A stretch of DNA of 64,000 nucleotides from an uncultured Bacteroidales bacterium (GTDB taxonomy: Bacteria > Bacteroidota > Bacteroidia > Bacteroidales > UBA10428): contig CAWEGX010000003.1 in NCBI GenBank assembly GCA_963808745.1, forward strand, positions 466,197 to 530,196, in the 5' to 3' direction. Positions 1 through 64,000 of the stretch are shown in pieces. The translations under genes were made by a program, and so were the position numbers. The notes under the pieces are model-generated. The model ran no database searches. It had not been told where the DNA came from and saw only the letters and a program-made list of their open reading frames with translations. Numbering within the stretch: the first letter of the stretch is position 1; the number at the start of each line of letters is the position of its first letter.

Positions 1-2
1 CC

Positions 3-641
3 ATTGATCTCACTGTCCTGAAAAGTACCTCGAGCAACCTGATCATATCGTCGTGCGACAGTTATACAGCCCCGGACGGAGCAATATACACCACATCGGG
101 GATTAAAATTGCTGTCATTCCCAACTCAGCAGGATGTGACAGTATTATTTCAATCAATCTTACTATTAATATAATTGACATTACGATATCCCGGGAAGGC
201 AATATTTTGACCGTTTTTGAGCCCGGGGCTTTGTATCAGTGGCTTGATTGTGACAACAAATACAAACCCCTGATCAATGAAACCAACCAGACTCTGATAT
301 GCACAACAAACGGGAATTTTGCTGTAGAAGTTGTAAAAGGTGCCTGCACTGATACATCGGCCATTGAGGAAGTATCAATTTTTACTTCAATAGAAAATAT
401 CCCGCAAAACGGGATAATGGTTTATCCAAACCCGACAAATGGGATAATTCATGTGGATCTTGAAGCAGATACCTATGAAGGCAAAGTTGTAATAAGCGAT
501 CTTAATGGGAGTACTGTAAAGGAAATACAGTTTAATAATCAACGATTACTCACTATCACATTAAATGAACCGTCAGGTACATATTTTATAACCATCATTT
601 CCAATAATAATAAAACAGTATTCAGATTAGTAAAAAATTAA
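3..641 (+). CDS. Secreted protein with T9SS (Por) C-terminal sorting domain; 5' end lies outside the window
   Basis: The frame of the listed 207..641 ORF stays open back to nt 3. Cys-containing modules are present ('SCDSYTAPDGAIYTTSG', 'YQWLDCDN'). The C-terminus 'VYPNPTNGIIHVDL...GTYFITIISNNNKTVFRLVKN' is typical of Bacteroidota T9SS CTDs. Confidence 0.75.
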   Translation: MDLTVLKSTSSNLIISSCDSYTAPDGAIYTTSGIKIAVIPNSAGCDSIISINLTINIIDITISREGNILTVFEPGALYQWLDCDNKYKPLINETNQTLICTTNGNFAVEVVKGACTDTSAIEEVSIFTSIENIPQNGIMVYPNPTNGIIHVDLEADTYEGKVVISDLNGSTVKEIQFNNQRLLTITLNEPSGTYFITIISNNNKTVFRLVKN

Positions 642-825
642 TTTACGGACAGACTTCATATATGGCTGTGGATGATAAGATTCTGTATTCACTCATGTTA
701 TTCAGTGAAGAAAGCAGTCATGTTGCCTGAATTAAGTGTTTTTGACATTGAATATTGTAAACCAAAAGATTAGTTAAATCCCTAACTGTCAGATTAAGTC
801 ATAGATAGTTCAGATTATATGAGTA

Positions 826-1764
826 TTATACAGTAATAACCACATGCCCTTTTTTGTGTCCCTTATCCACGTATCTGTGAGCCTCCACTATTTGTTCCAA
901 AGGGTAGCGCCTGTCTATTACTGATCTTAACTTTCCTGCCTCGCAAAGATCTTTGAGAAAGACCAGGTCTTCAACTTTCAATTTAACATTGCCTGACAAA
1001 GAAAGTACGTTCAGATAAATTCCTGACTTCGTCAGGGATTTCTTGCGTTTTGAAGATGCTATCTTGCCAACTGCATCAAAAATAACATCATAGATATCAT
1101 TGTTTTGTGTAAAGTCTTCTTTCGTGTAATCGATAAGCTTATCTGCTCCCAGGGATTTCACCATTTCCAGATTTGAAGTGCTGCAAACGCCTGTAACTTC
1201 TGCCCCAAAGTGTTTGGCAAGCTGTACCGCAAAAGTACCAACACTGCCGGAAGCTCCGTAGATCAATACCTTTTGGCCCTTCTGAATATTTGCTTTTCTG
1301 AGATAATGCAGAGCAGTTAATGCCCCATTGGAAACCGGGGCTGCTTCCTCATAGGTCATGTTTGCCGGTTTAATTGTAAGGATCCCGTCTTCAGGCATAC
1401 AGCGGTACTGGGCATAAGCACCAAATTCAAATTCGGTGGATGCAAAGACCGGATCTCCTATTTTAAATCGCTTAACATCCTTGCCTATGTCTTCAATGTC
1501 TCCAGCCAGTTCCATTCCAAGTATTTTTATCCTTGGTCCCTTGAAACCCAGTTTGATAAGCATCAGGGGCTTGAAAAAGAAATCAATGACGGGTCCTATA
1601 CCTGGCTCCAGACGCCGGACCTTGGTATCCCCTATGTGCACTGTTGTAGCTTTTACTTTTATCAGTACTTCATTATCCTTCGGAAAAGGTTTTTCCACTT
1701 CCTTGAACATGAGAACTTCCGGTGGTCCGTATTTGGAACACAAGACTACTTTCATTTTTTCCAT
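826..1764 (-). CDS. NAD(P)-dependent alcohol dehydrogenase / quinone oxidoreductase (zinc-type MDR family)
   Basis: 312-aa ORF. The N-terminus '[39 protein letters not shown]' is a GroES-like fold. '[19 protein letters not shown]' is a Rossmann nucleotide-binding motif. Confidence 0.85.
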
Positions 1765-1869
1765 TTTGAACTCAAATTTATCGGATTTCCAGTTTTATGA
1801 TCTATTGTTTCTTTCTATTGTTCCCAACGGCTGACCAAATGAACCGCAGGGGTTTTACCGGCAATTGCA

Positions 1870-2208
1870 TCATTTGCCAAAGTGTCCCATCTTTAAAGCA
1901 TCATTGATCATTTCCTTCAGAACTTTCATATCGATATCCTCCAGCTTATTTATGTAGATGCAGCCAACACCGGTCTTATGCTTGCCTAACTTTTCAAGAG
2001 AAGCAGCATGCATTCTGACATCCCCGGTAATGTACACGACAGACTCGCTTAGTGGCATATAATATGGTTTGCTACACTCAATTTCAATAACAAATTTATA
2101 CCTATAAATGTTAAGAATAGTCGGTAGGAATTTATTTCGGATAGCAACACAATAGCTGGAAAGACGGAGCTGATGACCCGCACAGGCCGGAATTCTTTGA
2201 CCATCCAT
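1870..2208 (-). CDS. Small protein with a DUF1801-like C-terminus ('KHKTGVGCIYINKLEDIDMKVLKEMI'); N-terminal half uncertain
   Basis: Only the C-terminal ~60 aa resemble the DUF1801/YdhG-like pattern. The true start may be the internal Met ('MPLSES...'), or the gene may be damaged. Confidence 0.35.
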   Translation of the reverse strand: MDGQRIPACAGHQLRLSSYCVAIRNKFLPTILNIYRYKFVIEIECSKPYYMPLSESVVYITGDVRMHAASLEKLGKHKTGVGCIYINKLEDIDMKVLKEMINDALKMGHFGK

Positions 2209-2431
2209 TTTACCGTTAAATACTTGATAACAAATTATTTGAAAAAATGAAAAATTTCCGGCGAAAGGGGGTCAAAATGACCGATTTTTCCAATATGCTT
2301 CATCCGTGTCCCCAGTCTCATGGATTTTGGTAAGGAGGTTAATTCAAATTTAAAAAGCATCAATGCCCAAAATATTTAATATTTAGGGATTGTAAATTTC
2401 TTCTATTAAAATGAACATGAATCTATCACCG

Positions 2432-3145
2432 TCAGAACAAAAAATCCGCAAAGGCTTTGGCCGGAACCTGCCAAATCTCATGAAATCTGAACTGCCAGAA
2501 GACCTCCAGGAATACAAGGGTAATAAGAACAACTAAAAACGGACGGTAATTGTTCTTTTTACGGATGTCGAATACCAGGAATACGAGGGCAATGACAATG
2601 GCCAAAAAATAGGAAATATGCACAGATGAATCTCCCGGAAATTTAAATCTGACGGCCAATAGCCTCCCCAAACCGGGGCCAAGCATCACCAAAGCGGTAC
2701 CGATCATATACCTCATATGGATCGCCATGTTTCTGCTGTTAAAAATAGCGAGATAATAAAAAAGTATGAAAGCGAACATATTGGTAATCCCCAGGACCGT
2801 GCTTGCAAGGGATTCCTGTAGAGTTAAAGTTGCAATGGATCGTTCATAGACCATTTTTGAAATCATGAATATTGAAAGAATCATTAAAGGTGCGGCAATA
2901 AGGGAAAGCTTGCCGATAAACCTGTGGATCTGAAATAACCTGGCTTTTATCAGCAACGGCTGAATGATCAGAAAGGTCATCCAAACCAGCATCATAATCC
3001 CATGAAAATGTTGTTCATGACGAAAGCCCTGGAATTTAGGAAAAAACATCAGGTAGGTCTGGTAAAAACCCAAGATTAATATTAAAAGAATGGTTGTGAA
3101 AAATAAACTCAGGTAACCAAATTGGGTGGATTTAGATTGTGCCAT
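2432..3145 (-). CDS. Multi-pass integral membrane protein, unknown function
   Basis: 237-aa ORF with about 6-7 hydrophobic segments. A truncated paralog lies at 11823..12368, and its first 98 nt are duplicated at 4756..4853. Confidence 0.7.
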   Translation of the reverse strand: MAQSKSTQFGYLSLFFTTILLILILGFYQTYLMFFPKFQGFRHEQHFHGIMMLVWMTFLIIQPLLIKARLFQIHRFIGKLSLIAAPLMILSIFMISKMVYERSIATLTLQESLASTVLGITNMFAFILFYYLAIFNSRNMAIHMRYMIGTALVMLGPGLGRLLAVRFKFPGDSSVHISYFLAIVIALVFLVFDIRKKNNYRPFLVVLITLVFLEVFWQFRFHEIWQVPAKAFADFLF

Positions 3146-3456
3146 AATTTGAATTTTTTAGTTATGAATAATTGTGAATCCAGTGATAACGCAATTAGTC
3201 TGACCGGGGATTTAATGTGACTGATCAGCATGGAGCAAAGATTTTAGGCAGTTTATACGTTTGTATCTTAGAAGTTTACCTAAGGCAAAAACAAAGATTC
3301 AGACAGATTGTTCGAGGCAATTTCTGCATAGTCAAAAGGGGAACAGAGAGTTTTTTGTAAACCAGAAATAACTCGGATCAGGTATTCCTCAGATAGTCTT
3401 AAAGAGCAGAAATTTATTGATCAGTTAAAATGGGCGGATAGAGTGCAGAATGCTTC
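3048..3456. repeat. Copy A of a near-identical ~410-nt duplication (partner 4756..5163)
   Basis: By-eye alignment at a fixed offset of 1708 nt shows about half a dozen differences. The copy covers the 5' end of the membrane-protein gene plus the upstream spacer. Confidence 0.9.
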
Positions 3457-3610
3457 ATCCGGGATCTCATTCAGAAAGATTACCGGATCGATGTTCAAAC
3501 TTCCCGTATTCCTTTTCAAGACGTCATGCCATATGACCGATACCCGGCCGGTAATCGAGTTTTGGGGCTGGACCGCACCACTCCTCCGAGTCAATGATCG
3601 TTTTATCTGA

Positions 3611-4703
3611 CTATTTTGTAAAGAAACCTGCTCCTAAATTAGCTCCCGTTGTGCCTGGCACCAATTGAAGATAATTACGATTGGTAGGATCTTCTTCTAT
3701 TTTGAAGACTTCCTGTTTTTTTAACAATAACATCTTTGCCATATTTCAATTTGGCGGGATTTGCTTTTACTCCAAATCCTGCAGCTCCACCGCCCTTATT
3801 TACAAATTCATTATAACCTGTTATAATAGAGTTCTTTATTGTATAAGTATTTTTTTCTTCTTTATCCAACACCCAGATTACATTGGCGTTGCTAATTACG
3901 TTGTTGTAAAATTTAAAATCTTCAGCTGTTGACCAGGTCCATACGATTGCTCCATAAGTGTTTGCAAAAAGATTATGGTGCATTTCGCATTTAACGGCTG
4001 GTGTATTCCACATAACTACAGCATCTTTAATACCATAGAACACACAATGATCTACTTCTAATGCGCTTCCGCTTGCCAGAATTCCTAAATGATTTGGAAG
4101 TGTAATTTTGTTTCCTAAAAATAAACATTGAGTAACTCTAAAATCTTCAAGGTCTTTACCATCCCACATAATTGGGTAATTTCTGATTAAAATATCTTTG
4201 GTTGGGCTTTCGTGCACGGGTTCACCTAAAATACGTAATCCCTGAATGGTAACATGGCTTGTTTCAATGAGTATACCATAGTTAAAAGCGCCTGTAAGCT
4301 CTTTTTTATCATTCTTTTCTTCTATATCAAAAGGCATGGTGGATACTATAACAGGCATATCACCTGGATTCCAACTGGCATCGTCAGGTAATTTTTCAGC
4401 ACTTATAATTAAACGTTCTGCATTGGAAAACTGCCACATTAACGGGTTAAATTTTGCTGTTTCTGCCATGCCGTAAACACCTTTGGAAATTAAAATGGTA
4501 ATTGCTCCTTTTCCTTCTGAGTTATTTACTCTTTTAGAAGCTTCGCTTAAAGATTTTAACGGACTTTCTTTTGTGCCGTTATTTTGATCATTTCCGGTAT
4601 TTGCATTAATAAATATTTCTTTTGAATTTTGAGCAAATACAGTAGTTTGTAAAGCTAGTAAAATCACAAGTGTTTTCAAAGCATATAAAGTAATTTTATT
4701 CAT
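3611..4703 (-). CDS. Secreted right-handed beta-helix (pectate-lyase-fold) protein, paralog A; one frameshift near the 3' end
   Basis: Signal peptide, then 'IFINANTGNDQNNGTKESPLKSLSEASKRV', an N-terminus typical of beta-helix proteins. The listed ORF 3675..4703 ends early. After a shift at the T4 run (~3700) the frame reads 'IEEDPTNRNYLQLVPGTTGANLGAGFFTK*', matching the C-terminus of paralog B. Confidence 0.7.
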
Positions 4704-4755
4704 AACAATATTTCTAATGTTTACTACTCATGTAAATTAAGACTACATTACTGAT

Positions 4756-4853
4756 ATCAGGTAGGTCTGGTAAAAACTCAAGATTAATATTAAAAGAATG
4801 GTTGAGAAAAATAAACTCAGGTAACCAAATTGGGTGGATTTAGATTGTGCCAT
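4756..4853 (-). pseudogene. Duplicated 5' fragment (first ~33 codons) of the 2432..3145 membrane-protein gene
   Basis: Nearly identical to 3048..3145, including the ATG (complement of 'cat' at 4851-4853). No continuation of the gene follows. Confidence 0.8.
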
Positions 4854-5163
4854 AATTTGAATTTTTTAGTTATGAATAATTGTGAATCCAGTGAAACGCA
4901 ATTAGCCTGACCGGGGATTTAATGTGACTGATCAGCATGGAGCAAAGATTTTAGGCAGTTTATACGTTTGTATCTTAGAAGTTTACCTAAGGCAAAAACA
5001 AAGATTCAGACAGATTGTTCGAGGCAATTTGTGCATAGTCAAAAGGGGAACAGAGAGTTTTTTGTAAACCAGAAATAACTCGGATCAGGTATTCCTCAGA
5101 TAGTCTTAAAGAGCAGAAATTTATTGATCAGTTAAAATGGGCGGATAGAGTGCAGAATGCTTC
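4756..5163. repeat. Copy B of the near-identical ~410-nt duplication (partner 3048..3456)
   Basis: See copy A. Identity ends at 'gaatgcttc', after which copy A carries an extra ~133 nt. Confidence 0.9.
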
Positions 5164-5188
5164 CGGGTCAAATGATCGTTTTATCTGA

Positions 5189-6283
5189 CTATTTTGTGAA
5201 GAGTCCTGCTCCTAAATTAGCTCCGGTTGTTCCTGGCACCAATTGAAGATAATTCCGGCTGGTAGGGTCTTCTTCTATTTGAAGGGCACCCTCTTTTTTA
5301 ACAATAACATCTTTGCCAAGTTTTAATTTACCAGGGTCAGCTTTTTCACCAAAACCTGCGGGACCGCCGCCTTTGTTGACCAACTCATTATAGCCAATGA
5401 TCAAAGAATTTGAAAGCGAGAACGATGCTTTTTCGTCTTTGTTTAAAATCCAAATAACATTGGTATTCCCGATAACATTATTGTAAAATTTTAAATCTTC
5501 GGCGGCAGACCAAGTCCAAATATTTGCACCATAATTACCGATAAACAGATTGTGATGGACTTCACAATTCCTGGCAGGTTCGTCAGAAAACCAGAAGACA
5601 ACAGCATCTTTGCAATGATAGAAGACACAGTGATCAACCACCACTCCCTGGCCACTTGCCAGGATTGCCAGGTGGTTGGGAATGGCCTGACGATCCCCGA
5701 TAAAAAGGCACTGGGTAACCCTAAGATCATCGAGATCTCTGCCTTCCCGCACAATGGGATAATTTCTCCTTACCAATCCTTCTTCAGGTCTTTCATGTAC
5801 AGGTGTGCCTAAAATCCTAAGACCCTGTACGGTAACATGACTGGTTTCAATTTGAATTCCATAAGATGCCCCGCCAAGCGGATCCTGCCTGCCATAAGGT
5901 TTAAAATCAAGGGGCATGGTGGATATAATAACCGGCATTTTGCCAGGATTCCAATCTGCATCATCCGGTAAGACTGCTGCCCGGATGGTCAGCCGTTCTT
6001 CCCTGGTAAAATGCCAGTTCACCGGATGAAAAGTCACAGTAGCATCCAGACCATATATTCCTTCAGACAGAAATATGTTAATTGATCCTTTGCCGTTGGC
6101 CTGATTAACCCTTTTGGCTGCCTCAAACAGCGATTTCAGTGGTTGATCGGCTGATCCCGTGTTTTGATCGTTGCCGGAATTCGAATTAATGAATATCTCT
6201 GTTTTATTTTGAGCAGATACAACAGTTTGTAATGTGAATATTATTACAAAGACTGGCAAAAGGCATAAGAATCTTGATTTCAT
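5189..6283 (-). CDS. Secreted right-handed beta-helix (pectate-lyase-fold) protein, paralog B (intact)
   Basis: 364-aa ORF with a signal peptide. 'IFINSNSGNDQNTGSADQPLKSLFEAAKRV' is colinear with paralog A along its whole length but clearly diverged. Confidence 0.8.
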   Translation of the reverse strand: MKSRFLCLLPVFVIIFTLQTVVSAQNKTEIFINSNSGNDQNTGSADQPLKSLFEAAKRVNQANGKGSINIFLSEGIYGLDATVTFHPVNWHFTREERLTIRAAVLPDDADWNPGKMPVIISTMPLDFKPYGRQDPLGGASYGIQIETSHVTVQGLRILGTPVHERPEEGLVRRNYPIVREGRDLDDLRVTQCLFIGDRQAIPNHLAILASGQGVVVDHCVFYHCKDAVVFWFSDEPARNCEVHHNLFIGNYGANIWTWSAAEDLKFYNNVIGNTNVIWILNKDEKASFSLSNSLIIGYNELVNKGGGPAGFGEKADPGKLKLGKDVIVKKEGALQIEEDPTSRNYLQLVPGTTGANLGAGLFTK

Positions 6284-6394
6284 TTTTGTCTTTTTCAGTT
6301 AATTAAAAATATTATTCTTGTCGGTTTATTGAATATTTTATTCCTTCATAATTGACAGGTTTTGTCCCTATTGTATTTTTCATGGTTATTTCTT

Positions 6395-7057
6395 TTATAA
6401 GTTAATTTTTGATTCTATTTCTTTGCGTGTAACGGTCTTGCCAAGTGCTCCAAATTCGTGCAAATCGCCAAATACCTCAATTCGGATAGATTGATTCAGT
6501 CCACCTACTTTAACTGGTTCAAATCCACTATCAATGATGAGTTCCTCAATTTCACCATAAATACTTGTATCATCTGTCGCATAAAAAAGAACCGCTTTTT
6601 CGGGTGACTGATTGGCAGCATTGAGAAGCGATGCTGCTCCCAGCGAACCCAATGCTTTAGCTAATTTTGCGTTTTTTGGCAATGCCTTGGCATTCAGTTC
6701 TCCGGCCGATTCCTTTTCACCGATAATCTTGGTGAAACCACCTTTACCATCGGGAGCAATTGGATTAGAAACATCAATAATAATTTTACCCTGCAATTCA
6801 CTTGCATATTGATTGAAGAATCCGTTCAGCGTATTAAACCAGATGGCCGGAATAATGATACCTGCTTCTTTAATCGCCTCCTTTATTCCCATTGGTTTGG
6901 CCAGGCCACCTAACTTTTCAGCAAAAGTATTGGCCTTGGTTATTTCCCGTGCTGCAACAATAACAGGACGGTTATTTTTAACCAGATTCACAGCAATTGC
7001 CTGCCCGATATTGCCAAGACCGATAATAGCAATTTTTGATTTTCTTTCGTCTTTCAT
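6395..7057 (-). CDS. NAD(P)-binding oxidoreductase, NADPH-dependent F420 reductase-like family
   Basis: 'KIAIIGLGNIGQAIAVNLVKNNRPVIVAAR' is an N-terminal Rossmann motif. The ~220-aa size fits the family. Confidence 0.7.
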   Translation of the reverse strand: MKDERKSKIAIIGLGNIGQAIAVNLVKNNRPVIVAAREITKANTFAEKLGGLAKPMGIKEAIKEAGIIIPAIWFNTLNGFFNQYASELQGKIIIDVSNPIAPDGKGGFTKIIGEKESAGELNAKALPKNAKLAKALGSLGAASLLNAANQSPEKAVLFYATDDTSIYGEIEELIIDSGFEPVKVGGLNQSIRIEVFGDLHEFGALGKTVTRKEIESKINL

Positions 7058-7170
7058 TTTTTATCTTATTAAGATTAAATAATAAGACAAAAGTAAACCA
7101 CAGGTCTTGTTACGGCCAATGAACTTTTTTAAGAAATAGTCTTAATATATATTAAGGGTAAAGAAGCAAT

Positions 7171-7740
7171 TCAATGGATTTCACCCCGTATTCTACTTAA
7201 AAACTCAGGAGTTATTCCAAGATAAGAGGCTATTTGAGTATTAGGAAGCCTTCTTGACAAATTGGGATATTGTTCTAAAAAGGAATTATATCTTTCTTGC
7301 GCGGTTGAACTAATATTTTGCAGCACCCTGTTTTGCAATTCAATAAACTTGTTTTCAATCATTACTCTGAAAATGCGATCGAATTTGTGATAATATGTAT
7401 ACAGATACCACAAATCACTTTTTGCAATTTGAAGAATTTGAGAGGGTTCAATGGCCTCAATGTAGAGCTTGCTGGGTCTCTCATTATGCAAACTATCAAT
7501 ATCTGTTAACCAATCATTTTCTGCAGCAAACTGAAGATTATGCTCTTTCCCGTTCTCATCTACTTTGTACATTTTCAGACAACCTTCCACTACAAATACA
7601 TAATGAGTACAAACGTCTCCTTCCTGAAGAATAAACTGCCTGCGCTTAATCTGTCTTTTAGTAAAACGAGCTGTTAATTCAGCTTTTTCAGTTTCACTTA
7701 AAGAGAGATAATTATTAAAATATCTTATTAGTTTATCCAT
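7171..7740 (-). CDS. Crp/Fnr family transcriptional regulator
   Basis: 189 aa. It has a cyclic-nucleotide-binding-like beta-roll ('FILQEGDVCTHYVFVVEGCLKMY') and a C-terminal HTH ('LPNTQIASYLGITPEFLSRIR'). Confidence 0.85.
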   Translation of the reverse strand: MDKLIRYFNNYLSLSETEKAELTARFTKRQIKRRQFILQEGDVCTHYVFVVEGCLKMYKVDENGKEHNLQFAAENDWLTDIDSLHNERPSKLYIEAIEPSQILQIAKSDLWYLYTYYHKFDRIFRVMIENKFIELQNRVLQNISSTAQERYNSFLEQYPNLSRRLPNTQIASYLGITPEFLSRIRGEIH

Positions 7741-7759
7741 TTTTAAAGTCGTAGCTTAT

Positions 7760-8633
7760 TCATCTGATGTGAGCCAATCCTTTCCAGCTGATATAGTTAG
7801 ACTGGATTCCCAGGGAATCTATCAGTTCCCGTATTTCCACGGTTTTCAAAATATGGGTATTAAATCCTTTCCCCACATCGTTGTTATACACCCAGGATGG
7901 AGTTGGCCACAGACAAGCTTTAAACTTCACCGTCCGGTAGAAATCCTTACTTACCCCTTGCTGACCGTGATGTGCCATCTGAATGTAGTCACAATCCAAC
8001 TCTTTACGGTATGGACCAGACAACAGCCGATCACCCTCCTCGCTTCCGCAATCCCCCAAAAATAACATTGATTTTGAATCATCCCATACCCTTATAATCA
8101 TACTTGAATTGTTGTATGGATTGACCAAAATATCTTCATTGGTGACTCCCAGTATTTTGAACTGCGTGTGATCCAGTAGTATAACCGGTCCAGCTTCTTT
8201 TACATTTATTACCTGGATTCCGGATTTTTTCAAAAAAGTATAAAATGCTTCAACCCCTTCTTTAGAACCAGGATCTGCACTGTATAATTGCGAAGAAAAT
8301 TCAGAATGATAGATCTTTTCTATTTTTAAATCTCTGGGATCATATTAAAATTTCAAGCAACGCTCCGATATGATCCGGATGAGGATGACTAATAAACCAG
8401 ATATCTACTTTATTCCCAAGAGCAGCGAGAAATCCCCGCAGATAAGGAGCCTCAGCACTAACGCCACCGTCCATTACAGCTATTTTACCATCCACAGTGC
8501 GAAATACATATGAGTTGCCAATCGTATTGATCTGGGATGGAAGCTGCCACAATTCAAAATCCGACTTTGTCTGTGAATTGACATTCCCTGCCAATGCGAA
8601 AACAAGTAATATAACCGAAGTAATTTTATTCAT
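7760..8633 (-). CDS. Secreted MBL-fold metallo-hydrolase, interrupted by one frameshift (~8340)
   Basis: The N-terminal piece has a signal peptide and the 'SHPHPDHIGAL' (HxHxDH) motif. After the stop at 8340 the adjacent frame reads 'DPRDLKIEKIYHSEFS...KKSGIQVINV', in frame with ORF 7760..8233 ('MAHHGQQGVS'). Confidence 0.7.
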
Positions 8634-8729
8634 TTTAAAATGTCGATTTAATATTGAAATGATGTCTGTCAGGCGTCCCAAAATTGGAAAAACCGTTTAT
8701 TCTTCTACAATAACCGGCACAGTTTACTC

Positions 8730-10022
8730 TCAGCTTGATAGGTTACCGGATGGATGTTTATACTTCCTGTATTCCCTTTTCAGTTGAGCAGATGCTTCAG
8801 GATTGTCAATTATTTCGCGCTTCTTCTGATCCCATTTAACTATCGAACCAGTGTTATATGCGATCATCGCAAGCTGAACAGTTGCAGTGGATTTAAACGC
8901 ATCTTCGGGATCACAGGTGATGAGTCCCTTATCCTTGTTCCTGACAGCCTGCAGAAAATTGGCCACGTGATCTTCCTGCATCTGCGGTGTAGGAATATCC
9001 ATATCTTCACGCTTGCTGTCCTTTCCCGCCGGAAAGATCACCACCTTTGAATCCTGCACAAACAGAGCGCCTTTATCACCATGGAAATATATTCCGTTAC
9101 TGAATTCTGATGATGCATCACCGTTACCCCATAACCTGTGCTGCCATATTACCGGTGCTTTTCTGAAATTCATGGTGGCTGTAAGCGTATCGGGTGTTGT
9201 GATCTGATCCTTCAATACATAAATTCCACCCCTGCTAAAGAATTCATCAGGCATCTCCTCGTCCATAATATTCCTGATAATATCTATATGATGGATCCCC
9301 CAGTCGACCAGATGCCCATTCCCGTATTCCTTTTCAAGACGCCATGCCATATGACCGATACTCGGCCGGTAATCGAGTTTTGGGGCGGGACCGCACCACT
9401 CCTCCCAGTCGAGAGTTGACGGAGGAGCCTGAACAGTGGTTTCCTTCAAAACAGGGTTATAGTTTATCTGCGCCACCACCTGGTGCAGGTTACCAATCCG
9501 TCCGCCGTTTATGAGTTCCTTTGCTTTTTTAAATGCATTGCTTTGCCTGCGCTGGAACCCAACCTGTACAATATTGCCGGCCTTCTTTGCCGCATCCACC
9601 ATGGCCAGCCCTTCCATCACGTCATATGCCAACGGCTTCTCGCAATAAATATCAAATCCCTTTTTGCAGGCCGCGATAAACTGAAGCGCATGCCAATGCG
9701 GAATAGTGCCGATGAAGATCACTTCAAGGTTTTTCTGATCGAGCAATTCAGGGTAATACTTGAACGTCTTCGGTCGGGTTCCCTGAAGCTTTTCAAGTTC
9801 ATCGGCGCTGCTATTCAGGTGATCCGAATCGACATCGCAAACCGCGGCAATTTCGACACCACCGGATTTCAGCGCAGCACGGGAAATAACCATGCCATAC
9901 CATCCTGCCCCGATGAGTCCGATTTTGATTTTCCTTTCCTGAAAAACAGAAGGTAAATAAACGGATGAAACCAATGCAGTAGTACCTATGCCGGATACTT
10001 TCAGGAAATCTCTTCTTTTCAT
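8730..10022 (-). CDS. Gfo/Idh/MocA family oxidoreductase with TAT signal
   Basis: 'MKRRDFLKVSGIGTTAL' is a twin-arginine leader. 'KIGLIGAGWYGM' is a Rossmann motif. 430 aa. Confidence 0.85.
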   Translation of the reverse strand: MKRRDFLKVSGIGTTALVSSVYLPSVFQERKIKIGLIGAGWYGMVISRAALKSGGVEIAAVCDVDSDHLNSSADELEKLQGTRPKTFKYYPELLDQKNLEVIFIGTIPHWHALQFIAACKKGFDIYCEKPLAYDVMEGLAMVDAAKKAGNIVQVGFQRRQSNAFKKAKELINGGRIGNLHQVVAQINYNPVLKETTVQAPPSTLDWEEWCGPAPKLDYRPSIGHMAWRLEKEYGNGHLVDWGIHHIDIIRNIMDEEMPDEFFSRGGIYVLKDQITTPDTLTATMNFRKAPVIWQHRLWGNGDASSEFSNGIYFHGDKGALFVQDSKVVIFPAGKDSKREDMDIPTPQMQEDHVANFLQAVRNKDKGLITCDPEDAFKSTATVQLAMIAYNTGSIVKWDQKKREIIDNPEASAQLKREYRKYKHPSGNLSS

Positions 10023-10100
10023 GTGAGGTTTTTTTAATTGGGAAAAGCGATTAATTAATCGAATTTATGAAATTCAGAACACTGAACATAATAAATTCAT

Positions 10101-11471
10101 TCACTTTAATGCTTCCAGCACTTCGACGGCAAAATCAGACAATGAGGGGTCACGGGCACCCATTAACAATATAACATCGCCTGGATGAGTCATTTTCCTT
10201 AGCGTTGCGGGCAGTGCCGACCGGTCATTAACCAGCAATGCATTTTTATTGGCTTTTTTAATTGCCTCGATTACAATGTCCGATCCTATATCTTTGTTTA
10301 CTGTTCCCCCGGCGTAATACACATCGGACATAATAAAAAGATCCTCTTCCCGCAAAACTTCCGTTACTCTTTCGGCAAGCTCTTTATGCATAAATCGCAG
10401 GGGTCCGAAACCATGCGGCTGGAACCAGGCGAATACCCTTGTGCTTATTTGCTGGCATGCCTTGATGGCGGCTGCCACTTCTGACGGGTTGTGGGCGAAA
10501 TCATCAATTACGGAAACTCCATCTTTTTGACCTATCCATTGGGTTCTCCTGTAAATCCCCGGATAACTTTCAAGGGCTTTGGCCGAACCGGCTACGTCAA
10601 TTCCGATTGCCCCGGCAACCGCCGTAGCTGCCATTGCATTCTCCATATTATGCCGGCCCAGGACCGGAATCGTAAAAGGAACGCCATTTATAGTAAATCT
10701 GATCTGAAATCCCTGCTGGGCAAAATCCTTTCCCTTGTAACCCACCTCTCCTGTCGTTCCAAAATCATATTTTGAATTCTGTGATAATTTATGGGTCAAT
10801 TCATGGTCATGGTTTACAATAAAGGTTCCATGAGTGTGCTCTTTGAATGTCGAAAACAGCTGCATGAGTTCATCAAACTCCTTATGATCCCTGTCGATGT
10901 TCAACACTACACTGATTTCGGGATAGTAATCCACAATGGAGCCATCTGATTCATCCGACTCAATGACCAGCAAGTTGCTTTTCCCAACCCATGCATTTCC
11001 GGGAAGTCCCTGTTTCTGCAGTGAGGTCAGGCCCGCACCTGTCATCAGCGAGGGGGAAAAACCGTTTTCCTGTAATATGTGAAATATCATGGCCGTGGTC
11101 GTCGATTTCCCCGAAGTACCGCCTACTGCAATAGTTCTTGTTGCGTTCGATACGGCCGCCAGCAATTCGGATCGCTTCATCAGGGGAATTCCCAATTCTA
11201 TTGCTTTACGGTACTCAATGTTATTCTCTTCGATGGCAGTTGAAACAACGACTATATCTGTATCCGGGGTAATTCCCGATCCGTCCTGTGAAAAACACTG
11301 TATGTCCAGGTTTTCAAACTGTTCCTGGATCAGCATTTTGTTACCCGGACAAAAAAGCCTGTCGGAACCTGCCACATGCAAACCGGTTCCCCTCAGGTAC
11401 TGGGCTATGGCGCTCATTCCGGTCCCTGCTATCCCTATAAAGAAAAATTTTTTGTATTTACTGATATCCAT
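10101..11471 (-). CDS. Mur ligase family protein (MurC/Mpl-like UDP-N-acetylmuramate-peptide ligase)
   Basis: 'FFIGIAGTGMSAIAQYLRGTGLHVAGSD' matches a MurC-type N-domain, and 'GGTSGKSTTTAMI' is a P-loop. The gene is not in a dcw cluster, so I cannot decide between MurC and Mpl. Confidence 0.75.
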   Translation of the reverse strand: MDISKYKKFFFIGIAGTGMSAIAQYLRGTGLHVAGSDRLFCPGNKMLIQEQFENLDIQCFSQDGSGITPDTDIVVVSTAIEENNIEYRKAIELGIPLMKRSELLAAVSNATRTIAVGGTSGKSTTTAMIFHILQENGFSPSLMTGAGLTSLQKQGLPGNAWVGKSNLLVIESDESDGSIVDYYPEISVVLNIDRDHKEFDELMQLFSTFKEHTHGTFIVNHDHELTHKLSQNSKYDFGTTGEVGYKGKDFAQQGFQIRFTINGVPFTIPVLGRHNMENAMAATAVAGAIGIDVAGSAKALESYPGIYRRTQWIGQKDGVSVIDDFAHNPSEVAAAIKACQQISTRVFAWFQPHGFGPLRFMHKELAERVTEVLREEDLFIMSDVYYAGGTVNKDIGSDIVIEAIKKANKNALLVNDRSALPATLRKMTHPGDVILLMGARDPSLSDFAVEVLEALK

Positions 11472-11662
11472 CGGCGGGCAAATATATTATGCTAGCCGCA
11501 AAATTAATAATCCCGCAGTATCTGTTTCATTTTATTTTATTCAAATACTTTGTTTGTTTCGATGGCAGGCTGAAACGAGATCCTCACGCCATTGCTCCCG
11601 AAGAGTTATAGCTGCACGATCCGACCCTGCACAATTAGACCATATATGATCAAGATCACCAA

Positions 11663-11866
11663 TCACAACTTCCGTAGCCAAATGTTTCTGAAACTTATGG
11701 GCTCACTTGGATCTCTGTGCATTTCCAATTTCATAGGCAATGCTCCATGAAATGAAACTTCATATATTATGTAATGGGTAATCTTACAAACCATGCTGCA
11801 ATAGAATCCCATAACGGAAAGCTTACCTGAAAGAAAATGAGATAGTGAAATACCATGCCCGTGCAT
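11663..11866 (-). pseudogene. Relic ORF whose last ~30 aa look like a DUF1080 (3-keto-disaccharide hydrolase-like) C-terminus
   Basis: It ends '...HGALPMKLEMHRDPSEPISFRNIWLRKL*', compared with 'IQFESEGSEMYIRNIQITSI' in the DUF1080 gene at 20441..21288. No N-terminal part is present. Confidence 0.3.
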
Positions 11867-12368
11867 GAATTTGCATATTGCGTTTGTTCACCAGTGCTAT
11901 AGTAAACATGGTACCTATAATGACTAAATCTTTTAATTGAAGCCACAAACTTGCACCCAAACCTTCTTTAACCTGACCACCCAGATTTGAATGCTTCAAT
12001 AAAACAACAGAAACAAAGAACAACGGTAAAATGATAAAACTCAATTTTCCGATTCGCCTGTGGACAGAGAATTTCTTATTCCTAATAAGAATGGGTTGCA
12101 GAATCAACAACGCAATCCATGTTGATGCCATTGCAAAATGAAAATGAAAATAAAAACTGAAGTTGGCTGTGCCATCAAAGAATTTTGAAAAGTATGTAGG
12201 CCAAAAACCCAAAAATGCCAGAATGATTAATCCTATGGCGTAATACCCCACTTTATCGAACTTGATTGCCTTAGAATTTTTAGGATAGTCTCTTTCATTT
12301 TTTTCAGGTTTTAATTTTATGAGGCCCACTGGAATCGGTTCTGTGGATAAAAATTCTCTATTTTCCAT
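11823..12368 (-). pseudogene. Truncated paralog of the 2432..3145 membrane protein
   Basis: 'FHFHFAMASTWIALLILQPILIRNKKFSVHRRIGKLSFI' aligns with 'HFHGIMMLVWMTFLIIQPLLIKARLFQIHRFIGKLSLI'. Homology stops after '...NKRNMQIHAR', and the last ~65 aa are missing. Confidence 0.55.
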
Positions 12369-12873
12369 TTTGGTTAGATTAAGGTTTAGAAATAGGACAC
12401 AAAAAAAGAGATTATAGAAATAAATCAGTGTTATATTTTATTTGAATGAATGCAATTGCAGGGCCTGTAAAAGTGAGAATAAGGTACTGGAAGATATTTA
12501 TACCTGGCTGAAGATTAATTAACAACCATTTTTAAAAATGGTTTAAGTATTTGATTGAAAAGTGAATTTTAAGCAATTACCAATGAATTTAATGCTTTAT
12601 TCTCCCTAACAGGTTCATATTCAAAATGTCCAAATGAAATAAATAAAAATTCCCACGGATTTTAGTGGGGATTCATTGTCTGTAACGAGAACATGTGAAA
12701 TATCTAACCGGAAGATTTATCAAGATATATATAAAGTAATTGAATATATGGATATTACAGTAAATTCAGATAATCATTAATAAACTCTGAAGTGTAGATT
12801 AGTATTTTTTTCATAAATATAATCCGCAATGCAATACTCGGCAATTAAATATATTTTCTATTTGAACCTCTTT

Positions 12874-13248
12874 TTAGGAAGCTAATTTATAATCCGTTAT
12901 AAGTAAATCAGTAGAAAGGTTTAGACGCTTTGTTAAATTACGGATCATATCAATGGTTAATTTACGTTTCCGATTAAGAATTTCTGAAACCCTGCTTTTG
13001 CTACCGATGACATCAACCAAATCAATTTGCTTTAGATGTAACTCTTCCATTCTGATCTTAATTGCCTCTATTGGGTCAGGAGCTTCAATTGGATAATGCT
13101 TTTTTTCATATTCATCAATCAATATTCCAAGTATATCCGCTTCGTCACTTTCTAATGTGCCAATAGGTGCGTCAAAGACATCCTCAAGCCTCTTTAAGGC
13201 AAGCTTATAATCAGCTTCGGATTTTATCGGTTTGATATTCATAATCAC
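12874..13248 (-). CDS. higA: Type II antitoxin HigA (XRE-type HTH)
   Basis: 124 aa, lying 4 nt downstream of higB. The C-terminal HTH is 'QIDLVDVIGSKSRVSEILNRKRKLTIDMIRNL'. Confidence 0.8.
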   Translation of the reverse strand: MIMNIKPIKSEADYKLALKRLEDVFDAPIGTLESDEADILGILIDEYEKKHYPIEAPDPIEAIKIRMEELHLKQIDLVDVIGSKSRVSEILNRKRKLTIDMIRNLTKRLNLSTDLLITDYKLAS

Positions 13249-13252
13249 TTAA

Positions 13253-13549
13253 TTAAATCGTGTTTGCATTAATCCTGTCATATTCTTTATGAGATCCAAT
13301 GAATCGAATGAATATCCATTGTTTTTCAAAATTAAATTTAGCGACTAGTCTGTACGAATTGCCTTTAATATTAAAGACAATTCTACTTTCTTTCAGAATA
13401 CTTGCATTTGCATAAGTTAGTTTAACATCCGATGGAGATTTCCAATTGGAAATCATTGCTGTATAATACCATGTTTTCAAATACTGCTCTGAGTCTGGAA
13501 ACTTCTCCCAAAATTCTCTCAATGTGCTTTTTGCAAATATTCTGTCCAT
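13253..13549 (-). CDS. higB: Type II toxin HigB (RelE-like mRNA interferase)
   Basis: 98 aa. 'TLREFWEKFPDSEQYLKTWYYTAMISNWKSPSDVK...VFNIKGNSYRLVAKFNFEKQWIFIRFIGSHKEYDRI' is the characteristic HigB toxin pattern. Confidence 0.85.
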   Translation of the reverse strand: MDRIFAKSTLREFWEKFPDSEQYLKTWYYTAMISNWKSPSDVKLTYANASILKESRIVFNIKGNSYRLVAKFNFEKQWIFIRFIGSHKEYDRINANTI

Positions 13550-13659
13550 TTATCTTGATCCCTAATGCGAATATAATAAAATATTCCCAATATGGGAACT
13601 TTTTCATTGTTCTTTCATTGCATTTTTTCCTTAGTTTGAATCTTTGTATATTACCGATC

Positions 13660-13862
13660 ACCTCCGAGTCAATGATCCTTTTATCGGACTATTTCGTGAA
13701 AAGTCGTGCTCCTAAATTAGCTCCGGTCGTTCCTGGTTCCAATTGAGGATAATTCCGGATGGTAGGGTCTTCTTCTATTTGAAGGGCAGCCGCCTTTTTA
13801 ACAATAACATTTTTGTTTAATTTTTTTTATCGGGATTGGCCTTTTGTCCAAATCCCGCAGCT
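13660..13862 (-). pseudogene. 3'-terminal relic of a third beta-helix paralog, with the same upstream junction as paralog A
   Basis: 'cctccgagtcaatgatcc ttttatcggactatttcgtgaaaagtcgtgctcctaaattagctccggtcgttcctgg...' matches 3580..3720 and 5167..5290. Homology fades after ~200 nt. Confidence 0.75.
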
Positions 13863-14041
13863 TGAGAATGGGTGCTTTTTTCGTGTTTTAATGAATTGGA
13901 ATTCTGGAAGGCTTATGTGGTAAGGCGATCCTTTGGCTATTAATATTTTGAAGTTATATGAAAATTGAAAATGGAGGAATTATTGGTACAAATCGTTTCA
14001 ATGTTTATTTAATCGAAAAGGGCTTTAAAATTGAATGTCAA

Positions 14042-14431
14042 TCAAACTGGAGGTTGTGTGATTATTGTATTCTGATCATGTGTTAAAAGCCATTTCCCAT
14101 TTTGCCTGATAATAATGTAGGTTTTTAATTGTCTTTGGTTCTGGTGTAATGCGCCTTTAGGAAGTTCATAATCATCCATTTTATGAATTACATCGGCAAC
14201 GGCTACATCAGGTGTGATAAATCTTACTGTCATGCTTTCTATTGTCATCGTAACACCTTTTAAGAAGTCCTGATGAACCATTCTAACTTCCTTCAGTACA
14301 TCATTTCGACCTTTTGTAATACCTCCCATTGGATTTAAATGTTCCCAATCGTCTGTGGTATAATTTATGGCATTTTTAAAACTACCGTCATTGAAATCTT
14401 TTTGAAATGTAATGACGACTTCTTTGACCAA
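14042..14431 (-). CDS. SnoaL-like / SgcJ-EcaC family (NTF2-fold) protein, TTG start or 5'-truncated
   Basis: The C-terminal pattern '...YIIIRQNGKWLLTHDQNT' is typical of DUF4440/SgcJ proteins. The only in-frame start is TTG, and there is no ATG after the upstream stop. Confidence 0.5.
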   Translation of the reverse strand: MVKEVVITFQKDFNDGSFKNAINYTTDDWEHLNPMGGITKGRNDVLKEVRMVHQDFLKGVTMTIESMTVRFITPDVAVADVIHKMDDYELPKGALHQNQRQLKTYIIIRQNGKWLLTHDQNTIITQPPV

Positions 14432-14445
14432 TTGTTCATCTTTTT

Positions 14446-14781
14446 GTGTTTGCCCAGCTTCAGACCAATTTCAGGATATTGAACATAGGAGCCCAGCTTG
14501 GTTACCAGTTTGTAATCAACAACCGGTGGGCGATTGACCTGGTAATGATCGGACCTTCTGTTTCAAACTACAGGGCCAGCATGAAATTAAAGGGGGATTT
14601 CACTTTTGACAAAGAGGATGTGGAGAATGAAGTTCTGCTGAAAATGCTGGATCGCTTTCCCATGTTGAATGATATACTGACAAATAAGGAAGTATCTTCA
14701 CAGGGGAAATTCAATACCTGGTCTTACGGTTGGCGCTACCAGATCAATGTCGGGTACCACTTTGGCAGGAAGAAAAAATAG
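14446..14781 (+). pseudogene. Probable 5'-truncated fragment of an outer-membrane beta-barrel-like protein
   Basis: GTG start with no signal peptide. Alternating beta-strand-like segments end 'WRYQINVGYHFGRKKK'. It lies among other relics. Confidence 0.3.
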
Positions 14782-14850
14782 ATCCTGGATTTCAAACCCA
14801 GGCTTGGATATAAAACAGCAATTCCCTTTTTTGTATGTACGAATGTATCT

Positions 14851-14888
14851 ACAAAATAAAAAGCAGTTACGATTTGATTCGTAACTGC
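14851..14888 (-). terminator. Rho-independent terminator of the tRNA gene
   Basis: A 10-bp perfect stem 'gcagttacga / tcgtaactgc' (14863-14888) is followed on the minus strand by 'tttttattttgt'. Confidence 0.6.
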
Positions 14889-14901
14889 CTCATTTTCTTC
14901 G

Positions 14902-14975
14902 TAGCGAGATCGGGAATTGAACCCGAGACCTCATGATTATGAATCATGCGCTCTAACCATCTGAGCTACCTCGCC
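14902..14975 (-). tRNA. tRNA with CAU anticodon (elongator Met; lysidine-modified Ile2 not excluded)
   Basis: The reverse complement 'GGCGAGGTAGCTCAGATGGTTAGAGCGCATGATTCATAATCATGAGGTCTCGGGTTCAATTCCCGATCTCGCTA' folds as a cloverleaf. It has a 7-bp acceptor stem (two G-U pairs), a GCTC/GAGC D-stem, a CATGA/TCATG anticodon stem with loop TTCATAA, and a TCGGG/CCCGA T-stem. CCA is not encoded. Confidence 0.9.
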
Positions 14976-15156
14976 ATCCTGTTTTCTGACCAGTTTTGCA
15001 CCTATGCAGGTGCGGTATGTTGATCAGGGACGCAAAGATATAATTTTTGGGTTAATTAGAAAAAAAAGTTGCAAATGCTGTTCAATTTTATGGCTGAAAT
15101 CAATCATGGATTGTTATTCGATTGTAAATTGGTACCTGTTATTTAAATCTGCCACC

Positions 15157-15393
15157 ATGGAAACAACCAGAGTAGAACAGGAAAAAATCGACCAAATGCT
15201 TTATAATATCAATAATATGAGCGGCGGTCCATATACCGGCGTCAGCTGGCATGCCCTTGAAAAATATAATTTATACGAGGAAGGTTCTCAATTCAAAATG
15301 GTTACCGATGACATGGACCTTACCCAGTTGTATGCCGCTCTTTCAGTGTATTCGAAAAACGCCATGGAATACGCCCAGCAACACCCCGAATAA
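15157..15393 (+). CDS. Hypothetical small protein (78 aa)
   Basis: The internal ATG at 15157 ('METTRVEQEKIDQML...') is preferred over the listed 15004 start, which would begin only ~30 nt from the tRNA. No recognisable family. Confidence 0.4.
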   Translation: METTRVEQEKIDQMLYNINNMSGGPYTGVSWHALEKYNLYEEGSQFKMVTDDMDLTQLYAALSVYSKNAMEYAQQHPE

Positions 15394-15556
15394 AAGGAGC
15401 CTCATCTAATGGATGTTTTTAATTGGTAAACCTGGAGGAAACAGCCCGATTCAGGAATAATGCCTTTCCCTATAATGATGAGGGTTTTTCCTATAAGGAT
15501 GAACTGGCCTTCTTTCCCGGTGACCTGGCCCAGAAAGCGCTGAAGGAAATCTATCG

Positions 15557-15847
15557 GTGAAGGGACTTGATAATGAAAAGATACGGCATGAATGGACGGT
15601 TAAAACCGGGAAAAGGATCTTTCTCCGGTTCCTGTTCGAATTCGGCGAAAAAATAAAAGATCATATCTGCGAATATTACACATCCCATGAAAACGAATCC
15701 AAAGACCTGGTGAAGGAAATTAACAGGATACTCCTTGTGCGGGCAGGACTGTTTACAGAAAGTATATGGATCCCGATTGCAGGTTTTATTGCAGTATTGC
15801 TTGTGAAAAAAGGATTGGATAAGTTTTGTGAGGGGACGATGGTATAA
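15557..15847 (+). CDS. Hypothetical small protein with one C-terminal TM segment (96 aa, GTG start)
   Basis: The GTG overlaps the TGA of a 45-codon upstream ORF (15423..15560) in a GTGA arrangement. 'WIPIAGFIAVLLV' is hydrophobic. Confidence 0.4.
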   Translation: MKGLDNEKIRHEWTVKTGKRIFLRFLFEFGEKIKDHICEYYTSHENESKDLVKEINRILLVRAGLFTESIWIPIAGFIAVLLVKKGLDKFCEGTMV

Positions 15848-15898
15848 GACGCAACGGTTTCATTATATTTAGCATCTATTTAGCACAACCTGCAAATC

Positions 15899-16684
15899 AT
15901 GCATTTGAAATGGATCTTTTTTACATGCTTTCTTAGTTTTTTCTTCTTTTTCACTTTCTCCCAGGAAACACCGGATAATTATGCCGTGTTTGACTGGAGT
16001 TTCGGCTTTTTTAACAGCGAACCCACAGATATCGACCAGATCCGCGGAAGCGTAGCTACTTTTTCTGCTGAAAACTCAAAAAAGGGTCTGACATGCATTT
16101 CCTTCAGGGGTACAACCAGGCTTAAATATTGAAACTCTTCTTTTAAGCCGAAGAATCGGCCTTGGAGCCGGCATACGCTTCTCGCAATATGTGCAGAATA
16201 CCGGCAAATGGGAAATAATCTCGGAAGGATCAAATTATTTTTACTATTTATACGCGCAGGATGAACATAATACCTATTATGCCAGGCTAAAAAGTATCTT
16301 ACAAACTTCCGCCTATCTTGGCGTTCCCTTTGAGTTCAGTTTTTTTCCCCTTGAAAACCACATCTTTACCGGTTTTACGTGAAAATGGGCACTGAAATTG
16401 ATTTCCGGGTAAGCACACATACGAATATCCATTTTATGAACGAGGGTATGCCATCCCTGGAATCCCAGGTGGCTTCACATATTTCCAGTCCCTCCCTGAT
16501 TGGTTTTTCAATCTATAATTGTGTGGGTATAAGGGCAGGCGCTGCTGGAAAACCAACATTCAGCGTTGAACTGCTTATCCCTGTTTTAAACACAAATCCC
16601 GGCTCTTCCGGATTGCTGAAAAACAGGTTTGGCGCCGGTATTCAATTCAATTATCATATGCCTATTAATTCCGGAAACCAATGA
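15899..16684 (+). pseudogene. Signal-peptide-bearing outer-membrane beta-barrel-like protein with two compensating frameshifts
   Basis: Three ORFs (15899..16132, 16191..16382, 16379..16684) occupy reading frames 2, 3 and 2. Their open stretches overlap at 16092-16132 and 16355-16382. The joined protein ends '...GAGIQFNYHMPINSGNQ'. Confidence 0.45.
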
Positions 16685-17270
16685 AAATAATCAATGCGAT
16701 CTGGTTTTTACTGTTTGTTGTCCTATTGGCGGCTGTGTTGGCGATCCCGACCTGCACAGGCCGATTTTTGTCCGTGATAAAAAATACCCTGATCTGCCCC
16801 AGTATTCCGAATGGGGTTATAATACATTTGGCGCCTATTTAAATGATGATGTTTTCGTATCCGGTGATTATCTATGGGAACCTGCCAGTGTAACACCGGC
16901 TGAAACAGCCATGGTACTTTCATTCCATGGAGAAAAAAGAACCAAAGGCAAGGATACTACCGATATGATCATGTACTTTAATATCACCCGTTCTTCACCC
17001 CGGTATGATCAGTTTTTATTCTCCCTGAATGATTCGGTAATAGATTTAGCGGCAACTTCAAACCAGGTTTTGATAATGTCTGACACAACATTGTACCCTG
17101 TTACTATTAATAATGGAGAATTGCATTTTAAGAGAGTGCAGAACCTGGTAGTTGATATGCAACCTATGGAGACTATCTTCTCCGGTACCTTCGAATTTCA
17201 GGGTATAATGAATGGAAATCCGGTAAGCGTTACATTGGGAAGATTTGATGTGGGGGTGGGGTATTATTAG
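16681..17270 (+). CDS. Putative lipoprotein, unknown function, with a frameshift inside the signal peptide (~16727)
   Basis: The ATG at 16681 overlaps the upstream stop (ATGA) and encodes 'MKIINAIWFLLFVVLL'. The long ORF in the adjacent frame continues '..GGCVGDPDLHRPIF', so a 1-nt shift restores a lipobox. Confidence 0.5.
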
Positions 17271-17460
17271 GCTAAAGGCTAAAGGCTGTTAGGCTGAAGA
17301 CTGTCAGGAATGCCTCTTCGTTGCTTGCAGTCGTTAAATCCCGGGTACTATATTCAGAATTCGGCGTTCGGTGTTCTCCCGATAAATCGGGACAGGCTTT
17401 GTTCGATATTATTTGTGATGACACAATAACACTGAACAAGGAACACCGAATTTCGAATTA
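17268..17460. repeat. Intergenic repeat mosaic A
   Basis: 'taggctaaaggctaaaggctgttaggctgaagactg' starts at the TAG stop. It is followed by a 'gcagtcgt' unit, a small hairpin 'cccgataaatcggg' and a long-range inverted repeat 'ttcggtgttc' (17367) / 'gaacaccgaa' (17441). Confidence 0.85.
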
Positions 17461-17470
17461 CGAAGATGGT

Positions 17471-18704
17471 TTACAGAGTAACTACCTTACCCATGAATAG
17501 TATCGTATTCGTGGTGGTTTCGCGGATGGCAAAGATAAAGGGACGATCGACGATGAAGGGAATGAAAACGGGCTCCGGAGGCATGCGAGGTTTCAACAAT
17601 GCCAACAACTGTTACTGCTGCTGCTTCGGTTCCTTCTTCATTTACTTCCACAAAGGAATTATGCTTTACAAAACTGATATACAAGTCAGCCGTCTGGATT
17701 AATGTTGCTGAAATCAGCCGGACCAAACGCTTTCACCATTCCCAATGCCATTAAGATCGTCATTTAATGTCCTTTCATATTCAAATTTGAATTTCGGCAT
17801 GGCCACATGCAACATTTGCCTTTGCGGTATCTGCCAGCCATCCGTTCCATATTTCAGGGGTAAGATCTGTCAGCCAAAGCGGAAACAGAATATCCTTCCT
17901 TCGGCAACAGCACCACCATTGAGAAATTTCCCTGGCCATAAGGCATTTCCAGCAATTGCAGACTGTCATTGGAATAATAATCGAATGTTCCCTCCTGGTG
18001 CATGAACGGGATTGTGCTTTGCCCGGACCTGCAGATTAAACGTCCCCTGCGGTAGTATGATCCTTATCAAAATCATATTTCCACTCTCCTTTGAAATAGA
18101 TCGCGTTGATCAGAAACATGACCATATCGGGGGAAATTTCATCAATTACCTTTTTGATTTTATCATTGGTTTTTGTCAGCCACCCAGCCATTGATTTTAC
18201 TTACTGATGCCGTCATCATTAAAATCCAGTGCCTTAACTTCGGCATTATAATAACTCTGGTTTATGCTGATAAAATCCGGAAGCACAGAAAAATCATCGC
18301 GGTACCAGATTGAATTGGCTATTCCCAGCTTAACGGTCGGATCCAGGTCCAGCAGGGTATTGGTTAATTTCTGGAAATATCCGTTGATCTCGTCAGCAGA
18401 AAGATCGGGGAAACGAAGTGTATTTTGCATTTCTGTTTTTGTATCCCCGTCGGCACCATTATATGTCATGGCCAGTGCCAGCGAAATGCTCAGGGGGGAA
18501 ATGAAAACATTTTTATCCCCGTTTTCAGCTTTGTTGATTGTCCGGAACATATCAAATCCGAAAGCATTATTGGATGATACAAGGGATTTCTGATTTGGCG
18601 GTCAACGACACCTGCACAAGTTCACTGTTTTCGTCTGGCTTGTCTTTTGCACATCCGGCCAGCACCGCCGAAATAAGCAGACATGGAAATAATAAACGGT
18701 TCAT
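17471..18704 (-). pseudogene. Lipoprotein-anchored serpin, broken by at least five frameshifts
   Basis: The pieces lie in different frames. They are 'MNRLLFPCLLISAVLAGC' (lipobox), 'NNAFGFDMFRTINKAENGDKNVFISPLSISLALAMTYNGA', 'TNDKIKKVIDEISPDMVMFLINAIYFKGEWKYDF', the hinge 'FVEVNEEGTEAAAVT', and the C-terminus 'FIVDRPFIFAIRETTTNTILFMGKVVTL*'. Confidence 0.8.
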
Positions 18705-18733
18705 ATGGAGTTTGTTTTCACTAATGATGGGAA

Positions 18734-20321
18734 TTATCGTGCAAAGGTTGCTTTCGAAGACAGAAATTCCACAGCCCCTATGTCAAATCCTTTTCCCTGT
18801 GGAATCTCAGAGCCTGCAATATCTTTTTTTACCTCAGTTCCCCCAGGCAGGGTGCGGATATCATATCCCGCGTCAATCAGCGGGGATGCGGAAACCGGAT
18901 TAAAGACAGATAATCCTGCCAGCCTGACCGGATTTCTTATATTTGCGGTAGAGGTGTCATTTAGCATCGGATCAGCATAAACAAAGGTGAATTTTCCGTC
19001 CAGCTGTTCTTTACCTTTTGCACTGGCCCATTTTGCGATATCACGATACCCCATAAAATTATTATTGCCGTTGAGATTCCAGTAGCAGTTGTTTTGAAAA
19101 AGTTCATCTTTTATCGATCTGTCCCTTAAATAGAAAGGAACCATTATAGACAAAGATGTTATTTCTGAAATTGAAGCCGGTGAGGTTGTTCATCAGGCAA
19201 AGACTGGGACCACCGGGATTGCTGTTATAAAAGGTATTGTTATAAATTTCGCAATTCCTTATCGTTCCGCCTGCCTCCCCTTTCCATACCGACAATGATC
19301 CCTGGCCATTGGTTCCGTCGTTGTGGCTTATATTGTAGCGGATTATATTGTTCTCCCAGGTTTTCCCGGCTCCGAATTCAAACAGTCCTATTCCGGAACC
19401 CTGGTTATGATATGACAGGCAATACTGGATCATCGAATTGGCAACTCCTCCGTCAAGGTCGAATCCGCCACCGTCAGCAGCACCTTTGGCCGTTTTGTTG
19501 TCATGTGAAATGCAATATTGAATTGTAAAATCAGAGCAATCCCATATCCAGATACCAACCGGTCCATTGCCATGCCACGGCATATCCCAGCCATTATTAA
19601 ATGCCTCACAATATTCAATAACGCCACCTTTTACAGAAGAAGCCAATATACCGTTTCCGCTATGGTTGGTTAAAACGGTGGGATCTCCCGGATTATTTTC
19701 AGCTACACAATTGGCAATGTAAATGTTATGATTATCATATTTTTCCTTATCCCAGATGGTTGTGCCCGAAACATGGATCCCCGCAAAACCATTATCATGG
19801 GCGTATACATTTGTGATGCGGACATTACTGCTTTTGAATATACTCAGTCCCGAATGCTGAAAACCCCATATTTCAAGAGAATCGGCAAGAACATGATTGC
19901 ATCCTGATATGTAAACCCCGTCCGACCGGTTGCCTTCCATTCTGCCTTTTCCTTTGAAGTGCAGTTTCTTTAAAGAAAAGAAATTGCAGTTTTCTGCTTT
20001 TAATGCCAGGGTGGTGTCTCCGTCAATCAAAGCATAGCCCTTTCCAAAAGAAGAAATCGTAATCGGATGGGTTTCATTCGCCGAATCCAGTCCGTTTAAT
20101 TCAATGGTGCCAGAAAAGGCAGCACCTCCTTCAAATAATACAGTGGAACCTGGACGCAGATTTTGTTCGTTAACATGTTGAATCGATCGCCATGCCTGGT
20201 GAATGCTTGTTCCGGAGTTAGAATCATTTCCGGAAGGGCTGATGTAAAGAGTGGGGGATTGGGAGAGCGGGGGATGGCAGGAGGAGATGAATAAAACTGT
20301 GAGAATGACTGGAAGGATCAT
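18734..20321 (-). CDS. Right-handed parallel beta-helix repeat lipoprotein, one frameshift (~19110-19150)
   Basis: 'MILPVILTVLFISSC' is a lipobox. 'LYISPSGNDSNSGTSIHQAWRSIQHV' is followed by repeated 'N..G.G' beta-helix turns. ORFs 19104..20402 and 18734..19153 overlap and are colinear. Confidence 0.7.
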
Positions 20322-20440
20322 CTCCAGGCATCGTCTTACGTTCCCAATGTGCAGGGCGTTTGCAAAGCTCCTGCAGAAAGCTGGCTGAAGGCGTGGATGC
20401 AAGCTACGCCTGTCATCTATATATATCCTGGTGTTATTAA

Positions 20441-21288
20441 TTATTGTAATAATTTTTCCGGGATTTTGTCGATGGAGGTGATTTGAATGTTCCGGATATA
20501 CATCTCGGAGCCTTCGGATTCAAACTGGATCTTTCCCTTTGTAAGGGGGACTTCAGAGCTTCCTTCCAGCTGGCGGGAATTACGGAGGATCATATTGACA
20601 ACGCCATTCATCACATGAACACTGGTGCCGCCAAAACAGTATAAATCGATTGTATTCCATTCACCTGTTGGTTTTTCAGCATCGGGGAATTTTTTGCAGT
20701 TTCTGCCCAACGGGCTTACTGTGCTGAAGGTACGGGATTCTCCATCCTTGCTGTACACAAAAGTACTGTCATTCTCCTTCTTCGAGTTCACATCAAAAAT
20801 GGCACCGGCACAGGCCCAGTAATCACCGCAATCGCCTTCCTCGATCTGAAATTCGTGAGAGCGCATCCAGAATCCTCCATCTGCGCCTTGTGGTCCAACT
20901 GCATGATACATTAAGCCTCCATCCCTTTTTTGGGCTTTCATGGGTGGCCATTGTAACTGACCCCATTTAAACTGGAACTGCAAATGATAGTTTTCAAATT
21001 CCTGAAGTGTATTCATTCCTCCGAAATGTTCTCCCGATATCCGGATCACATTTTCGCCACTGATCACGGCCACACCAAATACTTTTAATGGATCAACATT
21101 CAGGCCAACAGGCACGGTATCCCATTTATTCAAAAGGGTGTCATATTTTGGCCCGAGGTAGGTTTCCCATCCTGAAAGATCCCTGCCATTAAAAAGGGAT
21201 TGCCATTTTTGATTATCGGCAGTCCGGTTTTACAGCCTGCCAGGATAACCAGGGCAAGGACAAGGATGAAATGGAGCTTGCAGCGCAT
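20441..21288 (-). CDS. DUF1080 (3-keto-disaccharide hydrolase-like) lipoprotein, one frameshift (~21225)
   Basis: The ATG at 21288 encodes 'MRCKLHFILVLALVILAGC'. The adjacent frame reads 'DNQKWQSLFNGRDLSGWETYLGPKYDTLLNKWDTV', in frame with ORF 20441..21133. The C-terminus is 'GKIQFESEGSEMYIRNIQI'. Confidence 0.7.
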
Positions 21289-21356
21289 GATAGGGGAGTA
21301 TGTATTAATAATACACCGGATGGTTAAGTAGCTAATTTACACATTTTTCTCCATCC

Positions 21357-21424
21357 TACAATACCGTATGCGCTCTGCCAATTACAGATCTGCTATGTCC
21401 CTTGTCCCTCAGTCCCTTGTCCCT
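21357..21424. repeat. Intergenic repeat mosaic B
   Basis: The 'gtcccttgtccctcagtcccttgtccctt' array abuts the FtsX stop codon. The module 'tacaataccgtatgcgctctgcc' recurs at 28286. Confidence 0.8.
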
Positions 21425-23795
21425 TCATTCATGCTTTAGCGTCTCCGCCGGATTAGTCCTTATCGCCCTTATGGTCTGGTAACTGATGGCGGCCATGGCG
21501 ACCACCACGGTTATGGCAGCAGAAACGCCAAATATCCATGCATTCAGCCTGGTATGATAACTGTAATTTTTCAGGAAATGCGACAGCAGATACCAGGTTA
21601 TCGGGACGGAAATTACTGTTGCCAGCACCAGCAACTGCAAAAACTGCCAGGTAAAAAGATGGAATATAGTTAACAGCAGGTGCACCCAACGCCTTTCGTA
21701 TACCCACTTCACGGGTTTTTTGTTCCACTGTGTAGGTAGCCATTCCAAACAGGCCAATGGCGGCAATGAGAATGGCAAAGATGGCAAAGTAATTCATCAA
21801 TGTGCCCATTCTTTCTTCGGTCCTGTACATGTTGTCAAAATCCTGGTCCACAAAATGATAGTCAAATGGATAGGCGGGCATGATTCTCTTCCAGGCTTTT
21901 TCCAGCTGCTTCATTGTTTCAGTGAGGTTTCCCGGGTTAACCCGTATATACATGTAATTCCAGAACTGGGGCCCCCACATGGAGATGGCCAGGGGTTCTA
22001 TTTTATTGTGAAGCGACTGGAAATTGAAATCTTTCATAACACCGACGATGGTCCCGTAAGATCCAAATCTCAGCGAGGCTCCCACTGCATTATCCAGACC
22101 CATTATTTTTTCCATCGTTTCGTTAATGATAAAATTGGCTGTTGTATCATGAGATACGTCACCGGGATAGGCTTTTGAGAATGTGCGACCCGCCTTCATT
22201 TCGATTCCCATCGTTTCAACATAATCAAAATCAACTCCACTCATGCTGACAAGAATATCCGTTTCCGGCGACTTTCCTTCCCAAAAGGCGTTGTCGGAAT
22301 TACTTCCAATCTGTTGCGGCTGGTCCAAACCTGCAGTGATCGATTTTACAACCGGTTCATGCAGAAGTTCCTCCTTGATCATGGGATAGGAATTTTTCAG
22401 ATCGCCCCGGAGCGGGAGATAGAGCAGATTCTCTTTGTCATACCCAAGCTTTTGACTTTGCATAAGATGAAGCTGGCGGTATATAACGATGGTACCGGCA
22501 ATAAGCATAATACTCAAGCCAAACTGGATTGTAACCGAAATTTTCCGGAAAGTGATACCTGTTGTGCCGGTATTGAAATTTCCTTTCAATGTGTGGATAG
22601 GTCTGAAACCGGAAAGAACCATGGCCGGATAGGTGCCGGCAAGCAATCCCGTGAGAATGGTGATCACCACCATACCCAGAACAAATCGCATGGTTATCAG
22701 GTCAGCCAGGTGAAATACTTTTCCTGAAATACTGTTAAATGGTGATAGCAGCAATAAAACAAGGACAAATGCAATTACCATTGAAAGAAATGCCATCAGA
22801 AGCGATTCGCCAAAAAACTGGAACAGCACATTATTACGATGCGCACCATTTACCTTGCGCAATCCGATTTCCTTTGCACGGGCAATTGACCGGGCGGTAC
22901 TCAGGTTCATGAAGTTTATGCAGGCAATGATGAGCACAAGGATCGCAATGGATGCAAAAATCCATACATTGAGTATCGCTCCCGGCTTATGACCGAAACC
23001 CCAGTAACTGTACAAGTGCATACGCGTAAGCGGTGCAATTACAAAATCAGTTGTGCTTTGGGGATTATGCTGCCTTGCAATCGCGGTCAGCTTGGCATTC
23101 ACCTTCGAAGTTTCCACATTCGGCCTGAGCATCACATAAGTCGTGATTGAATTGTTACCCCATTGATCGGAATACCATTGTGATTTTTTCATGTAATCGA
23201 AGGGAATCAGAAAATCCTGGTCAATGGAGCTGTTGGATGGCATTTTTTTCATTACACCGGTAACCTGGAAGATCTCTTTCGTATTAACAGTAAATGTTTT
23301 ACCTATAGGATCTTCTTTGCCGAAATATTTGGATGCCATCTCATCACTGATAACCACTGAGCCTGGCTGAGCCAGGGCTTTTTTTGGATTACCCTTAATC
23401 AGCTCAAAGGAAAACATGTCAAAAAATGAGGAATCTACGGCAGATACCTTTTCTTCATAAAATGATCTTTCATTCCTTGTAAACAGAAAACTACCTGCCT
23501 GGGTGATCCTGCATGCTTCCCTGATCTCAGGTATCTGATCGCGCCAGACCGGGCCTGAAGGCCAGGGTGTTACCTGCACATGATACACACCATTGCTGTA
23601 GTGCTGATCTTCTTCCACACGGTAAATCAATTCAGCGTTCTTATGAAACCTGTCAAAGTCCAGCTCATCTGCCACCCAGAGGAAGATCAGCATGGCACAG
23701 GCCAGTCCGATGGATAATCCCGCCATATTCATGAATGACACACTGAAATGACGTACGATATTCCTGAATGCGATAACCAGGTAATTTCTGAACAT
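21425..23795 (-). CDS. FtsX/MacB-like ABC transporter permease (~790 aa), one frameshift near the 3' end (~21700-21790)
   Basis: 'MFRNYLVIAFRNIVRH' is typical of this Bacteroidota permease family, which carries two FtsX domains. The true C-terminus '...YQTIRAIRTNPAETLKHE*' lies in overlapping ORF 21425..21787. Confidence 0.75.
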
Positions 23796-23809
23796 GATAG
23801 TGGTTTTAT

Positions 23810-24445
23810 TTACTTTGATTTACGGACAAAAATATCCCCGCTGATGGTTTCCAGGTTTACCGGGTCGCCGCCACTGTTTAGTTTATGCTTTACCACCATG
23901 GGAATTGTATTTTCCGAAGATGTGATGCTGATGTCCAGGTCGGTATACAATGTGCCGCTGATGGTTTTCATCTCAAGGTCTGCCTTCCGGTTATCTGCCA
24001 TGGCCAGATCGATAAAACCGCTGATGGTTTTGGCATTGATCTCGGTGGTAACCCCGTCTATCATGATATCTCCGTTAATTGTCTCAATAGAAAATACCGT
24101 ATTTTCAGGTATGAACAATTCCCAGGTGATCTCAGTCTGCATGCAGCCATGTTTCTTTTCCTTGTAATAGCCATCCGGGATGTTTGCCTTTATTTCAACA
24201 TCTTTTCCTGTCTCATCAAAGTCTGTCAGGTAGGCATCGTTATCCTCATTGTCATTTATGTTTACCGATGCTTTGGCAAAGACTTCAGTTTTGTTCCAGG
24301 TGTGTACTTTTATTGAATCAGCGATCTGAATGTTGAGGATCAGTTTTTCCTTTCCCGAGAAGTTTATGTGCTTTTCAATTGTTTTCTGCGCCAGGGTATG
24401 CGACAGGAATACCCAGCATATCGTAAATATGATCATGTTTTTCAT
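23810..24445 (-). CDS. DUF4097-like beta-strand-repeat protein (secreted)
   Basis: Signal peptide, repeated 'I.G.I' strands ('INGDIMIDG', 'ISGFIDL', 'ISGTLYTDL') and the ending 'ISGDIFVRKSK'. Confidence 0.6.
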   Translation of the reverse strand: MKNMIIFTICWVFLSHTLAQKTIEKHINFSGKEKLILNIQIADSIKVHTWNKTEVFAKASVNINDNEDNDAYLTDFDETGKDVEIKANIPDGYYKEKKHGCMQTEITWELFIPENTVFSIETINGDIMIDGVTTEINAKTISGFIDLAMADNRKADLEMKTISGTLYTDLDISITSSENTIPMVVKHKLNSGGDPVNLETISGDIFVRKSK

Positions 24446-24528
24446 TGTACTAAAGATATAAATTATTTGAATATTGGCATTTCAATTGCCACGCCATGAA
24501 GGGCGTGGCAAAAAAAGGAGTTGACTAT

Positions 24529-25311
24529 TTACAATCCTTTCCTCAAATATATATTCCCGCTTACCGTCACAATACTGAACTTGGCACCGCCGCCATTTAA
24601 TTTAGTACTCAGTTCGTTGCCTCCGATCTGGTTCATGTCTTTTGATTTATCAGAGAAATCAAAATCGGAATACATTCGGCCTGAAACTGAATTCATCTCA
24701 ATATCGGCTGCAATTTTAGCCGGAAGGGTAATATCAATTTCACCGCTGATGGAGTTGATTGAAAAGGGCTTTCCGGCTGAGATGTTGTCGAAGGTAATTT
24801 CGATATCACCACTGATTGTAGAAAGCACAAGGGGACCTGTGACACCCTTCAAAATGATTGAATGACAGCTTTGTATTTCAATTTCGTTTTTCATGCCGCT
24901 GATATGGATGTCATTGTTATATTCACATTCGCTTTGAACTTCAATAGACATGCTTTCAGGCACTTTTACGGTATATTCACGACTGTTGGTGAAGGGCAGG
25001 AGACAGGTAACCGATATCCCGTTTCCGCTTTTTTCTACTGAAAGACCAACCCCGGTATTGTCAACGCCACCGCCATAAACCGGTTTCAGACCCTTGGCAC
25101 GTTCGGGCACTGTCATTTCTTCACCGCCCATAGCAGAGAATATGATCTCATTTCCTGTATAGCCTTCAATTTTGAGATCTCCTGAGAAATTACTCAGACT
25201 GAGTTTGCTGTTTTTTGCATTGTCAATACTCACCTTGTAATCCTGGGCTTTTATTGAGCCCGCCATGAGAAGAGCAAATATGGAAGCTGATAAAATTATT
25301 TTCGTTTTCAT
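24529..25311 (-). CDS. DUF4097 family beta-strand-repeat protein (secreted)
   Basis: Start taken at 'MKTKIILSASIFALLMAGSIKAQ'. Repeated 'SGDL/SGDI/SGEI/SGRM/SGNI' strands end 'VSGNIYLRKGL'. Confidence 0.65.
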   Translation of the reverse strand: MKTKIILSASIFALLMAGSIKAQDYKVSIDNAKNSKLSLSNFSGDLKIEGYTGNEIIFSAMGGEEMTVPERAKGLKPVYGGGVDNTGVGLSVEKSGNGISVTCLLPFTNSREYTVKVPESMSIEVQSECEYNNDIHISGMKNEIEIQSCHSIILKGVTGPLVLSTISGDIEITFDNISAGKPFSINSISGEIDITLPAKIAADIEMNSVSGRMYSDFDFSDKSKDMNQIGGNELSTKLNGGGAKFSIVTVSGNIYLRKGL

Positions 25312-25402
25312 TGCTTTAAGTAATATAAGTTTAGTAACCACCCAGGCAAACCCGGAATTCGCCTGTTCACATATATTGAATTCAATTTTTTCGTATGTAA
25401 AA

Positions 25403-26182
25403 TCAGAGCAATATTTTCAGCCCCTTTTGCGCCACGTCCTTCACTTCCTTCATGGATTTTTCATCGGACATGATCTTTTGGATGGGCTTAATTGCACTGG
25501 TTTCCTTTTTTTCGACAAGGATATTCATCAGAACGACCTGTATAATCGGTTCGGTCTGCACGGAAAGCGACGCTACCATGGAATCCCTTACAGATTGCCG
25601 GTCGGCATATTTTGCCAGTGAATAAGCTGCGGCTAATCTCACATTGATATTCTTGTCATTATTCAGGGTTTCTGTGAGGGCATTGAGCACCTTTATATCC
25701 GGAGCCTGGATATCATCCGTATAGTTTACTGCCTGTAATCTCTGACTTGGAGATTCCTGCTTTAACAAATTAAGCATCATCAGTTCTTTCATCGACTGCA
25801 TCTCAGTTTTCAGGCTGGCCACCTGGGCGCCTTCCTGCTGACGGTTTAAAACAAAACGAAGTGTCAAACCGATAAAGGTGCCTGCCAGAAGAAGGGCAAT
25901 GGCTGCTGCCAGCTTCATCCATGGATAAGATCTGCGGACCGAAAGTGGCATTGCAGGATGTTCCTGTTTCTGCAAGGCCTGTTTGTTCATCTCACCATGC
26001 AACATGTGATAGAAATTGATCCGCAGGGTTTCATCCGGCTGTTCCATCTCTGTTGAATCCACAGTTTGGAGGATCTGCTGGAAGTCCTTCAGTTCATCCA
26101 GACATCTTTCGCATGTTTCGAGGTGTTTCTCCACTTCATCGCGACGCGCTTTTTCAAGCGTATTGTCGAGATAATCGATCAT
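25403..26182 (-). CDS. Anti-sigma factor (zf-HC2) with TM segment and C-terminal HEAT-like repeats
   Basis: 'HLETCERCLDELKDFQQI' is a zinc-finger anti-sigma motif. 'LAAAIALLLAGTFIGL' is a TM segment. 'NINVRLAAAYSLAKYADRQSVRDSMVASL' is HEAT-like. Confidence 0.75.
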   Translation of the reverse strand: MIDYLDNTLEKARRDEVEKHLETCERCLDELKDFQQILQTVDSTEMEQPDETLRINFYHMLHGEMNKQALQKQEHPAMPLSVRRSYPWMKLAAAIALLLAGTFIGLTLRFVLNRQQEGAQVASLKTEMQSMKELMMLNLLKQESPSQRLQAVNYTDDIQAPDIKVLNALTETLNNDKNINVRLAAAYSLAKYADRQSVRDSMVASLSVQTEPIIQVVLMNILVEKKETSAIKPIQKIMSDEKSMKEVKDVAQKGLKILL

Positions 26183-26220
26183 GGCCTGATTCTACATCTT
26201 CACATTTCATTACAGTCGAT

Positions 26221-26769
26221 TTATGTCAGTTTGAAATAGTGTTCTCTTAATTGTTTGATGGCCCGGTGCACCTGAACTTTTATGGCAGGAACCGACAGGT
26301 CGCGGATAGAGGATATTTCTTCATATTTCAGTCCCTGAAACCGGCTGAGAACCAGGATCTCCTTTTGCTCGGGAGTAAGCCTGGCCATCGCCCTGTCGAG
26401 TTTTTCATATTCTTCCTCATTAAAGCCTTCTTTCTCTTCGGCGAAATTCTCATTGTATTCCTCTACCTGTGTATATCGTTCTGTGGCCTTTTGCTGCTGT
26501 TTGCAAAAGTCAACATGTATATTCCGGGCCATCTGATATATCCATGATTTAAAACTGTGATCCTCCTTGAACGTATGCCTGTATTTGATGATCCTGTAAA
26601 ACAGGTTCTGTGTCAGATCCTGGCTTACCGATCTGTCGAAGGTGAGCCTGAGCATAAAATTGTACAGTCTCACGTGATACCGCTCAAACAGAACTGATAA
26701 TTCGGCCAGGTTTCCCTCTTTAACCCGCTTCATGATTATTTCATCGGATATTTCAGCCACGTTGCCCAA
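26221..26769 (-). CDS. ECF-type RNA polymerase sigma-70 factor
   Basis: Region 2 is 'DLTQNLFYRIIKYRHTF..SFKSWIYQMARNIHVDF'. Region 4 is 'QKEILVLSRFQGLKYEEISSIRDLSVPAIKVQVHRA'. The start is TTG or an internal ATG and remains uncertain. Confidence 0.85.
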   Translation of the reverse strand: MGNVAEISDEIIMKRVKEGNLAELSVLFERYHVRLYNFMLRLTFDRSVSQDLTQNLFYRIIKYRHTFKEDHSFKSWIYQMARNIHVDFCKQQQKATERYTQVEEYNENFAEEKEGFNEEEYEKLDRAMARLTPEQKEILVLSRFQGLKYEEISSIRDLSVPAIKVQVHRAIKQLREHYFKLT

Positions 26770-26875
26770 TTAATTGCTTTCTGATATGGTTACCACCGAA
26801 AGGTACAATGGTTACATCATTTTTCCAGAAATATTTTAGGGAGATGTTATGATGGCGTTATGGGGAGGATGGGAA

Positions 26876-27078
26876 GGCTGTTAGGCTACTAGGCTGCTAG
26901 GCTGCTAGGCTTCTAGGCTACTAGGTACTAGGCTACTTGGCTACCAGGCCTCTAAGCTACCACGGAAAAAGTCTTCGAAGTTCGAAGTTCGATGAATACT
27001 GAAATTTCTTAGCGGAATTCACGCCATTCACCATTCACCATTCACTTTTTCGACTGCAAAACTGCACGACTGCAGAAC
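26876..27078. repeat. Intergenic repeat mosaic C
   Basis: About 10 units of 'ctaggctN' (26876-26961), then 'ttcgaagttcgaagttcga' (26974-26992), 'ccattcaccattcaccattcac' (27024-27045) and 'cgactgcaaaactgcacgactgcagaac'. Confidence 0.9.
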
Positions 27079-27081
27079 TAA

Positions 27082-27564
27082 CTAAAAACGGTATGTCAGG
27101 CTCAGGCCCTGCCGGTTGGGCGCACATATTACACCCAGGGAAAGATTATCCAATTTGTGCCGATAACTTTTAACCTTGTAACTACCAATGCTGCTCAGGG
27201 TTATTCCCCCGGCCAGCAAGCCGATCCCAAGGGAAAGAAAAATCACTCCCTCTGCTGCCTGCAGGTCGTATTTATCCTGGTTGGGAATAGTATATCCATA
27301 GCCTGTATTCCAGTAAGCATTTGGTATGTTGGCTAACAGGACAATACCTGCGATTAAAGAACCACCGCCGAAACCGGTCATGATTAATCCTCCCCTTCGC
27401 ATTTTCGTATAGGTAATGATTTTGCTTTTGTATAGTTGTCTGTATTTATCTTGCCCGGTTACAGAAGTCTCTATTTGTCCCGTTACGGGTTCTTCTACTT
27501 GTCCGGTTACAGAATTCACACCCAGAACCATGAAAATCAGGAATAACCAGGCTTTCTTTTTCAT
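27082..27564 (-). CDS. Hypothetical secreted/membrane protein
   Basis: Signal peptide, three 'VTGQ.E' peptide repeats, Gly-rich hydrophobic segments, and the ending 'LSLTYRF'. Confidence 0.5.
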   Translation of the reverse strand: MKKKAWLFLIFMVLGVNSVTGQVEEPVTGQIETSVTGQDKYRQLYKSKIITYTKMRRGGLIMTGFGGGSLIAGIVLLANIPNAYWNTGYGYTIPNQDKYDLQAAEGVIFLSLGIGLLAGGITLSSIGSYKVKSYRHKLDNLSLGVICAPNRQGLSLTYRF

Positions 27565-27613
27565 AGCAGGTAAATTTAGGAGTTTTTACGTGTTTGCTCT
27601 GTTTTAGTTACTC

Positions 27614-27641
27614 GTCCCTTGTCCCTAGTCCCTTGTCCCTA
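27614..27641. repeat. Intergenic repeat mosaic D (GGGAC-type array, reverse orientation)
   Basis: 'gtcccttgtccctagtcccttgtcccta'. It contains the last four codons and the stop of the 27625..28242 gene. Confidence 0.85.
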
Positions 27642-28242
27642 ATTTAATCACCCCAAATGACGAAGGTATATGAAAGTCCGGGCGGACCGATTCAGGTTTT
27701 ATCCAGCTTATCCATGAAAAACCGGATTCAGGATCACGCACTTTCAGGCATTCGCCACGGAACAGTCCTGCCTGCAATTCATTGTTATTTAGCAGATTCA
27801 ATTCTTTGAGCGAGGCCAGTGTAATGGAACCTTCAACAATGTAACCTGAGTCAGCATAATTCGATTTGATCTGAAGCTGATTGATGCCGGGCCATTGCCA
27901 TTTATAATCAAACTTCCGGTAGAAACTTGCCCTGTAATCAAGGACCCTGCCCAGGGGATCCATTTCCAGGCAATAATAGGGATTAAGCCGGTCATCGCAC
28001 CTGAAGAATATTTCCACCCTGTCAGAATCCACCACTTCCATCTTGTTATTATCATGAACGTACGTAAGGGCGCAGGTGACTACAACATCAAACCTGAAAT
28101 ATAAACGTGCATCGTCCCACAATGCCCGGAATGACATCACGGGTGGCGGCTGGACCGACCATGGATAACTGAATTCCGTCAGAACCAGGGCGTCATCCCA
28201 GTTCAGGGAATGATTTATCTTAAGGGCAGAATACGTTTCCAA
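27625..28242 (-). CDS. CBM9-like (carbohydrate-binding family 9-like) domain protein, TTG start
   Basis: 'WDDARLYFRFDV...DRVEIFFRCDDRLNPYYCLEMDPLGRVLDYRASFYRKFDYKWQWPG' fits the CBM9-like pattern. There is no signal peptide. Confidence 0.55.
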   Translation of the reverse strand: METYSALKINHSLNWDDALVLTEFSYPWSVQPPPVMSFRALWDDARLYFRFDVVVTCALTYVHDNNKMEVVDSDRVEIFFRCDDRLNPYYCLEMDPLGRVLDYRASFYRKFDYKWQWPGINQLQIKSNYADSGYIVEGSITLASLKELNLLNNNELQAGLFRGECLKVRDPESGFSWISWIKPESVRPDFHIPSSFGVIKLGTRD

Positions 28243-28285
28243 GAAATATTTTATAATTAGGCCATTAGGTTATTAAACTTCTTTT

Positions 28286-28406
28286 TACAATACCATATGC
28301 GCTCCGCGCAATCGTAAATCGTAAATCGTAAATCGTAAATTCCTACCGACGGCAAATCCCTACAGGATTTTCCTGCTCGTCCCTAGTCCCCAGTCCCTAG
28401 TCCCTT
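28286..28406. repeat. Intergenic repeat mosaic E
   Basis: 'tacaataccatatgcgctccgcgc', then 4x 'aatcgta' (28310-28340), the module 'tcctaccgacggcaaatccctacaggattttcc', and 'gtccctagtccccagtccctagtccct' (28379-28406). Confidence 0.9.
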
Positions 28407-28408
28407 CT

Positions 28409-31052
28409 TTACATTCCCAGCCAAAAACTCATCTTTACCATAAATACGTTAGTCGGTGCTCCTCCAAAAAGGTCACCCAGGTTATCACTTAGCGAGGAAT
28501 AATAAATATTGTCACGGTTATGCTGATTGTTCTCCCACACCAGGTAAATTGTTGAACCCGGGCGGTATTCCCATCGTGCCACAAGATTTGACCGGAATTC
28601 CCTGAAACTGAAATCCGGATTGTTGAATGAATAGGTGTCTGGTCCGTCATTCACCTGATAGGAATTCGTGGACTCGTCGAAGCTGATTTCAGATTCCGTA
28701 AAAGAATGATACCGGTCATTTATGTCATCTGCATTGGCATCGAGGGTTTTCTTGAAATCATCGTATATACCGGTTGAAATAAAGGGACTCCCATAATACT
28801 GAATGGAGATATCCGGCGTGATATTATAATTAAGGCGCAAGGTGACGCTATAGGTTTGCTGTTTGATATGTGCCAGAATGTATCGCATATCGGTACTCGT
28901 CTGTTTCTGAGTCACATAAATGAAATTGTCGATATTGTGATCATAGGCCATTTGGCCGGTGATATAAAAATGATTTCCAAGTCTGAAACTGAGTGATGGT
29001 TTTATCACATATCGGCGGGATACACCATCCGTGCTCACGGAACTTATATTATTCAATCCGAATATTACACGATCTGATTTATTTGTATTAAACGAGATGA
29101 TGTTATCCCAGTAAGGTGAAAGACGAAAAGCCGGTCCTCCGCGCAGCAGGCGGGTGGACAATTCTGCAAATGTATATGATTCGGTCATGGAAAGATCCCA
29201 CCGGTTGGTGAACTGTGCTGTAAATGCCGCGTTTACATCATTGTGGGTGCTCACTCCGCCGTAGTTCCAGGCATTCATCTGTCCAAGGGTAAGGGTATAA
29301 TTTCGTAATATGCCGCGAGGTTCGGTCTGGCGGATGCCCAGTTTGGTGAGATTCTGGATAAGATCAGCCATCAGCAGGTAGCCAACATCGTTCATGTCAA
29401 AGCCGGGTGACCACCAGCTTACCTTTTCAGAAAAAATAAAGCGCTTGTTACCAAGCCGGCCTGCACTCAGATAACCGCCGGTACCCGAAAGTGACCTTCG
29501 GCTGCTGTCAACACCCAGGTAACCTGAAGCATCCGGTCGCTGGTAATAGTGCAGGGGATTACGCTGAAGTGACCACTATGGCTTCTTCCTTTCCATTAAT
29601 ATAGCTCATAATACCCTTAAAATCAAGAAAATATTCGCGGTCTTTTGAATATTGAAGCAGGTCGATGCCGGCAGTATAGGCATTCTTATTGAGGTATTCC
29701 AGGTGGGGAACGTCGGAAAAACGGTTGGTGGAGGTAAACATGGTACCAAACTGGGTATTGCCCTTGTTGGCAATTTTCTGAACGCGGGCTACCAGGAAAT
29801 TGGTGAGGGGTTCAACTACGGGATTGGTCTCCACCCCGTCCGTTGTAACTTTTGCCGTTTCTTTCTGCGTGGTGCTTTGCAGGATACCCACGGATATCCC
29901 GTTACGGGTTGTTCCTGTCAGCTTGATTGCATTGATGATGTTGGTGAATTCAGGTTCTTTTGAAAAAGAGGTTACATTGTCCACTTCAGGCGAATAGGAG
30001 GGAGCATGCCCGATCCGGCGGGAATAGAACATCATGTTATTGTCGGGTGAAAAATCAAAAATATGTTTTCCTTCCAGGAAAAAGGGCCTTTTCTCTTCGT
30101 AAAAAGTCTCAAATGCGGTAAGGTTCATGACGGAAGGATCCGCCTCGATCTGTCCGAAATCCGGATTTATGGTGACATCCATTGTAAAATCACCGACACC
30201 TATTTTGCTGTCAATACCGGCATTCCCATTCCACCTGACTCCATTGGAATAAGGGCTGCCCTCGATCTGGGGTTCCATGGTCATCTTGGCGGCTACATAG
30301 GGAAGAAACTCAATGAGCCTTGGTTTTTGTATGCCCTGCAGCCCGTACATCGTGCCGAATGAATAAACATGGCCGCTGTTTTTGCGGGGAATAAGGCTCC
30401 ATTGGTCCACCTCCTGAAGTCGGCGGACTATGCGGCGCACATGCAATCCCCATACCATCCCGCTGTCGCTTTGATTATAACGCAGCTGGTTAAGCGGGAT
30501 CCTGAATTCGGCGATCCAGGAGGAATCATTCACAGATGTTTTTCCTTCCCAGACTGCGTTCCAGTTGAGGTTAACCGACAGGTTATCGGTGACGATGAGA
30601 TCGGTCTTGTTGCCACCCGCGTTGATATTGAATTCTGCTGCTGCCCGGCTGTCGTGATAAGAGTCAAAGGCAACACTGATGAGATCACCGATGGAGTTGT
30701 CATCGCGGTTTCCCACGAAGCGGTTTATCTTATCAGGTTCAGGATCCCAGGCGCGAAGGGCAAAATAGATATTTTTATCATCGAACAGTATCTTGATCTT
30801 TGTCGGGTAGGTGGGCTGTGCCCGTTCAACCGGTGTATTCTGCAGAAATTTCTGTGACCAGTTGCCTTCATTCTTCCAGCAGTCATCATCGAGTTTGCCA
30901 TCAATGACCGGGGGCTTTCCCTGTAATTTAACCGTATGATAGGACCGTTTGTAAGCCTGGTCAAAGGGAATGAGCGTATCGGCGCTTTGCGCCAGGGAAG
31001 GGGGAGTGGTTAGTGAAAGCAGCAGGAACAATATAAATACCAATCTCATCAT
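28409..31052 (-). CDS. CBM9-like + DUF5916 outer-membrane protein (~880 aa), one frameshift (~29565)
   Basis: The N-terminus has a signal peptide and 'IDGKLDDDCWKNEGNWSQKFLQNTPVERAQPTYPTKIKILFDDKNIYFALRAWD'. The 29396-29560 gap translates in the frame of ORF 28409..29395 ('LQRNPLHYYQRPDASGYLGVDSS...FDMNDVGYLLMADL'). It ends 'VFMVKMSFWLGM'. Confidence 0.7.
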
Positions 31053-31150
31053 GAAAAATTATAGGAATATCTTAAATGGAGCATAAATGTATAGAAGTTT
31101 GTTCAAGTTTATTCGCAAAGTACAATTTTTAGATGGCAATGAATAAACTT

Positions 31151-31317
31151 CGGTTCTGAGTAGTTTTGCAATTGGTTTGTAGAGACAAGGCAATGCCTTG
31201 TCTGTACGATTTCATCCAATATTGAAGTCAAGAAGTCGTGCAGTCTTCGAACCAGGGAGGATTACCGATTACTGATTACCGATTACCGATTACCGATTAC
31301 CGATTACCGATTACCGA
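31151..31317. repeat. Intergenic repeat mosaic F
   Basis: 'cggttctgagtagttttgcaattgg', the 40-nt hairpin element (31178-31217), 'gaagtcaagaagtcgtgcagtcttcgaa', and about 8 units of 'gattacc' (31260-31317). Confidence 0.9.
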
Positions 31318-32515
31318 ATATGACGTTAAAAATTCTATCCATTGCACTCTTCGAGGAGATCAGTTCGTCAATTTTTCCGTAATTTCCATTGGCAGCCCAC
31401 ACCAGGGTTGTTTTACTATCTTCAAAATAAATCATCGTGGCAAAATACCCGATGGCATCTCCGCTATGATGGTAGGCATTTCCATATGGTGTTTCAATTT
31501 TAAATATACCAAGTCCATATGACAGGGGATAAAATGCAGGATCCGGATTTTTGGGTAACTGCCAGGTAAGCATTTCCTGCAGCGATTTTTCAGATATGAG
31601 TTGGCCATTGAAAAGGGCTCTCATAAATACGGAGAGATCGTGCACATTGGAGATCAGGCCTCCATCGGCCGTATAATAATCCCATCCGCTGTAGTTTGTA
31701 CTTTCCATCAGCTGTAATTTGCTGTAAAAATCTATATATCCCCGGATTATGTTTTCAGGCACCGGATCTTCTGCAGCAAATTGTGTGGATTCAAGATGAA
31801 GAGGTTCAAATATCCTGGTTTTGAATGCCTGGTAGAAGGGCTCACCCGTGATTTTTTCAATGATCATTCCCAGCAACACATAATTGGTATTTGAATAATC
31901 CACATCCTGACCACATTCAAAATTTGCCGGCTTATTATATGCATACTCAAGTAAATCAAATGGATGCCATACCCGGGTGAGATCATTGACTGAGGCTGTC
32001 TGGAATTTAAGGCTCCGGATGTAGTTATAAATTCCGCTTGAATGATTTAAAAGTTGCCGAATGGTGCTCTGCCTGGCATTGGATAGCTTATCCAGGATAT
32101 CGCCGGGAAGGTATTTCTCAGTTTTATCATCCAGGGATAATCGTCCTTCTTCTGCGAGCATCAGGATTGTAACTGCGGTAAAAGTCTTTACAGTACTTCC
32201 GGTGCGTGTTATATTACAGGGTTTCAGTTCCACCTTGCCTGCAATATCAGCCATTCCTGAAGCACCCAGCCATTCACCGTCTTCAGGGGAATAAACCGAT
32301 AACATAATTCCAGGTACACCGGCTGATGTAATATCATCCAGCAAGGCCTGGTATTTTGAATTCAAGGTACTTTGTTTGCTTGAATCTGCAAAGTTGAATG
32401 AGCAGGCATAAACTGCCGGTGAACCCGGCTCGCTTTTAGTGCATCCAAAGACGGCCAGGAATAACAGGATGAGGTAATATGCCTTTCCGCTATTCATTGT
32501 TTTTGTGATTTTCAA
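31304..32515 (-). CDS. Serine hydrolase, beta-lactamase/transpeptidase-like family (lipoprotein)
   Basis: 'GSTVKTFTAVTILML' carries the S-x-x-K motif. 'YSNTNYVLLG' is a Y-x-N-like motif. 'LLFLAVFGC' is a lipobox. The start may be the Met at 32497. Confidence 0.8.
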   Translation of the reverse strand: MKITKTMNSGKAYYLILLFLAVFGCTKSEPGSPAVYACSFNFADSSKQSTLNSKYQALLDDITSAGVPGIMLSVYSPEDGEWLGASGMADIAGKVELKPCNITRTGSTVKTFTAVTILMLAEEGRLSLDDKTEKYLPGDILDKLSNARQSTIRQLLNHSSGIYNYIRSLKFQTASVNDLTRVWHPFDLLEYAYNKPANFECGQDVDYSNTNYVLLGMIIEKITGEPFYQAFKTRIFEPLHLESTQFAAEDPVPENIIRGYIDFYSKLQLMESTNYSGWDYYTADGGLISNVHDLSVFMRALFNGQLISEKSLQEMLTWQLPKNPDPAFYPLSYGLGIFKIETPYGNAYHHSGDAIGYFATMIYFEDSKTTLVWAANGNYGKIDELISSKSAMDRIFNVIFGNR

Positions 32516-33089
32516 ACGGATGAAACTGAACTCCCAATTGTGTGGTCACATGGGTCATTAAAGGGATAAAACCCGGGGAAAAGGGATATTCGATCCATGA
32601 TTCATAACCAAAGAAAATTTTCGGGGACTGCAGATTATCGGGTTTCAGGTAATAATTCAGGGTCAGTCCAAACGAAGGCATCATGCGTGCATTTCCTGAA
32701 TCCTTATGTTTCACATAGGATCCTTCTTCAAGCTTATACTCCTGCTGGGTTGTAAAGGTGTGCAGATAACCCAGTCCCAGGTTTCCGGCAAAAGCGAAAC
32801 CCGATGAATGACGGTATTCAAAGCCCAGGGAGGGTTTAATATATATACCTTGCGAAAAGGACTTATGATAATAGTAACCAATGTGCAGTGCAAAAAACAG
32901 CCGGGTACTGGTATACTGTTTTATATCGGCCTCGGTACCAAACTGAATTCCCGGATGAATGGGGGTTGTTATGAATCGTGTATAGGGGATGGCAGTGCTT
33001 TCATTCAAAAGGGCAATGGATACAGGTTGTGAAACGGCAGTAGAAGAGCCCAAAACAAAGACGCAGCTTATCAGAAAGGGTTTTAGCAT
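32490..33089 (-). CDS. Hypothetical secreted protein, beta-barrel-like
   Basis: Signal peptide 'MLKPFLISCVFVLGSSTAVSQ' and alternating aromatic/Gly strands. No family recognised. Confidence 0.55.
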   Translation of the reverse strand: MLKPFLISCVFVLGSSTAVSQPVSIALLNESTAIPYTRFITTPIHPGIQFGTEADIKQYTSTRLFFALHIGYYYHKSFSQGIYIKPSLGFEYRHSSGFAFAGNLGLGYLHTFTTQQEYKLEEGSYVKHKDSGNARMMPSFGLTLNYYLKPDNLQSPKIFFGYESWIEYPFSPGFIPLMTHVTTQLGVQFHPFENHKNNE

Positions 33090-33147
33090 CTTTAAAATGA
33101 TTGATTACTGGTTCTAAGTTGCATTTGCCAGATCAAATATAATAAAA

Positions 33148-33378
33148 GTTCTGCGGTTATGCAGTTGGAGTAATGGTGAATGGTGAATGGTGAATGCTAT
33201 AGATACTTACAAATGATTCAAAATTTGTAGTATGGTTTGGCTCTTGAGTCATTCATTCTTGCAAATTTTCAAATCATCAAATCACCTAATCCCTAAAGTC
33301 CAAAGCCTTCGTACAATTTAAATAAATATCCTTAACTTTACATAACGAGTTACTTCCATTCACCATTCACCATTCACC
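33148..33378. repeat. Intergenic repeat mosaic G
   Basis: 'gttctgcggttatgcagttgg', then 'aatggtgaatggtgaatggtgaatg' (33172-33196) and its inverted partner 'ccattcaccattcaccattcacc' (33356-33378), which ends 8 nt before the rsgA ATG. Confidence 0.9.
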
Positions 33379-33386
33379 GTTTTAAA

Positions 33387-34451
33387 ATGAACACACTCGA
33401 ACAATACGGCTGGAACGATTTTTTCAGCCAATACAATACACTGAACGGGAATGAGGACTTTGTTGCAGGCAGGGTTGTTTCAGTTAAAGGTTTTAAATAT
33501 CATCTGATACTGGAATCGGGAGAAACTGAAGCAGAGTTATCCGGAAAATTGTTATTCGGTACCGATCACGAGCTTCTCCCGAAAGTCGGTGACTGGGTGT
33601 TCTGCCTGAAATACGACACAATGGGATATATCACCGAGGTATTTCCCAGGTTAAACAGGCTGGCCAGAAAAAATCCGGATAAAACCTCGGAAAAGCAAAT
33701 TCTTGCAGCCAATATTGACTATGCCTTAATTGTGCAGGGACTCGACCGGGAATTTAACCTGATGCGTCTTGACCGGTATCTTGTGCAGATCATAGCCAAC
33801 GGAATCTCTCCCATTATCGTGCTAAACAAGGCCGACCTGATAAGCGACCGGGAGGTATACCGCAACGAGGTCCTGAGACTTGGAAAAGAATGTCCTGTTT
33901 ATTTCTGCAGCACTTACGACGGTTCAGGCCTGGAAGAATTGCTCACCCAGGCCCTGCTTCCGGCAAAAACCTCTATTATGGTTGGTTCATCAGGGGTTGG
34001 CAAAAGTTCGCTGCTGAATTCATTCAGGAAATCAGCAGCCAGAGAAACCGGTCCGTTAAGTTATTCCACCAATAAGGGAATGCATGTGACGACAACACGT
34101 GATCTGTTCAGGCTCCCCAATGGCAGCCTGATCATTGACACACCCGGCATGAGGGAATTTGGAATCGCCCTGGAAGACGGACTGCAGACAGACGGGCTGT
34201 TTCCTTCCATTGATGAATTTTCGCGCAAATGCAGGTATGCCGATTGCAGCCATACCAATGAGGAAGGATGTGCAGTAATTGAGGCTTTTGAAAACCAGCT
34301 CCTTGATCCGGCGGTATATAATAGTTACATCAAACTGATGAAGGAGCAAAGGCGATTTGAGATCCGGGCAGGTGAAAGTAAAAGGCTGGGAAAGCAGTTC
34401 GGCAAAATGATCCGCGAGGCAAAGGATTTCCGGAACAGATATAAGTATTAG
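33387..34451 (+). CDS. rsgA: Ribosome small-subunit-dependent GTPase A
   Basis: Circularly permuted GTPase motifs 'VLNKADL' and 'VGSSGVGKSSLLNS'. The C-terminal zinc motif is 'CRYADCSHTNEEGCAV'. Confidence 0.9.
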   Translation: MNTLEQYGWNDFFSQYNTLNGNEDFVAGRVVSVKGFKYHLILESGETEAELSGKLLFGTDHELLPKVGDWVFCLKYDTMGYITEVFPRLNRLARKNPDKTSEKQILAANIDYALIVQGLDREFNLMRLDRYLVQIIANGISPIIVLNKADLISDREVYRNEVLRLGKECPVYFCSTYDGSGLEELLTQALLPAKTSIMVGSSGVGKSSLLNSFRKSAARETGPLSYSTNKGMHVTTTRDLFRLPNGSLIIDTPGMREFGIALEDGLQTDGLFPSIDEFSRKCRYADCSHTNEEGCAVIEAFENQLLDPAVYNSYIKLMKEQRRFEIRAGESKRLGKQFGKMIREAKDFRNRYKY

Positions 34452-34696
34452 TTCTGCGGTTCTGCGGTTCTGTGATTGGTCTGTAGAGACAAGGCATTGC
34501 CTTGTCTGTACGATTTCATCCAATCATTGCAGTCTTGCAGTCGTGTAGTCAATGAAAGTCCCCTTCGGAGGGGGCAGGGGGAGGATTGACGTAATCCACC
34601 CCCTACCCCCGCCAGCGGCGGAAATCATCCCTTGAAGCCTAACAGCCTATAGCACATATAGCAGCCTAATCCCCTAAGCCTCCAGCCTATCAGCCT
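34449..34696. repeat. Intergenic repeat mosaic H
   Basis: 'tagttctgcggttctgcggttctgtg', the 40-nt hairpin element (34482-34521), 'attgcagtcttgcagtcgtgtagtc', a GC-rich palindromic island (34558-34612), and reverse TAGGCT-type units (34634-34696) overlapping the regulator's stop. Confidence 0.9.
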
Positions 34697-37600
34697 TTCT
34701 TAATCAGAATCAGCTCTTTCCATCCTTCAGCCGAGTGAAGGTATTTTTTTCTTTGTTGCATTACTTCCCTGACCTTATTTCTAAAGGTCCAGCAGGTTTC
34801 TTTCCGAAGTGAAATGAGATGTGACAGTTCGTCAACGGTTAAATTTCTTCCGCTACTGACAAGGTACAGAATGTAAAATGCCTTCGTGATGGGAAATTTT
34901 ATGCGGTAAAAAATAGTGTTGCTTGTCAGGGGTTCGCGATATCCGCATTGCTTGCACCGGCGCAGAAATGTCCCCATTAATACTGTATAGCCTGTATGGT
35001 GACAATTTTTGCAAACGAAGGGAAGGGGGCTTTTAAGTTCCCGAAGCAAGGCAAGACATGATTCATCATCGGGATAAATCTCACGGAATTCTTCATACGT
35101 AACACGTTTTTGCATGACCCTCGCTTTTGAAAGTTCCTGCACGTTTTGTGTAAGATCCTCATTTTTACGCTGAAGAAGGTAATTCATCCTGCGGATCTCT
35201 CCGCCCTGTCTTTCTATTTCGTCTTTCTGAAATTCAAGGTGTATATTCTTCCGGATGATTTCAGTATTTGCATTTTGCAGGAAAGTCGCCTGCTCCAGTA
35301 TCTGCTCTTTCTGCTGAACCACCTCATCAGTTCGCTGCCTGACTTTTGTTTCGAGAATGATGTTTTGGCTTTTGATGCTGCTTACGCGAATCGCATGCAG
35401 GGTAAGAGCTGAGCCAAGAATAAAGCTTATTAGAAGGAGCCTGAACCACAAGGTTCTCCAAAAGGGCGGTTTTATGAGTATTTTAAGGATTGTGCCTTCG
35501 GTGTTCCAAATTCCATCGTTGTTTGATGCCTGAACCCTGAAAATATAATCTCCGGGTGGAAGATTGGTATAGCTGGCAGACCTGCGGTCTTCATTGTCAA
35601 TCCATGCCTTATCAAAACCTTCGAGAAAATATTTATACCGGCATTTTGTGGAGGATGAAAAATTCAATGCCGTGAATTCAAAGGTCACAGCATTCTGTCT
35701 GTAATTAAGGATGATGGACGAGGTTTCCAAAAGACTTTTTTGAAGCGGTGATTTTTCACCAATTAAAACCGGCTTGTTTAGGATCTTTAAACCGGTAAGA
35801 TAAATGGCAGGAAGATAAGAATTGTCATGAATGCTATCGGGATAAAAAATGTTGAGGCCATTGATGCCACCGAAAATAATTTCTCCGGTGGACATTTTCG
35901 CAAAGGCCCTTGGATTGAATTGATTTCCCTGCAATCCATCTGATTTATCGTATAGCTTAATGGTTTCTTTTTTCGGATTAAGTACGGCAATACCAAGGTA
36001 GGTGCTGATCCATAAGTTGCCATGATGGTCTTCTATTATTCCACAGATCACATTACTGGGCAAACCGTTCCTTGTTGTATATATTTTAAAGTTACCTGTT
36101 TCGGGATTGAAACGGTTCAGGCCGCCATAGGTCCCTATCCAGAGATCTCTGGAAGTAGTCTCTACAATGCAGGTTATCTCATTGCTGCTGATTGAATTTG
36201 GTCTGGCCGGATCATGCAGATACCTGATAAAGGTCCGGTTTCCGTCAATGAACCGGTTTAATCCTTCATAGGTGCCCACCCAAAGAGTCCCGTTTCCATC
36301 CTGCAAAATATCCGTAACATAGTTATTACTCAGGCTGTTTGAATCCAATTCCTCTTTTACGAAATGTACAATCTGGTTTTTTCCCTGATTGAATTGGTTT
36401 AATCCGCCACCATTGGTTCCTATCCATAATAAACCCTCTCTGTCTTCATAAATGCTGAAAACCGAGTTATTTGAAAGGCTGTTTGAATGGGCAGGTTTAT
36501 GACGGTAATGAATAAACTGCTTGCGTGCAGGATCCCATCGATCGATACCATTGTCCATATATCCTACCCAGATATTACCCTGATGGTCACGACACAGCGC
36601 ACTGACAACATGATGACCCGGAGAGGCACTATTGCCCGGATCGGGCATAAATACCCTGAATTTACCTGATTTTCTGTTCATTACGTTAATACCACCCTCA
36701 TCTGTGCCGATCCAGATATCCTGTCCATCAGGCAGAATGGAAAGAACAGAACTTTTACTGAGACTGTTCGGATTTAATGCATTGGCACGGATAATCTCGA
36801 TCTTTTTCCGGCTGTTGTCAGAAAAATTCAATCCGCCACCAATCGTCCCCACCCATAGATTTTTCTGTTTATCTGTAAATACCGACATCACGGAATTCTT
36901 GCTAAGCGTATTGTAGTCCGTTTCCAGATGCCTGTAATGAGTGAAAAACTGTGTATGAATATTGAACAATGATAATCCCCCGCCCAGGGTTCCAATCCAA
37001 AGATGCAATTTGTCCGCTTTCTGAATTGTTTTTACCCGCTTTTGAGAAAGAGCCCCCGGTTTAAATTCCTCTACGAGATAGGGGATTTGTACAAAGCGGT
37101 TCTCCCGGATGATATACCTGATCATCCCATGTTCTTCCGTTCCCAGCCATAAATCATTTCCCAGCAGGCATAATGCATTTACTTCATTATCAGGTAATTG
37201 TGAGTTATTTATATTAAAACTGGTAAACTGCCGGTGAACGGGATCAAATTTAACCAGGCCCTGTGACCCGGTACCGATCCACAGAATGCCGGCACTATCC
37301 TCAACAATTGAATTGACGTAATTATCACTAATACTGTTCGGATCATTTGGATTATTGGAATAAAGAAGCCGGGTGTTATCCTCTGTATTGAAGCGGATCA
37401 GTCCTTCGTTTGTTCCTATCCATATCTTTCCGGAATGGTCCTCCATCATGGTACGGATTACATTCAGTTTCAGTCTTAGATCGACAAACGTAAAACTCTC
37501 GTTTTCAGAATTATAGCGATAAAGTCCACCCCCACGGGTTCCGATCCAAAGTACACCTCTGGAATCAGAAAACAGCACCGATATTGTATTGTTCTGCAGG

Positions 37601-37842
37601 GCTCCGGGAATGGGACGGGACAGTTTAAAAACCTGGAAGAATTTCCCGTCAAAACGGTTTAGTCCGTCCGATGTTCCGATCCAGATATAGCCATATCGAT
37701 CCTGATTAATGGCAAAGATTGTATTATCTGAAATTCCCTGGTCAGTATTGTATGTCTCAAACTGGAGGAATCGCTGCGCGTAAATATGAAAAAAGGGAAT
37801 CTGAATGAGTAACCAGAAAAGAAAGGGCTTTTTCATGCGCAT
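34690..37842 (-). CDS. Transmembrane one-component regulator: 14-blade beta-propeller + Y_Y_Y sensor, TM, coiled coil, IS1595-type transposase zinc-ribbon/HTH domain
   Basis: There are 14 'W(I/V)GT..G(L/I)..(F/Y)' propeller blades, and the Y_Y_Y motif is 'YKYFLEGFDKAWID...YTNLPPGDYIFRV'. 'WFRLLLISFILGSALTLHAI' is the TM segment, followed by a ~90-aa heptad-rich linker. The last 138 aa, 'EEFREIYPDDESCLALLRELKSPLPFVCKNCHHTGY...RRCKQCGYREPLTSNTIFYRIKFPITKAFYILYLVSS...TCWTFRNKVREVM', match the N-terminal DNA-binding region of IS1595 transposases. There is no DDE domain, kinase or receiver. Confidence 0.75.
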   Translation of the reverse strand: MRMKKPFLFWLLIQIPFFHIYAQRFLQFETYNTDQGISDNTIFAINQDRYGYIWIGTSDGLNRFDGKFFQVFKLSRPIPGALQNNTISVLFSDSRGVLWIGTRGGGLYRYNSENESFTFVDLRLKLNVIRTMMEDHSGKIWIGTNEGLIRFNTEDNTRLLYSNNPNDPNSISDNYVNSIVEDSAGILWIGTGSQGLVKFDPVHRQFTSFNINNSQLPDNEVNALCLLGNDLWLGTEEHGMIRYIIRENRFVQIPYLVEEFKPGALSQKRVKTIQKADKLHLWIGTLGGGLSLFNIHTQFFTHYRHLETDYNTLSKNSVMSVFTDKQKNLWVGTIGGGLNFSDNSRKKIEIIRANALNPNSLSKSSVLSILPDGQDIWIGTDEGGINVMNRKSGKFRVFMPDPGNSASPGHHVVSALCRDHQGNIWVGYMDNGIDRWDPARKQFIHYRHKPAHSNSLSNNSVFSIYEDREGLLWIGTNGGGLNQFNQGKNQIVHFVKEELDSNSLSNNYVTDILQDGNGTLWVGTYEGLNRFIDGNRTFIRYLHDPARPNSISSNEITCIVETTSRDLWIGTYGGLNRFNPETGNFKIYTTRNGLPSNVICGIIEDHHGNLWISTYLGIAVLNPKKETIKLYDKSDGLQGNQFNPRAFAKMSTGEIIFGGINGLNIFYPDSIHDNSYLPAIYLTGLKILNKPVLIGEKSPLQKSLLETSSIILNYRQNAVTFEFTALNFSSSTKCRYKYFLEGFDKAWIDNEDRRSASYTNLPPGDYIFRVQASNNDGIWNTEGTILKILIKPPFWRTLWFRLLLISFILGSALTLHAIRVSSIKSQNIILETKVRQRTDEVVQQKEQILEQATFLQNANTEIIRKNIHLEFQKDEIERQGGEIRRMNYLLQRKNEDLTQNVQELSKARVMQKRVTYEEFREIYPDDESCLALLRELKSPLPFVCKNCHHTGYTVLMGTFLRRCKQCGYREPLTSNTIFYRIKFPITKAFYILYLVSSGRNLTVDELSHLISLRKETCWTFRNKVREVMQQRKKYLHSAEGWKELILIKKG

Positions 37843-37911
37843 CAGGGGTCATCTTTTCAAAAATACGATTTTCCATGAAAAAGCACTAATAAGCAACTGA
37901 ATTCTTAGCAA

Positions 37912-39117
37912 TTATGCCAGATCAGCGTCAAGGGAGGCCTTTTTGATTATTCCTGTTAATTTTCTGTGCCATTCAATATCCCGCCACATACCGATAAACT
38001 GGGGCCCGCAAAAGTTGCTTGTGGCTATATACTTCCATCTTCCCTGTTTTGCTGCCTGGATAGTGCCAAAGGCACAAATCTCCTTTACCCAGCTCCATTC
38101 AAGCATGGGATAATCTTTGTAATCGATAGGCCCCCAGCATTCTGTGGTACCAACCGGCTTTCCGCTTTTCCGGGACCACTCTGCCAGTAGTTCAATGCCT
38201 TTCGATAGTTTTTCCTGGTATTCTTGTTTACCCCTGTAATATTCTTTTTCTCCTGACTTTACAATTTTTCTGAATTGTTCATATCCCCATGGAGTGTATT
38301 CAAAACCCAGCCGCTTATAGAAGTCGGAAAACTGGACGATCCAGCAATGCAATTCCAGCAGGTCAAGAGATGAAACATCTTCCGTAAGGCAATTCTCATA
38401 TTCTGTGGTAAATGAAAATGTGTATTTCAGTTGTGGGTAACGCTCTCGTACAATCCTGATTGAATCCGTCATCCATCGATTTCCTTCAGGAGAGTTTCTG
38501 ATAAAACCATCTTTTAGATAAGGTGTCCAGACAGGGATCGGAAATTCATTATTCAGGTCAACAAATTCTATATATTGCAGGAGTCCTTCAGAAGCTATGC
38601 TATCCAATGCCTTTACCCAAATTGTACCCAGTTCTTCCGGGCTCTTAATCTGCGAAGCGAGGAGCTCACTGTCCTCCCGCCACCATGTAGAAAGAGCTAC
38701 CTGTATATTCCGGGCGGCACATTTCCGGATAAATTCATTCAAATAAGGCTGCACCTGGATCTCATTTAAATCGGGGCTTCCCCAGTCAGCATTGTCCCAG
38801 TGCGGGGAAATCAGCCATTTTTTTTGAGAACTTGCCGCTATCAGGTGTGGAAATGCATCAATCCTTACACAATTATAGCCCCTGTCCAAAAGCTCATCGA
38901 GCGCTTTATCCCAATCTTCATATCCGGCTCCTGTCCATCTGCGCTCGAGCCATGAAAAGTCCCACATCGCTATTGCCATCGGATAATGCAGGTTATTGCC
39001 GGATGGACCGGAATTTCCGGCAGGTTCCTTTTTACCGGAACAATTGGCCAGGGAGGCCCCGGCTGCAGCCGCCATGGATGCCAGGGCAGTTGAATGTAAA
39101 AAGGTACGTCGTTTCAT
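37912..39117 (-). CDS. TAT-exported cellulase-like (beta/alpha)8 glycoside-hydrolase-fold protein
   Basis: 'MKRRTFLHSTALASMAAAAGASLANC' is the leader. 'YPMAIAMWDFSWLERRWTGAGYEDWDKALDELLDRGYNCVRIDAFPH' and 'VDLNNEFP' are also present. Its ATG overlaps the GH78 stop (ATGA). Confidence 0.55.
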   Translation of the reverse strand: MKRRTFLHSTALASMAAAAGASLANCSGKKEPAGNSGPSGNNLHYPMAIAMWDFSWLERRWTGAGYEDWDKALDELLDRGYNCVRIDAFPHLIAASSQKKWLISPHWDNADWGSPDLNEIQVQPYLNEFIRKCAARNIQVALSTWWREDSELLASQIKSPEELGTIWVKALDSIASEGLLQYIEFVDLNNEFPIPVWTPYLKDGFIRNSPEGNRWMTDSIRIVRERYPQLKYTFSFTTEYENCLTEDVSSLDLLELHCWIVQFSDFYKRLGFEYTPWGYEQFRKIVKSGEKEYYRGKQEYQEKLSKGIELLAEWSRKSGKPVGTTECWGPIDYKDYPMLEWSWVKEICAFGTIQAAKQGRWKYIATSNFCGPQFIGMWRDIEWHRKLTGIIKKASLDADLA

Positions 39118-41511
39118 TTATAGGGGTTAAGTTTAACTTCTTGTATTCCTTCATGAAGCATTAAGCGTTGTCCTTGCCATACAAAAACACCCCCGGTCCC
39201 ATCGGGAAGGGTGATTTTTCCCTCCACGGATTTCTGGTTGAAGACAAGATCAAGATCTATACTTCCTGCCGGATGCGGCATAGAGCTTTTAATGGAAGTA
39301 AGATTTCCGGGACAGGGAGCAATTTCCACCGATCGGAATCCCGGGGTCAAGGGGCGAATGCCACAAACCAGGGAAAGAAAATGGTAACATGGACTGGCGC
39401 TCCAGGCATGGCAATCTGAACGGTCTTCATAATCATCTTCGCGAAAGGTCGTGAGTCCTAATTTCAGCATTTCCTCCCAGGGCTGGAGGCGGCTTAGATA
39501 TTCGTTCCCTAATCCGCTTTCACGAAGGGCTTCAAAGAGGTAGAATTTATAATAGGTGGTAGTCTGAATCAGGCTTGTATCTTTAAGGATCCTGGTCATG
39601 AGCAATTGTTTGGAAGGCTCAGGCAACAAATCACAGAGAATGGCAAAAATATTCGTATGCTGTGAGAAAAAGACTTTTTCAGGAGTATCTGAAAACAGTC
39701 CTTTTTGCGAATCAAAGCACTCCCTTGTGACAGCTTTTCCAATTCTGGCATGCAGTTCCCTGTACCTGGCAGCATCTTGCTTTTGCCCAAAATGTTCCAT
39801 AAGGATCTCTGCCCGTTTAAGGGCGTATACATAATTGAGAGTGATCAGGGCAGACGAGCCTGTATCAACGCCGGCAGGAGCCCCTACCTTGAAACCCGGG
39901 GTCCAGTCAGTGAAGTTGAACCATTCCAGGGGGCCCAGCAGATCATTGGCCCCAAGCCTCTGCTCAAACCATTCCAATACACTCCGTATCCCGGGCAGAA
40001 ACTGACGCAGAAACCCGTCATCCCTGCTGTACATGTAATAATCATGAAGCATATCGATCCAATAGAGGGAGAAGGGTGGGGTTATCTGGGGAATGTAGGA
40101 TGGACCACGGGCCAGTGTGAGTCCCTCGGGGATCCTTGATTCATCAGCCAGCTTTAAGGCATTGCGGATGAGACGGTCATCCCCGGTGAGATAAAAAGAG
40201 ATCAGTGCCTGAATGCGGGTATCGCCAAGATATTGCAATTGTTCGTAATAGGGACAATCCATATAGGTTTCATTGGCGCAAAGCCTGGCTGTTGTCCAGC
40301 CGGTATTCCAGATTTGTGTAAGTTTGGGATCTGCTGTATTAAAAGTCGCCTTCAATTCAAACGGATAGGCAGTAAATATTCCCCAAAGGTTATTGATTAC
40401 AAGTGGTTCTCCGGCAGTAATTACTTCCAGCTGCAGGTATCGCCATGTGCGCATCCAAAGGGATGTGAATTCACAACTGTCCTGTCCCCCGGGCATAAAA
40501 ATATCATAGTATCCGATGACATTCTTGCCGGCGGTTTCTGCCCGGTTACCTTTCCGGAGACTCTTATCGTACAGTGATTCGGCATAGGTGATTTTGATCC
40601 GCGAACCCAGGCCACCTGAAACATTCAGCCATGGATAGGCAGTTGTCAGGGTTTGCTGGTCAAATAAAATGACCAGGGTATCATTGGGCTTCACCCGGTA
40701 TGAAAAGGTGGACTTCTCCAGTATCCCTGGCTTGCAATCAGTATGGTTCGATCGCACTACAGACCTGATCCCGAAGGGTGTTTCCTCCATAGCAGGGATA
40801 GTACGCGGAACCAGGTGCCAGGGAACACCATGCATATATCCGCGACCGGTACCCCGAATTACCCTGGAGGCATCACCAGTCATTGTCTTCATATTAGGGC
40901 TCTTCCCATCCCCAGGGAAACCGTTTTCCATCAACACTGTCACAGGGCCCTGCAACAAAATATCCCCTGACCATACCCGAAGTAACTGCAATGGGATTAT
41001 ATGCTTCATTACTGAATACTTTCCAGTCATTCCCGGTATTGATCAAATTGCCATAGGGTGACCGGGCCTGAAGAATAAAGGCAGTCTGGCTTGAAAACTG
41101 TGCCACCGGCCTGTACAAGCCCAGGTTAAAAACCTGGGCGGCAATAAGGTTTTTGCCCTTATGCAGAAAAGGAGCAATATCATATTTTTCATATCGCCAG
41201 AAGGTAGTGCTTCCCCTGGCCGGGCCCATACCTGCCGCCTTCCCATTAATCCAGAGCCGGTATCTGTTGTCGGCAGATACGTAAATAATCAGGCTGTCAG
41301 GTAATTCGGAGATTTCAAAATATTTCCGGAAATGAAAAACGCCATAATCAAGCCGTGAGGCAGCCGGGTGGGTTATCCACCAGGCATCCCAGATATGGCG
41401 TTCGTGGTCCCAATCAGTGTTGATCCGTTGCGATGATTCCTGCGCATTTCCGGCAAACCCTGATAAAAGAAGACAATACAGCGGTATTTTTTTTAAGAAA
41501 GTAATATTCAT
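39114..41511 (-). CDS. GH78 alpha-L-rhamnosidase (~800 aa), one frameshift (40894-41030)
   Basis: The N-domain is 'YVSADNRYRLWINGKAAGMGPARG...YDIAPFLHKGKNLIAAQVFN'. The six-hairpin catalytic part is 'CANETYMDCPYYEQLQYLGDTRIQAL' and 'RSDCHAWSASPCYHFLSLVCGIRP'. The two ORFs overlap by 137 nt in adjacent frames. Confidence 0.75.
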
Positions 41512-43205
41512 TCTGATTTCAGGTCTTCGTATCCGAAATAATCAAAATAAGCCCACTTATCCTGGTAAACCATATCCTGAACACAAATCCCCACCATAGC
41601 ACCGGTGAAACCGTACTTGTTATTTTCATCCGACAATTGCCCCGACCAGAAGGCTTTTCCATATTGTTTCCAATTTACGCCATCAGGTGAATAGGAAAAC
41701 CTGAGGGAGTCCATCTCCAGTTCAGTCCGGAGGTATACTTTTTTCCAATCCCTGATTGAAACCTTGGGAAATGGTTCGGTATTCTGATCAGGACCGTTTT
41801 GATGGGTTATATTGAGACATTTCCCTAACTTATTGTCCCATGAAACCTTCAGATAGATAAAATCACGTGTATCATAAAAGCATGTAAGGCCGGCCATATG
41901 ACGGTAACTTTCCGGTTCAAATTCCACACAGGTTTCTGCCCTGGCGTGCAGGGATGTAAAACGGCGAACCACAAGACTCTGATCATCAAGTTCATTAAAT
42001 GCCTTTCTGCCTCGCATGGAAAGGTATCCCGGACGGCTTGTCAGGGAAAGCCATTCTTCGGTGGCTGGTTGGCGCAAAGTCTGATAGCATGGCAACAGGC
42101 GCGATTCATTAAAGTCATCACGGGCGGTAACCGGGGAATGGGGTTTATGCTTCAGACCAATACGAACCTGGGGCAGGTGATCTCCCGATTGGGAACGGAT
42201 CCATCCGTCCCCGGTCCATTTCATAGGCTGGATGCAGGTTTCGCGCCCCAGCACGGATTTTCTGGCCGGCATGATCGGACGGGAGGCCAGATATGCCATA
42301 TAAAGACTTCCGTCGGGAGTCTCGACCAGCGAAGCATGACCCGCACGCTGCAGGGGATGTGAAGGATTATCCCTGGTAGTAAGCACCGGATTCAGCGGAT
42401 CAATTTCATAGGGGCCATGGATGTTCCGCGAACGGGCAACGGTTACCTGGTGTCCCCAGTCTGTGCCGCCTTCGGCAGTTATCAGGTAATAAAAACCCTT
42501 GTGTTTGTAAATTCTGGGGCCTTCGGTTCCAAAACAGGTGCCCTTGAAAATGATCACCGGTTTGCCTGTCAGCTTAAGTGTTTTCAGATCGAGCTCCTGC
42601 ATGGAGATTCCGCCGGTAATATATGACTGGTAAAAATCAAGCGTCATGTTCAGAAACCATACCTTGCCGTCTTCATCGAAAAACAGGGAAGGATCAAAGC
42701 CTGTAGCGTTTAAAAATACCGGATCTGACCAGGGGCCATGAATATCCTTTGCGCTGATCAGGTAATTCATGCATCCGTTAAAAGGAAACTGACCGGTAAC
42801 CACGGTATATAATACATAATAAATACCATTTGAAAAGTGAATAGAAGGCGCAAATACACCCGATGAATTACCTACACCCCGCAAATTGAGCTGACTTTCC
42901 CTGGTAAGGATATGGCCTGCCTGTTGCCAGTTGACCAAATCGAGGGAGTGATAAACCGGTATTCCGGGAAACCATTCGAAAGATGAGGTGACAATATAAT
43001 AATCCTTGTCAACGCGAATAATACACGGATCAGGATTGAAACCGGGAATTACAGGGTTTGCAAAAGAATCCCTCACAGCCACGTAATCATCCGGTGCCCG
43101 TGACATATCCTGGTCCTGTGCCTGCCTGCAGGAGATATGCAAAAGCAGGACCGGGACCATCCAAAACGCAAAAAATGCGAATCGTGTAAAGTGAGTTCTT
43201 TTCAA
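41508..43205 (-). CDS. GH43 beta-xylosidase/alpha-L-arabinofuranosidase with C-terminal beta-sandwich domain
   Basis: 'FANPVIPGFNPDPCIIRVDKDYYIVTSSFEWFPGIPVYHSLDLVNWQQAGHIL' is the classical XynB-type GH43 N-terminus. 565 aa. There is an ATGA overlap with GH78. Confidence 0.85.
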   Translation of the reverse strand: MKRTHFTRFAFFAFWMVPVLLLHISCRQAQDQDMSRAPDDYVAVRDSFANPVIPGFNPDPCIIRVDKDYYIVTSSFEWFPGIPVYHSLDLVNWQQAGHILTRESQLNLRGVGNSSGVFAPSIHFSNGIYYVLYTVVTGQFPFNGCMNYLISAKDIHGPWSDPVFLNATGFDPSLFFDEDGKVWFLNMTLDFYQSYITGGISMQELDLKTLKLTGKPVIIFKGTCFGTEGPRIYKHKGFYYLITAEGGTDWGHQVTVARSRNIHGPYEIDPLNPVLTTRDNPSHPLQRAGHASLVETPDGSLYMAYLASRPIMPARKSVLGRETCIQPMKWTGDGWIRSQSGDHLPQVRIGLKHKPHSPVTARDDFNESRLLPCYQTLRQPATEEWLSLTSRPGYLSMRGRKAFNELDDQSLVVRRFTSLHARAETCVEFEPESYRHMAGLTCFYDTRDFIYLKVSWDNKLGKCLNITHQNGPDQNTEPFPKVSIRDWKKVYLRTELEMDSLRFSYSPDGVNWKQYGKAFWSGQLSDENNKYGFTGAMVGICVQDMVYQDKWAYFDYFGYEDLKSE

Positions 43206-43209
43206 CGAA

Positions 43210-46200
43210 TTATTGAATTTTTATTAGTTTTTCTACTATAGTGCGTTTTGGCAAAACAAGTTCAAGCATATAGGATCCTGCAGCCAGTTCTTCAACATCT
43301 ATAAACCATAGGTTATCCGCGTCCGGTTGAATGGCTTTTTTCTGTAAGATTATCCGGCCCATGAGATTACGGATGATTACATCGGCCTTTCCCAATGACG
43401 GATCAGGATTAACCATTTTCACAATCAGCCGGTCTTTGACAGGATTAGGATACAACATGATCTCAGGCTGTTTGTGGGTAAGTTCAGGTGATGTTGTTGG
43501 TACAGTGGAAGTAGTAATTATAAATACCGGCTTCTCCTTTACCGTAATTGAAACCGTATTTCTGTTGATGTCTAAATCTCTACTCATTCCTTGTGTTTCA
43601 CCAGCGGTAAGTTCAATCTGTTTTACAGAACCCGGCATGCCGGAAAGATTAAGTTTGTAATCGTCAATCACGGTTCCATTACTTGTAGGTGCCCAAACGG
43701 CATATATCAATGTATCCCGCGAGGTGTTTTCATATTTGTAAATAAGGACATTGCTGTTGTATGAGTTCTGTTCACCGGTAAAATACGTGCCTTTCAAAAC
43801 GTTCCTCATAGTATAGGTATAATACCATGAACTTTTTGGTCGCCAGTCGTTCTTTTCGTTCACCAGCCCGCAGGTCTCGAACTGTGTTTTGCCATCATTG
43901 TCCACATCACGCAGCATATATTGTGCAGCCCTTTCAATCCCTGTGGAAGATAGCAGCAGATATTCACGGATAATCCAGCAGGCCTGAACTTCTTCCCGGT
44001 TGCTGTTGCCAATTGACGGACACGAGAAAGGGGTGTCATTGATACCGCTGTCCCATCCGAATTCAGTGATCCATACTTCAACATCCGGTAAATACTGGTT
44101 GCGGTAATCCACGATGGCCTGCATGGTTTCCCTGATCATGCCCTGTTCCGGACTAACACCTGAAGTATAACGGTGTACATTGATCACGTCATACACAAAC
44201 TTTTTATCTGTGCGATTAAGTAAACACCATTGTCTGATGCCATCCACATAATTCAGGTCAGCCTCTGTTAAGCCACCCAGTACCAGTTTCATTGCCGGGT
44301 CGGCATTTTTAACCCCGAAGGTATTGCCCATCAGGCCCTGGTGTCCATCCCTGTCTGCACTGCCCATTGCTGCGAGCTCATCGGCTGTAAAATGGTTTTC
44401 CACAGGTCCCCACCAGCGGTCCGGTTCATTCCAGTTCTCAAGGTACCGGATTGTACCGAGGCCGGTATGCCTGGGTTGATTTGCAGCCAGTTTGAGAAGA
44501 GTATCTGCCACAGGCCGGCTACCATACCTGGCCGCATACTGGAACATATGGTCGGCATGTTCTTTATAGGATGATGGATCCGTGGTGCTCAATCCGGCTC
44601 TTACAGGCTTTTGATCTGACGGGAAATTATTTGACTCATTCAGCCAGCTTACACTGTTCATAATGCATGGACTTACCGTGATGCCGGCATCAAAAAGGTC
44701 CTGGTAATACTCATCAAAAAACCATGCATTTCCGCCTGCTGCCCGACTTGGATTCCAGGCATTTTTATTATTCGGGAAGGATTCTCCTTCATCCCAGCTC
44801 CAGGGATGGTACTCCCGGATAAATCCTGCCACCTTGATCTTCTCCAGGGGATCATCAATAAAAGCATTGGTGCCAATAAACTGGTCCATTGAGGTTCCTG
44901 AAGAAACCTCAAGGACTGTTGTCTGTGCCTGAACGCCATTTGATAAGGCAGCTGTGTTTTTTTGTTCATCCGTGGTCCTTATCGCAAAATAGTATATTGT
45001 TTGCGGTACCAGACCTATCACAATCATGGATTGCATTTTACCGGCTGTTTCAGGATTTGGCACATTGCTTACAGGCGTGGCAATATCCCATGTTGAATCG
45101 GTTATTGGATTTTTGCTGTATCGGATTTCATAATACAGGGCAGTACCAACCATTCCATCATCTCCGGGGGCTGTCCATGAAATTTCAATTGAGATCGGCC
45201 TGGCCTTCACAACACTCAGATCATTTATTATTGCAGGGGAAATGGTATCTGGCGGAGAAGTAACCGCGACAGCTATGTTCGAAAGAGCCGATCTGTTTGA
45301 TTCTTCATCCCGGGTTTTAATGGCAAAATAATACCTGGTGTTTCCGCTAAGTCCCTTTATAGTTAATTCCTGCGGGGTACCAGCTATTTTCGGAAAGGGT
45401 GTATCATTTACAGGTACGGAAGATGGCCAGTTGGATTCGGTAATGGAATCAGTGTTGTATCTGATTTCGTATGCCCAGGCCAGACCAACGCTGTCGTCAT
45501 CACCCGGAGAGGTCCAGTGAAGAATCGCTTCAATCGCGCTCAATGTCTCAGCTGCTAAATCCTGAACCGGATCCGGAGCTACAGTATCTGGCTGGTTATT
45601 TTCAACCAGGATAAGAGTCCCGAATTTATCGGCACGTTTCATTCCTTCCCCCGTTGGATTGTTCCAGAGAAAGTTGGCATCCGGCATCCATTCTTCAGGA
45701 TTGTTATCCAGGTCGGCTACCTGAAACTCAGCTCCAATGCTTCTTCCGATGATTATAGGGCCAACCGGGGCGGTTCCAACCAGTGTTGACCAGGGCATTC
45801 TTATTTCAATATTATACCCGTTTGAAGTAGCCTTCGAGGCATTAACAACGCCTTCGGAAGGAGGTTGTTCAGGAATCGGTTCATTGTCGAGCCCATATAT
45901 GAAGCGATACTGGTATTTATCATCAGTTGAATTATCGCCGGTTTCCACTCCATTCTTTTCATTCAGCATATCGAGGAAAACCTCGAAGCAATCATGGATC
46001 CAGTATTTTTCAGCTTGATGACCTGAATTCAGGATTATATCATCCGTAACTTCAATTAACAGGTATAAATTCACCGTATCCCATAATCCATACCAGTTTG
46101 CGGTGAGATCTCCGGGACCGTCAGAAGTTCCGTTATAGTTATAATCAATGGAATATGAATTTGCATCATTCCACACATCATCCTTTGTGCCGTCAACTGA

Positions 46201-46305
46201 CGGTGGTTCATTTGCCCGGGTTATATAGCCGATTTTATGATCCTGCGGGAATACCTCGTGCGAAATAAGAATGATCAGGAAGAGGATGCAAACAATATTT
46301 TTCAT
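43210..46305 (-). CDS. Large secreted CBM9-like / 2x Fn3-like / clan GH-A glycoside hydrolase with T9SS C-terminal domain
   Basis: CBM9-like 'VDGTKDDVWNDANSY...NWYGLWDTVNLYLLIEVTDD'. Two 'W..PGDDG..G.A..YEIRY' Fn3-like modules. Clan-A signatures 'IRYLENWNEPD' (acid/base NEP) and 'VEVWITEFGWDS' (nucleophile). CTD 'MLYPNPVKDRLIVKM...SYMLELV'. I cannot assign the GH family. Confidence 0.7.
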   Translation of the reverse strand: MKNIVCILFLIILISHEVFPQDHKIGYITRANEPPSVDGTKDDVWNDANSYSIDYNYNGTSDGPGDLTANWYGLWDTVNLYLLIEVTDDIILNSGHQAEKYWIHDCFEVFLDMLNEKNGVETGDNSTDDKYQYRFIYGLDNEPIPEQPPSEGVVNASKATSNGYNIEIRMPWSTLVGTAPVGPIIIGRSIGAEFQVADLDNNPEEWMPDANFLWNNPTGEGMKRADKFGTLILVENNQPDTVAPDPVQDLAAETLSAIEAILHWTSPGDDDSVGLAWAYEIRYNTDSITESNWPSSVPVNDTPFPKIAGTPQELTIKGLSGNTRYYFAIKTRDEESNRSALSNIAVAVTSPPDTISPAIINDLSVVKARPISIEISWTAPGDDGMVGTALYYEIRYSKNPITDSTWDIATPVSNVPNPETAGKMQSMIVIGLVPQTIYYFAIRTTDEQKNTAALSNGVQAQTTVLEVSSGTSMDQFIGTNAFIDDPLEKIKVAGFIREYHPWSWDEGESFPNNKNAWNPSRAAGGNAWFFDEYYQDLFDAGITVSPCIMNSVSWLNESNNFPSDQKPVRAGLSTTDPSSYKEHADHMFQYAARYGSRPVADTLLKLAANQPRHTGLGTIRYLENWNEPDRWWGPVENHFTADELAAMGSADRDGHQGLMGNTFGVKNADPAMKLVLGGLTEADLNYVDGIRQWCLLNRTDKKFVYDVINVHRYTSGVSPEQGMIRETMQAIVDYRNQYLPDVEVWITEFGWDSGINDTPFSCPSIGNSNREEVQACWIIREYLLLSSTGIERAAQYMLRDVDNDGKTQFETCGLVNEKNDWRPKSSWYYTYTMRNVLKGTYFTGEQNSYNSNVLIYKYENTSRDTLIYAVWAPTSNGTVIDDYKLNLSGMPGSVKQIELTAGETQGMSRDLDINRNTVSITVKEKPVFIITTSTVPTTSPELTHKQPEIMLYPNPVKDRLIVKMVNPDPSLGKADVIIRNLMGRIILQKKAIQPDADNLWFIDVEELAAGSYMLELVLPKRTIVEKLIKIQ

Positions 46306-46319
46306 TCTGTATGGGGAGT

Positions 46320-47840
46320 TTAATAACCAGGGTTCTGCACAAGCACACCTTTGTTTACATTGATCTGGGACTGGGGTATAGCTGCATACAGTCTGTCCGC
46401 ATTTGGAGCATGCACCATCGTCATCAGGGAAACGTAGTCATCTTCACGGCCCCAGCGCAGCAGGTCTATCCATCTGACACCCTCGAACATAAGCTCCAGT
46501 CTTTTTTCATCCTGTACGGCTTTCAGGTTGACCTGATCCAATGTAAGGGCAGGAATACCGGTACAACCGCCGGTACCGGTGTATCTCGCATCATCCTCCC
46601 TGGGCACGTAGGTCGGATCGGCCGCCCTGGCCCGGATTGCATTTAGAATAGATAAAACATCGTCAGCAGATCCAATGGTATAGCCCGATTGAACAATTGC
46701 TTCCGCCTTCATCAACATAATTTCGGCCAGTCTTATAAGAGGAAAGTTCTTATCCCTCGATTCATCACTCTGGCCTTCAATGATGAGACCGGAAGGAACA
46801 TGAAAGTGTTTTACATTTCTGCCGCCATAGCCTGATTCGCCTGTAGACCTGCCAATGGCCCGTACACTGTATTCAAGCCTGACGTCCTTATAAGCACCAC
46901 CAAACTGGTTCATCATGTTTTTCTCAACCATAAAAGGGGGCAGGGGGGCAGTGGGATCTGCATCACAGTACCATCTGTACACTCCCATAAAATCATATTC
47001 AGCTCTTGACTGCCCCTGGCTCTGCCAGATCACTTCAGGATTATCATTTTCTCCTGCAAAAATATCAGTCCATTTAGGGGCGAAAACAAACATATTGCTG
47101 TTCAGGATTTCATTGCATTCCAGATATGCACTGTCCCAATCCTCATTCCACATATGAATGCGGGCCATAAATCCCCTGGCTGCCCATTTACTTCCCCTTC
47201 CGCGAACGTCATGATCCGTAAATGAGGCAAGCCTGTCAGGTAGCAGGTTTTCGGCCATTTTGAAATCGGATTTGGCCTGGTTAAGCACTTCCTCCTGGGA
47301 ACTTTTATTAAGGTAATTATCTTTCGGATTTGAACTGGTGGGAACCTCGAGTACAATGGGCACATCGCGAAATACCATGGCCAGCATATAGTAGGCATAT
47401 CCCCTTAGAAAATAGGCTTCACCCAGGATCTCAGTTTTCCTGCCTGGTCTGAAACTGTTTTCAGGAATTGTCTGAACCTTTTTCAGGAGAAGATTGATAT
47501 TGCATATTCCCACATAGGGCTCGGTATAGGTGCCCAGCATGCCATAAAGTTCCGAAGTGGCCAGGTCACGGTTATCGCCGGCGCCTATTCCCGATTTGGC
47601 ATGGTTGCCAGCAGTTATTTCATCAGCCGAAACAGTTAACCAAAAAATATTCTGCATCATATGTTTCGAAATGATCTTGGCATAAGCGCCTGTCAGGCCG
47701 ATTTCTGCATCCGTTGAAGTTTTGTAAAAATTCTCCAGATCCAGGCTGGCCTTGGGTACTTCATCAAGAAATTCTTTGCTGCATGAAAATCCAAGCATTA
47801 TGATCAGGACTGCAGCTGCAACTAAGGATCGCGTATTCAT
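46320..47840 (-). CDS. susD: SusD/RagB family nutrient-binding outer-membrane lipoprotein
   Basis: Lipobox 'MLGFSC'. 'FYKTSTDAEIGLTGAYA' and 'FLRGYAYYMLAMVF' are SusD-like TPR helices. The gene lies directly downstream of SusC. Confidence 0.85.
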   Translation of the reverse strand: MNTRSLVAAAVLIIMLGFSCSKEFLDEVPKASLDLENFYKTSTDAEIGLTGAYAKIISKHMMQNIFWLTVSADEITAGNHAKSGIGAGDNRDLATSELYGMLGTYTEPYVGICNINLLLKKVQTIPENSFRPGRKTEILGEAYFLRGYAYYMLAMVFRDVPIVLEVPTSSNPKDNYLNKSSQEEVLNQAKSDFKMAENLLPDRLASFTDHDVRGRGSKWAARGFMARIHMWNEDWDSAYLECNEILNSNMFVFAPKWTDIFAGENDNPEVIWQSQGQSRAEYDFMGVYRWYCDADPTAPLPPFMVEKNMMNQFGGAYKDVRLEYSVRAIGRSTGESGYGGRNVKHFHVPSGLIIEGQSDESRDKNFPLIRLAEIMLMKAEAIVQSGYTIGSADDVLSILNAIRARAADPTYVPREDDARYTGTGGCTGIPALTLDQVNLKAVQDEKRLELMFEGVRWIDLLRWGREDDYVSLMTMVHAPNADRLYAAIPQSQINVNKGVLVQNPGY

Positions 47841-47858
47841 AATTGTTGATTTTTCTTA

Positions 47859-50800
47859 TCAGAACTGAACATTAATGCCAAAAGTGTAGGTCTTTGCCTG
47901 GGGATATGCTCCGGCATCGATACCAATGCTAAGGTTTGCACCAATCCCTTCGCCCGTAACCGTACTTACTTCAGGGTCAAATCCCGTATAGCGTGTGAAG
48001 GTCAGCAGGTTATTGGATGAAAAGTAAATACGGGCAGACCGTAATTTAGTCCGTGAAATTATTTTCGCTGGCAGCGTATAACCCAATGTAAGGGTTTTCA
48101 ACCTGAGATACGATCCATCTTCAATCCAGCCATTATGACCTTCACGCTGATCTATGTTTGAGCCGGAATAGTTTGTTGTGGGATATTTGGTATGAATATT
48201 TCTTGGATAAATTACATTTCCTTCAGGATCCTTGATATCTGAAGAGAGGTAGCGGTTGTCAAAAGCTTCCTTTGTTGAATTCAGTCCCACCTGTAACCCG
48301 GGGACCAGCTGAAGATCCTCCAGGCTTTGCCGGGTGGCATTGTACAGGTCATTGCCATAAACAAACTGAAAAAAGATATTGAGGTCGAATCCCTTATAGA
48401 AGAATGTATTTGTGATTCCACCAAAGAACTTGGGAAGCGGGTTACCGGTGATTGTCTTGTCAGCATCCCCGCCTCCATAAGTGATCTGTCCATCCCCGTT
48501 CAGATCTCTCAGTTTTACATATCCGGTAAGACTATCAACATAGGTTTCGCGTTGATAAGTATAGAAATTCAGGCCCTTTCCTTCAATGAGGATTGTACTT
48601 CCACCATGAATGCTGTCGGTAATGAGTTTATTTACTATCAGTTTATTGGTGGCAATATTGAAATCAGTTGTCCACTTGAAGGATCCGGTTGTATTGTGGG
48701 TCGTAACGGAAAACTCATAACCGGTATTTGTAAGTTTTCCTGCATTATTCCAGGCGCTGTAAATTCCGGTGGTGATAGGAAGAGATACTTCCAGCAGCAG
48801 GTTATCAGAAATACTTTTATAATACTCGGCACTCAGATAAATGCGGTTATTAAGCATGGCATAGTCGATGCCGAGATTGAGAGTCCGTTTTTCTTCCCAG
48901 GAATATCCGTAATCTGAAATGGAAACATATCTTCCGCCCAGGGCACTCAGGTAATTCATAACCTCGTTATCCACATCATAAGAATTTGGGATGGTTCCGA
49001 CCATAAACGCTCCGCGCCAGGCATAATCACCCACTTCCTGGTTGCCTGTTATGCCGATACTGGCACGTAGTTTTAATTCATTGATGAAGGATACATTTTC
49101 CATGAAATTCTCCTTGGCAATATTCCACCCGAATGAGGCGGCAGGAAAAAATCCCCAGCGATTTTCCGGACCAAAGCGCGATGATCCGTCAGCCCTGAGA
49201 TTAACCTGCAACATGTACCTTCCCATATAGCTATAGTTGACGCGACCAAAAAAAGATTCAAGTGAGCTGTTGGAATAATAATTAACACTTCCAAGTTTTG
49301 CGGGAGATGAGTCGAATGTTTTAATTCCGTCAATTGGCATTCCACCCACTTCGGTGTATGTACCCTCATTTGAAATTTTTGAGGCCTCATGGCCGGCCAG
49401 TATCATTAATGAGTGATTTCCCCGTTCCAACTCATAATTTAGCGTATTTGTCCATACCCATGAATGTCCGTTCAGATTGTTATCCGATGTTCTGGATGAT
49501 CCGGGCATCTTCAGCCCATCATCAGGATAATAGTAAGGTCCCCAGAAAAAATTCTCTTTTGTATTTCTGATGTCCATACCCAGGACGGATTTGAATGTCA
49601 AGCCTTTGAGAATCGTCCAGTCAATATAGAGACTGGTAAGGTATCTGTCTGTAAAATATTCGAGGTTTTGTTCTTTGGCCAGCATAACTGGATTTGCAAT
49701 TGCCCTGTTTCGCTGATCAAACCCGTAATTTCCCAGTGAATCATAAACAGGGTAAACAGGACTGGATGTCAGTGCTGACATTACAATGGTCCCCCTGTGG
49801 TTTTATTTGCCTCTATGTTTGCACTGCCCCCATTGCGCTGTCGCTGACCATTTGACTGGCTGAATGACAGATTAGCTCCGATCATGATATTTTTTGAAAC
49901 CTTCATGTCGAGATTTGTGCGGAAACTATACCGCTTAAATCCTGTGTTGATCACAATTCCATTTGTATTGAGATATCCGAAATTGACCATGTACTGGGCA
50001 TTTTCATTTCCGCCTCCAATGGAAAGACTTGCATTGTATGTGGGTGCGGTGCGGAATATTTCATTTTGCCAGTCTGTGTTGTATTTTGCCGCTTCCTCTT
50101 CTGAAATATAGCGTGGACTGGCAGGTGGAACCCTCATTTTTTTCAAACCTTCATTCACCAGGGTTCTGTATTCGTTGGAGTTCAGAAGATCAAGGGTTTT
50201 GGCCACTTTAGATACGCCCATATAGGTGCTGAATTCAACCTGCACACCATTTTTATTTCCCCTTTTGGTATTGATGAGCACTACGCCATTTGCCCCCCTT
50301 GCTCCATATATGGCGCAGGAAGCAGGATCTTTCAGTACTTCAATGGATTCAATCTCATCAGGATTGATATTGGCCATCGGATTTATTTTATCACCGTTTT
50401 CCCCTGTTTGCGGATTTCCGATCTGCCGGTTATCAATCGGAATACCATCAATGATATAAAGGGGTTCGTTACTGCGGGCAATAGAGCCAATCCCCCTGAT
50501 CCTGATTGAAACGCCACTGCCGGGAGCACCGGTATTGTTTGTAACCATGACGCCGGCAGCACGGCCCTGTAAAGCCTGATCCATGCCAATCACCGGCATA
50601 TTCTTCATATCTTTTCCTTTCACGGAGGACACCGCCCCCGTCATATCGCTTTTTTTGATCTTGCCATAACCTACAACCTGCACTGCTTCGAGTGAAGTAA
50701 TTTCTTCTGTCATAGAAATATCCAGCACTGAGTTGCCTGCCACAGTATATTCTTCCGTTTTATAGCCGATATATGAAAATACAAGAATTGACTGTGGATT

Positions 50801-51004
50801 GGTGAGGTTGAGCTTATAATTGCCCTTCAGGTCGGATGTTGTGCCATTATTGGTTCCTTTCTCCAAAATATTTACCCCGGGAAGTCCAACTCCATCCAAT
50901 GAAGAAGTGATTTTTCCTGAAATGGATGGTTCCTGGGCAAACAAACCTGAAATTGTGAATGCAAGAAAAATACACACCAACCATGTATTAGCGCTTAATT
51001 TCAT
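47859..51004 (-). CDS. susC: SusC/RagA family TonB-dependent outer-membrane transporter, one frameshift at a G5 run (~49790)
   Basis: Carboxypeptidase-regulatory-like N-domain 'SGKITSSLDGVGLPGVNILEKGTNNGTTSDLKGNYKL'. Plug 'VQVVGYGKIKKSDMTGAVSSV'. The barrel ends 'KTYTFGINVQF'. ORFs 49781..51004 and 47859..49781 abut in adjacent frames. Confidence 0.8.
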
Positions 51005-51082
51005 AATCTTATGTTTTGTTTTTATGGGGGGAACGAAAGAAATAAATCAGTGCCTGCGGGGCAGGCACTGATTTTAAGCTGA

Positions 51083-52990
51083 CTATTTCACCAGGATCTT
51101 AACCTGACCTGTTTTATTGCCATTCTCAACCTTGAGAAGGTACAGTCCGGGAGAAAGATCACTGACACTCATTACATGGCTGCCGGGATTGTCAAATTGG
51201 GTAGAAAGAACCAATCTGCCCGACATATCGGAAATGGAGATATTATGTCTGCCTGCTGCGGTGAGCCTTATGTTCAGGACGTCAGAAGCCGGATTCGGGA
51301 ACACACTGAATGTGCCTGCAAAATCCTTATCGATGGACGTTGCAATGGTTTTTAACACCAGTTGTCCATACTCTGAATTATTCCTGTTCAAATCAGAACG
51401 ATCATAGGAGCTCCAGACGAGACCGCCTGCACTTACAGGACCTGCGTCAATATCCTGTATTTTCACATCGAATCCAAAAGCGGCATCGTTAGCCGGCACG
51501 AAACTAAGTCCGCTGGTTGTGTTGAGTGTCGCCCAGGGGAAATTCATTTCAATATAATAACCGATCGCGGTGGTTCCGCCTTCTTCGCCATAATATTCCC
51601 ACGTAGCCTGGGAAATATCTGTCCAGTCCGGTGCGGGTGTTGAACCTGTTTGCATTTCGCCCTTTGATGGAACAGCCCTGTACTGGAAATTATCCTGGAA
51701 ATACTTGGCACCATCAACATCTTCACATGAAGTACCATCACGTTCATTGCCCATATCAAAGTGATATTCAACATTATCGTTTGACCATCCGTTTACAGGA
51801 TCTGCATTGTAAATATCATTGTCCACCACATAGGTAACGAGATAGAGGTTTTCTTCATCCCACATTGCCCTGAAGAAACCACTCAGCACATTGCCTTCAA
51901 CGGTCGATCCGCTATAGGATATATCAAGCATTGGCTGTGCAGCCCAGGCATCCAGGTCGTTGAAAGGATTGGATTCAGTGCCGGTATATTTGGAGATTTC
52001 CACATCCTTAAGTGCAGGCTTTTCAAGTGTGGTAAATTTGGCTTCATTGCTAACTGCTGAAAGATTCTGCGGATCCACAGCAATTACGGTAAAAGTGTAT
52101 TCAATTTCGGGACTCAGATTGACATTGATCGATGTTGTGCTTTTGGAAACATAACTGAAAGGAGCACCGTTTTTCAATACAAGCATTCCGGTTATATCCT
52201 CCTCTGAAGGAGCATCCCAGCTGATTACGGCACTGTTAAAGGTTATTTCGGAAGCAGTAACATTTGCAGGGGCAGCAGGTGCTTCAGCGTCAACAACCGC
52301 TTCAGCAACAAGAGTTACATCGGTGGCACTCCATCCTTTAGGCCACTGAATATGGCCGCTCAGCTGATCCCAGTTGCTGCCGTTCACGTTGTCGAGGTCA
52401 GCTGCAACAAGATTCATATTCAGAATCTTATCAACTGCAGGATAAGCGGAAAAATCAATACTGTCATTGGTAAGAATGCTCCAGGGAATGCTGACTTCAA
52501 GTACCCAGCCGCCTTCAACAGCCGATGTATGAAATACATATCCTTTTGGGGCGTTAATAGCTACCAGTGTGTCGTTATCCCTGTCAAAAGCATACCTGTA
52601 TTTGTAAGGTTGCTTGGCCCCTGCAGGATCGTTCAGGACCATTTCAATGTTGTCATTCATCCAATTGATCGCGGCTGATCCCTCGGCCTGTGAACCAATC
52701 GTTGTGGTATCATCCATTATGCGAACCAACAGGTAAAGATTTGTTGCATCCCATAATCCTGACCATTTGAATGAACAGTCTTCGAGACTGCGGAGATCAG
52801 CCTTGGGAGTCCATGTTGTAGGATCTACTGCTACATAACTGGCCACGGTATTCCATAACTCGTCCACCGTACCATCAATAGTTGGTGCTTCCGATGTCTG
52901 ACCAATCTGGAAAGCCTGTGCCTGCAGACTTACACCTGTGAAAATCCAGGTGATTGTTAGGACTGCCAAAGCAAGTAAGAGTTTTTTCAT
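51083..52990 (-). CDS. Secreted 2x CBM9-like + Fn3-like protein with T9SS C-terminal domain (first gene of the PUL)
   Basis: 'IDGTVDELWNTVASYVAVD...WSGLWDATNLYLLVRIMDD', with a second copy 'FRAMWDEENLYLVTYVVDND'. The CTD is 'FSVFPNPASDVLNIRL...GLYLLKVENGNKTGQVKILVK'. Confidence 0.75.
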   Translation of the reverse strand: MKKLLLALAVLTITWIFTGVSLQAQAFQIGQTSEAPTIDGTVDELWNTVASYVAVDPTTWTPKADLRSLEDCSFKWSGLWDATNLYLLVRIMDDTTTIGSQAEGSAAINWMNDNIEMVLNDPAGAKQPYKYRYAFDRDNDTLVAINAPKGYVFHTSAVEGGWVLEVSIPWSILTNDSIDFSAYPAVDKILNMNLVAADLDNVNGSNWDQLSGHIQWPKGWSATDVTLVAEAVVDAEAPAAPANVTASEITFNSAVISWDAPSEEDITGMLVLKNGAPFSYVSKSTTSINVNLSPEIEYTFTVIAVDPQNLSAVSNEAKFTTLEKPALKDVEISKYTGTESNPFNDLDAWAAQPMLDISYSGSTVEGNVLSGFFRAMWDEENLYLVTYVVDNDIYNADPVNGWSNDNVEYHFDMGNERDGTSCEDVDGAKYFQDNFQYRAVPSKGEMQTGSTPAPDWTDISQATWEYYGEEGGTTAIGYYIEMNFPWATLNTTSGLSFVPANDAAFGFDVKIQDIDAGPVSAGGLVWSSYDRSDLNRNNSEYGQLVLKTIATSIDKDFAGTFSVFPNPASDVLNIRLTAAGRHNISISDMSGRLVLSTQFDNPGSHVMSVSDLSPGLYLLKVENGNKTGQVKILVK

Positions 52991-53024
52991 AGCTATGAGT
53001 TTTTAATTAAGGAATTGATTGGAT

Positions 53025-53032
53025 CAAATATA
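53025..53032 (-). promoter_or_regulatory. Candidate Bacteroidota -7 promoter box (TAnnTTTG) for the PUL operon
   Basis: The minus strand reads 'TATATTTG' about 35 nt upstream of the 52990 ATG, in an AT-rich spacer. This is a motif match only. Confidence 0.25.
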
Positions 53033-53240
53033 TATATCCGATATTTATTTTGCAATAGCTAATAAATTGATAATCAATAAGTAAAAGAATATTTATTACG
53101 GATTAATGCCAATTGACCAATAACTTCTTCACTATATTCCTAATGGTATTGAATTCATTTATTCCAAAATCATCCGGAAAAAAAATCCGCATGAATACCA
53201 GTGAAAAAAATAGTAATTTGTAATGATTTTAAATAGGGAG

Positions 53241-53558
53241 ATGGATACTGGATGCTGGATGCTGGATACTGGATGCTGGATGCTGGATACTGGATGCTGG
53301 ATACTGGATGCTGGATGCTGGATACTGGATGCTGGATACTGGATGCTGATGAGGAATTTTGAATTATGACATGTGGAATGGGACTGAAGACTGCACTACT
53401 GCAAGACTGCGTTTTTCATAATAAATATTGGAAATCGTACAGACAAGGCATTGCCTTGTCTCTACAACGTTTTTCCCTTTACCGAATACCGATCACTGTC
53501 ACCGATACCGATCACCGATCACCGATTACCGAATACCGATTACTGATTACCGATTACC
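53241..53558. repeat. Intergenic repeat mosaic I
   Basis: About 15 units of 'tggatRc' (53241-53351), 'ggactgaagactgcactactgcaagactgcg', the hairpin element in reverse orientation (53431-53466), and 'accgat'-type heptamers (53480-53558) running into the UDG-like gene. Confidence 0.9.
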
Positions 53559-54236
53559 TAAAACCCTCACATACCTGTCGATATACTGCTCCTTAAACCT
53601 CGCCTTATATTGCATGATATACCTGGGATGTTCGAGGGCGACTATTTCATCGAAAAAGTGATGCTCCTTGTTTAATTTCCTGAGAAAGGTTTCATTTTTA
53701 CCAGTTCCAAGACAGTAACAAACAGATGTATCAACGCCAAAACCGATCTGCTTTTTCAATGTGTCAAGGATGAATGGATAAGCTATCCGCTCCAGTTCAC
53801 TGGTGTCATAGTAATTGAAGTTTACAGGCTTCTTATTTTTCCCTTCCTTTGTAAATCCAAGCGGACATATCGCACTGAGAAAATATTGACCATAAAATTC
53901 CTTCACTCCTCCAAATGCCTCTATCATTTCATAAATAAATGCAGAAGACGGCTCATGGGTTCGAAATCCTGTGAAAGGTATGCCGCAATTCTCCGTCAGT
54001 CGTTTGGTGTCTGTAAAGGGTATGCCAGTGGAACCGGCACCAAACCGGCCCGGATTAATACCAAGGATAAGCTTTCTTTCCATGTGGTCAGAAAAGAACT
54101 TTGTATAGAATTCTGCTGAAAGCTTATTCACTAATGGATTTTCACGAAATGGATTCATGATCCTGACGCCTTCCGGTAAGGTTCCTTTGAACTCCAGGTT
54201 TCTGTAGAATTCAATCACTTTCCGGGCAAATGTCAT
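53547..54236 (-). CDS. Uracil-DNA glycosylase superfamily protein (DUF4918-like)
   Basis: 'LILGINPGRFGAGSTGIPFTD' resembles the UDG-superfamily GxNPG active-site loop. 229 aa. Confidence 0.5.
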   Translation of the reverse strand: MTFARKVIEFYRNLEFKGTLPEGVRIMNPFRENPLVNKLSAEFYTKFFSDHMERKLILGINPGRFGAGSTGIPFTDTKRLTENCGIPFTGFRTHEPSSAFIYEMIEAFGGVKEFYGQYFLSAICPLGFTKEGKNKKPVNFNYYDTSELERIAYPFILDTLKKQIGFGVDTSVCYCLGTGKNETFLRKLNKEHHFFDEIVALEHPRYIMQYKARFKEQYIDRYVRVLGNR

Positions 54237-54379
54237 TTCTGAAAAGAAATTATGGAGAGGTTCATAAATACTCTATATGAATCAAATATAAACAGATTAC
54301 AGAAATTAACTGTTACCTGCTGAAATTGAAAATCGCATAATAATTTTGGATACATTTATATAACCCAAAATTTAGCGCA

Positions 54380-55648
54380 ATGACTATTCAATTTTCATCA
54401 ATATTGGTTAAGATAGTTGTGGTCCTGTTGCTCATCCTGCCAACAATTGATATGAACATCATGGGACAGGATAAACCCGTAAACTATGATGAATCAGCCG
54501 TTCCGGCATATACCCTGCCTGATCCCCTGCGTTTTTCCAACGGGGACGAGGTTAAGGATACAGTGGAGTGGATGAACAAGCGAAGACCTGAAATACTGTC
54601 CCTGTTTGAAACCGAAATGTTTGGCAAAACGCCTGACAGGAAAATCAAGGCCAGGTATACAATTGTATCAGCAGATACAATGGCACTGAATGGAATGGCC
54701 ATCCGAAAACAGGTGAGAATTGAATTTCCATCCGAACCCGGTGCTCCGTCCCTGATGCTGCTGATCTTTCTGCCCAAATCCCAGAAGCCCGTGCCCGTAT
54801 TTCTTGGGCTCAATTTTGATGGGAATCATACTATTGTTGATGATACGGGTATTATAGTGTCAGAGGCCTGGCAGGCATCCGCCCATGCCCGCGGAGAAGA
54901 TTCGCTCAGCTGGCCGGTCAAAAATATTGTTGGTCACGGATTTGCGCTGGCCACAATTTACTATGGGGAAATTGTTGAAGATGAAAATAACGGATTCAGA
55001 AATGGAATTCAACCTGTATTTTATTCTCCGGGACAGACATCGCCAAAGCCCGACGAATGGGGCGCCATCGGTGCATGGGCATGGGGTTTGAGCCGTGCTA
55101 TGGACTATCTTGAGAATGATAAGCTGTTAGATCCAAAAAAGGTGGTTGTTTTCGGACATTCGCGGTTGGGCAAGACCGCCTTATGGGCCGGTGCTCAGGA
55201 CAGCCGGTTTGCCCTTATAATATCGAACAATTCGGGATGCGGCGGTGCTGCTTTATCTAAACGAATCTTCGGCGAAACTGTGGGATCTATCAATGCTATG
55301 TTTCCCCATTGGTTTTGCGGAAACTTCAAAAAGTATAACGATAAGGAAATGGATCTGCCGATGGATCAGCACATGCTCATTGCCCTCATCGCACCAAGGC
55401 CTGTTTATGTTACCAGCGCACAGGATGACCAATGGGCCGATCCGAAAGGAGAATTCCTGGGAGTAGTGAATGCAAATCCGGTTTACCGTCTTTTTGGCAA
55501 ACAAGGTTTACCCGTGTCGGTAATGCCTCCGTTGAACAGCCCGGTTATGGGTGACCTCGGTTATCATATCCGAACCGGCCCGCATGCATTAACATACTAT
55601 GACTGGGACAGATTTATGGAGTTTGCACGGAAACATTTTAAAAACTAG
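54380..55648 (+). CDS. CE15-like glucuronoyl esterase / acetylxylan-esterase-like serine hydrolase
   Basis: Signal anchor, then 'YDESAVPAYTLPDPLRFSNGDEV...WMNKRRPEILSLFETEMFG'. The nucleophile motif is 'GHSRLGKTALWAGAQD'. Confidence 0.65.
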   Translation: MTIQFSSILVKIVVVLLLILPTIDMNIMGQDKPVNYDESAVPAYTLPDPLRFSNGDEVKDTVEWMNKRRPEILSLFETEMFGKTPDRKIKARYTIVSADTMALNGMAIRKQVRIEFPSEPGAPSLMLLIFLPKSQKPVPVFLGLNFDGNHTIVDDTGIIVSEAWQASAHARGEDSLSWPVKNIVGHGFALATIYYGEIVEDENNGFRNGIQPVFYSPGQTSPKPDEWGAIGAWAWGLSRAMDYLENDKLLDPKKVVVFGHSRLGKTALWAGAQDSRFALIISNNSGCGGAALSKRIFGETVGSINAMFPHWFCGNFKKYNDKEMDLPMDQHMLIALIAPRPVYVTSAQDDQWADPKGEFLGVVNANPVYRLFGKQGLPVSVMPPLNSPVMGDLGYHIRTGPHALTYYDWDRFMEFARKHFKN

Positions 55649-55869
55649 GCTGTTAGGTTATTAGGCTACTAGACTACTAGGCTACTAGGCTATTAGGCTG
55701 TAGCCTATAGGCTGTTAGGCTGTTAGGCTGTAGGCCAATAGGGGCTTAGGGGCTTAGGGGTTTAGGTTTAGGCTTCATCAGCATATTATCACATTAGCAC
55801 ATTAGCACATTTATTTCCCCTTTTAGTTTTTAACTATCAACTACAATTCAACTATCAACTAACAACTAA
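55646..55869. repeat. Intergenic repeat mosaic J
   Basis: 'taggctgt/taggttat/taggctac...' octamers start at the TAG stop. They are followed by 'cttaggggcttaggggtttaggtttagg', 'cacattagcacattagcacat' (55790-55810) and 'aactatcaactacaattcaactatcaactaacaactaa' (55832-55869), which ends 8 nt before the next ATG. Confidence 0.9.
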
Positions 55870-55877
55870 TAAAAATC

Positions 55878-56579
55878 ATGACTACAAAGAGAATAGGACT
55901 GGTAGGCGGACTTGGTCCTGAAGCCACCCTGGAATACTACAGGGGAATTATAAATGCTTTCAAGAGCGACAATACATCTCTTAATTACCCCGAGATCATT
56001 ATATATAGTATGAACCTGTCGGAACTCATCGGTATGATGAACCGGAAAGAATATGACAGGGTTATTGTGTACCTTCTTGGTGCAATTGATTCACTGAAAA
56101 AAGCCGGGGCTGATTTTGCCGCCATGGGTGCAAACTCTCCCCACCTCGTTTTTGATGAGCTTGCACAGGTATCGCCCCTGCCATTGATCAGCATTGTTGA
56201 GTCAGCCTATGACGAAGTTCAACGGCTCGGTTTACAGAAGCCGGGACTGATAGGAACAGGTTTCACCATGTCAGGAACTTTTTACCAGGATGTATTTGGC
56301 AGAAGGGAGATTGAGGTAATCGTCCCGGAGGAACCGGATATGAAGATCATCAATGAAAAATTATTTTCTGAAATTGAATTGGGAATTTTCAGGAATGAAA
56401 CCCGGGATTTGCTCATCGCAATCATCGAAAAGATGGTCCATACCCATCGAATTGATGGCCTTATCCTTGGATGTACCGAATTTCCGCTGATCCTTACGGA
56501 AAATGAATATGCTGGAATTCCCATGTTGAATACCACGCAATTGCATATTGATGCTATTGTTAAATACTGCCGCAGGTAA
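55878..56579 (+). CDS. Aspartate/glutamate racemase family protein
   Basis: 'IGLVGGLGPEATLEYY' and 'LILGCTEFPLIL' are the two catalytic-Cys/Thr regions typical of the family. Confidence 0.8.
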   Translation: MTTKRIGLVGGLGPEATLEYYRGIINAFKSDNTSLNYPEIIIYSMNLSELIGMMNRKEYDRVIVYLLGAIDSLKKAGADFAAMGANSPHLVFDELAQVSPLPLISIVESAYDEVQRLGLQKPGLIGTGFTMSGTFYQDVFGRREIEVIVPEEPDMKIINEKLFSEIELGIFRNETRDLLIAIIEKMVHTHRIDGLILGCTEFPLILTENEYAGIPMLNTTQLHIDAIVKYCRR

Positions 56580-56699
56580 TTTCACCAAAATCAGACACGG
56601 TCAGCATAAAAAAACCTGGAAAATTATTAAGCTTTTAACCGGTATATAAATAGGAAAAAGAATTGCTTCTGTTTTGAAAATAGCAGAAATTAAGGAGAA

Positions 56700-57569
56700 T
56701 TATGGTCTGCTTTTGAACTCCTGTAATGACCTTCCTGTAGAACTTTTAAAAAACTTACTGAAGTGGGAAGGATCGTTGAAGCCTAGTCCAAAGCCAATTT
56801 CCTTAAAACTCTGGCTGGTGAACAGACTAAGCCTCCGTGCTTCCAGGACCAGCCGATTCTGGATGTATTCCTTGGCCGACTGCCCAATGGATGTTTTTAT
56901 TACCTCATTCAGGTAACCAGGTGTTACATTCAATTCGGATGCATAATCCTTTACCTGGTGCCACTCAGAAAAATGAACATCAACCAGGTCCTTAAATTTC
57001 CGGACCAGTGTTCGTCCAACCTCAAGATTTTGTGGATTGCCGGCAGGGCGGATTGTGCAACTTGTATTGCATTCGATCAGGAACAATTTGAGATAAGCGC
57101 CCATTGTTTCATAGCGCATTTCTTCAGAAGACTGAAATGCCTCGAGCATATTTTTGCAGAACATAAGCAGGTGTTCCTTCATGGTATCACTGACCGGGAG
57201 CGGTGGCGTGTCGTCGCAACTTTTAAAAAGGTGAAGATTGGTGATGAAATCCTGCCTTATGCTGTATGTTTCAAGGAATTCACAGGTGAATCGCATCAGG
57301 TACCCTGAAACAGGAGTTTCGATAATTATCTGGTGAACCTGTTCCGGACTGACGAAGAAAATATGGTGGGGTTGAATTTTATATTCCCGGAAATCGATCA
57401 TGTGTTTTCCTGAACCTGAAATAGGCCATATCACGGTAAAATAGTTATGACGGTGCGGCTCCTCGGCAGTATTATCCAATTCACCCTTCAAACTCTCAAT
57501 GGTTTGTATAACGAAGGATACCGGGCTGCCTTCATAAAAAAGGTCGACACTTTCGATACCTGAATTCAT
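56700..57569 (-). CDS. AraC family transcriptional regulator
   Basis: Cupin-like N-terminus ('EPHRHNYFTVIW') and C-terminal double HTH ('ASELNVTPGYLNEVIK...FTSQSFKEIGFGLGFNDPSHFSKFFK'). Confidence 0.85.
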   Translation of the reverse strand: MNSGIESVDLFYEGSPVSFVIQTIESLKGELDNTAEEPHRHNYFTVIWPISGSGKHMIDFREYKIQPHHIFFVSPEQVHQIIIETPVSGYLMRFTCEFLETYSIRQDFITNLHLFKSCDDTPPLPVSDTMKEHLLMFCKNMLEAFQSSEEMRYETMGAYLKLFLIECNTSCTIRPAGNPQNLEVGRTLVRKFKDLVDVHFSEWHQVKDYASELNVTPGYLNEVIKTSIGQSAKEYIQNRLVLEARRLSLFTSQSFKEIGFGLGFNDPSHFSKFFKSSTGRSLQEFKSRP

Positions 57570-57678
57570 CCTGCAAAGGTAGCAATTCCATCATTTTTAC
57601 ATGTGATCCCCTGATTTTTCCATTTACCGGCATCATGACAGGCCTTAACTTTGTACCATAATTTAAAACCAATAAATC

Positions 57679-58218
57679 ATGACAACATCTAACAAAACAA
57701 AATGGCTGATCGATCCTGCCCATACCCAAATACAGTTTAAAGTGAAACATCTGGTTATTTCCAATGTCACAGGAAGTTTTGACAAATTTGAAGGCGGGAT
57801 GGAATCAAGCCGGGAAGATTTTGCCGATGCCGAAGTCTGGTTTTCGGCTGATGCAGCCAGTATTAATACCGGCATGGTTGACAGGGACAATCATTTGAGA
57901 TCAGCTGATTTCTTTGATGCAGCCAATTATCCGAAACTTACCTTTAAATCTACAAGCATTCAAAAGAAAGATGCAGAAAAATATAAACTTATCGGTGATC
58001 TGACAATCAGGGGAACCAGCCATCCGATAGAACTTGATATGGAATATGGCGGCATGATGAAGGATCCCTGGGGGAATACAAAGGCCGGGTTTGAACTGAC
58101 CGGAAAATTTAACCGTAAAGAATATGGTCTCAACTGGAATGCCATTACCGAAGCCGGTGGATTAGTTGTAAGTGAAGATGTTAAAACATTAATAAACGTT
58201 GAAGTGAGCCGTCAGTAA
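57679..58218 (+). CDS. YceI family polyisoprenoid-binding protein
   Basis: 'WLIDPAHTQIQFKVKHLVISNVTGSF' and 'LTIRGTSHPIELD' are YceI hallmarks. Confidence 0.85.
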   Translation: MTTSNKTKWLIDPAHTQIQFKVKHLVISNVTGSFDKFEGGMESSREDFADAEVWFSADAASINTGMVDRDNHLRSADFFDAANYPKLTFKSTSIQKKDAEKYKLIGDLTIRGTSHPIELDMEYGGMMKDPWGNTKAGFELTGKFNRKEYGLNWNAITEAGGLVVSEDVKTLINVEVSRQ

Positions 58219-58230
58219 GGAGGATACATT

Positions 58231-58947
58231 ATGAAAACGATTTTGCACCGGGCAGGTACCCGTGGGCATGCCAGCCACGGCTGGCTTGAAAGTTACCATA
58301 CATTCAGTTTTGCCGATTATTTCGATCCGGGGCGCATTCATTTTGGCGCCCTCCGGGTTTTAAATGATGATGATGTAGCGGGAGGAATGGGTTTTGGAAA
58401 ACATCCCCATGATAATATGGAAATCGTTACAATCATGCTCGAGGGTGAATTACGGCACGAAGACAGCATGGGACATAGCGAGATATTGCGAAAGGATGAG
58501 GTACAGGCAATGTCAGCCGGAACAGGTATTTTCCATTCAGAAGTGAATAACCTGCGCGACAAGCCTGCCAGACTGCTTCAGATATGGGTGTTTCCGGAAA
58601 GACGAAATATTACACCCCGGTATGAACAAAGGGCCTTTGATCCGCAGGAACGGAAAAACACCTGGCAGTTGCTGGTTGGGCCTAACCCTCCTGATGGTGC
58701 CCTCGACATTAAGCAGCAATCCTGGTTTTCACGGATTGACCTCGAAAAGGGAAGCCGGGTGGATTATACCCTGCATAACAAGGACAATGGGGTGTACCTT
58801 TTCATGATCAGCGGGAATACAACAATTGACAATGATCTGAAACTTGGCTACCGCGATGGTGCCGGCCTTTCCGAAACAGATAAGGTGAATATCCTTGCAG
58901 ATGAGAAATCGGAAGTGCTGGCGATTGAGGTGCCTATGATTGAGTAG
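58231..58947 (+). CDS. Pirin family protein
   Basis: 'HPHDNMEIVTIMLEGELRHEDSMG' is the cupin metal-binding region. 238 aa. Confidence 0.85.
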   Translation: MKTILHRAGTRGHASHGWLESYHTFSFADYFDPGRIHFGALRVLNDDDVAGGMGFGKHPHDNMEIVTIMLEGELRHEDSMGHSEILRKDEVQAMSAGTGIFHSEVNNLRDKPARLLQIWVFPERRNITPRYEQRAFDPQERKNTWQLLVGPNPPDGALDIKQQSWFSRIDLEKGSRVDYTLHNKDNGVYLFMISGNTTIDNDLKLGYRDGAGLSETDKVNILADEKSEVLAIEVPMIE

Positions 58948-59146
58948 GGACGAGGGACTGGGGACGAGGGACGAGGAAGAAAGTTCTGCAGTTCTGCAGT
59001 TATGCAGTTGCAGTTTTGCTGCTGCGTCAGCACATTTCATACATTAGCATTAGCACATTAGCACATTAGCACATTAGCACTTAAAACCTCAAACCTCAAA
59101 TCTCAAATTCATAATTCATCATTTATAATTCATAATTCATAATTCC
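58945..59146. repeat. Intergenic repeat mosaic K (five array families in ~200 nt)
   Basis: 'tagggacgagggactggggacgagggacgagg', 'gttctgcagttctgcagttatgcagttgcagtt', 'cacattag' x~5 (59031-59080), 'aacctcaaacctcaaatctcaaa', and 'ttcataattcatcatttataattcataattcataattcc'. Confidence 0.9.
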
Positions 59147-59186
59147 TATTACTACTTTTACAGGCACAATCCTAATTAAGTCACCA

Positions 59187-60059
59187 ATGCCCGAAAAGCG
59201 TACATTCATAAAAACCACCGAAAAGCCTTCTGTTTACAGTCATTTGGAAAAGATGAGCGTTCGTGAGCTGCTTGTCAGTATGAATAATGAAGACAAACAG
59301 GTTCCCCTGGCAGTTGAAAAGGCGCTCCCTCAAATTGAAAAGCTTGTGGAAGCCATTGTGGATTGCATGCTGGCGGGCGGACGTCTTTTTTATATCGGTG
59401 CCGGTACCAGCGGCAGACTTGGCATTCTTGATGCCAGTGAATGTCCTCCTACATATGGCGTGGAACAAGGACTGGTGGTTGGTTTAATGGCGGGCGGAGA
59501 TTCTGCCATCCGTAAAGCAGTGGAGCATGCAGAGGACGATACAAACCAGTGCTGGAAGGATCTCCAGTCATACAATATTCAGAACAGCGATGTGGTGATA
59601 GGCATTGCGGCCAGCGGGACAACGCCTTATGTGATAGGCGGGGTCACCAGTTGCCGTGAACATGGGATCATTACCGGTTGCATCACATGCAACTGCGGAT
59701 CTCCCCTGGCAGCCAATGTGGATTTTCCGGTGGAAGTGGATGCAGGTCCGGAATTTGTCACCGGAAGCACACGCATGAAATGCGGAACAGTTCAAAAACT
59801 TGTGCTGAATATGATCTCTACATCGGTGATGATCAGGCTGGGCAGGGTAGAGGATAATAAAATGGTGAATATGCAACTCACCAATAACAAGCTTGTAGAT
59901 CGGGGTACCCGCATGGTGATGGAGCAAATGAAAATCTCTGATTATGAGGAAGCGAAGGCTCTCCTGATGAAATATGGTAGTGTGAAAAAGGCTATTTTAG
60001 GGACAAGGGACAAGGGACTAGGGACTGGGCAGTTCGGAAAATCCCGGTTTAAGGATTGA
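59187..60059 (+). CDS. murQ: N-acetylmuramic acid 6-phosphate etherase
   Basis: SIS domain 'GGRLFYIGAGTSGRLGILDASECPPTYG' and 'VVIGIAASGTTPYV..'. The last ~19 codons are translated repeat array. Confidence 0.85.
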   Translation: MPEKRTFIKTTEKPSVYSHLEKMSVRELLVSMNNEDKQVPLAVEKALPQIEKLVEAIVDCMLAGGRLFYIGAGTSGRLGILDASECPPTYGVEQGLVVGLMAGGDSAIRKAVEHAEDDTNQCWKDLQSYNIQNSDVVIGIAASGTTPYVIGGVTSCREHGIITGCITCNCGSPLAANVDFPVEVDAGPEFVTGSTRMKCGTVQKLVLNMISTSVMIRLGRVEDNKMVNMQLTNNKLVDRGTRMVMEQMKISDYEEAKALLMKYGSVKKAILGTRDKGLGTGQFGKSRFKD

Positions 60060-60202
60060 TTGTCGGTAGAGGAAGAATTTACGATTTACGATTTACGATT
60101 GGAAGGCATCGACTCGTCACCGACCAATACCGAAGCTCCCTGAAAGCTAAACCCTAAACCCCTAAACCTGAACCCTAAGCCCCTAAGCCCCTAAGCCCCT
60201 AA
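59998..60202. repeat. Intergenic repeat mosaic L
   Basis: 'tagggacaagggacaagggactagggactggg', the module 'ggaaaatcccggtttaaggattgattgtcggtagagga', 'atttacgatttacgatttacgatt' (60077-60100), and 'aaaccctaaacccctaaacctgaaccctaagcccctaagcccctaagcccctaac' (60148-60202). Confidence 0.9.
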
Positions 60203-61325
60203 CATTCAACACCGGGTTGGCATAGATCTTTAAAAGGATATCCACATGTTCAGGTGTATTCAGATTCAGTGCTGACAATTCCCTGTTTACATACTGATCA
60301 AAATCAGCCTCATCTGCAGCCGAATAAAACTTTGAATATATCCTATTGTTATTCAGCCTGTCGCAGGCAATGTAGTTATTTGGCCAGAGCCTGTAATTCC
60401 GGTATATTTCAGCATCCATCAACGATGCAAGATTATTGATCTTGTCATTGAATGCAGTTGTATTCCCGGTTTCCTTCAAAAAAGTATTCACCGGATGGCC
60501 AATTGAAAGATGGATGCGTCCTTTCTGACTTGTGATACCCGTGAGAATGCTCATAAAATCCTCATTGGGAGCCTTCTGGTATGTCAGTCCTTTTAGTACA
60601 ACATTGGTTTCTTTCACTTTCAGCGCACAGCAGGGTTCGTATTCATAAGAAATCGACAGCGGTACAATATTCAATTCGGAAAAAGACTCCTCAAATGAGT
60701 TGCCCCCACTGATATTGAACATTTTCAACAGTCCGGTCTCCGTTTTGTCATTTCCATCCTTGGTACGCCCGTTTCGCTGGGCAATCCATGCCGATGTCCG
60801 CTTTTGGGTAATAGTATGACGAATATATGCCGAAAGGACCTGGGAGTTTCTGAACATTTCTTTACGGTTACCGCCCCGGTAAACCGTGAACATCCGGTTT
60901 ATTTTTCCGAAATCAACGATAAATGGATTCGACATCAGGTTACTGCCAAAAGTGATCTCTGAACTCAGATGTCCGTTATCAAAGAGCAAAACCTGTAAAA
61001 TGGCTGAATCGAGGACAATGTCGCGATGGTTCGATACGAAAAGATAGGGTGTTCCCGGAACCAGTAAATCAAATCCGCTGTAGGTTAGTCCCTTTGATGT
61101 TTTCTTTACAATAGAATTCACAAGGGGGTGCATGAACTGTTTTTGAAAATTGATGGCTGATTGAATGCCTTTCAGTTCAGCGATGATGTCCTCTTTTTTT
61201 CGGTCGGGAAAGATATACTCAAGGACCTTGCTGAATTCGGGTACATTTACAATACGATGGAGCGCCGGATTAATTTCATCATCGTTGTAAGGGCGGATAT
61301 CCTCAAAATCCTGTTCAGTATACAT
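60183..61325 (-). CDS. Glycerol/lysophospholipid acyltransferase family protein (PlsC-like)
   Basis: 'LFVSNHRDIVLDSAILQ' is an acyltransferase motif-I-like block. 380 aa. Confidence 0.6.
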   Translation of the reverse strand: MYTEQDFEDIRPYNDDEINPALHRIVNVPEFSKVLEYIFPDRKKEDIIAELKGIQSAINFQKQFMHPLVNSIVKKTSKGLTYSGFDLLVPGTPYLFVSNHRDIVLDSAILQVLLFDNGHLSSEITFGSNLMSNPFIVDFGKINRMFTVYRGGNRKEMFRNSQVLSAYIRHTITQKRTSAWIAQRNGRTKDGNDKTETGLLKMFNISGGNSFEESFSELNIVPLSISYEYEPCCALKVKETNVVLKGLTYQKAPNEDFMSILTGITSQKGRIHLSIGHPVNTFLKETGNTTAFNDKINNLASLMDAEIYRNYRLWPNNYIACDRLNNNRIYSKFYSAADEADFDQYVNRELSALNLNTPEHVDILLKIYANPVLNVRGLGA

Positions 61326-61348
61326 GAATCTCAGATTTTGATCAGCGT

Positions 61349-61840
61349 TTAATCAAGTTCTTTTTTCAGAGCGATCATTTTGATTGCCGTGATAGCTGCT
61401 TCATCGCCTTTATTGCCGTGCTTTCCCCCGGCTCTTTCCTGGGCCTGCAGCAAATCATTTGTAGTAAGCACTCCAAAAATCACCGGAATTTTATACATCA
61501 TATTGAGCTGGGTTATTCCCTGGGCGACTCCCTGGCAAATAAAATCAAAATGCCTGGTCTCACCCTGGATCACACATCCCAGGCAAATGACTGCATCAAA
61601 ATCCTCGCTTTCGGCTAAAAGCTGCGCACCAAGGGTAAGTTCAAAGCTTCCGGGAACATGTTTTACAAGTATATTTTCTGCTGAAGCACCGTGTTTCATC
61701 AATGTATTCAGCGCTGCATCACACATACCATGTGTTATTTCATGATTCCAGTCGGATACCACGATACCGAATTTCATTTCACTTGCATCGGGCACCCTGT
61801 TGGGGTCGTAACTGGACAGATTTTTTAAAGCGGTAGCCAT
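61349..61840 (-). CDS. ribH: 6,7-dimethyl-8-ribityllumazine synthase
   Basis: '[13 protein letters not shown]', '[12 protein letters not shown]', '[20 protein letters not shown]' and '[16 protein letters not shown]'. Start taken at 'MATALKNL'. Confidence 0.9.
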
Positions 61841-61909
61841 AGCGTTATAAAATGAAAAAAGTATCAACAAATACCATTTATTGATACTTTTAAGTTAATG
61901 GATCAAAAA

Positions 61910-62596
61910 CTACTGCATTTTTATTTTCAGCGCAGTAATATATTTTTCAGCTACTTTTCCTTCCTGTGATTCAGGATAATTCTTTTTTATTGTCTCGTAA
62001 GCCTTGAGGGCTTTTTCATAATTCTTAAGCTCCTCATATACAAGTGCGGCCTTTTTCAGGTATATAGGCGAGGTAAACTCATTCTTTTTACGTTGTCCGG
62101 CCTTCATATAGAAAGAAGCGGCCTTCTCGTTATCCTTCAGTTCAGAATAACAATCACCAATTGCACCCAGGGCAACTGAACCAACTATAATATCATCGTC
62201 ATCAAATTTTTCCAGATTTTTGATGGCATCTTCAAATTGTCCGGTCTTTAAAAGGCTGATGCCGGCATAATAATGAGCCAGGTTAGCTGCCTTCGTAAAA
62301 CCATATTCATCAATGATATCAAGGAAACCATAATTGGCTCCGTCTCCATTCAGTGCCAGTTTGAATGAATCTTTTTCAAAATACTGTTCGGCAACATACA
62401 TGGCAGACTGGGCTTCGCGATTGTTGGGTTCAAGATAAAACTTCTTATAACTCAGGTATCCGCCAACTACCACGACAATGGCAAGGATTATGATGGTAAG
62501 GCTTTTTTGATTCTCTTCAATGTACTGTTCGGTGCGACTTAGTGCGTTCTCAACGGTTTGAAAACCAGCACCTGTTTCTTCTATTTTTTTACTCAT
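61910..62596 (-). CDS. Tetratricopeptide-repeat membrane-anchored protein
   Basis: An N-terminal TM segment 'LTIIILAIVVVVGGYL' is followed by TPR-like helices ('AHYYAGISLLKTGQFEDAIKNLEKF', 'ALVYEELKNYEKALKAYETI'). Confidence 0.7.
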   Translation of the reverse strand: MSKKIEETGAGFQTVENALSRTEQYIEENQKSLTIIILAIVVVVGGYLSYKKFYLEPNNREAQSAMYVAEQYFEKDSFKLALNGDGANYGFLDIIDEYGFTKAANLAHYYAGISLLKTGQFEDAIKNLEKFDDDDIIVGSVALGAIGDCYSELKDNEKAASFYMKAGQRKKNEFTSPIYLKKAALVYEELKNYEKALKAYETIKKNYPESQEGKVAEKYITALKIKMQ

Positions 62597-62803
62597 TTAT
62601 GCTTCATTTTTTCGGACAGATCGCAAATGTAATTTTTTTTATTATTTGTACGAGAAGAAACCGCATATTTTATTTTCTGATCAGGCAATTTAACCCTTTT
62701 TTATTTATTTGAGGAGGGGGATCGTCTTAAGTGTCATAATTTGTAACACTACTGCAAGTTCTTCCGTTTATAAGTTTTAAGATCAGCATTAACAACCATT
62801 GAA

Positions 62804-64000
62804 ATGAGTATAAAGGAAGAAATGCCAACAGTTGATTCACCCAGGGAAGCGATGAGCTTTTCTCAGAAGCTGAAATCCCTGAGTGTACGCTGGAAGATAA
62901 GGATTGCCTACTGGGCCGGGATCCTTCTTACTGCCTGCCTGGTCATCATTATGGTGAGCACATTTCAGCGCAGAGCAGCTATTCATCATGCTTATGACAA
63001 AGTATACCTGTTGAGGAGCGTAAAAACAAAACTCGCTGAAGCCTGGTTTGAACGACTGTCGGATAAAATATCAGATTTCGCTTCCGATCCGAAAATGATT
63101 GATATGCAAAACCAGTTGACCGAAACATTTTTGAATATTGAAAACGATAACTATTCTACACCGGGTGCAGAAACTCCGGATAAAGTCAATTCACTGCTTG
63201 AAGGCTATTATACTACTGAAGTAATTCCCGTTCTTGAAAACAGGATGGATAAGAAAATTCCTTTGAGTTCGGTATTGCCTTCCGACAATAAGCAGCATAT
63301 ATTGCAGTACCTGTATATCGCTGCCAATACTAAGCCATTTGGTTCAAAACTTGGAATAAACAAGGCCGCAGATGGAAGTTCATACAGCTCACTTCATGGG
63401 CAATTCCAGCCTGGCATGGTGAAATATGCCAAAGAAACCGGAATCTCGGATATCTTTTTTGTGGATTACAAAAGTGGATATGTGGTTTACTCCCTGCAGA
63501 AAAATCCTGATTTTGCCACGAACCTGTATGATGGCCCATACCATAACTCGGGACTGGGACTGGCTTTTAAGGCTGCCATCGGACTTCCGGCAGGCTCATT
63601 TCAGATTACGGATGAATCATTATACGCAGGCGACTTGCTGCAACCAGCTCTTTTTATTTCTGCACCCTTGTTTGAGGGAAATGAAATAAAGGGGGCCGTT
63701 GTTTTTGCGGTTAGTGCATCTTCCCTTGATGGGATTCTTGCCATGGATAAAGATGATGAGGCCGGTATTCCGGGACTGAAATCATTTTTTATTGGTCCTG
63801 ATCTGTTGTACAGAAATAACGATCCGTCACTGGTTTTGGAATCCGAACGGTATGTGCGCCGTATGAAGAGGCTTGCTGACAATGGCAGGGCTTATTCGCA
63901 GGTTGAAAAGTTGAAAACTACAGCAATGGTCCAGCAGGTGAATTCACTGGCTTTTGCCGATGGTCTTGGAGGAAAGGAAAGACTGAAGGAATACCGGACA
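62804..64000 (+). CDS. Membrane sensor protein, N-terminal TM + extracytoplasmic Cache-like domain; 3' end outside the window
   Basis: An open frame of 399 codons runs from the ATG at 62804 to the window end and is not in the ORF track because it lacks a stop. The TM segment is 'IAYWAGILLTACLVIIMV'. The output domain is not visible. Confidence 0.6.
   Translation, partial: MSIKEEMPTVDSPREAMSFSQKLKSLSVRWKIRIAYWAGILLTACLVIIMVSTFQRRAAIHHAYDKVYLLRSVKTKLAEAWFERLSDKISDFASDPKMIDMQNQLTETFLNIENDNYSTPGAETPDKVNSLLEGYYTTEVIPVLENRMDKKIPLSSVLPSDNKQHILQYLYIAANTKPFGSKLGINKAADGSSYSSLHGQFQPGMVKYAKETGISDIFFVDYKSGYVVYSLQKNPDFATNLYDGPYHNSGLGLAFKAAIGLPAGSFQITDESLYAGDLLQPALFISAPLFEGNEIKGAVVFAVSASSLDGILAMDKDDEAGIPGLKSFFIGPDLLYRNNDPSLVLESERYVRRMKRLADNGRAYSQVEKLKTTAMVQQVNSLAFADGLGGKERLKEYRT

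Follow-up and report, generated by a model that had tools for sequence, protein, structure and literature searches.

The tandem arrays of 7- and 8-nt units at gene ends in this DNA are probably bacterial long simple-sequence repeats, microsatellite-like in kind, that are anchored on the stop side of genes, born by slippage and bounded at an edge set by selection. The window, the whole stretch of 64,000 nt that was analyzed, comes from the long-read assembly of an uncultured Bacteroidales-type genome. The arrays consist of head-to-tail units within the 5-11-nt range of such repeats, and their copy number varies between genomes at one locus. Long simple-sequence repeats also comprise the STRR heptamers of cyanobacteria and those heptamers of Xanthomonas and Nostoc that form G-quadruplexes, and because similar behavior of bacterial repeats has been described before, the window arrays are a clear new example of known repeats, not a new element type.

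Arrays at stop codons

TRF detected about 30 period-7/8 arrays of 2.7-15 copies within 17-62 kb of the window, almost all outside conserved coding sequence (Table 1), and Pfam confirmed the gene identities at the junctions. More than 12 families of 7- and 8-mers reside together, the majority without G3 tracts. Among the 43 stop flanks with a spacer of at least 40 nt, arrays were present in 13 and absent from 30, and the first 17 kb contained none although long spacers are present there. Therefore, arrays do not simply occupy all free DNA.

The initial annotation had listed twelve junctions between arrays and stop codons, and all were reproduced. The array's first TAG serves as the stop codon in the CE15 gene, where it opens TAGGCTGT, in the pirin gene (58945-58947), where it opens (T)AGGGACG, and in ORF 16629-17270, whose former label "lipoprotein" is unverified because it had no Pfam hit. 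In four other genes the array begins 0-3 nt past the stop, as had been claimed. AGGGACA directly follows the TGA of FtsX (C-terminal ORF 21425-21787, tail ..NPAETLKHE*, in a gene frameshifted further upstream), TTCTGCGG follows the rsgA TAG 34449-34451, TAGGCTGG follows the regulator TGA, and AGGGACT follows the DUF5916 TAA 28409-28411 after an intervening AGA. The four stops placed within arrays (27625, TAG; 31304, TAA; 53547, TAA; 60183, TAG) were also found there, and the MurQ ORF indeed crosses AGGGACA x4 (59999-60025) and continues to 60059. Facing start codons, the last array stops 8-9 nt short of the ATG in rsgA (33378 vs 33387) and in the racemase gene (55868 vs 55878), where the initial annotation had given 8 nt for both. 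A thirteenth junction, absent from that list, is formed by gene 27082-27564, whose TAG lies 2 nt from a TTGCAGTN array.

The comparison of array edges with a shuffled model that had been proposed was carried out within the window, by redistributing the arrays within their own spacers in 100,000 trials (12 array-bearing spacers). All 13 stop-facing ends had an array overlapping the stop or separated from it by no more than 3 nt, against a null mean of 1.4 and a maximum of 7 (P<1e-5), while 2 of the 11 start-facing ends had a gap of 10 nt or less, against 2.7 expected. Thus, the arrays are anchored at stop ends and not at start ends. The explanation that arrays just fill short spacers was rejected, as they occupy 8-86% of their spacers and yet all lie on the stop side.

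Table 1. Positions of tandem arrays and associated elements in the window and their relation to neighboring genes.
Feature	Position	Strand	Relation
(T)AGGCTAA/AGGCTGTT array	17268..17308	+	first TAG is stop 17268-17270 of ORF 16629-17270
AGGGACN x4, predicted G-quadruplex format	21396..21424	-	directly past FtsX TGA 21425-21427
TAGGCTNN x10	26875..26960	+	spacer side adjoining sigma-factor gene start; antisense to flanking genes
TGAATGG x3 + TTGCAGTN x3.4 (minus-strand reading)	27024..27079	-	TTGCAGTN ends 2 nt from stop of gene 27082-27564
AGGGACN x4	27614..27641	-	contains CBM9 stop TAG 27625-27627; tail ..LGTRD* array-encoded
Composite: AGGGACN x4 (28379-28405) + hairpin + TACGATT x4.4 (28310-28340)	28310..28405	-	AGGGACN 3 nt past DUF5916 TAA; second copy 59999-60100
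GGTAATC x8.3	31260..31317	-	contains beta-lactamase stop TAA 31304-31306; tail ..FGNR*
Divergent spacer: TGAATGG x3.6 (33172-33196), TCAAATCA (33269-33296), CCATTCA x3.3 (33356-33378)	33172..33378		CCATTCA ends 8 nt before rsgA ATG
GTTCTGCG x2.8	34451..34472	+	begins at G of rsgA stop TAG; conserved in L122 (x4)
Degenerate TAGGCTNN array, ~7 units	34630..34689	-	directly past regulator TGA 34690-34692
TGGATGC x15 (53242-53348) + GACTGCAA x3.8 (53382-53410)	53242..53410	+	spacer interior
GGTAATC x11.7	53479..53558	-	contains UDG stop TAA 53547-53549; apparently grown from native GGTAAAC seen in L122
Region flagged initially: TAGGCTNN x~12, then TAGGGGCT x3.5	55646..55772	+	TAG of first unit is CE15 stop 55646-55648
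C-rich, G-poor arrays: CATTAGCA x4.5 + AACTATC x5.7	55776..55868	+	end 9 nt before racemase ATG
Relic of ancestral CE15 stop region CTTTTAGTTTTTAACTATCAAC	55820..55841	+	20/22 positions match actual L123/L124 stop region
Five contiguous arrays: AGGGACN x4, AGTTCTGC x3.5, CATTAGCA x4, AAACCTC x3.4, AATTCAT x5.7	58945..59145	+	past pirin TAG
AGGGACN x4 in MurQ ORF tail (..GTRDKGLGTG..) + hairpin + TACGATT x3.4	59999..60100	+	second composite copy
TAGGGGCT/TAGGGTTT-type array x7.5	60147..60202	-	contains stop TAG 60183-60185 of 380-aa gene; tail ..VRGLGA*
REP-like palindrome GTAGAGACAAGGCAATGCCTTGTCTGTAC	31177..31213		further copies 34482-34517, 53431-53467; with flanking arrays forms ~100-nt dispersed composite

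Array turnover and the rewriting of gene ends

Four syntenic relatives (L121-L124; 81-88% nucleotide identity to the window) were located through CE15 homologues of 75-90% identity. At one gene end, arrays expand, contract, switch unit family, appear or vanish among these genomes, so that, as the aligned loci show, arrays at a given gene end turn over between species that are 81-88% identical. For example, the AGTTCTGC array 3' of pirin has 3.5-9.8 units in the window, L122, and L124 and is degenerate in L121. The GTTCTGCG array 3' of rsgA has 2.8 vs 4 units, TTAGGGGC at UDG has 1.5 vs about 5, and TTAGGGGCTTAG has 1.5 units in L123 and L124 and about 5 in L121.

Comparison of orthologues among the relatives indicated that arrays overwrite the last 2-20 codons and supply a new stop, with the conserved portion of each array-tailed protein intact. 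Such tails were found in UDG (..LGKQ*, ..LGNR*, or ..LGA* across genomes), the 380-aa protein (..INSASAI*, ..LNVRGLGA*, or ..MNIRLKAEGF*), beta-lactamase, CBM9, MurQ, and CE15. These alignments show that where an array overruns the native stop, the TAG or TAA inside its unit becomes the new stop, and that a unit lacking an in-frame stop lets the ORF read on, as in MurQ, whose array-encoded tail runs at least 20 codons through the array and keeps one frame across four assemblies. Both the window and its relatives come from error-prone long-read assemblies in which several genes are frameshifted, and reading frames near homopolymers, such as CATTTTAAAAAC preceding the CE15 stop, may be one base off. 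The initial proposal that arrays expand until they meet coding constraint is supported by the relatives and can be sharpened, in that the last codons are replaced and the conserved protein is left untouched.

Accordingly, TAG is over-represented as the stop codon of array-abutted genes (7/13 vs 5/45 of other genes, p=0.003), because gene 3' ends are partly repeat-encoded. For annotation of such genomes, this means that repeats contribute part of the coding at 3' ends, in C-terminal residues, and in apparent read-through ORFs, and that these features are unstable. At the level of orthologues, tandem 7- and 8-mers at gene ends set the coding boundary, donate stops, and append short neutral tails, which would explain the coarse tendency of short tandem repeats in bacteria to be located downstream of gene ends (PMC12699852).

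We suggest that an array is born by replication slippage at a short proto-repeat at or adjoining the stop, for which TTAGGGGCTTAG in L123 and L124 and the change from GGTAAAC to reiterated GGTAATC would be examples, and that arrays may also spread inside small composite modules. Purifying selection on the protein would then fix the gene-side edge of the array, and for this reason the edge would coincide with the end of conserved coding sequence. Polar growth was rejected as a general rule: all 10 window arrays with at least 5 units are more regular in their gene-proximal half, and the split was 102 vs 103 across 230 arrays from all loci.

Heptamers of the STRR type were reportedly described in cyanobacteria by Mazel and colleagues in 1990. 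The STRR units (CCCCAGT and others) differ in sequence from those of the window. Prokaryotic long simple-sequence repeats (Mrazek et al., 2007), as summarized in PMC4679880, resemble the window arrays in their tandem 5-11-nt units, predominance of heptamers, intergenic location, and sporadic phylogenetic distribution. They are attributed to polymerase slippage, and units whose length is not a multiple of three are kept out of coding DNA. In contrast to the present analysis, anchoring to stops at the nucleotide level, polarity, and rewriting of C-termini are not resolved in these surveys as summarized there.

Strand polarity and the four-unit AGGGACN arrays

In the 40 nt past stops with arrays, the sense strand had 13.5 G and 5.6 C, with G exceeding C in 13/13, compared with 7.3 of each past stops without arrays. 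Before starts with arrays the values were 3.6 G and 9.2 C, the sense strand being G-poor in 10/11. This polarity, G-rich past stops and G-poor and C-rich before starts, was specific to arrays, and general UTR base composition was rejected as its cause since array-free stop flanks have G = C.

The initial annotation had suggested testing whether stop-containing units are biased in orientation relative to the upstream gene. An orientation bias is present, but it tracks G/C polarity and not stop content. AGGGACN arrays were sense-oriented in 5/5 cases in the window, and at 120 loci from many phyla a long ORF ending at or in the array was found on the G-rich strand only at 64 and on the antisense strand only at 17 (p=1.4e-7). 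Similarly, TAGGCTNN arrays in metagenome contigs were sense-oriented in 22 vs 5 cases (p=0.0015), and the array TAG served as the stop in 10 of 29 sense stops. Outside the window the bias of non-AGGGACN units was weaker (13 vs 5 in relatives, 18 vs 9 in other low-GC loci); assigning nearest genes automatically gives noisy results for interior arrays and at high-GC loci, and the signal is clean only for arrays that abut genes. Orientation cannot be set by stop content because most TAG/TAA units carry stops on both strands, and stop content was rejected as the cause because AGGGACN has equal stop content on both strands and is nevertheless sense-oriented. The initial annotation had covered neither the G-rich/C-rich polarity nor the G-quadruplex format of four units, nor did it cite earlier literature.

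The five window AGGGACN arrays (at 21396, 27614, 28379, 58945, and 59999) all fit the pattern G3N1-7 x4, with one G3 run per 7-nt unit, and a three-tetrad G-quadruplex was predicted for them (ViennaRNA gquad; -8.4 kcal/mol vs -1.3 to -3.7 without the G-quadruplex). TAGGCTNN, GGTAATC, GTTCTGCG, and other families do not fit it. Exactly four units were found in 5/5 AGGGACN arrays of the window and 11/13 in five genomes. Across phyla, 3, 4, 5, and 6 units occurred 26, 45, 17, and 13 times, with a mode of 4 despite ascertainment at three or more, and at the pirin stop the GGG tracts are retained while N varies between genomes. AGGGACN thus keeps to four units, the smallest number from which an intramolecular G-quadruplex could form, the quadruplex itself being a prediction.

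These results were similar to those of Rehm et al. (2015; PMC4692102), who described G-quadruplex-forming heptamers, GGGNATC in Xanthomonas and GGGGA(C/T)T in Nostoc, with four units preferred and with the repeat on the coding strand 0-50 bp from the stop, stop overlap included, and the nearest ORF 5' of the G-rich repeat. Correspondingly, in 5/5 window AGGGACN arrays the G-rich strand is the coding strand and lies no more than 50 bp downstream of the stop or overlaps it. Shared with those heptamers (PMC4692102) are the single G3-4 tract per heptamer, the strong preference for four units, the over-representation in non-coding DNA, the nearest ORF 5' of the G-rich strand whichever its orientation, and large differences in length and sequence at a single locus among closely related genomes. 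However, the window differs from that report (PMC4692102) in its unit, AGGGACN (also TAGGGGCT), and its Bacteroidales-type MAG host, in the presence of more than 12 families side by side, of which the G-quadruplex type is just one, in the much tighter abutment (no more than 3 nt in 13/13), and in the replacement of C-terminal codons and stop documented by orthologues. The four AGGGACN units and their polarity extend the Xanthomonas/Nostoc pattern to Bacteroidales, Acidobacteriota, Gemmatimonadota, and other phyla, and therefore strengthen the case for a conserved strand-specific constraint on the DNA or RNA just past the stop codon.

It is possible, if doubtful, that the arrays are selected functional elements of the 3'-UTR or DNA and not tolerated repeats. 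G-quadruplexes (AGGGACN x4, TAGGGGCT) and array hairpins past the stop might shield the 3' end of the mRNA, cause transcription to pause or terminate, or act as insulators between genes, with incoming polymerases making C-rich, G-poor, Rho-loading RNA and outgoing ones G-rich RNA. The conserved four-unit count with intact GGG and variable loop bases, its cross-phylum mode, the orientation bias of a stop-symmetric unit, and the array-specific polarity at both gene ends are consistent with such a role. Related heptamers also form G-quadruplexes in vitro and are transcribed, although Rehm et al. found no regulatory role for them (PMC4692102). In other genomes, two inverted arrays of one family are found between convergent genes, another arrangement that agrees with function. 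On the other hand, families are rapidly gained, lost, and exchanged at the same gene end among close relatives, most genes have no arrays, and most families (TAGGCTNN, GGTAATC, GTTCTGCG) have no G3 tracts. Canonical intrinsic terminators were not enriched (10 vs 7.0±2.6 expected; 15 vs 13.8±4.0), and RNA folding of the TAGGCTNN array in the flagged region was barely better than that of shuffles (z=-2.1). In a convergent spacer, RNA structure stems from non-array hairpins. An Rfam covariance-model scan of the window gave tRNA-Met 14901-14975 as its sole match, leaving the spacers empty.

For the slippage-born repeats favored here, a purely neutral model in which arrays fill space until constrained fails to predict the polarity or the fixed four-unit format. 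Both suggest an additional strand-specific constraint, which would most likely be a G-quadruplex or other structure in 3' untranslated RNA or non-template DNA. A single rule at both gene ends, by which the G-rich strand, read 5'->3', leads away from the closest gene in every case and the arrays are orientation-independent transcriptional insulators or the footprint of a directional growth process at the DNA level, seems quite improbable. Since the G-rich strand would point away from the gene, an incoming polymerase in either orientation would transcribe C-rich, G-poor (Rho-loading) RNA and an outgoing one G-rich, G-quadruplex RNA. Continual remodeling of C-termini and new TAG stops would then be a by-product.

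Composite modules, stop content and assembly

Two composites of about 100 nt, each consisting of array, hairpin, and array, occur at two loci each. The segment 31148-31245 matches 34454-34550 (85% over 99 nt) and 28317-28406 matches 60005-60100 (78% over 99 nt), and the dispersed copies share sequence beyond the tandem units. In addition, a 37-nt palindrome is present in three copies embedded in array-containing composites. The REP/BIME elements of enterobacteria are likewise mosaics of dispersed palindromes and short motifs located 3' of stops, between convergent genes, and in the transcribed 3' region. The threefold palindrome resembles them, while REP/BIME elements are not tandem 7/8-mers and their spread needs a RAYT, which was not found in the window or the loci examined.

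It is unlikely that the arrays are carried by small REP/BIME- or MITE-like mosaics, non-autonomous and mobile or recombining, whose preferred insertion site is the 3' end of genes and which displace or replace the stop. Besides the dispersed composites and palindromes, the same unit families recur beside genes unrelated to one another and across many phyla. A precise 28-nt (4x7) indel lies directly 3' of the pirin TAG in L122 compared with the window, L121, and L124, and in CE15 about 175 nt are inserted just before the ancestral TAG, whose relic lies 175 nt downstream in the window. The TTTT(A) repeat at both junctions of the latter is compatible with a duplication origin or a target-site duplication. 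The initial suggestion of insertion at stop codons therefore stands as far as the pirin indel and the CE15 relic are concerned, but neither transposition machinery nor a terminal signature was found: no transposase or RAYT gene was seen among the window Pfam hits or the L121-L124 gene tables, and the arrays had no consistent terminal repeats or target duplications. Moreover, some arrays appear to have grown from the gene's own terminal sequence (GGTAAAC to GGTAATC in UDG; TTAGGGGCTTAG from 1.5 to about 5 units), and the array boundaries track the reading frame and fall where protein conservation ends, features that an integrase acting on DNA could not sense.

That the arrays act as frame-independent translational backstops, in which 7-/8-nt units with TAG or TAA stop every frame within three units and catch read-through or frameshifted ribosomes, is very unlikely. 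The arithmetic of units coprime to three given in the initial annotation is correct, as is its statement that GGTAATC carries stops on the sense strand only. However, all three frames were stopped within 30 nt in 3/13 array flanks and 3/45 others, which is not a significant difference (p=0.12). The pirin flank is free of stops in all frames, the FtsX, 27082, and rsgA flanks have stops in one frame only, and the AGGGAC[A/G/C], GTTCTGCG, and TTGCAGTC units are stop-free though they abut stops. MurQ reads through its array in four genomes, and stops on both strands of most TAG/TAA units leave the orientation unexplained, as does the sense orientation of the stop-symmetric AGGGACN. The backstop proposal fails.

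The TAACTGA direct repeats of Beggiatoaceae, cyanobacteria, and some Bacteroidetes are heptamers with stops in all three frames, and in 13 sets the repeats extend over the stop codon of the gene upstream (MacGregor, 2015; PMC4679880). Unlike the window arrays, they form a single family located mainly a few nucleotides upstream of start codons, where a translational-regulator binding site was proposed (PMC4679880), and no TAACTGA arrays were found in the window. In Gramella forsetii, Aequorivita, and Elizabethkingia, several heptamer families share a spacer and are absent from close relatives (PMC4679880).

Finally, the frameshifted genes typical of uncorrected long-read assemblies could point to assembly artefacts as the origin of the arrays or of their junctions with stops, but this is extremely unlikely given that orthologous arrays with sequence divergence occur in five independent assemblies from different samples, that the same families occur in isolate genomes, e.g., Zobellella aerophila, Occallatibacter savannae, and Geomonas propionica, and that the array-encoded MurQ tail keeps its frame in four assemblies.

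Anchoring of arrays at stop codons

The window has a G+C content of about 43% and a gene content typical of Bacteroidota, including SusC/D-like, CE15, DUF5916, and CBM9 proteins and Por secretion tails. About 30 tandem arrays with units of 7 or 8 nt were found in intergenic spacers at 17-62 kb, and they represent more than 12 families (TAGGCTNN, AGGGACN, GGTAATC, TAGGGGCT, GTTCTGCG/AGTTCTGC, TTGCAGTC, CATTAGCA; TACGATT, TGAATGG/CCATTCA, AACTATC, AATTCAT, AAACCTC, TGGATGC). Their density along the contig is very uneven, and window 1-17000 contains none despite spacers of 100-530 nt; the genes there are ordinary metabolic ones (ADH, GFO/IDH/MocA, Mur ligase, beta-helix proteins). Rfam gave no match in the window spacers, and a tRNA gene was the sole Rfam/ARAGORN match in the window (see table).

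Similar elements are known. The GGGNATC repeats of Xanthomonas and the GGGGA(C/T)T repeats of Nostoc form G-quadruplexes (G4) in vitro, lie mostly 0-50 bp from stop codons on the coding strand, stop overlap included, and vary extensively between close relatives; the nearest ORF lies 5' of the G-rich repeat regardless of ORF orientation, and no function was identified (Rehm et al., 2015; PMC4692102). Some Bacteroidetes carry several heptamer families in spacers that are missing from close relatives (MacGregor, 2015; PMC4679880), and a 2025 survey reports a preference of bacterial short tandem repeats for positions 3' of gene ends and a high density of them in Bacteroidota (PMC12699852). Given this agreement, the window arrays are a known kind of element. 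The host and the unit families are new, and nucleotide-level anchoring, rewriting of C-termini, and stop codon donation are unusually clear here.

The initial annotation reported that arrays abut or contain stop codons, and every junction it listed proved correct on checking. The first TAG of the array is the stop codon of the CE15-like gene, pirin, and ORF 16629-17270; arrays start 0-3 nt past the stops of FtsX (real C-terminal ORF 21425-21787, ending ..NPAETLKHE*), rsgA, the propeller/Y_Y_Y regulator, and DUF5916; at 27625, 31304, 53547, and 60183 the array encloses the stop; and MurQ reads through its AGGGACA array. Gene 27082-27564 (gap 2 nt) is a 13th case. Arrays cover only 8-86% of their own spacers. 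When they were randomly re-placed within each spacer (100,000 trials), a mean of 1.4 and a maximum of 7 stop ends had a gap of at most 3 nt, compared with the 13/13 observed, while start ends were not enriched for near arrays (gaps from 8, 9, and 41 up to 436 nt). These results indicate that anchoring is real and stop-specific. It is not universal, as no array is present at 30 of the 43 window stop flanks whose spacer measures 40 nt or more.

Coordinates of arrays, composites, and associated features (window positions unless a related or other fetched locus, L, is named)
Feature	Position	Description
Array at CE15 stop codon	55646-55775	TAGGCTNN, ~12 units, then TAGGGGCT x3.5; begins at the stop
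REP-like 37-nt palindrome	31177-31213, 34482-34517, 53431-53467	GTAGAGACAAGGCAATGCCTTGTCTGTAC
Composite 1	31148-31245, 34454-34550	Palindrome GTAGAGACAAGGCAATGCCTTGTCTGTAC with flanking GTTCTGCG- and TTGCAGTC-type arrays; ~100 nt, 85% identity
Composite 2	59999-60100 (+), 28310-28406 (-)	Two gene ends; 78% identity over 99 nt; AGGGACN x4, GAAAATCC..GGATT hairpin, GTCGGTAG, TACGATT x3-4
Inverted pairs	L116 806-962; L010 4975-5041; L088 1917-2060; L083 1878-2031	e.g. GAGTTAG x11 facing ACTCCTA x9
tRNA-Met (CAT)	14901-14975 (-)
DUF1080-like lipoprotein	20441-21289	Split by frameshift
FtsX/MacB	21425-23795	Split by frameshift
DUF5916	28409-31052	Split by frameshift
Propeller/Y_Y_Y regulator	34690-37842 (-)	Zinc-ribbon domain, residues 924-968
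Pirin stop, L123	14320-14430	TAG to GAG
AGTTTTGC array, L122	3003-3172	~21 units, at the gene upstream of rsgA

Array turnover and replacement of C-termini

Syntenic loci of four relatives from other samples were compared (nucleotide identity: L121, 88%; L124, 85.5%; L123, 84.6%; L122, 81%). The UDG gene ends in ..VLGKQ* (TTA GGT AAA CAA TAA) without an array in L122 and in ..VLGNR* within GGTAATC x11 in the window. In L123 and L124 it ends in ..ILGA* at a bare 1.5-unit TTAGGGGCTTAG, and the same junction carries about 5 units in L121, suggesting that array growth starts from a proto-repeat containing the last codons of the gene. C-termini were replaced in other genes as well: beta-lactamase ends in ..FGNPDE* in L122 vs ..FGNR* followed by GGTAATC x8 in the window, and the 380-aa protein ends in ..NPVINSASAI* in L122 vs ..NPVLNVRGLGA* (TAGGGGCT type) in the window and ..NPVMNIRLKAEGF* (TAGGCTGA type) in L121, where the array starts at the same codon as in the window. 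The CBM9 gene ends at AGGGACN x4 (..LGTRD*) in the window; the L121 array, a diverged GTGACGA, keeps this register. After the pirin TAG, the window, L121, and L124 have AGGGACN x4, and in L122 this TAG directly abuts the next array, a clean 28-nt (4x7) indel. CE15 ends in ..KHF* (CAC TTT TAG|TTTTTCACTAACAAC) in L123 and L124, and this string is matched at 20/22 positions at window 55820-55841, 175 nt 3' of the present stop, and likewise in L121. This downstream match indicates that arrays were inserted just 5' of the ancestral TAG and now provide a new stop two codons later.

Heptamers have been proposed by Mrazek to reflect polymerase slippage (summarised in PMC4679880). We consider it probable that the arrays are slippage-prone simple sequences, which would arise at or beside stop codons or arrive as copied modules, with selection on the protein fixing their gene-side edge. 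A strand-specific constraint probably acts on top of this, comprising a G-rich sense strand past stops and a four-unit G4 format.

Strand polarity and the four-unit format

The AGGGACN arrays of the window are sense-oriented in 5/5 cases. Scanning species-representative genomes for AGGGACN x3 gave matches in Acidobacteriota, Gemmatimonadota, Bacteroidales, Planctomycetota, cyanobacteria, and others. Of these loci, 64 had a reading frame of 100 or more open codons that terminates within or at the array on the G-rich strand alone, and 17 had one on the opposite strand alone (p=1.4e-7). Gap values concentrate at -2, -9, -16, and -23, where an array TAG is the stop, and between 0 and +7. The TAGGCTNN family behaves likewise in metagenome contigs, with 22 sense vs 5 antisense occurrences of TAGGCTNN x3 (p=0.0015) and 10/29 sense stops supplied by the array TAG.

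In every array-bearing window spacer, regardless of how the flanking genes are oriented, left arrays have G>C and right arrays C>G on the top strand. With arrays, the 40 nt past stops average 13.5 G and 5.6 C on the sense strand (G>C in 13/13), and the 40 nt before starts 3.6 G and 9.2 C (C>G in 10/11). Array-free flanks average 7.3 G and 7.3 C past stops and 5.7 G and 7.1 C before starts (p=0.0004 and 0.03, respectively), so polarity is a property of arrays and not of untranslated regions generally. Outside the window its direction is the same but weaker, in relatives (13 vs 5) and for non-AGGGACN units in other low-GC loci (18 vs 9). By manual count, 24/26 arrays no more than 10 nt from a gene end follow it. 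In other genomes, convergent genes are separated by inverted pairs of one unit family, with each copy in sense orientation to the gene it belongs to; such a pair would yield a long hairpin in a read-through transcript.

AGGGACN arrays have four units in 5/5 cases in the window and 11/13 across five related genomes, and the cross-phylum counts, ascertained at three or more units, also peak at four (3:26, 4:45, 5:17, 6:13). The array at the pirin stop keeps its GGG tracts and varies at N, and unit numbers in the adjacent AGTTCTGC array run from 3.5 to 9.8. A three-tetrad quadruplex is predicted for each of the five AGGGACN arrays of the window. Arrays in the spacer between the convergent rsgA and regulator genes sit between each stop and central non-array hairpins. 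The TAGGCTNN array at the CE15 stop folds only slightly better than shuffles (z=-2.1). Canonical terminators were not enriched. A functional 3'-end or insulator role of the arrays, which would be compatible with slippage, is a tentative possibility, and any role of G4 or Rho would be putative. Long window arrays (at least 5 units) are more regular in the gene-adjacent half, the 5' half of the G-rich strand (10/10); this gradient is not general, as the split across 230 arrays of all fetched loci was 102 vs 103.

Module copying, stop codon use, and assembly quality

Two composites of about 100 nt (array, hairpin, array) each occur at two loci, and a 37-nt palindrome occurs three times, indicating that some arrays spread by module copying. 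That the arrays are mobile mosaic elements as such is unlikely; no transposase was seen in the window or in the gene tables of L121-L124. At its C-terminus the propeller/Y_Y_Y regulator has a zinc-ribbon domain of the IS1595 transposase type where a kinase or AraC output would be usual.

Among all called window genes, TAG is the stop codon of 7/13 array-abutted genes vs 5/45 others (Fisher p=0.003), consistent with stop donation by arrays. MacGregor (2015) attributed the overlap of TAACTGA heptamers with stop codons to stops in all frames (PMC4679880). As one of its readings, the initial annotation proposed that TAG/TAA units act as frame-independent translational backstops. This idea failed: all three frames meet a stop inside 30 nt at 3/13 array flanks vs 3/45 other flanks (p=0.12), no frame does so at the pirin flank, and several units abutting stops contain no stop at all. 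Most TAG/TAA units carry stops on both strands, and the stop content of AGGGACN is equal between strands (a CTAG palindrome if N=T, otherwise none) even though its window arrays all run in the sense direction. A backstop role is therefore highly improbable.

The window and L121-L124 all look like long-read assemblies with frameshifted genes. Three window genes are split, as are pirin, RsgA, MurQ, and SusC in L121-L124; these look like assembly indels or pseudogenes, and reading frames near homopolymers should be treated with caution. The MurQ tail ..GTRDKG(Q/L)GT.. is encoded by AGGGACN in one common frame in the window, L121, L123, and L124, with four different endings, and one unit in L122 has a C-to-T change that makes TAA (..FRDKG*). 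Read-through is therefore real rather than an assembly error, and it is scarcely credible that the arrays are artefacts. In L123, a GAG in place of the pirin TAG extends the ORF by 35 codons through AGGGACN and downstream arrays (273 aa vs 238), reflecting either real stop loss or a sequencing error. In L122, the AGTTTTGC array overlaps the annotated 5' end of the 258-aa gene upstream of rsgA, whose called N-terminus may be repeat-encoded or mis-called.
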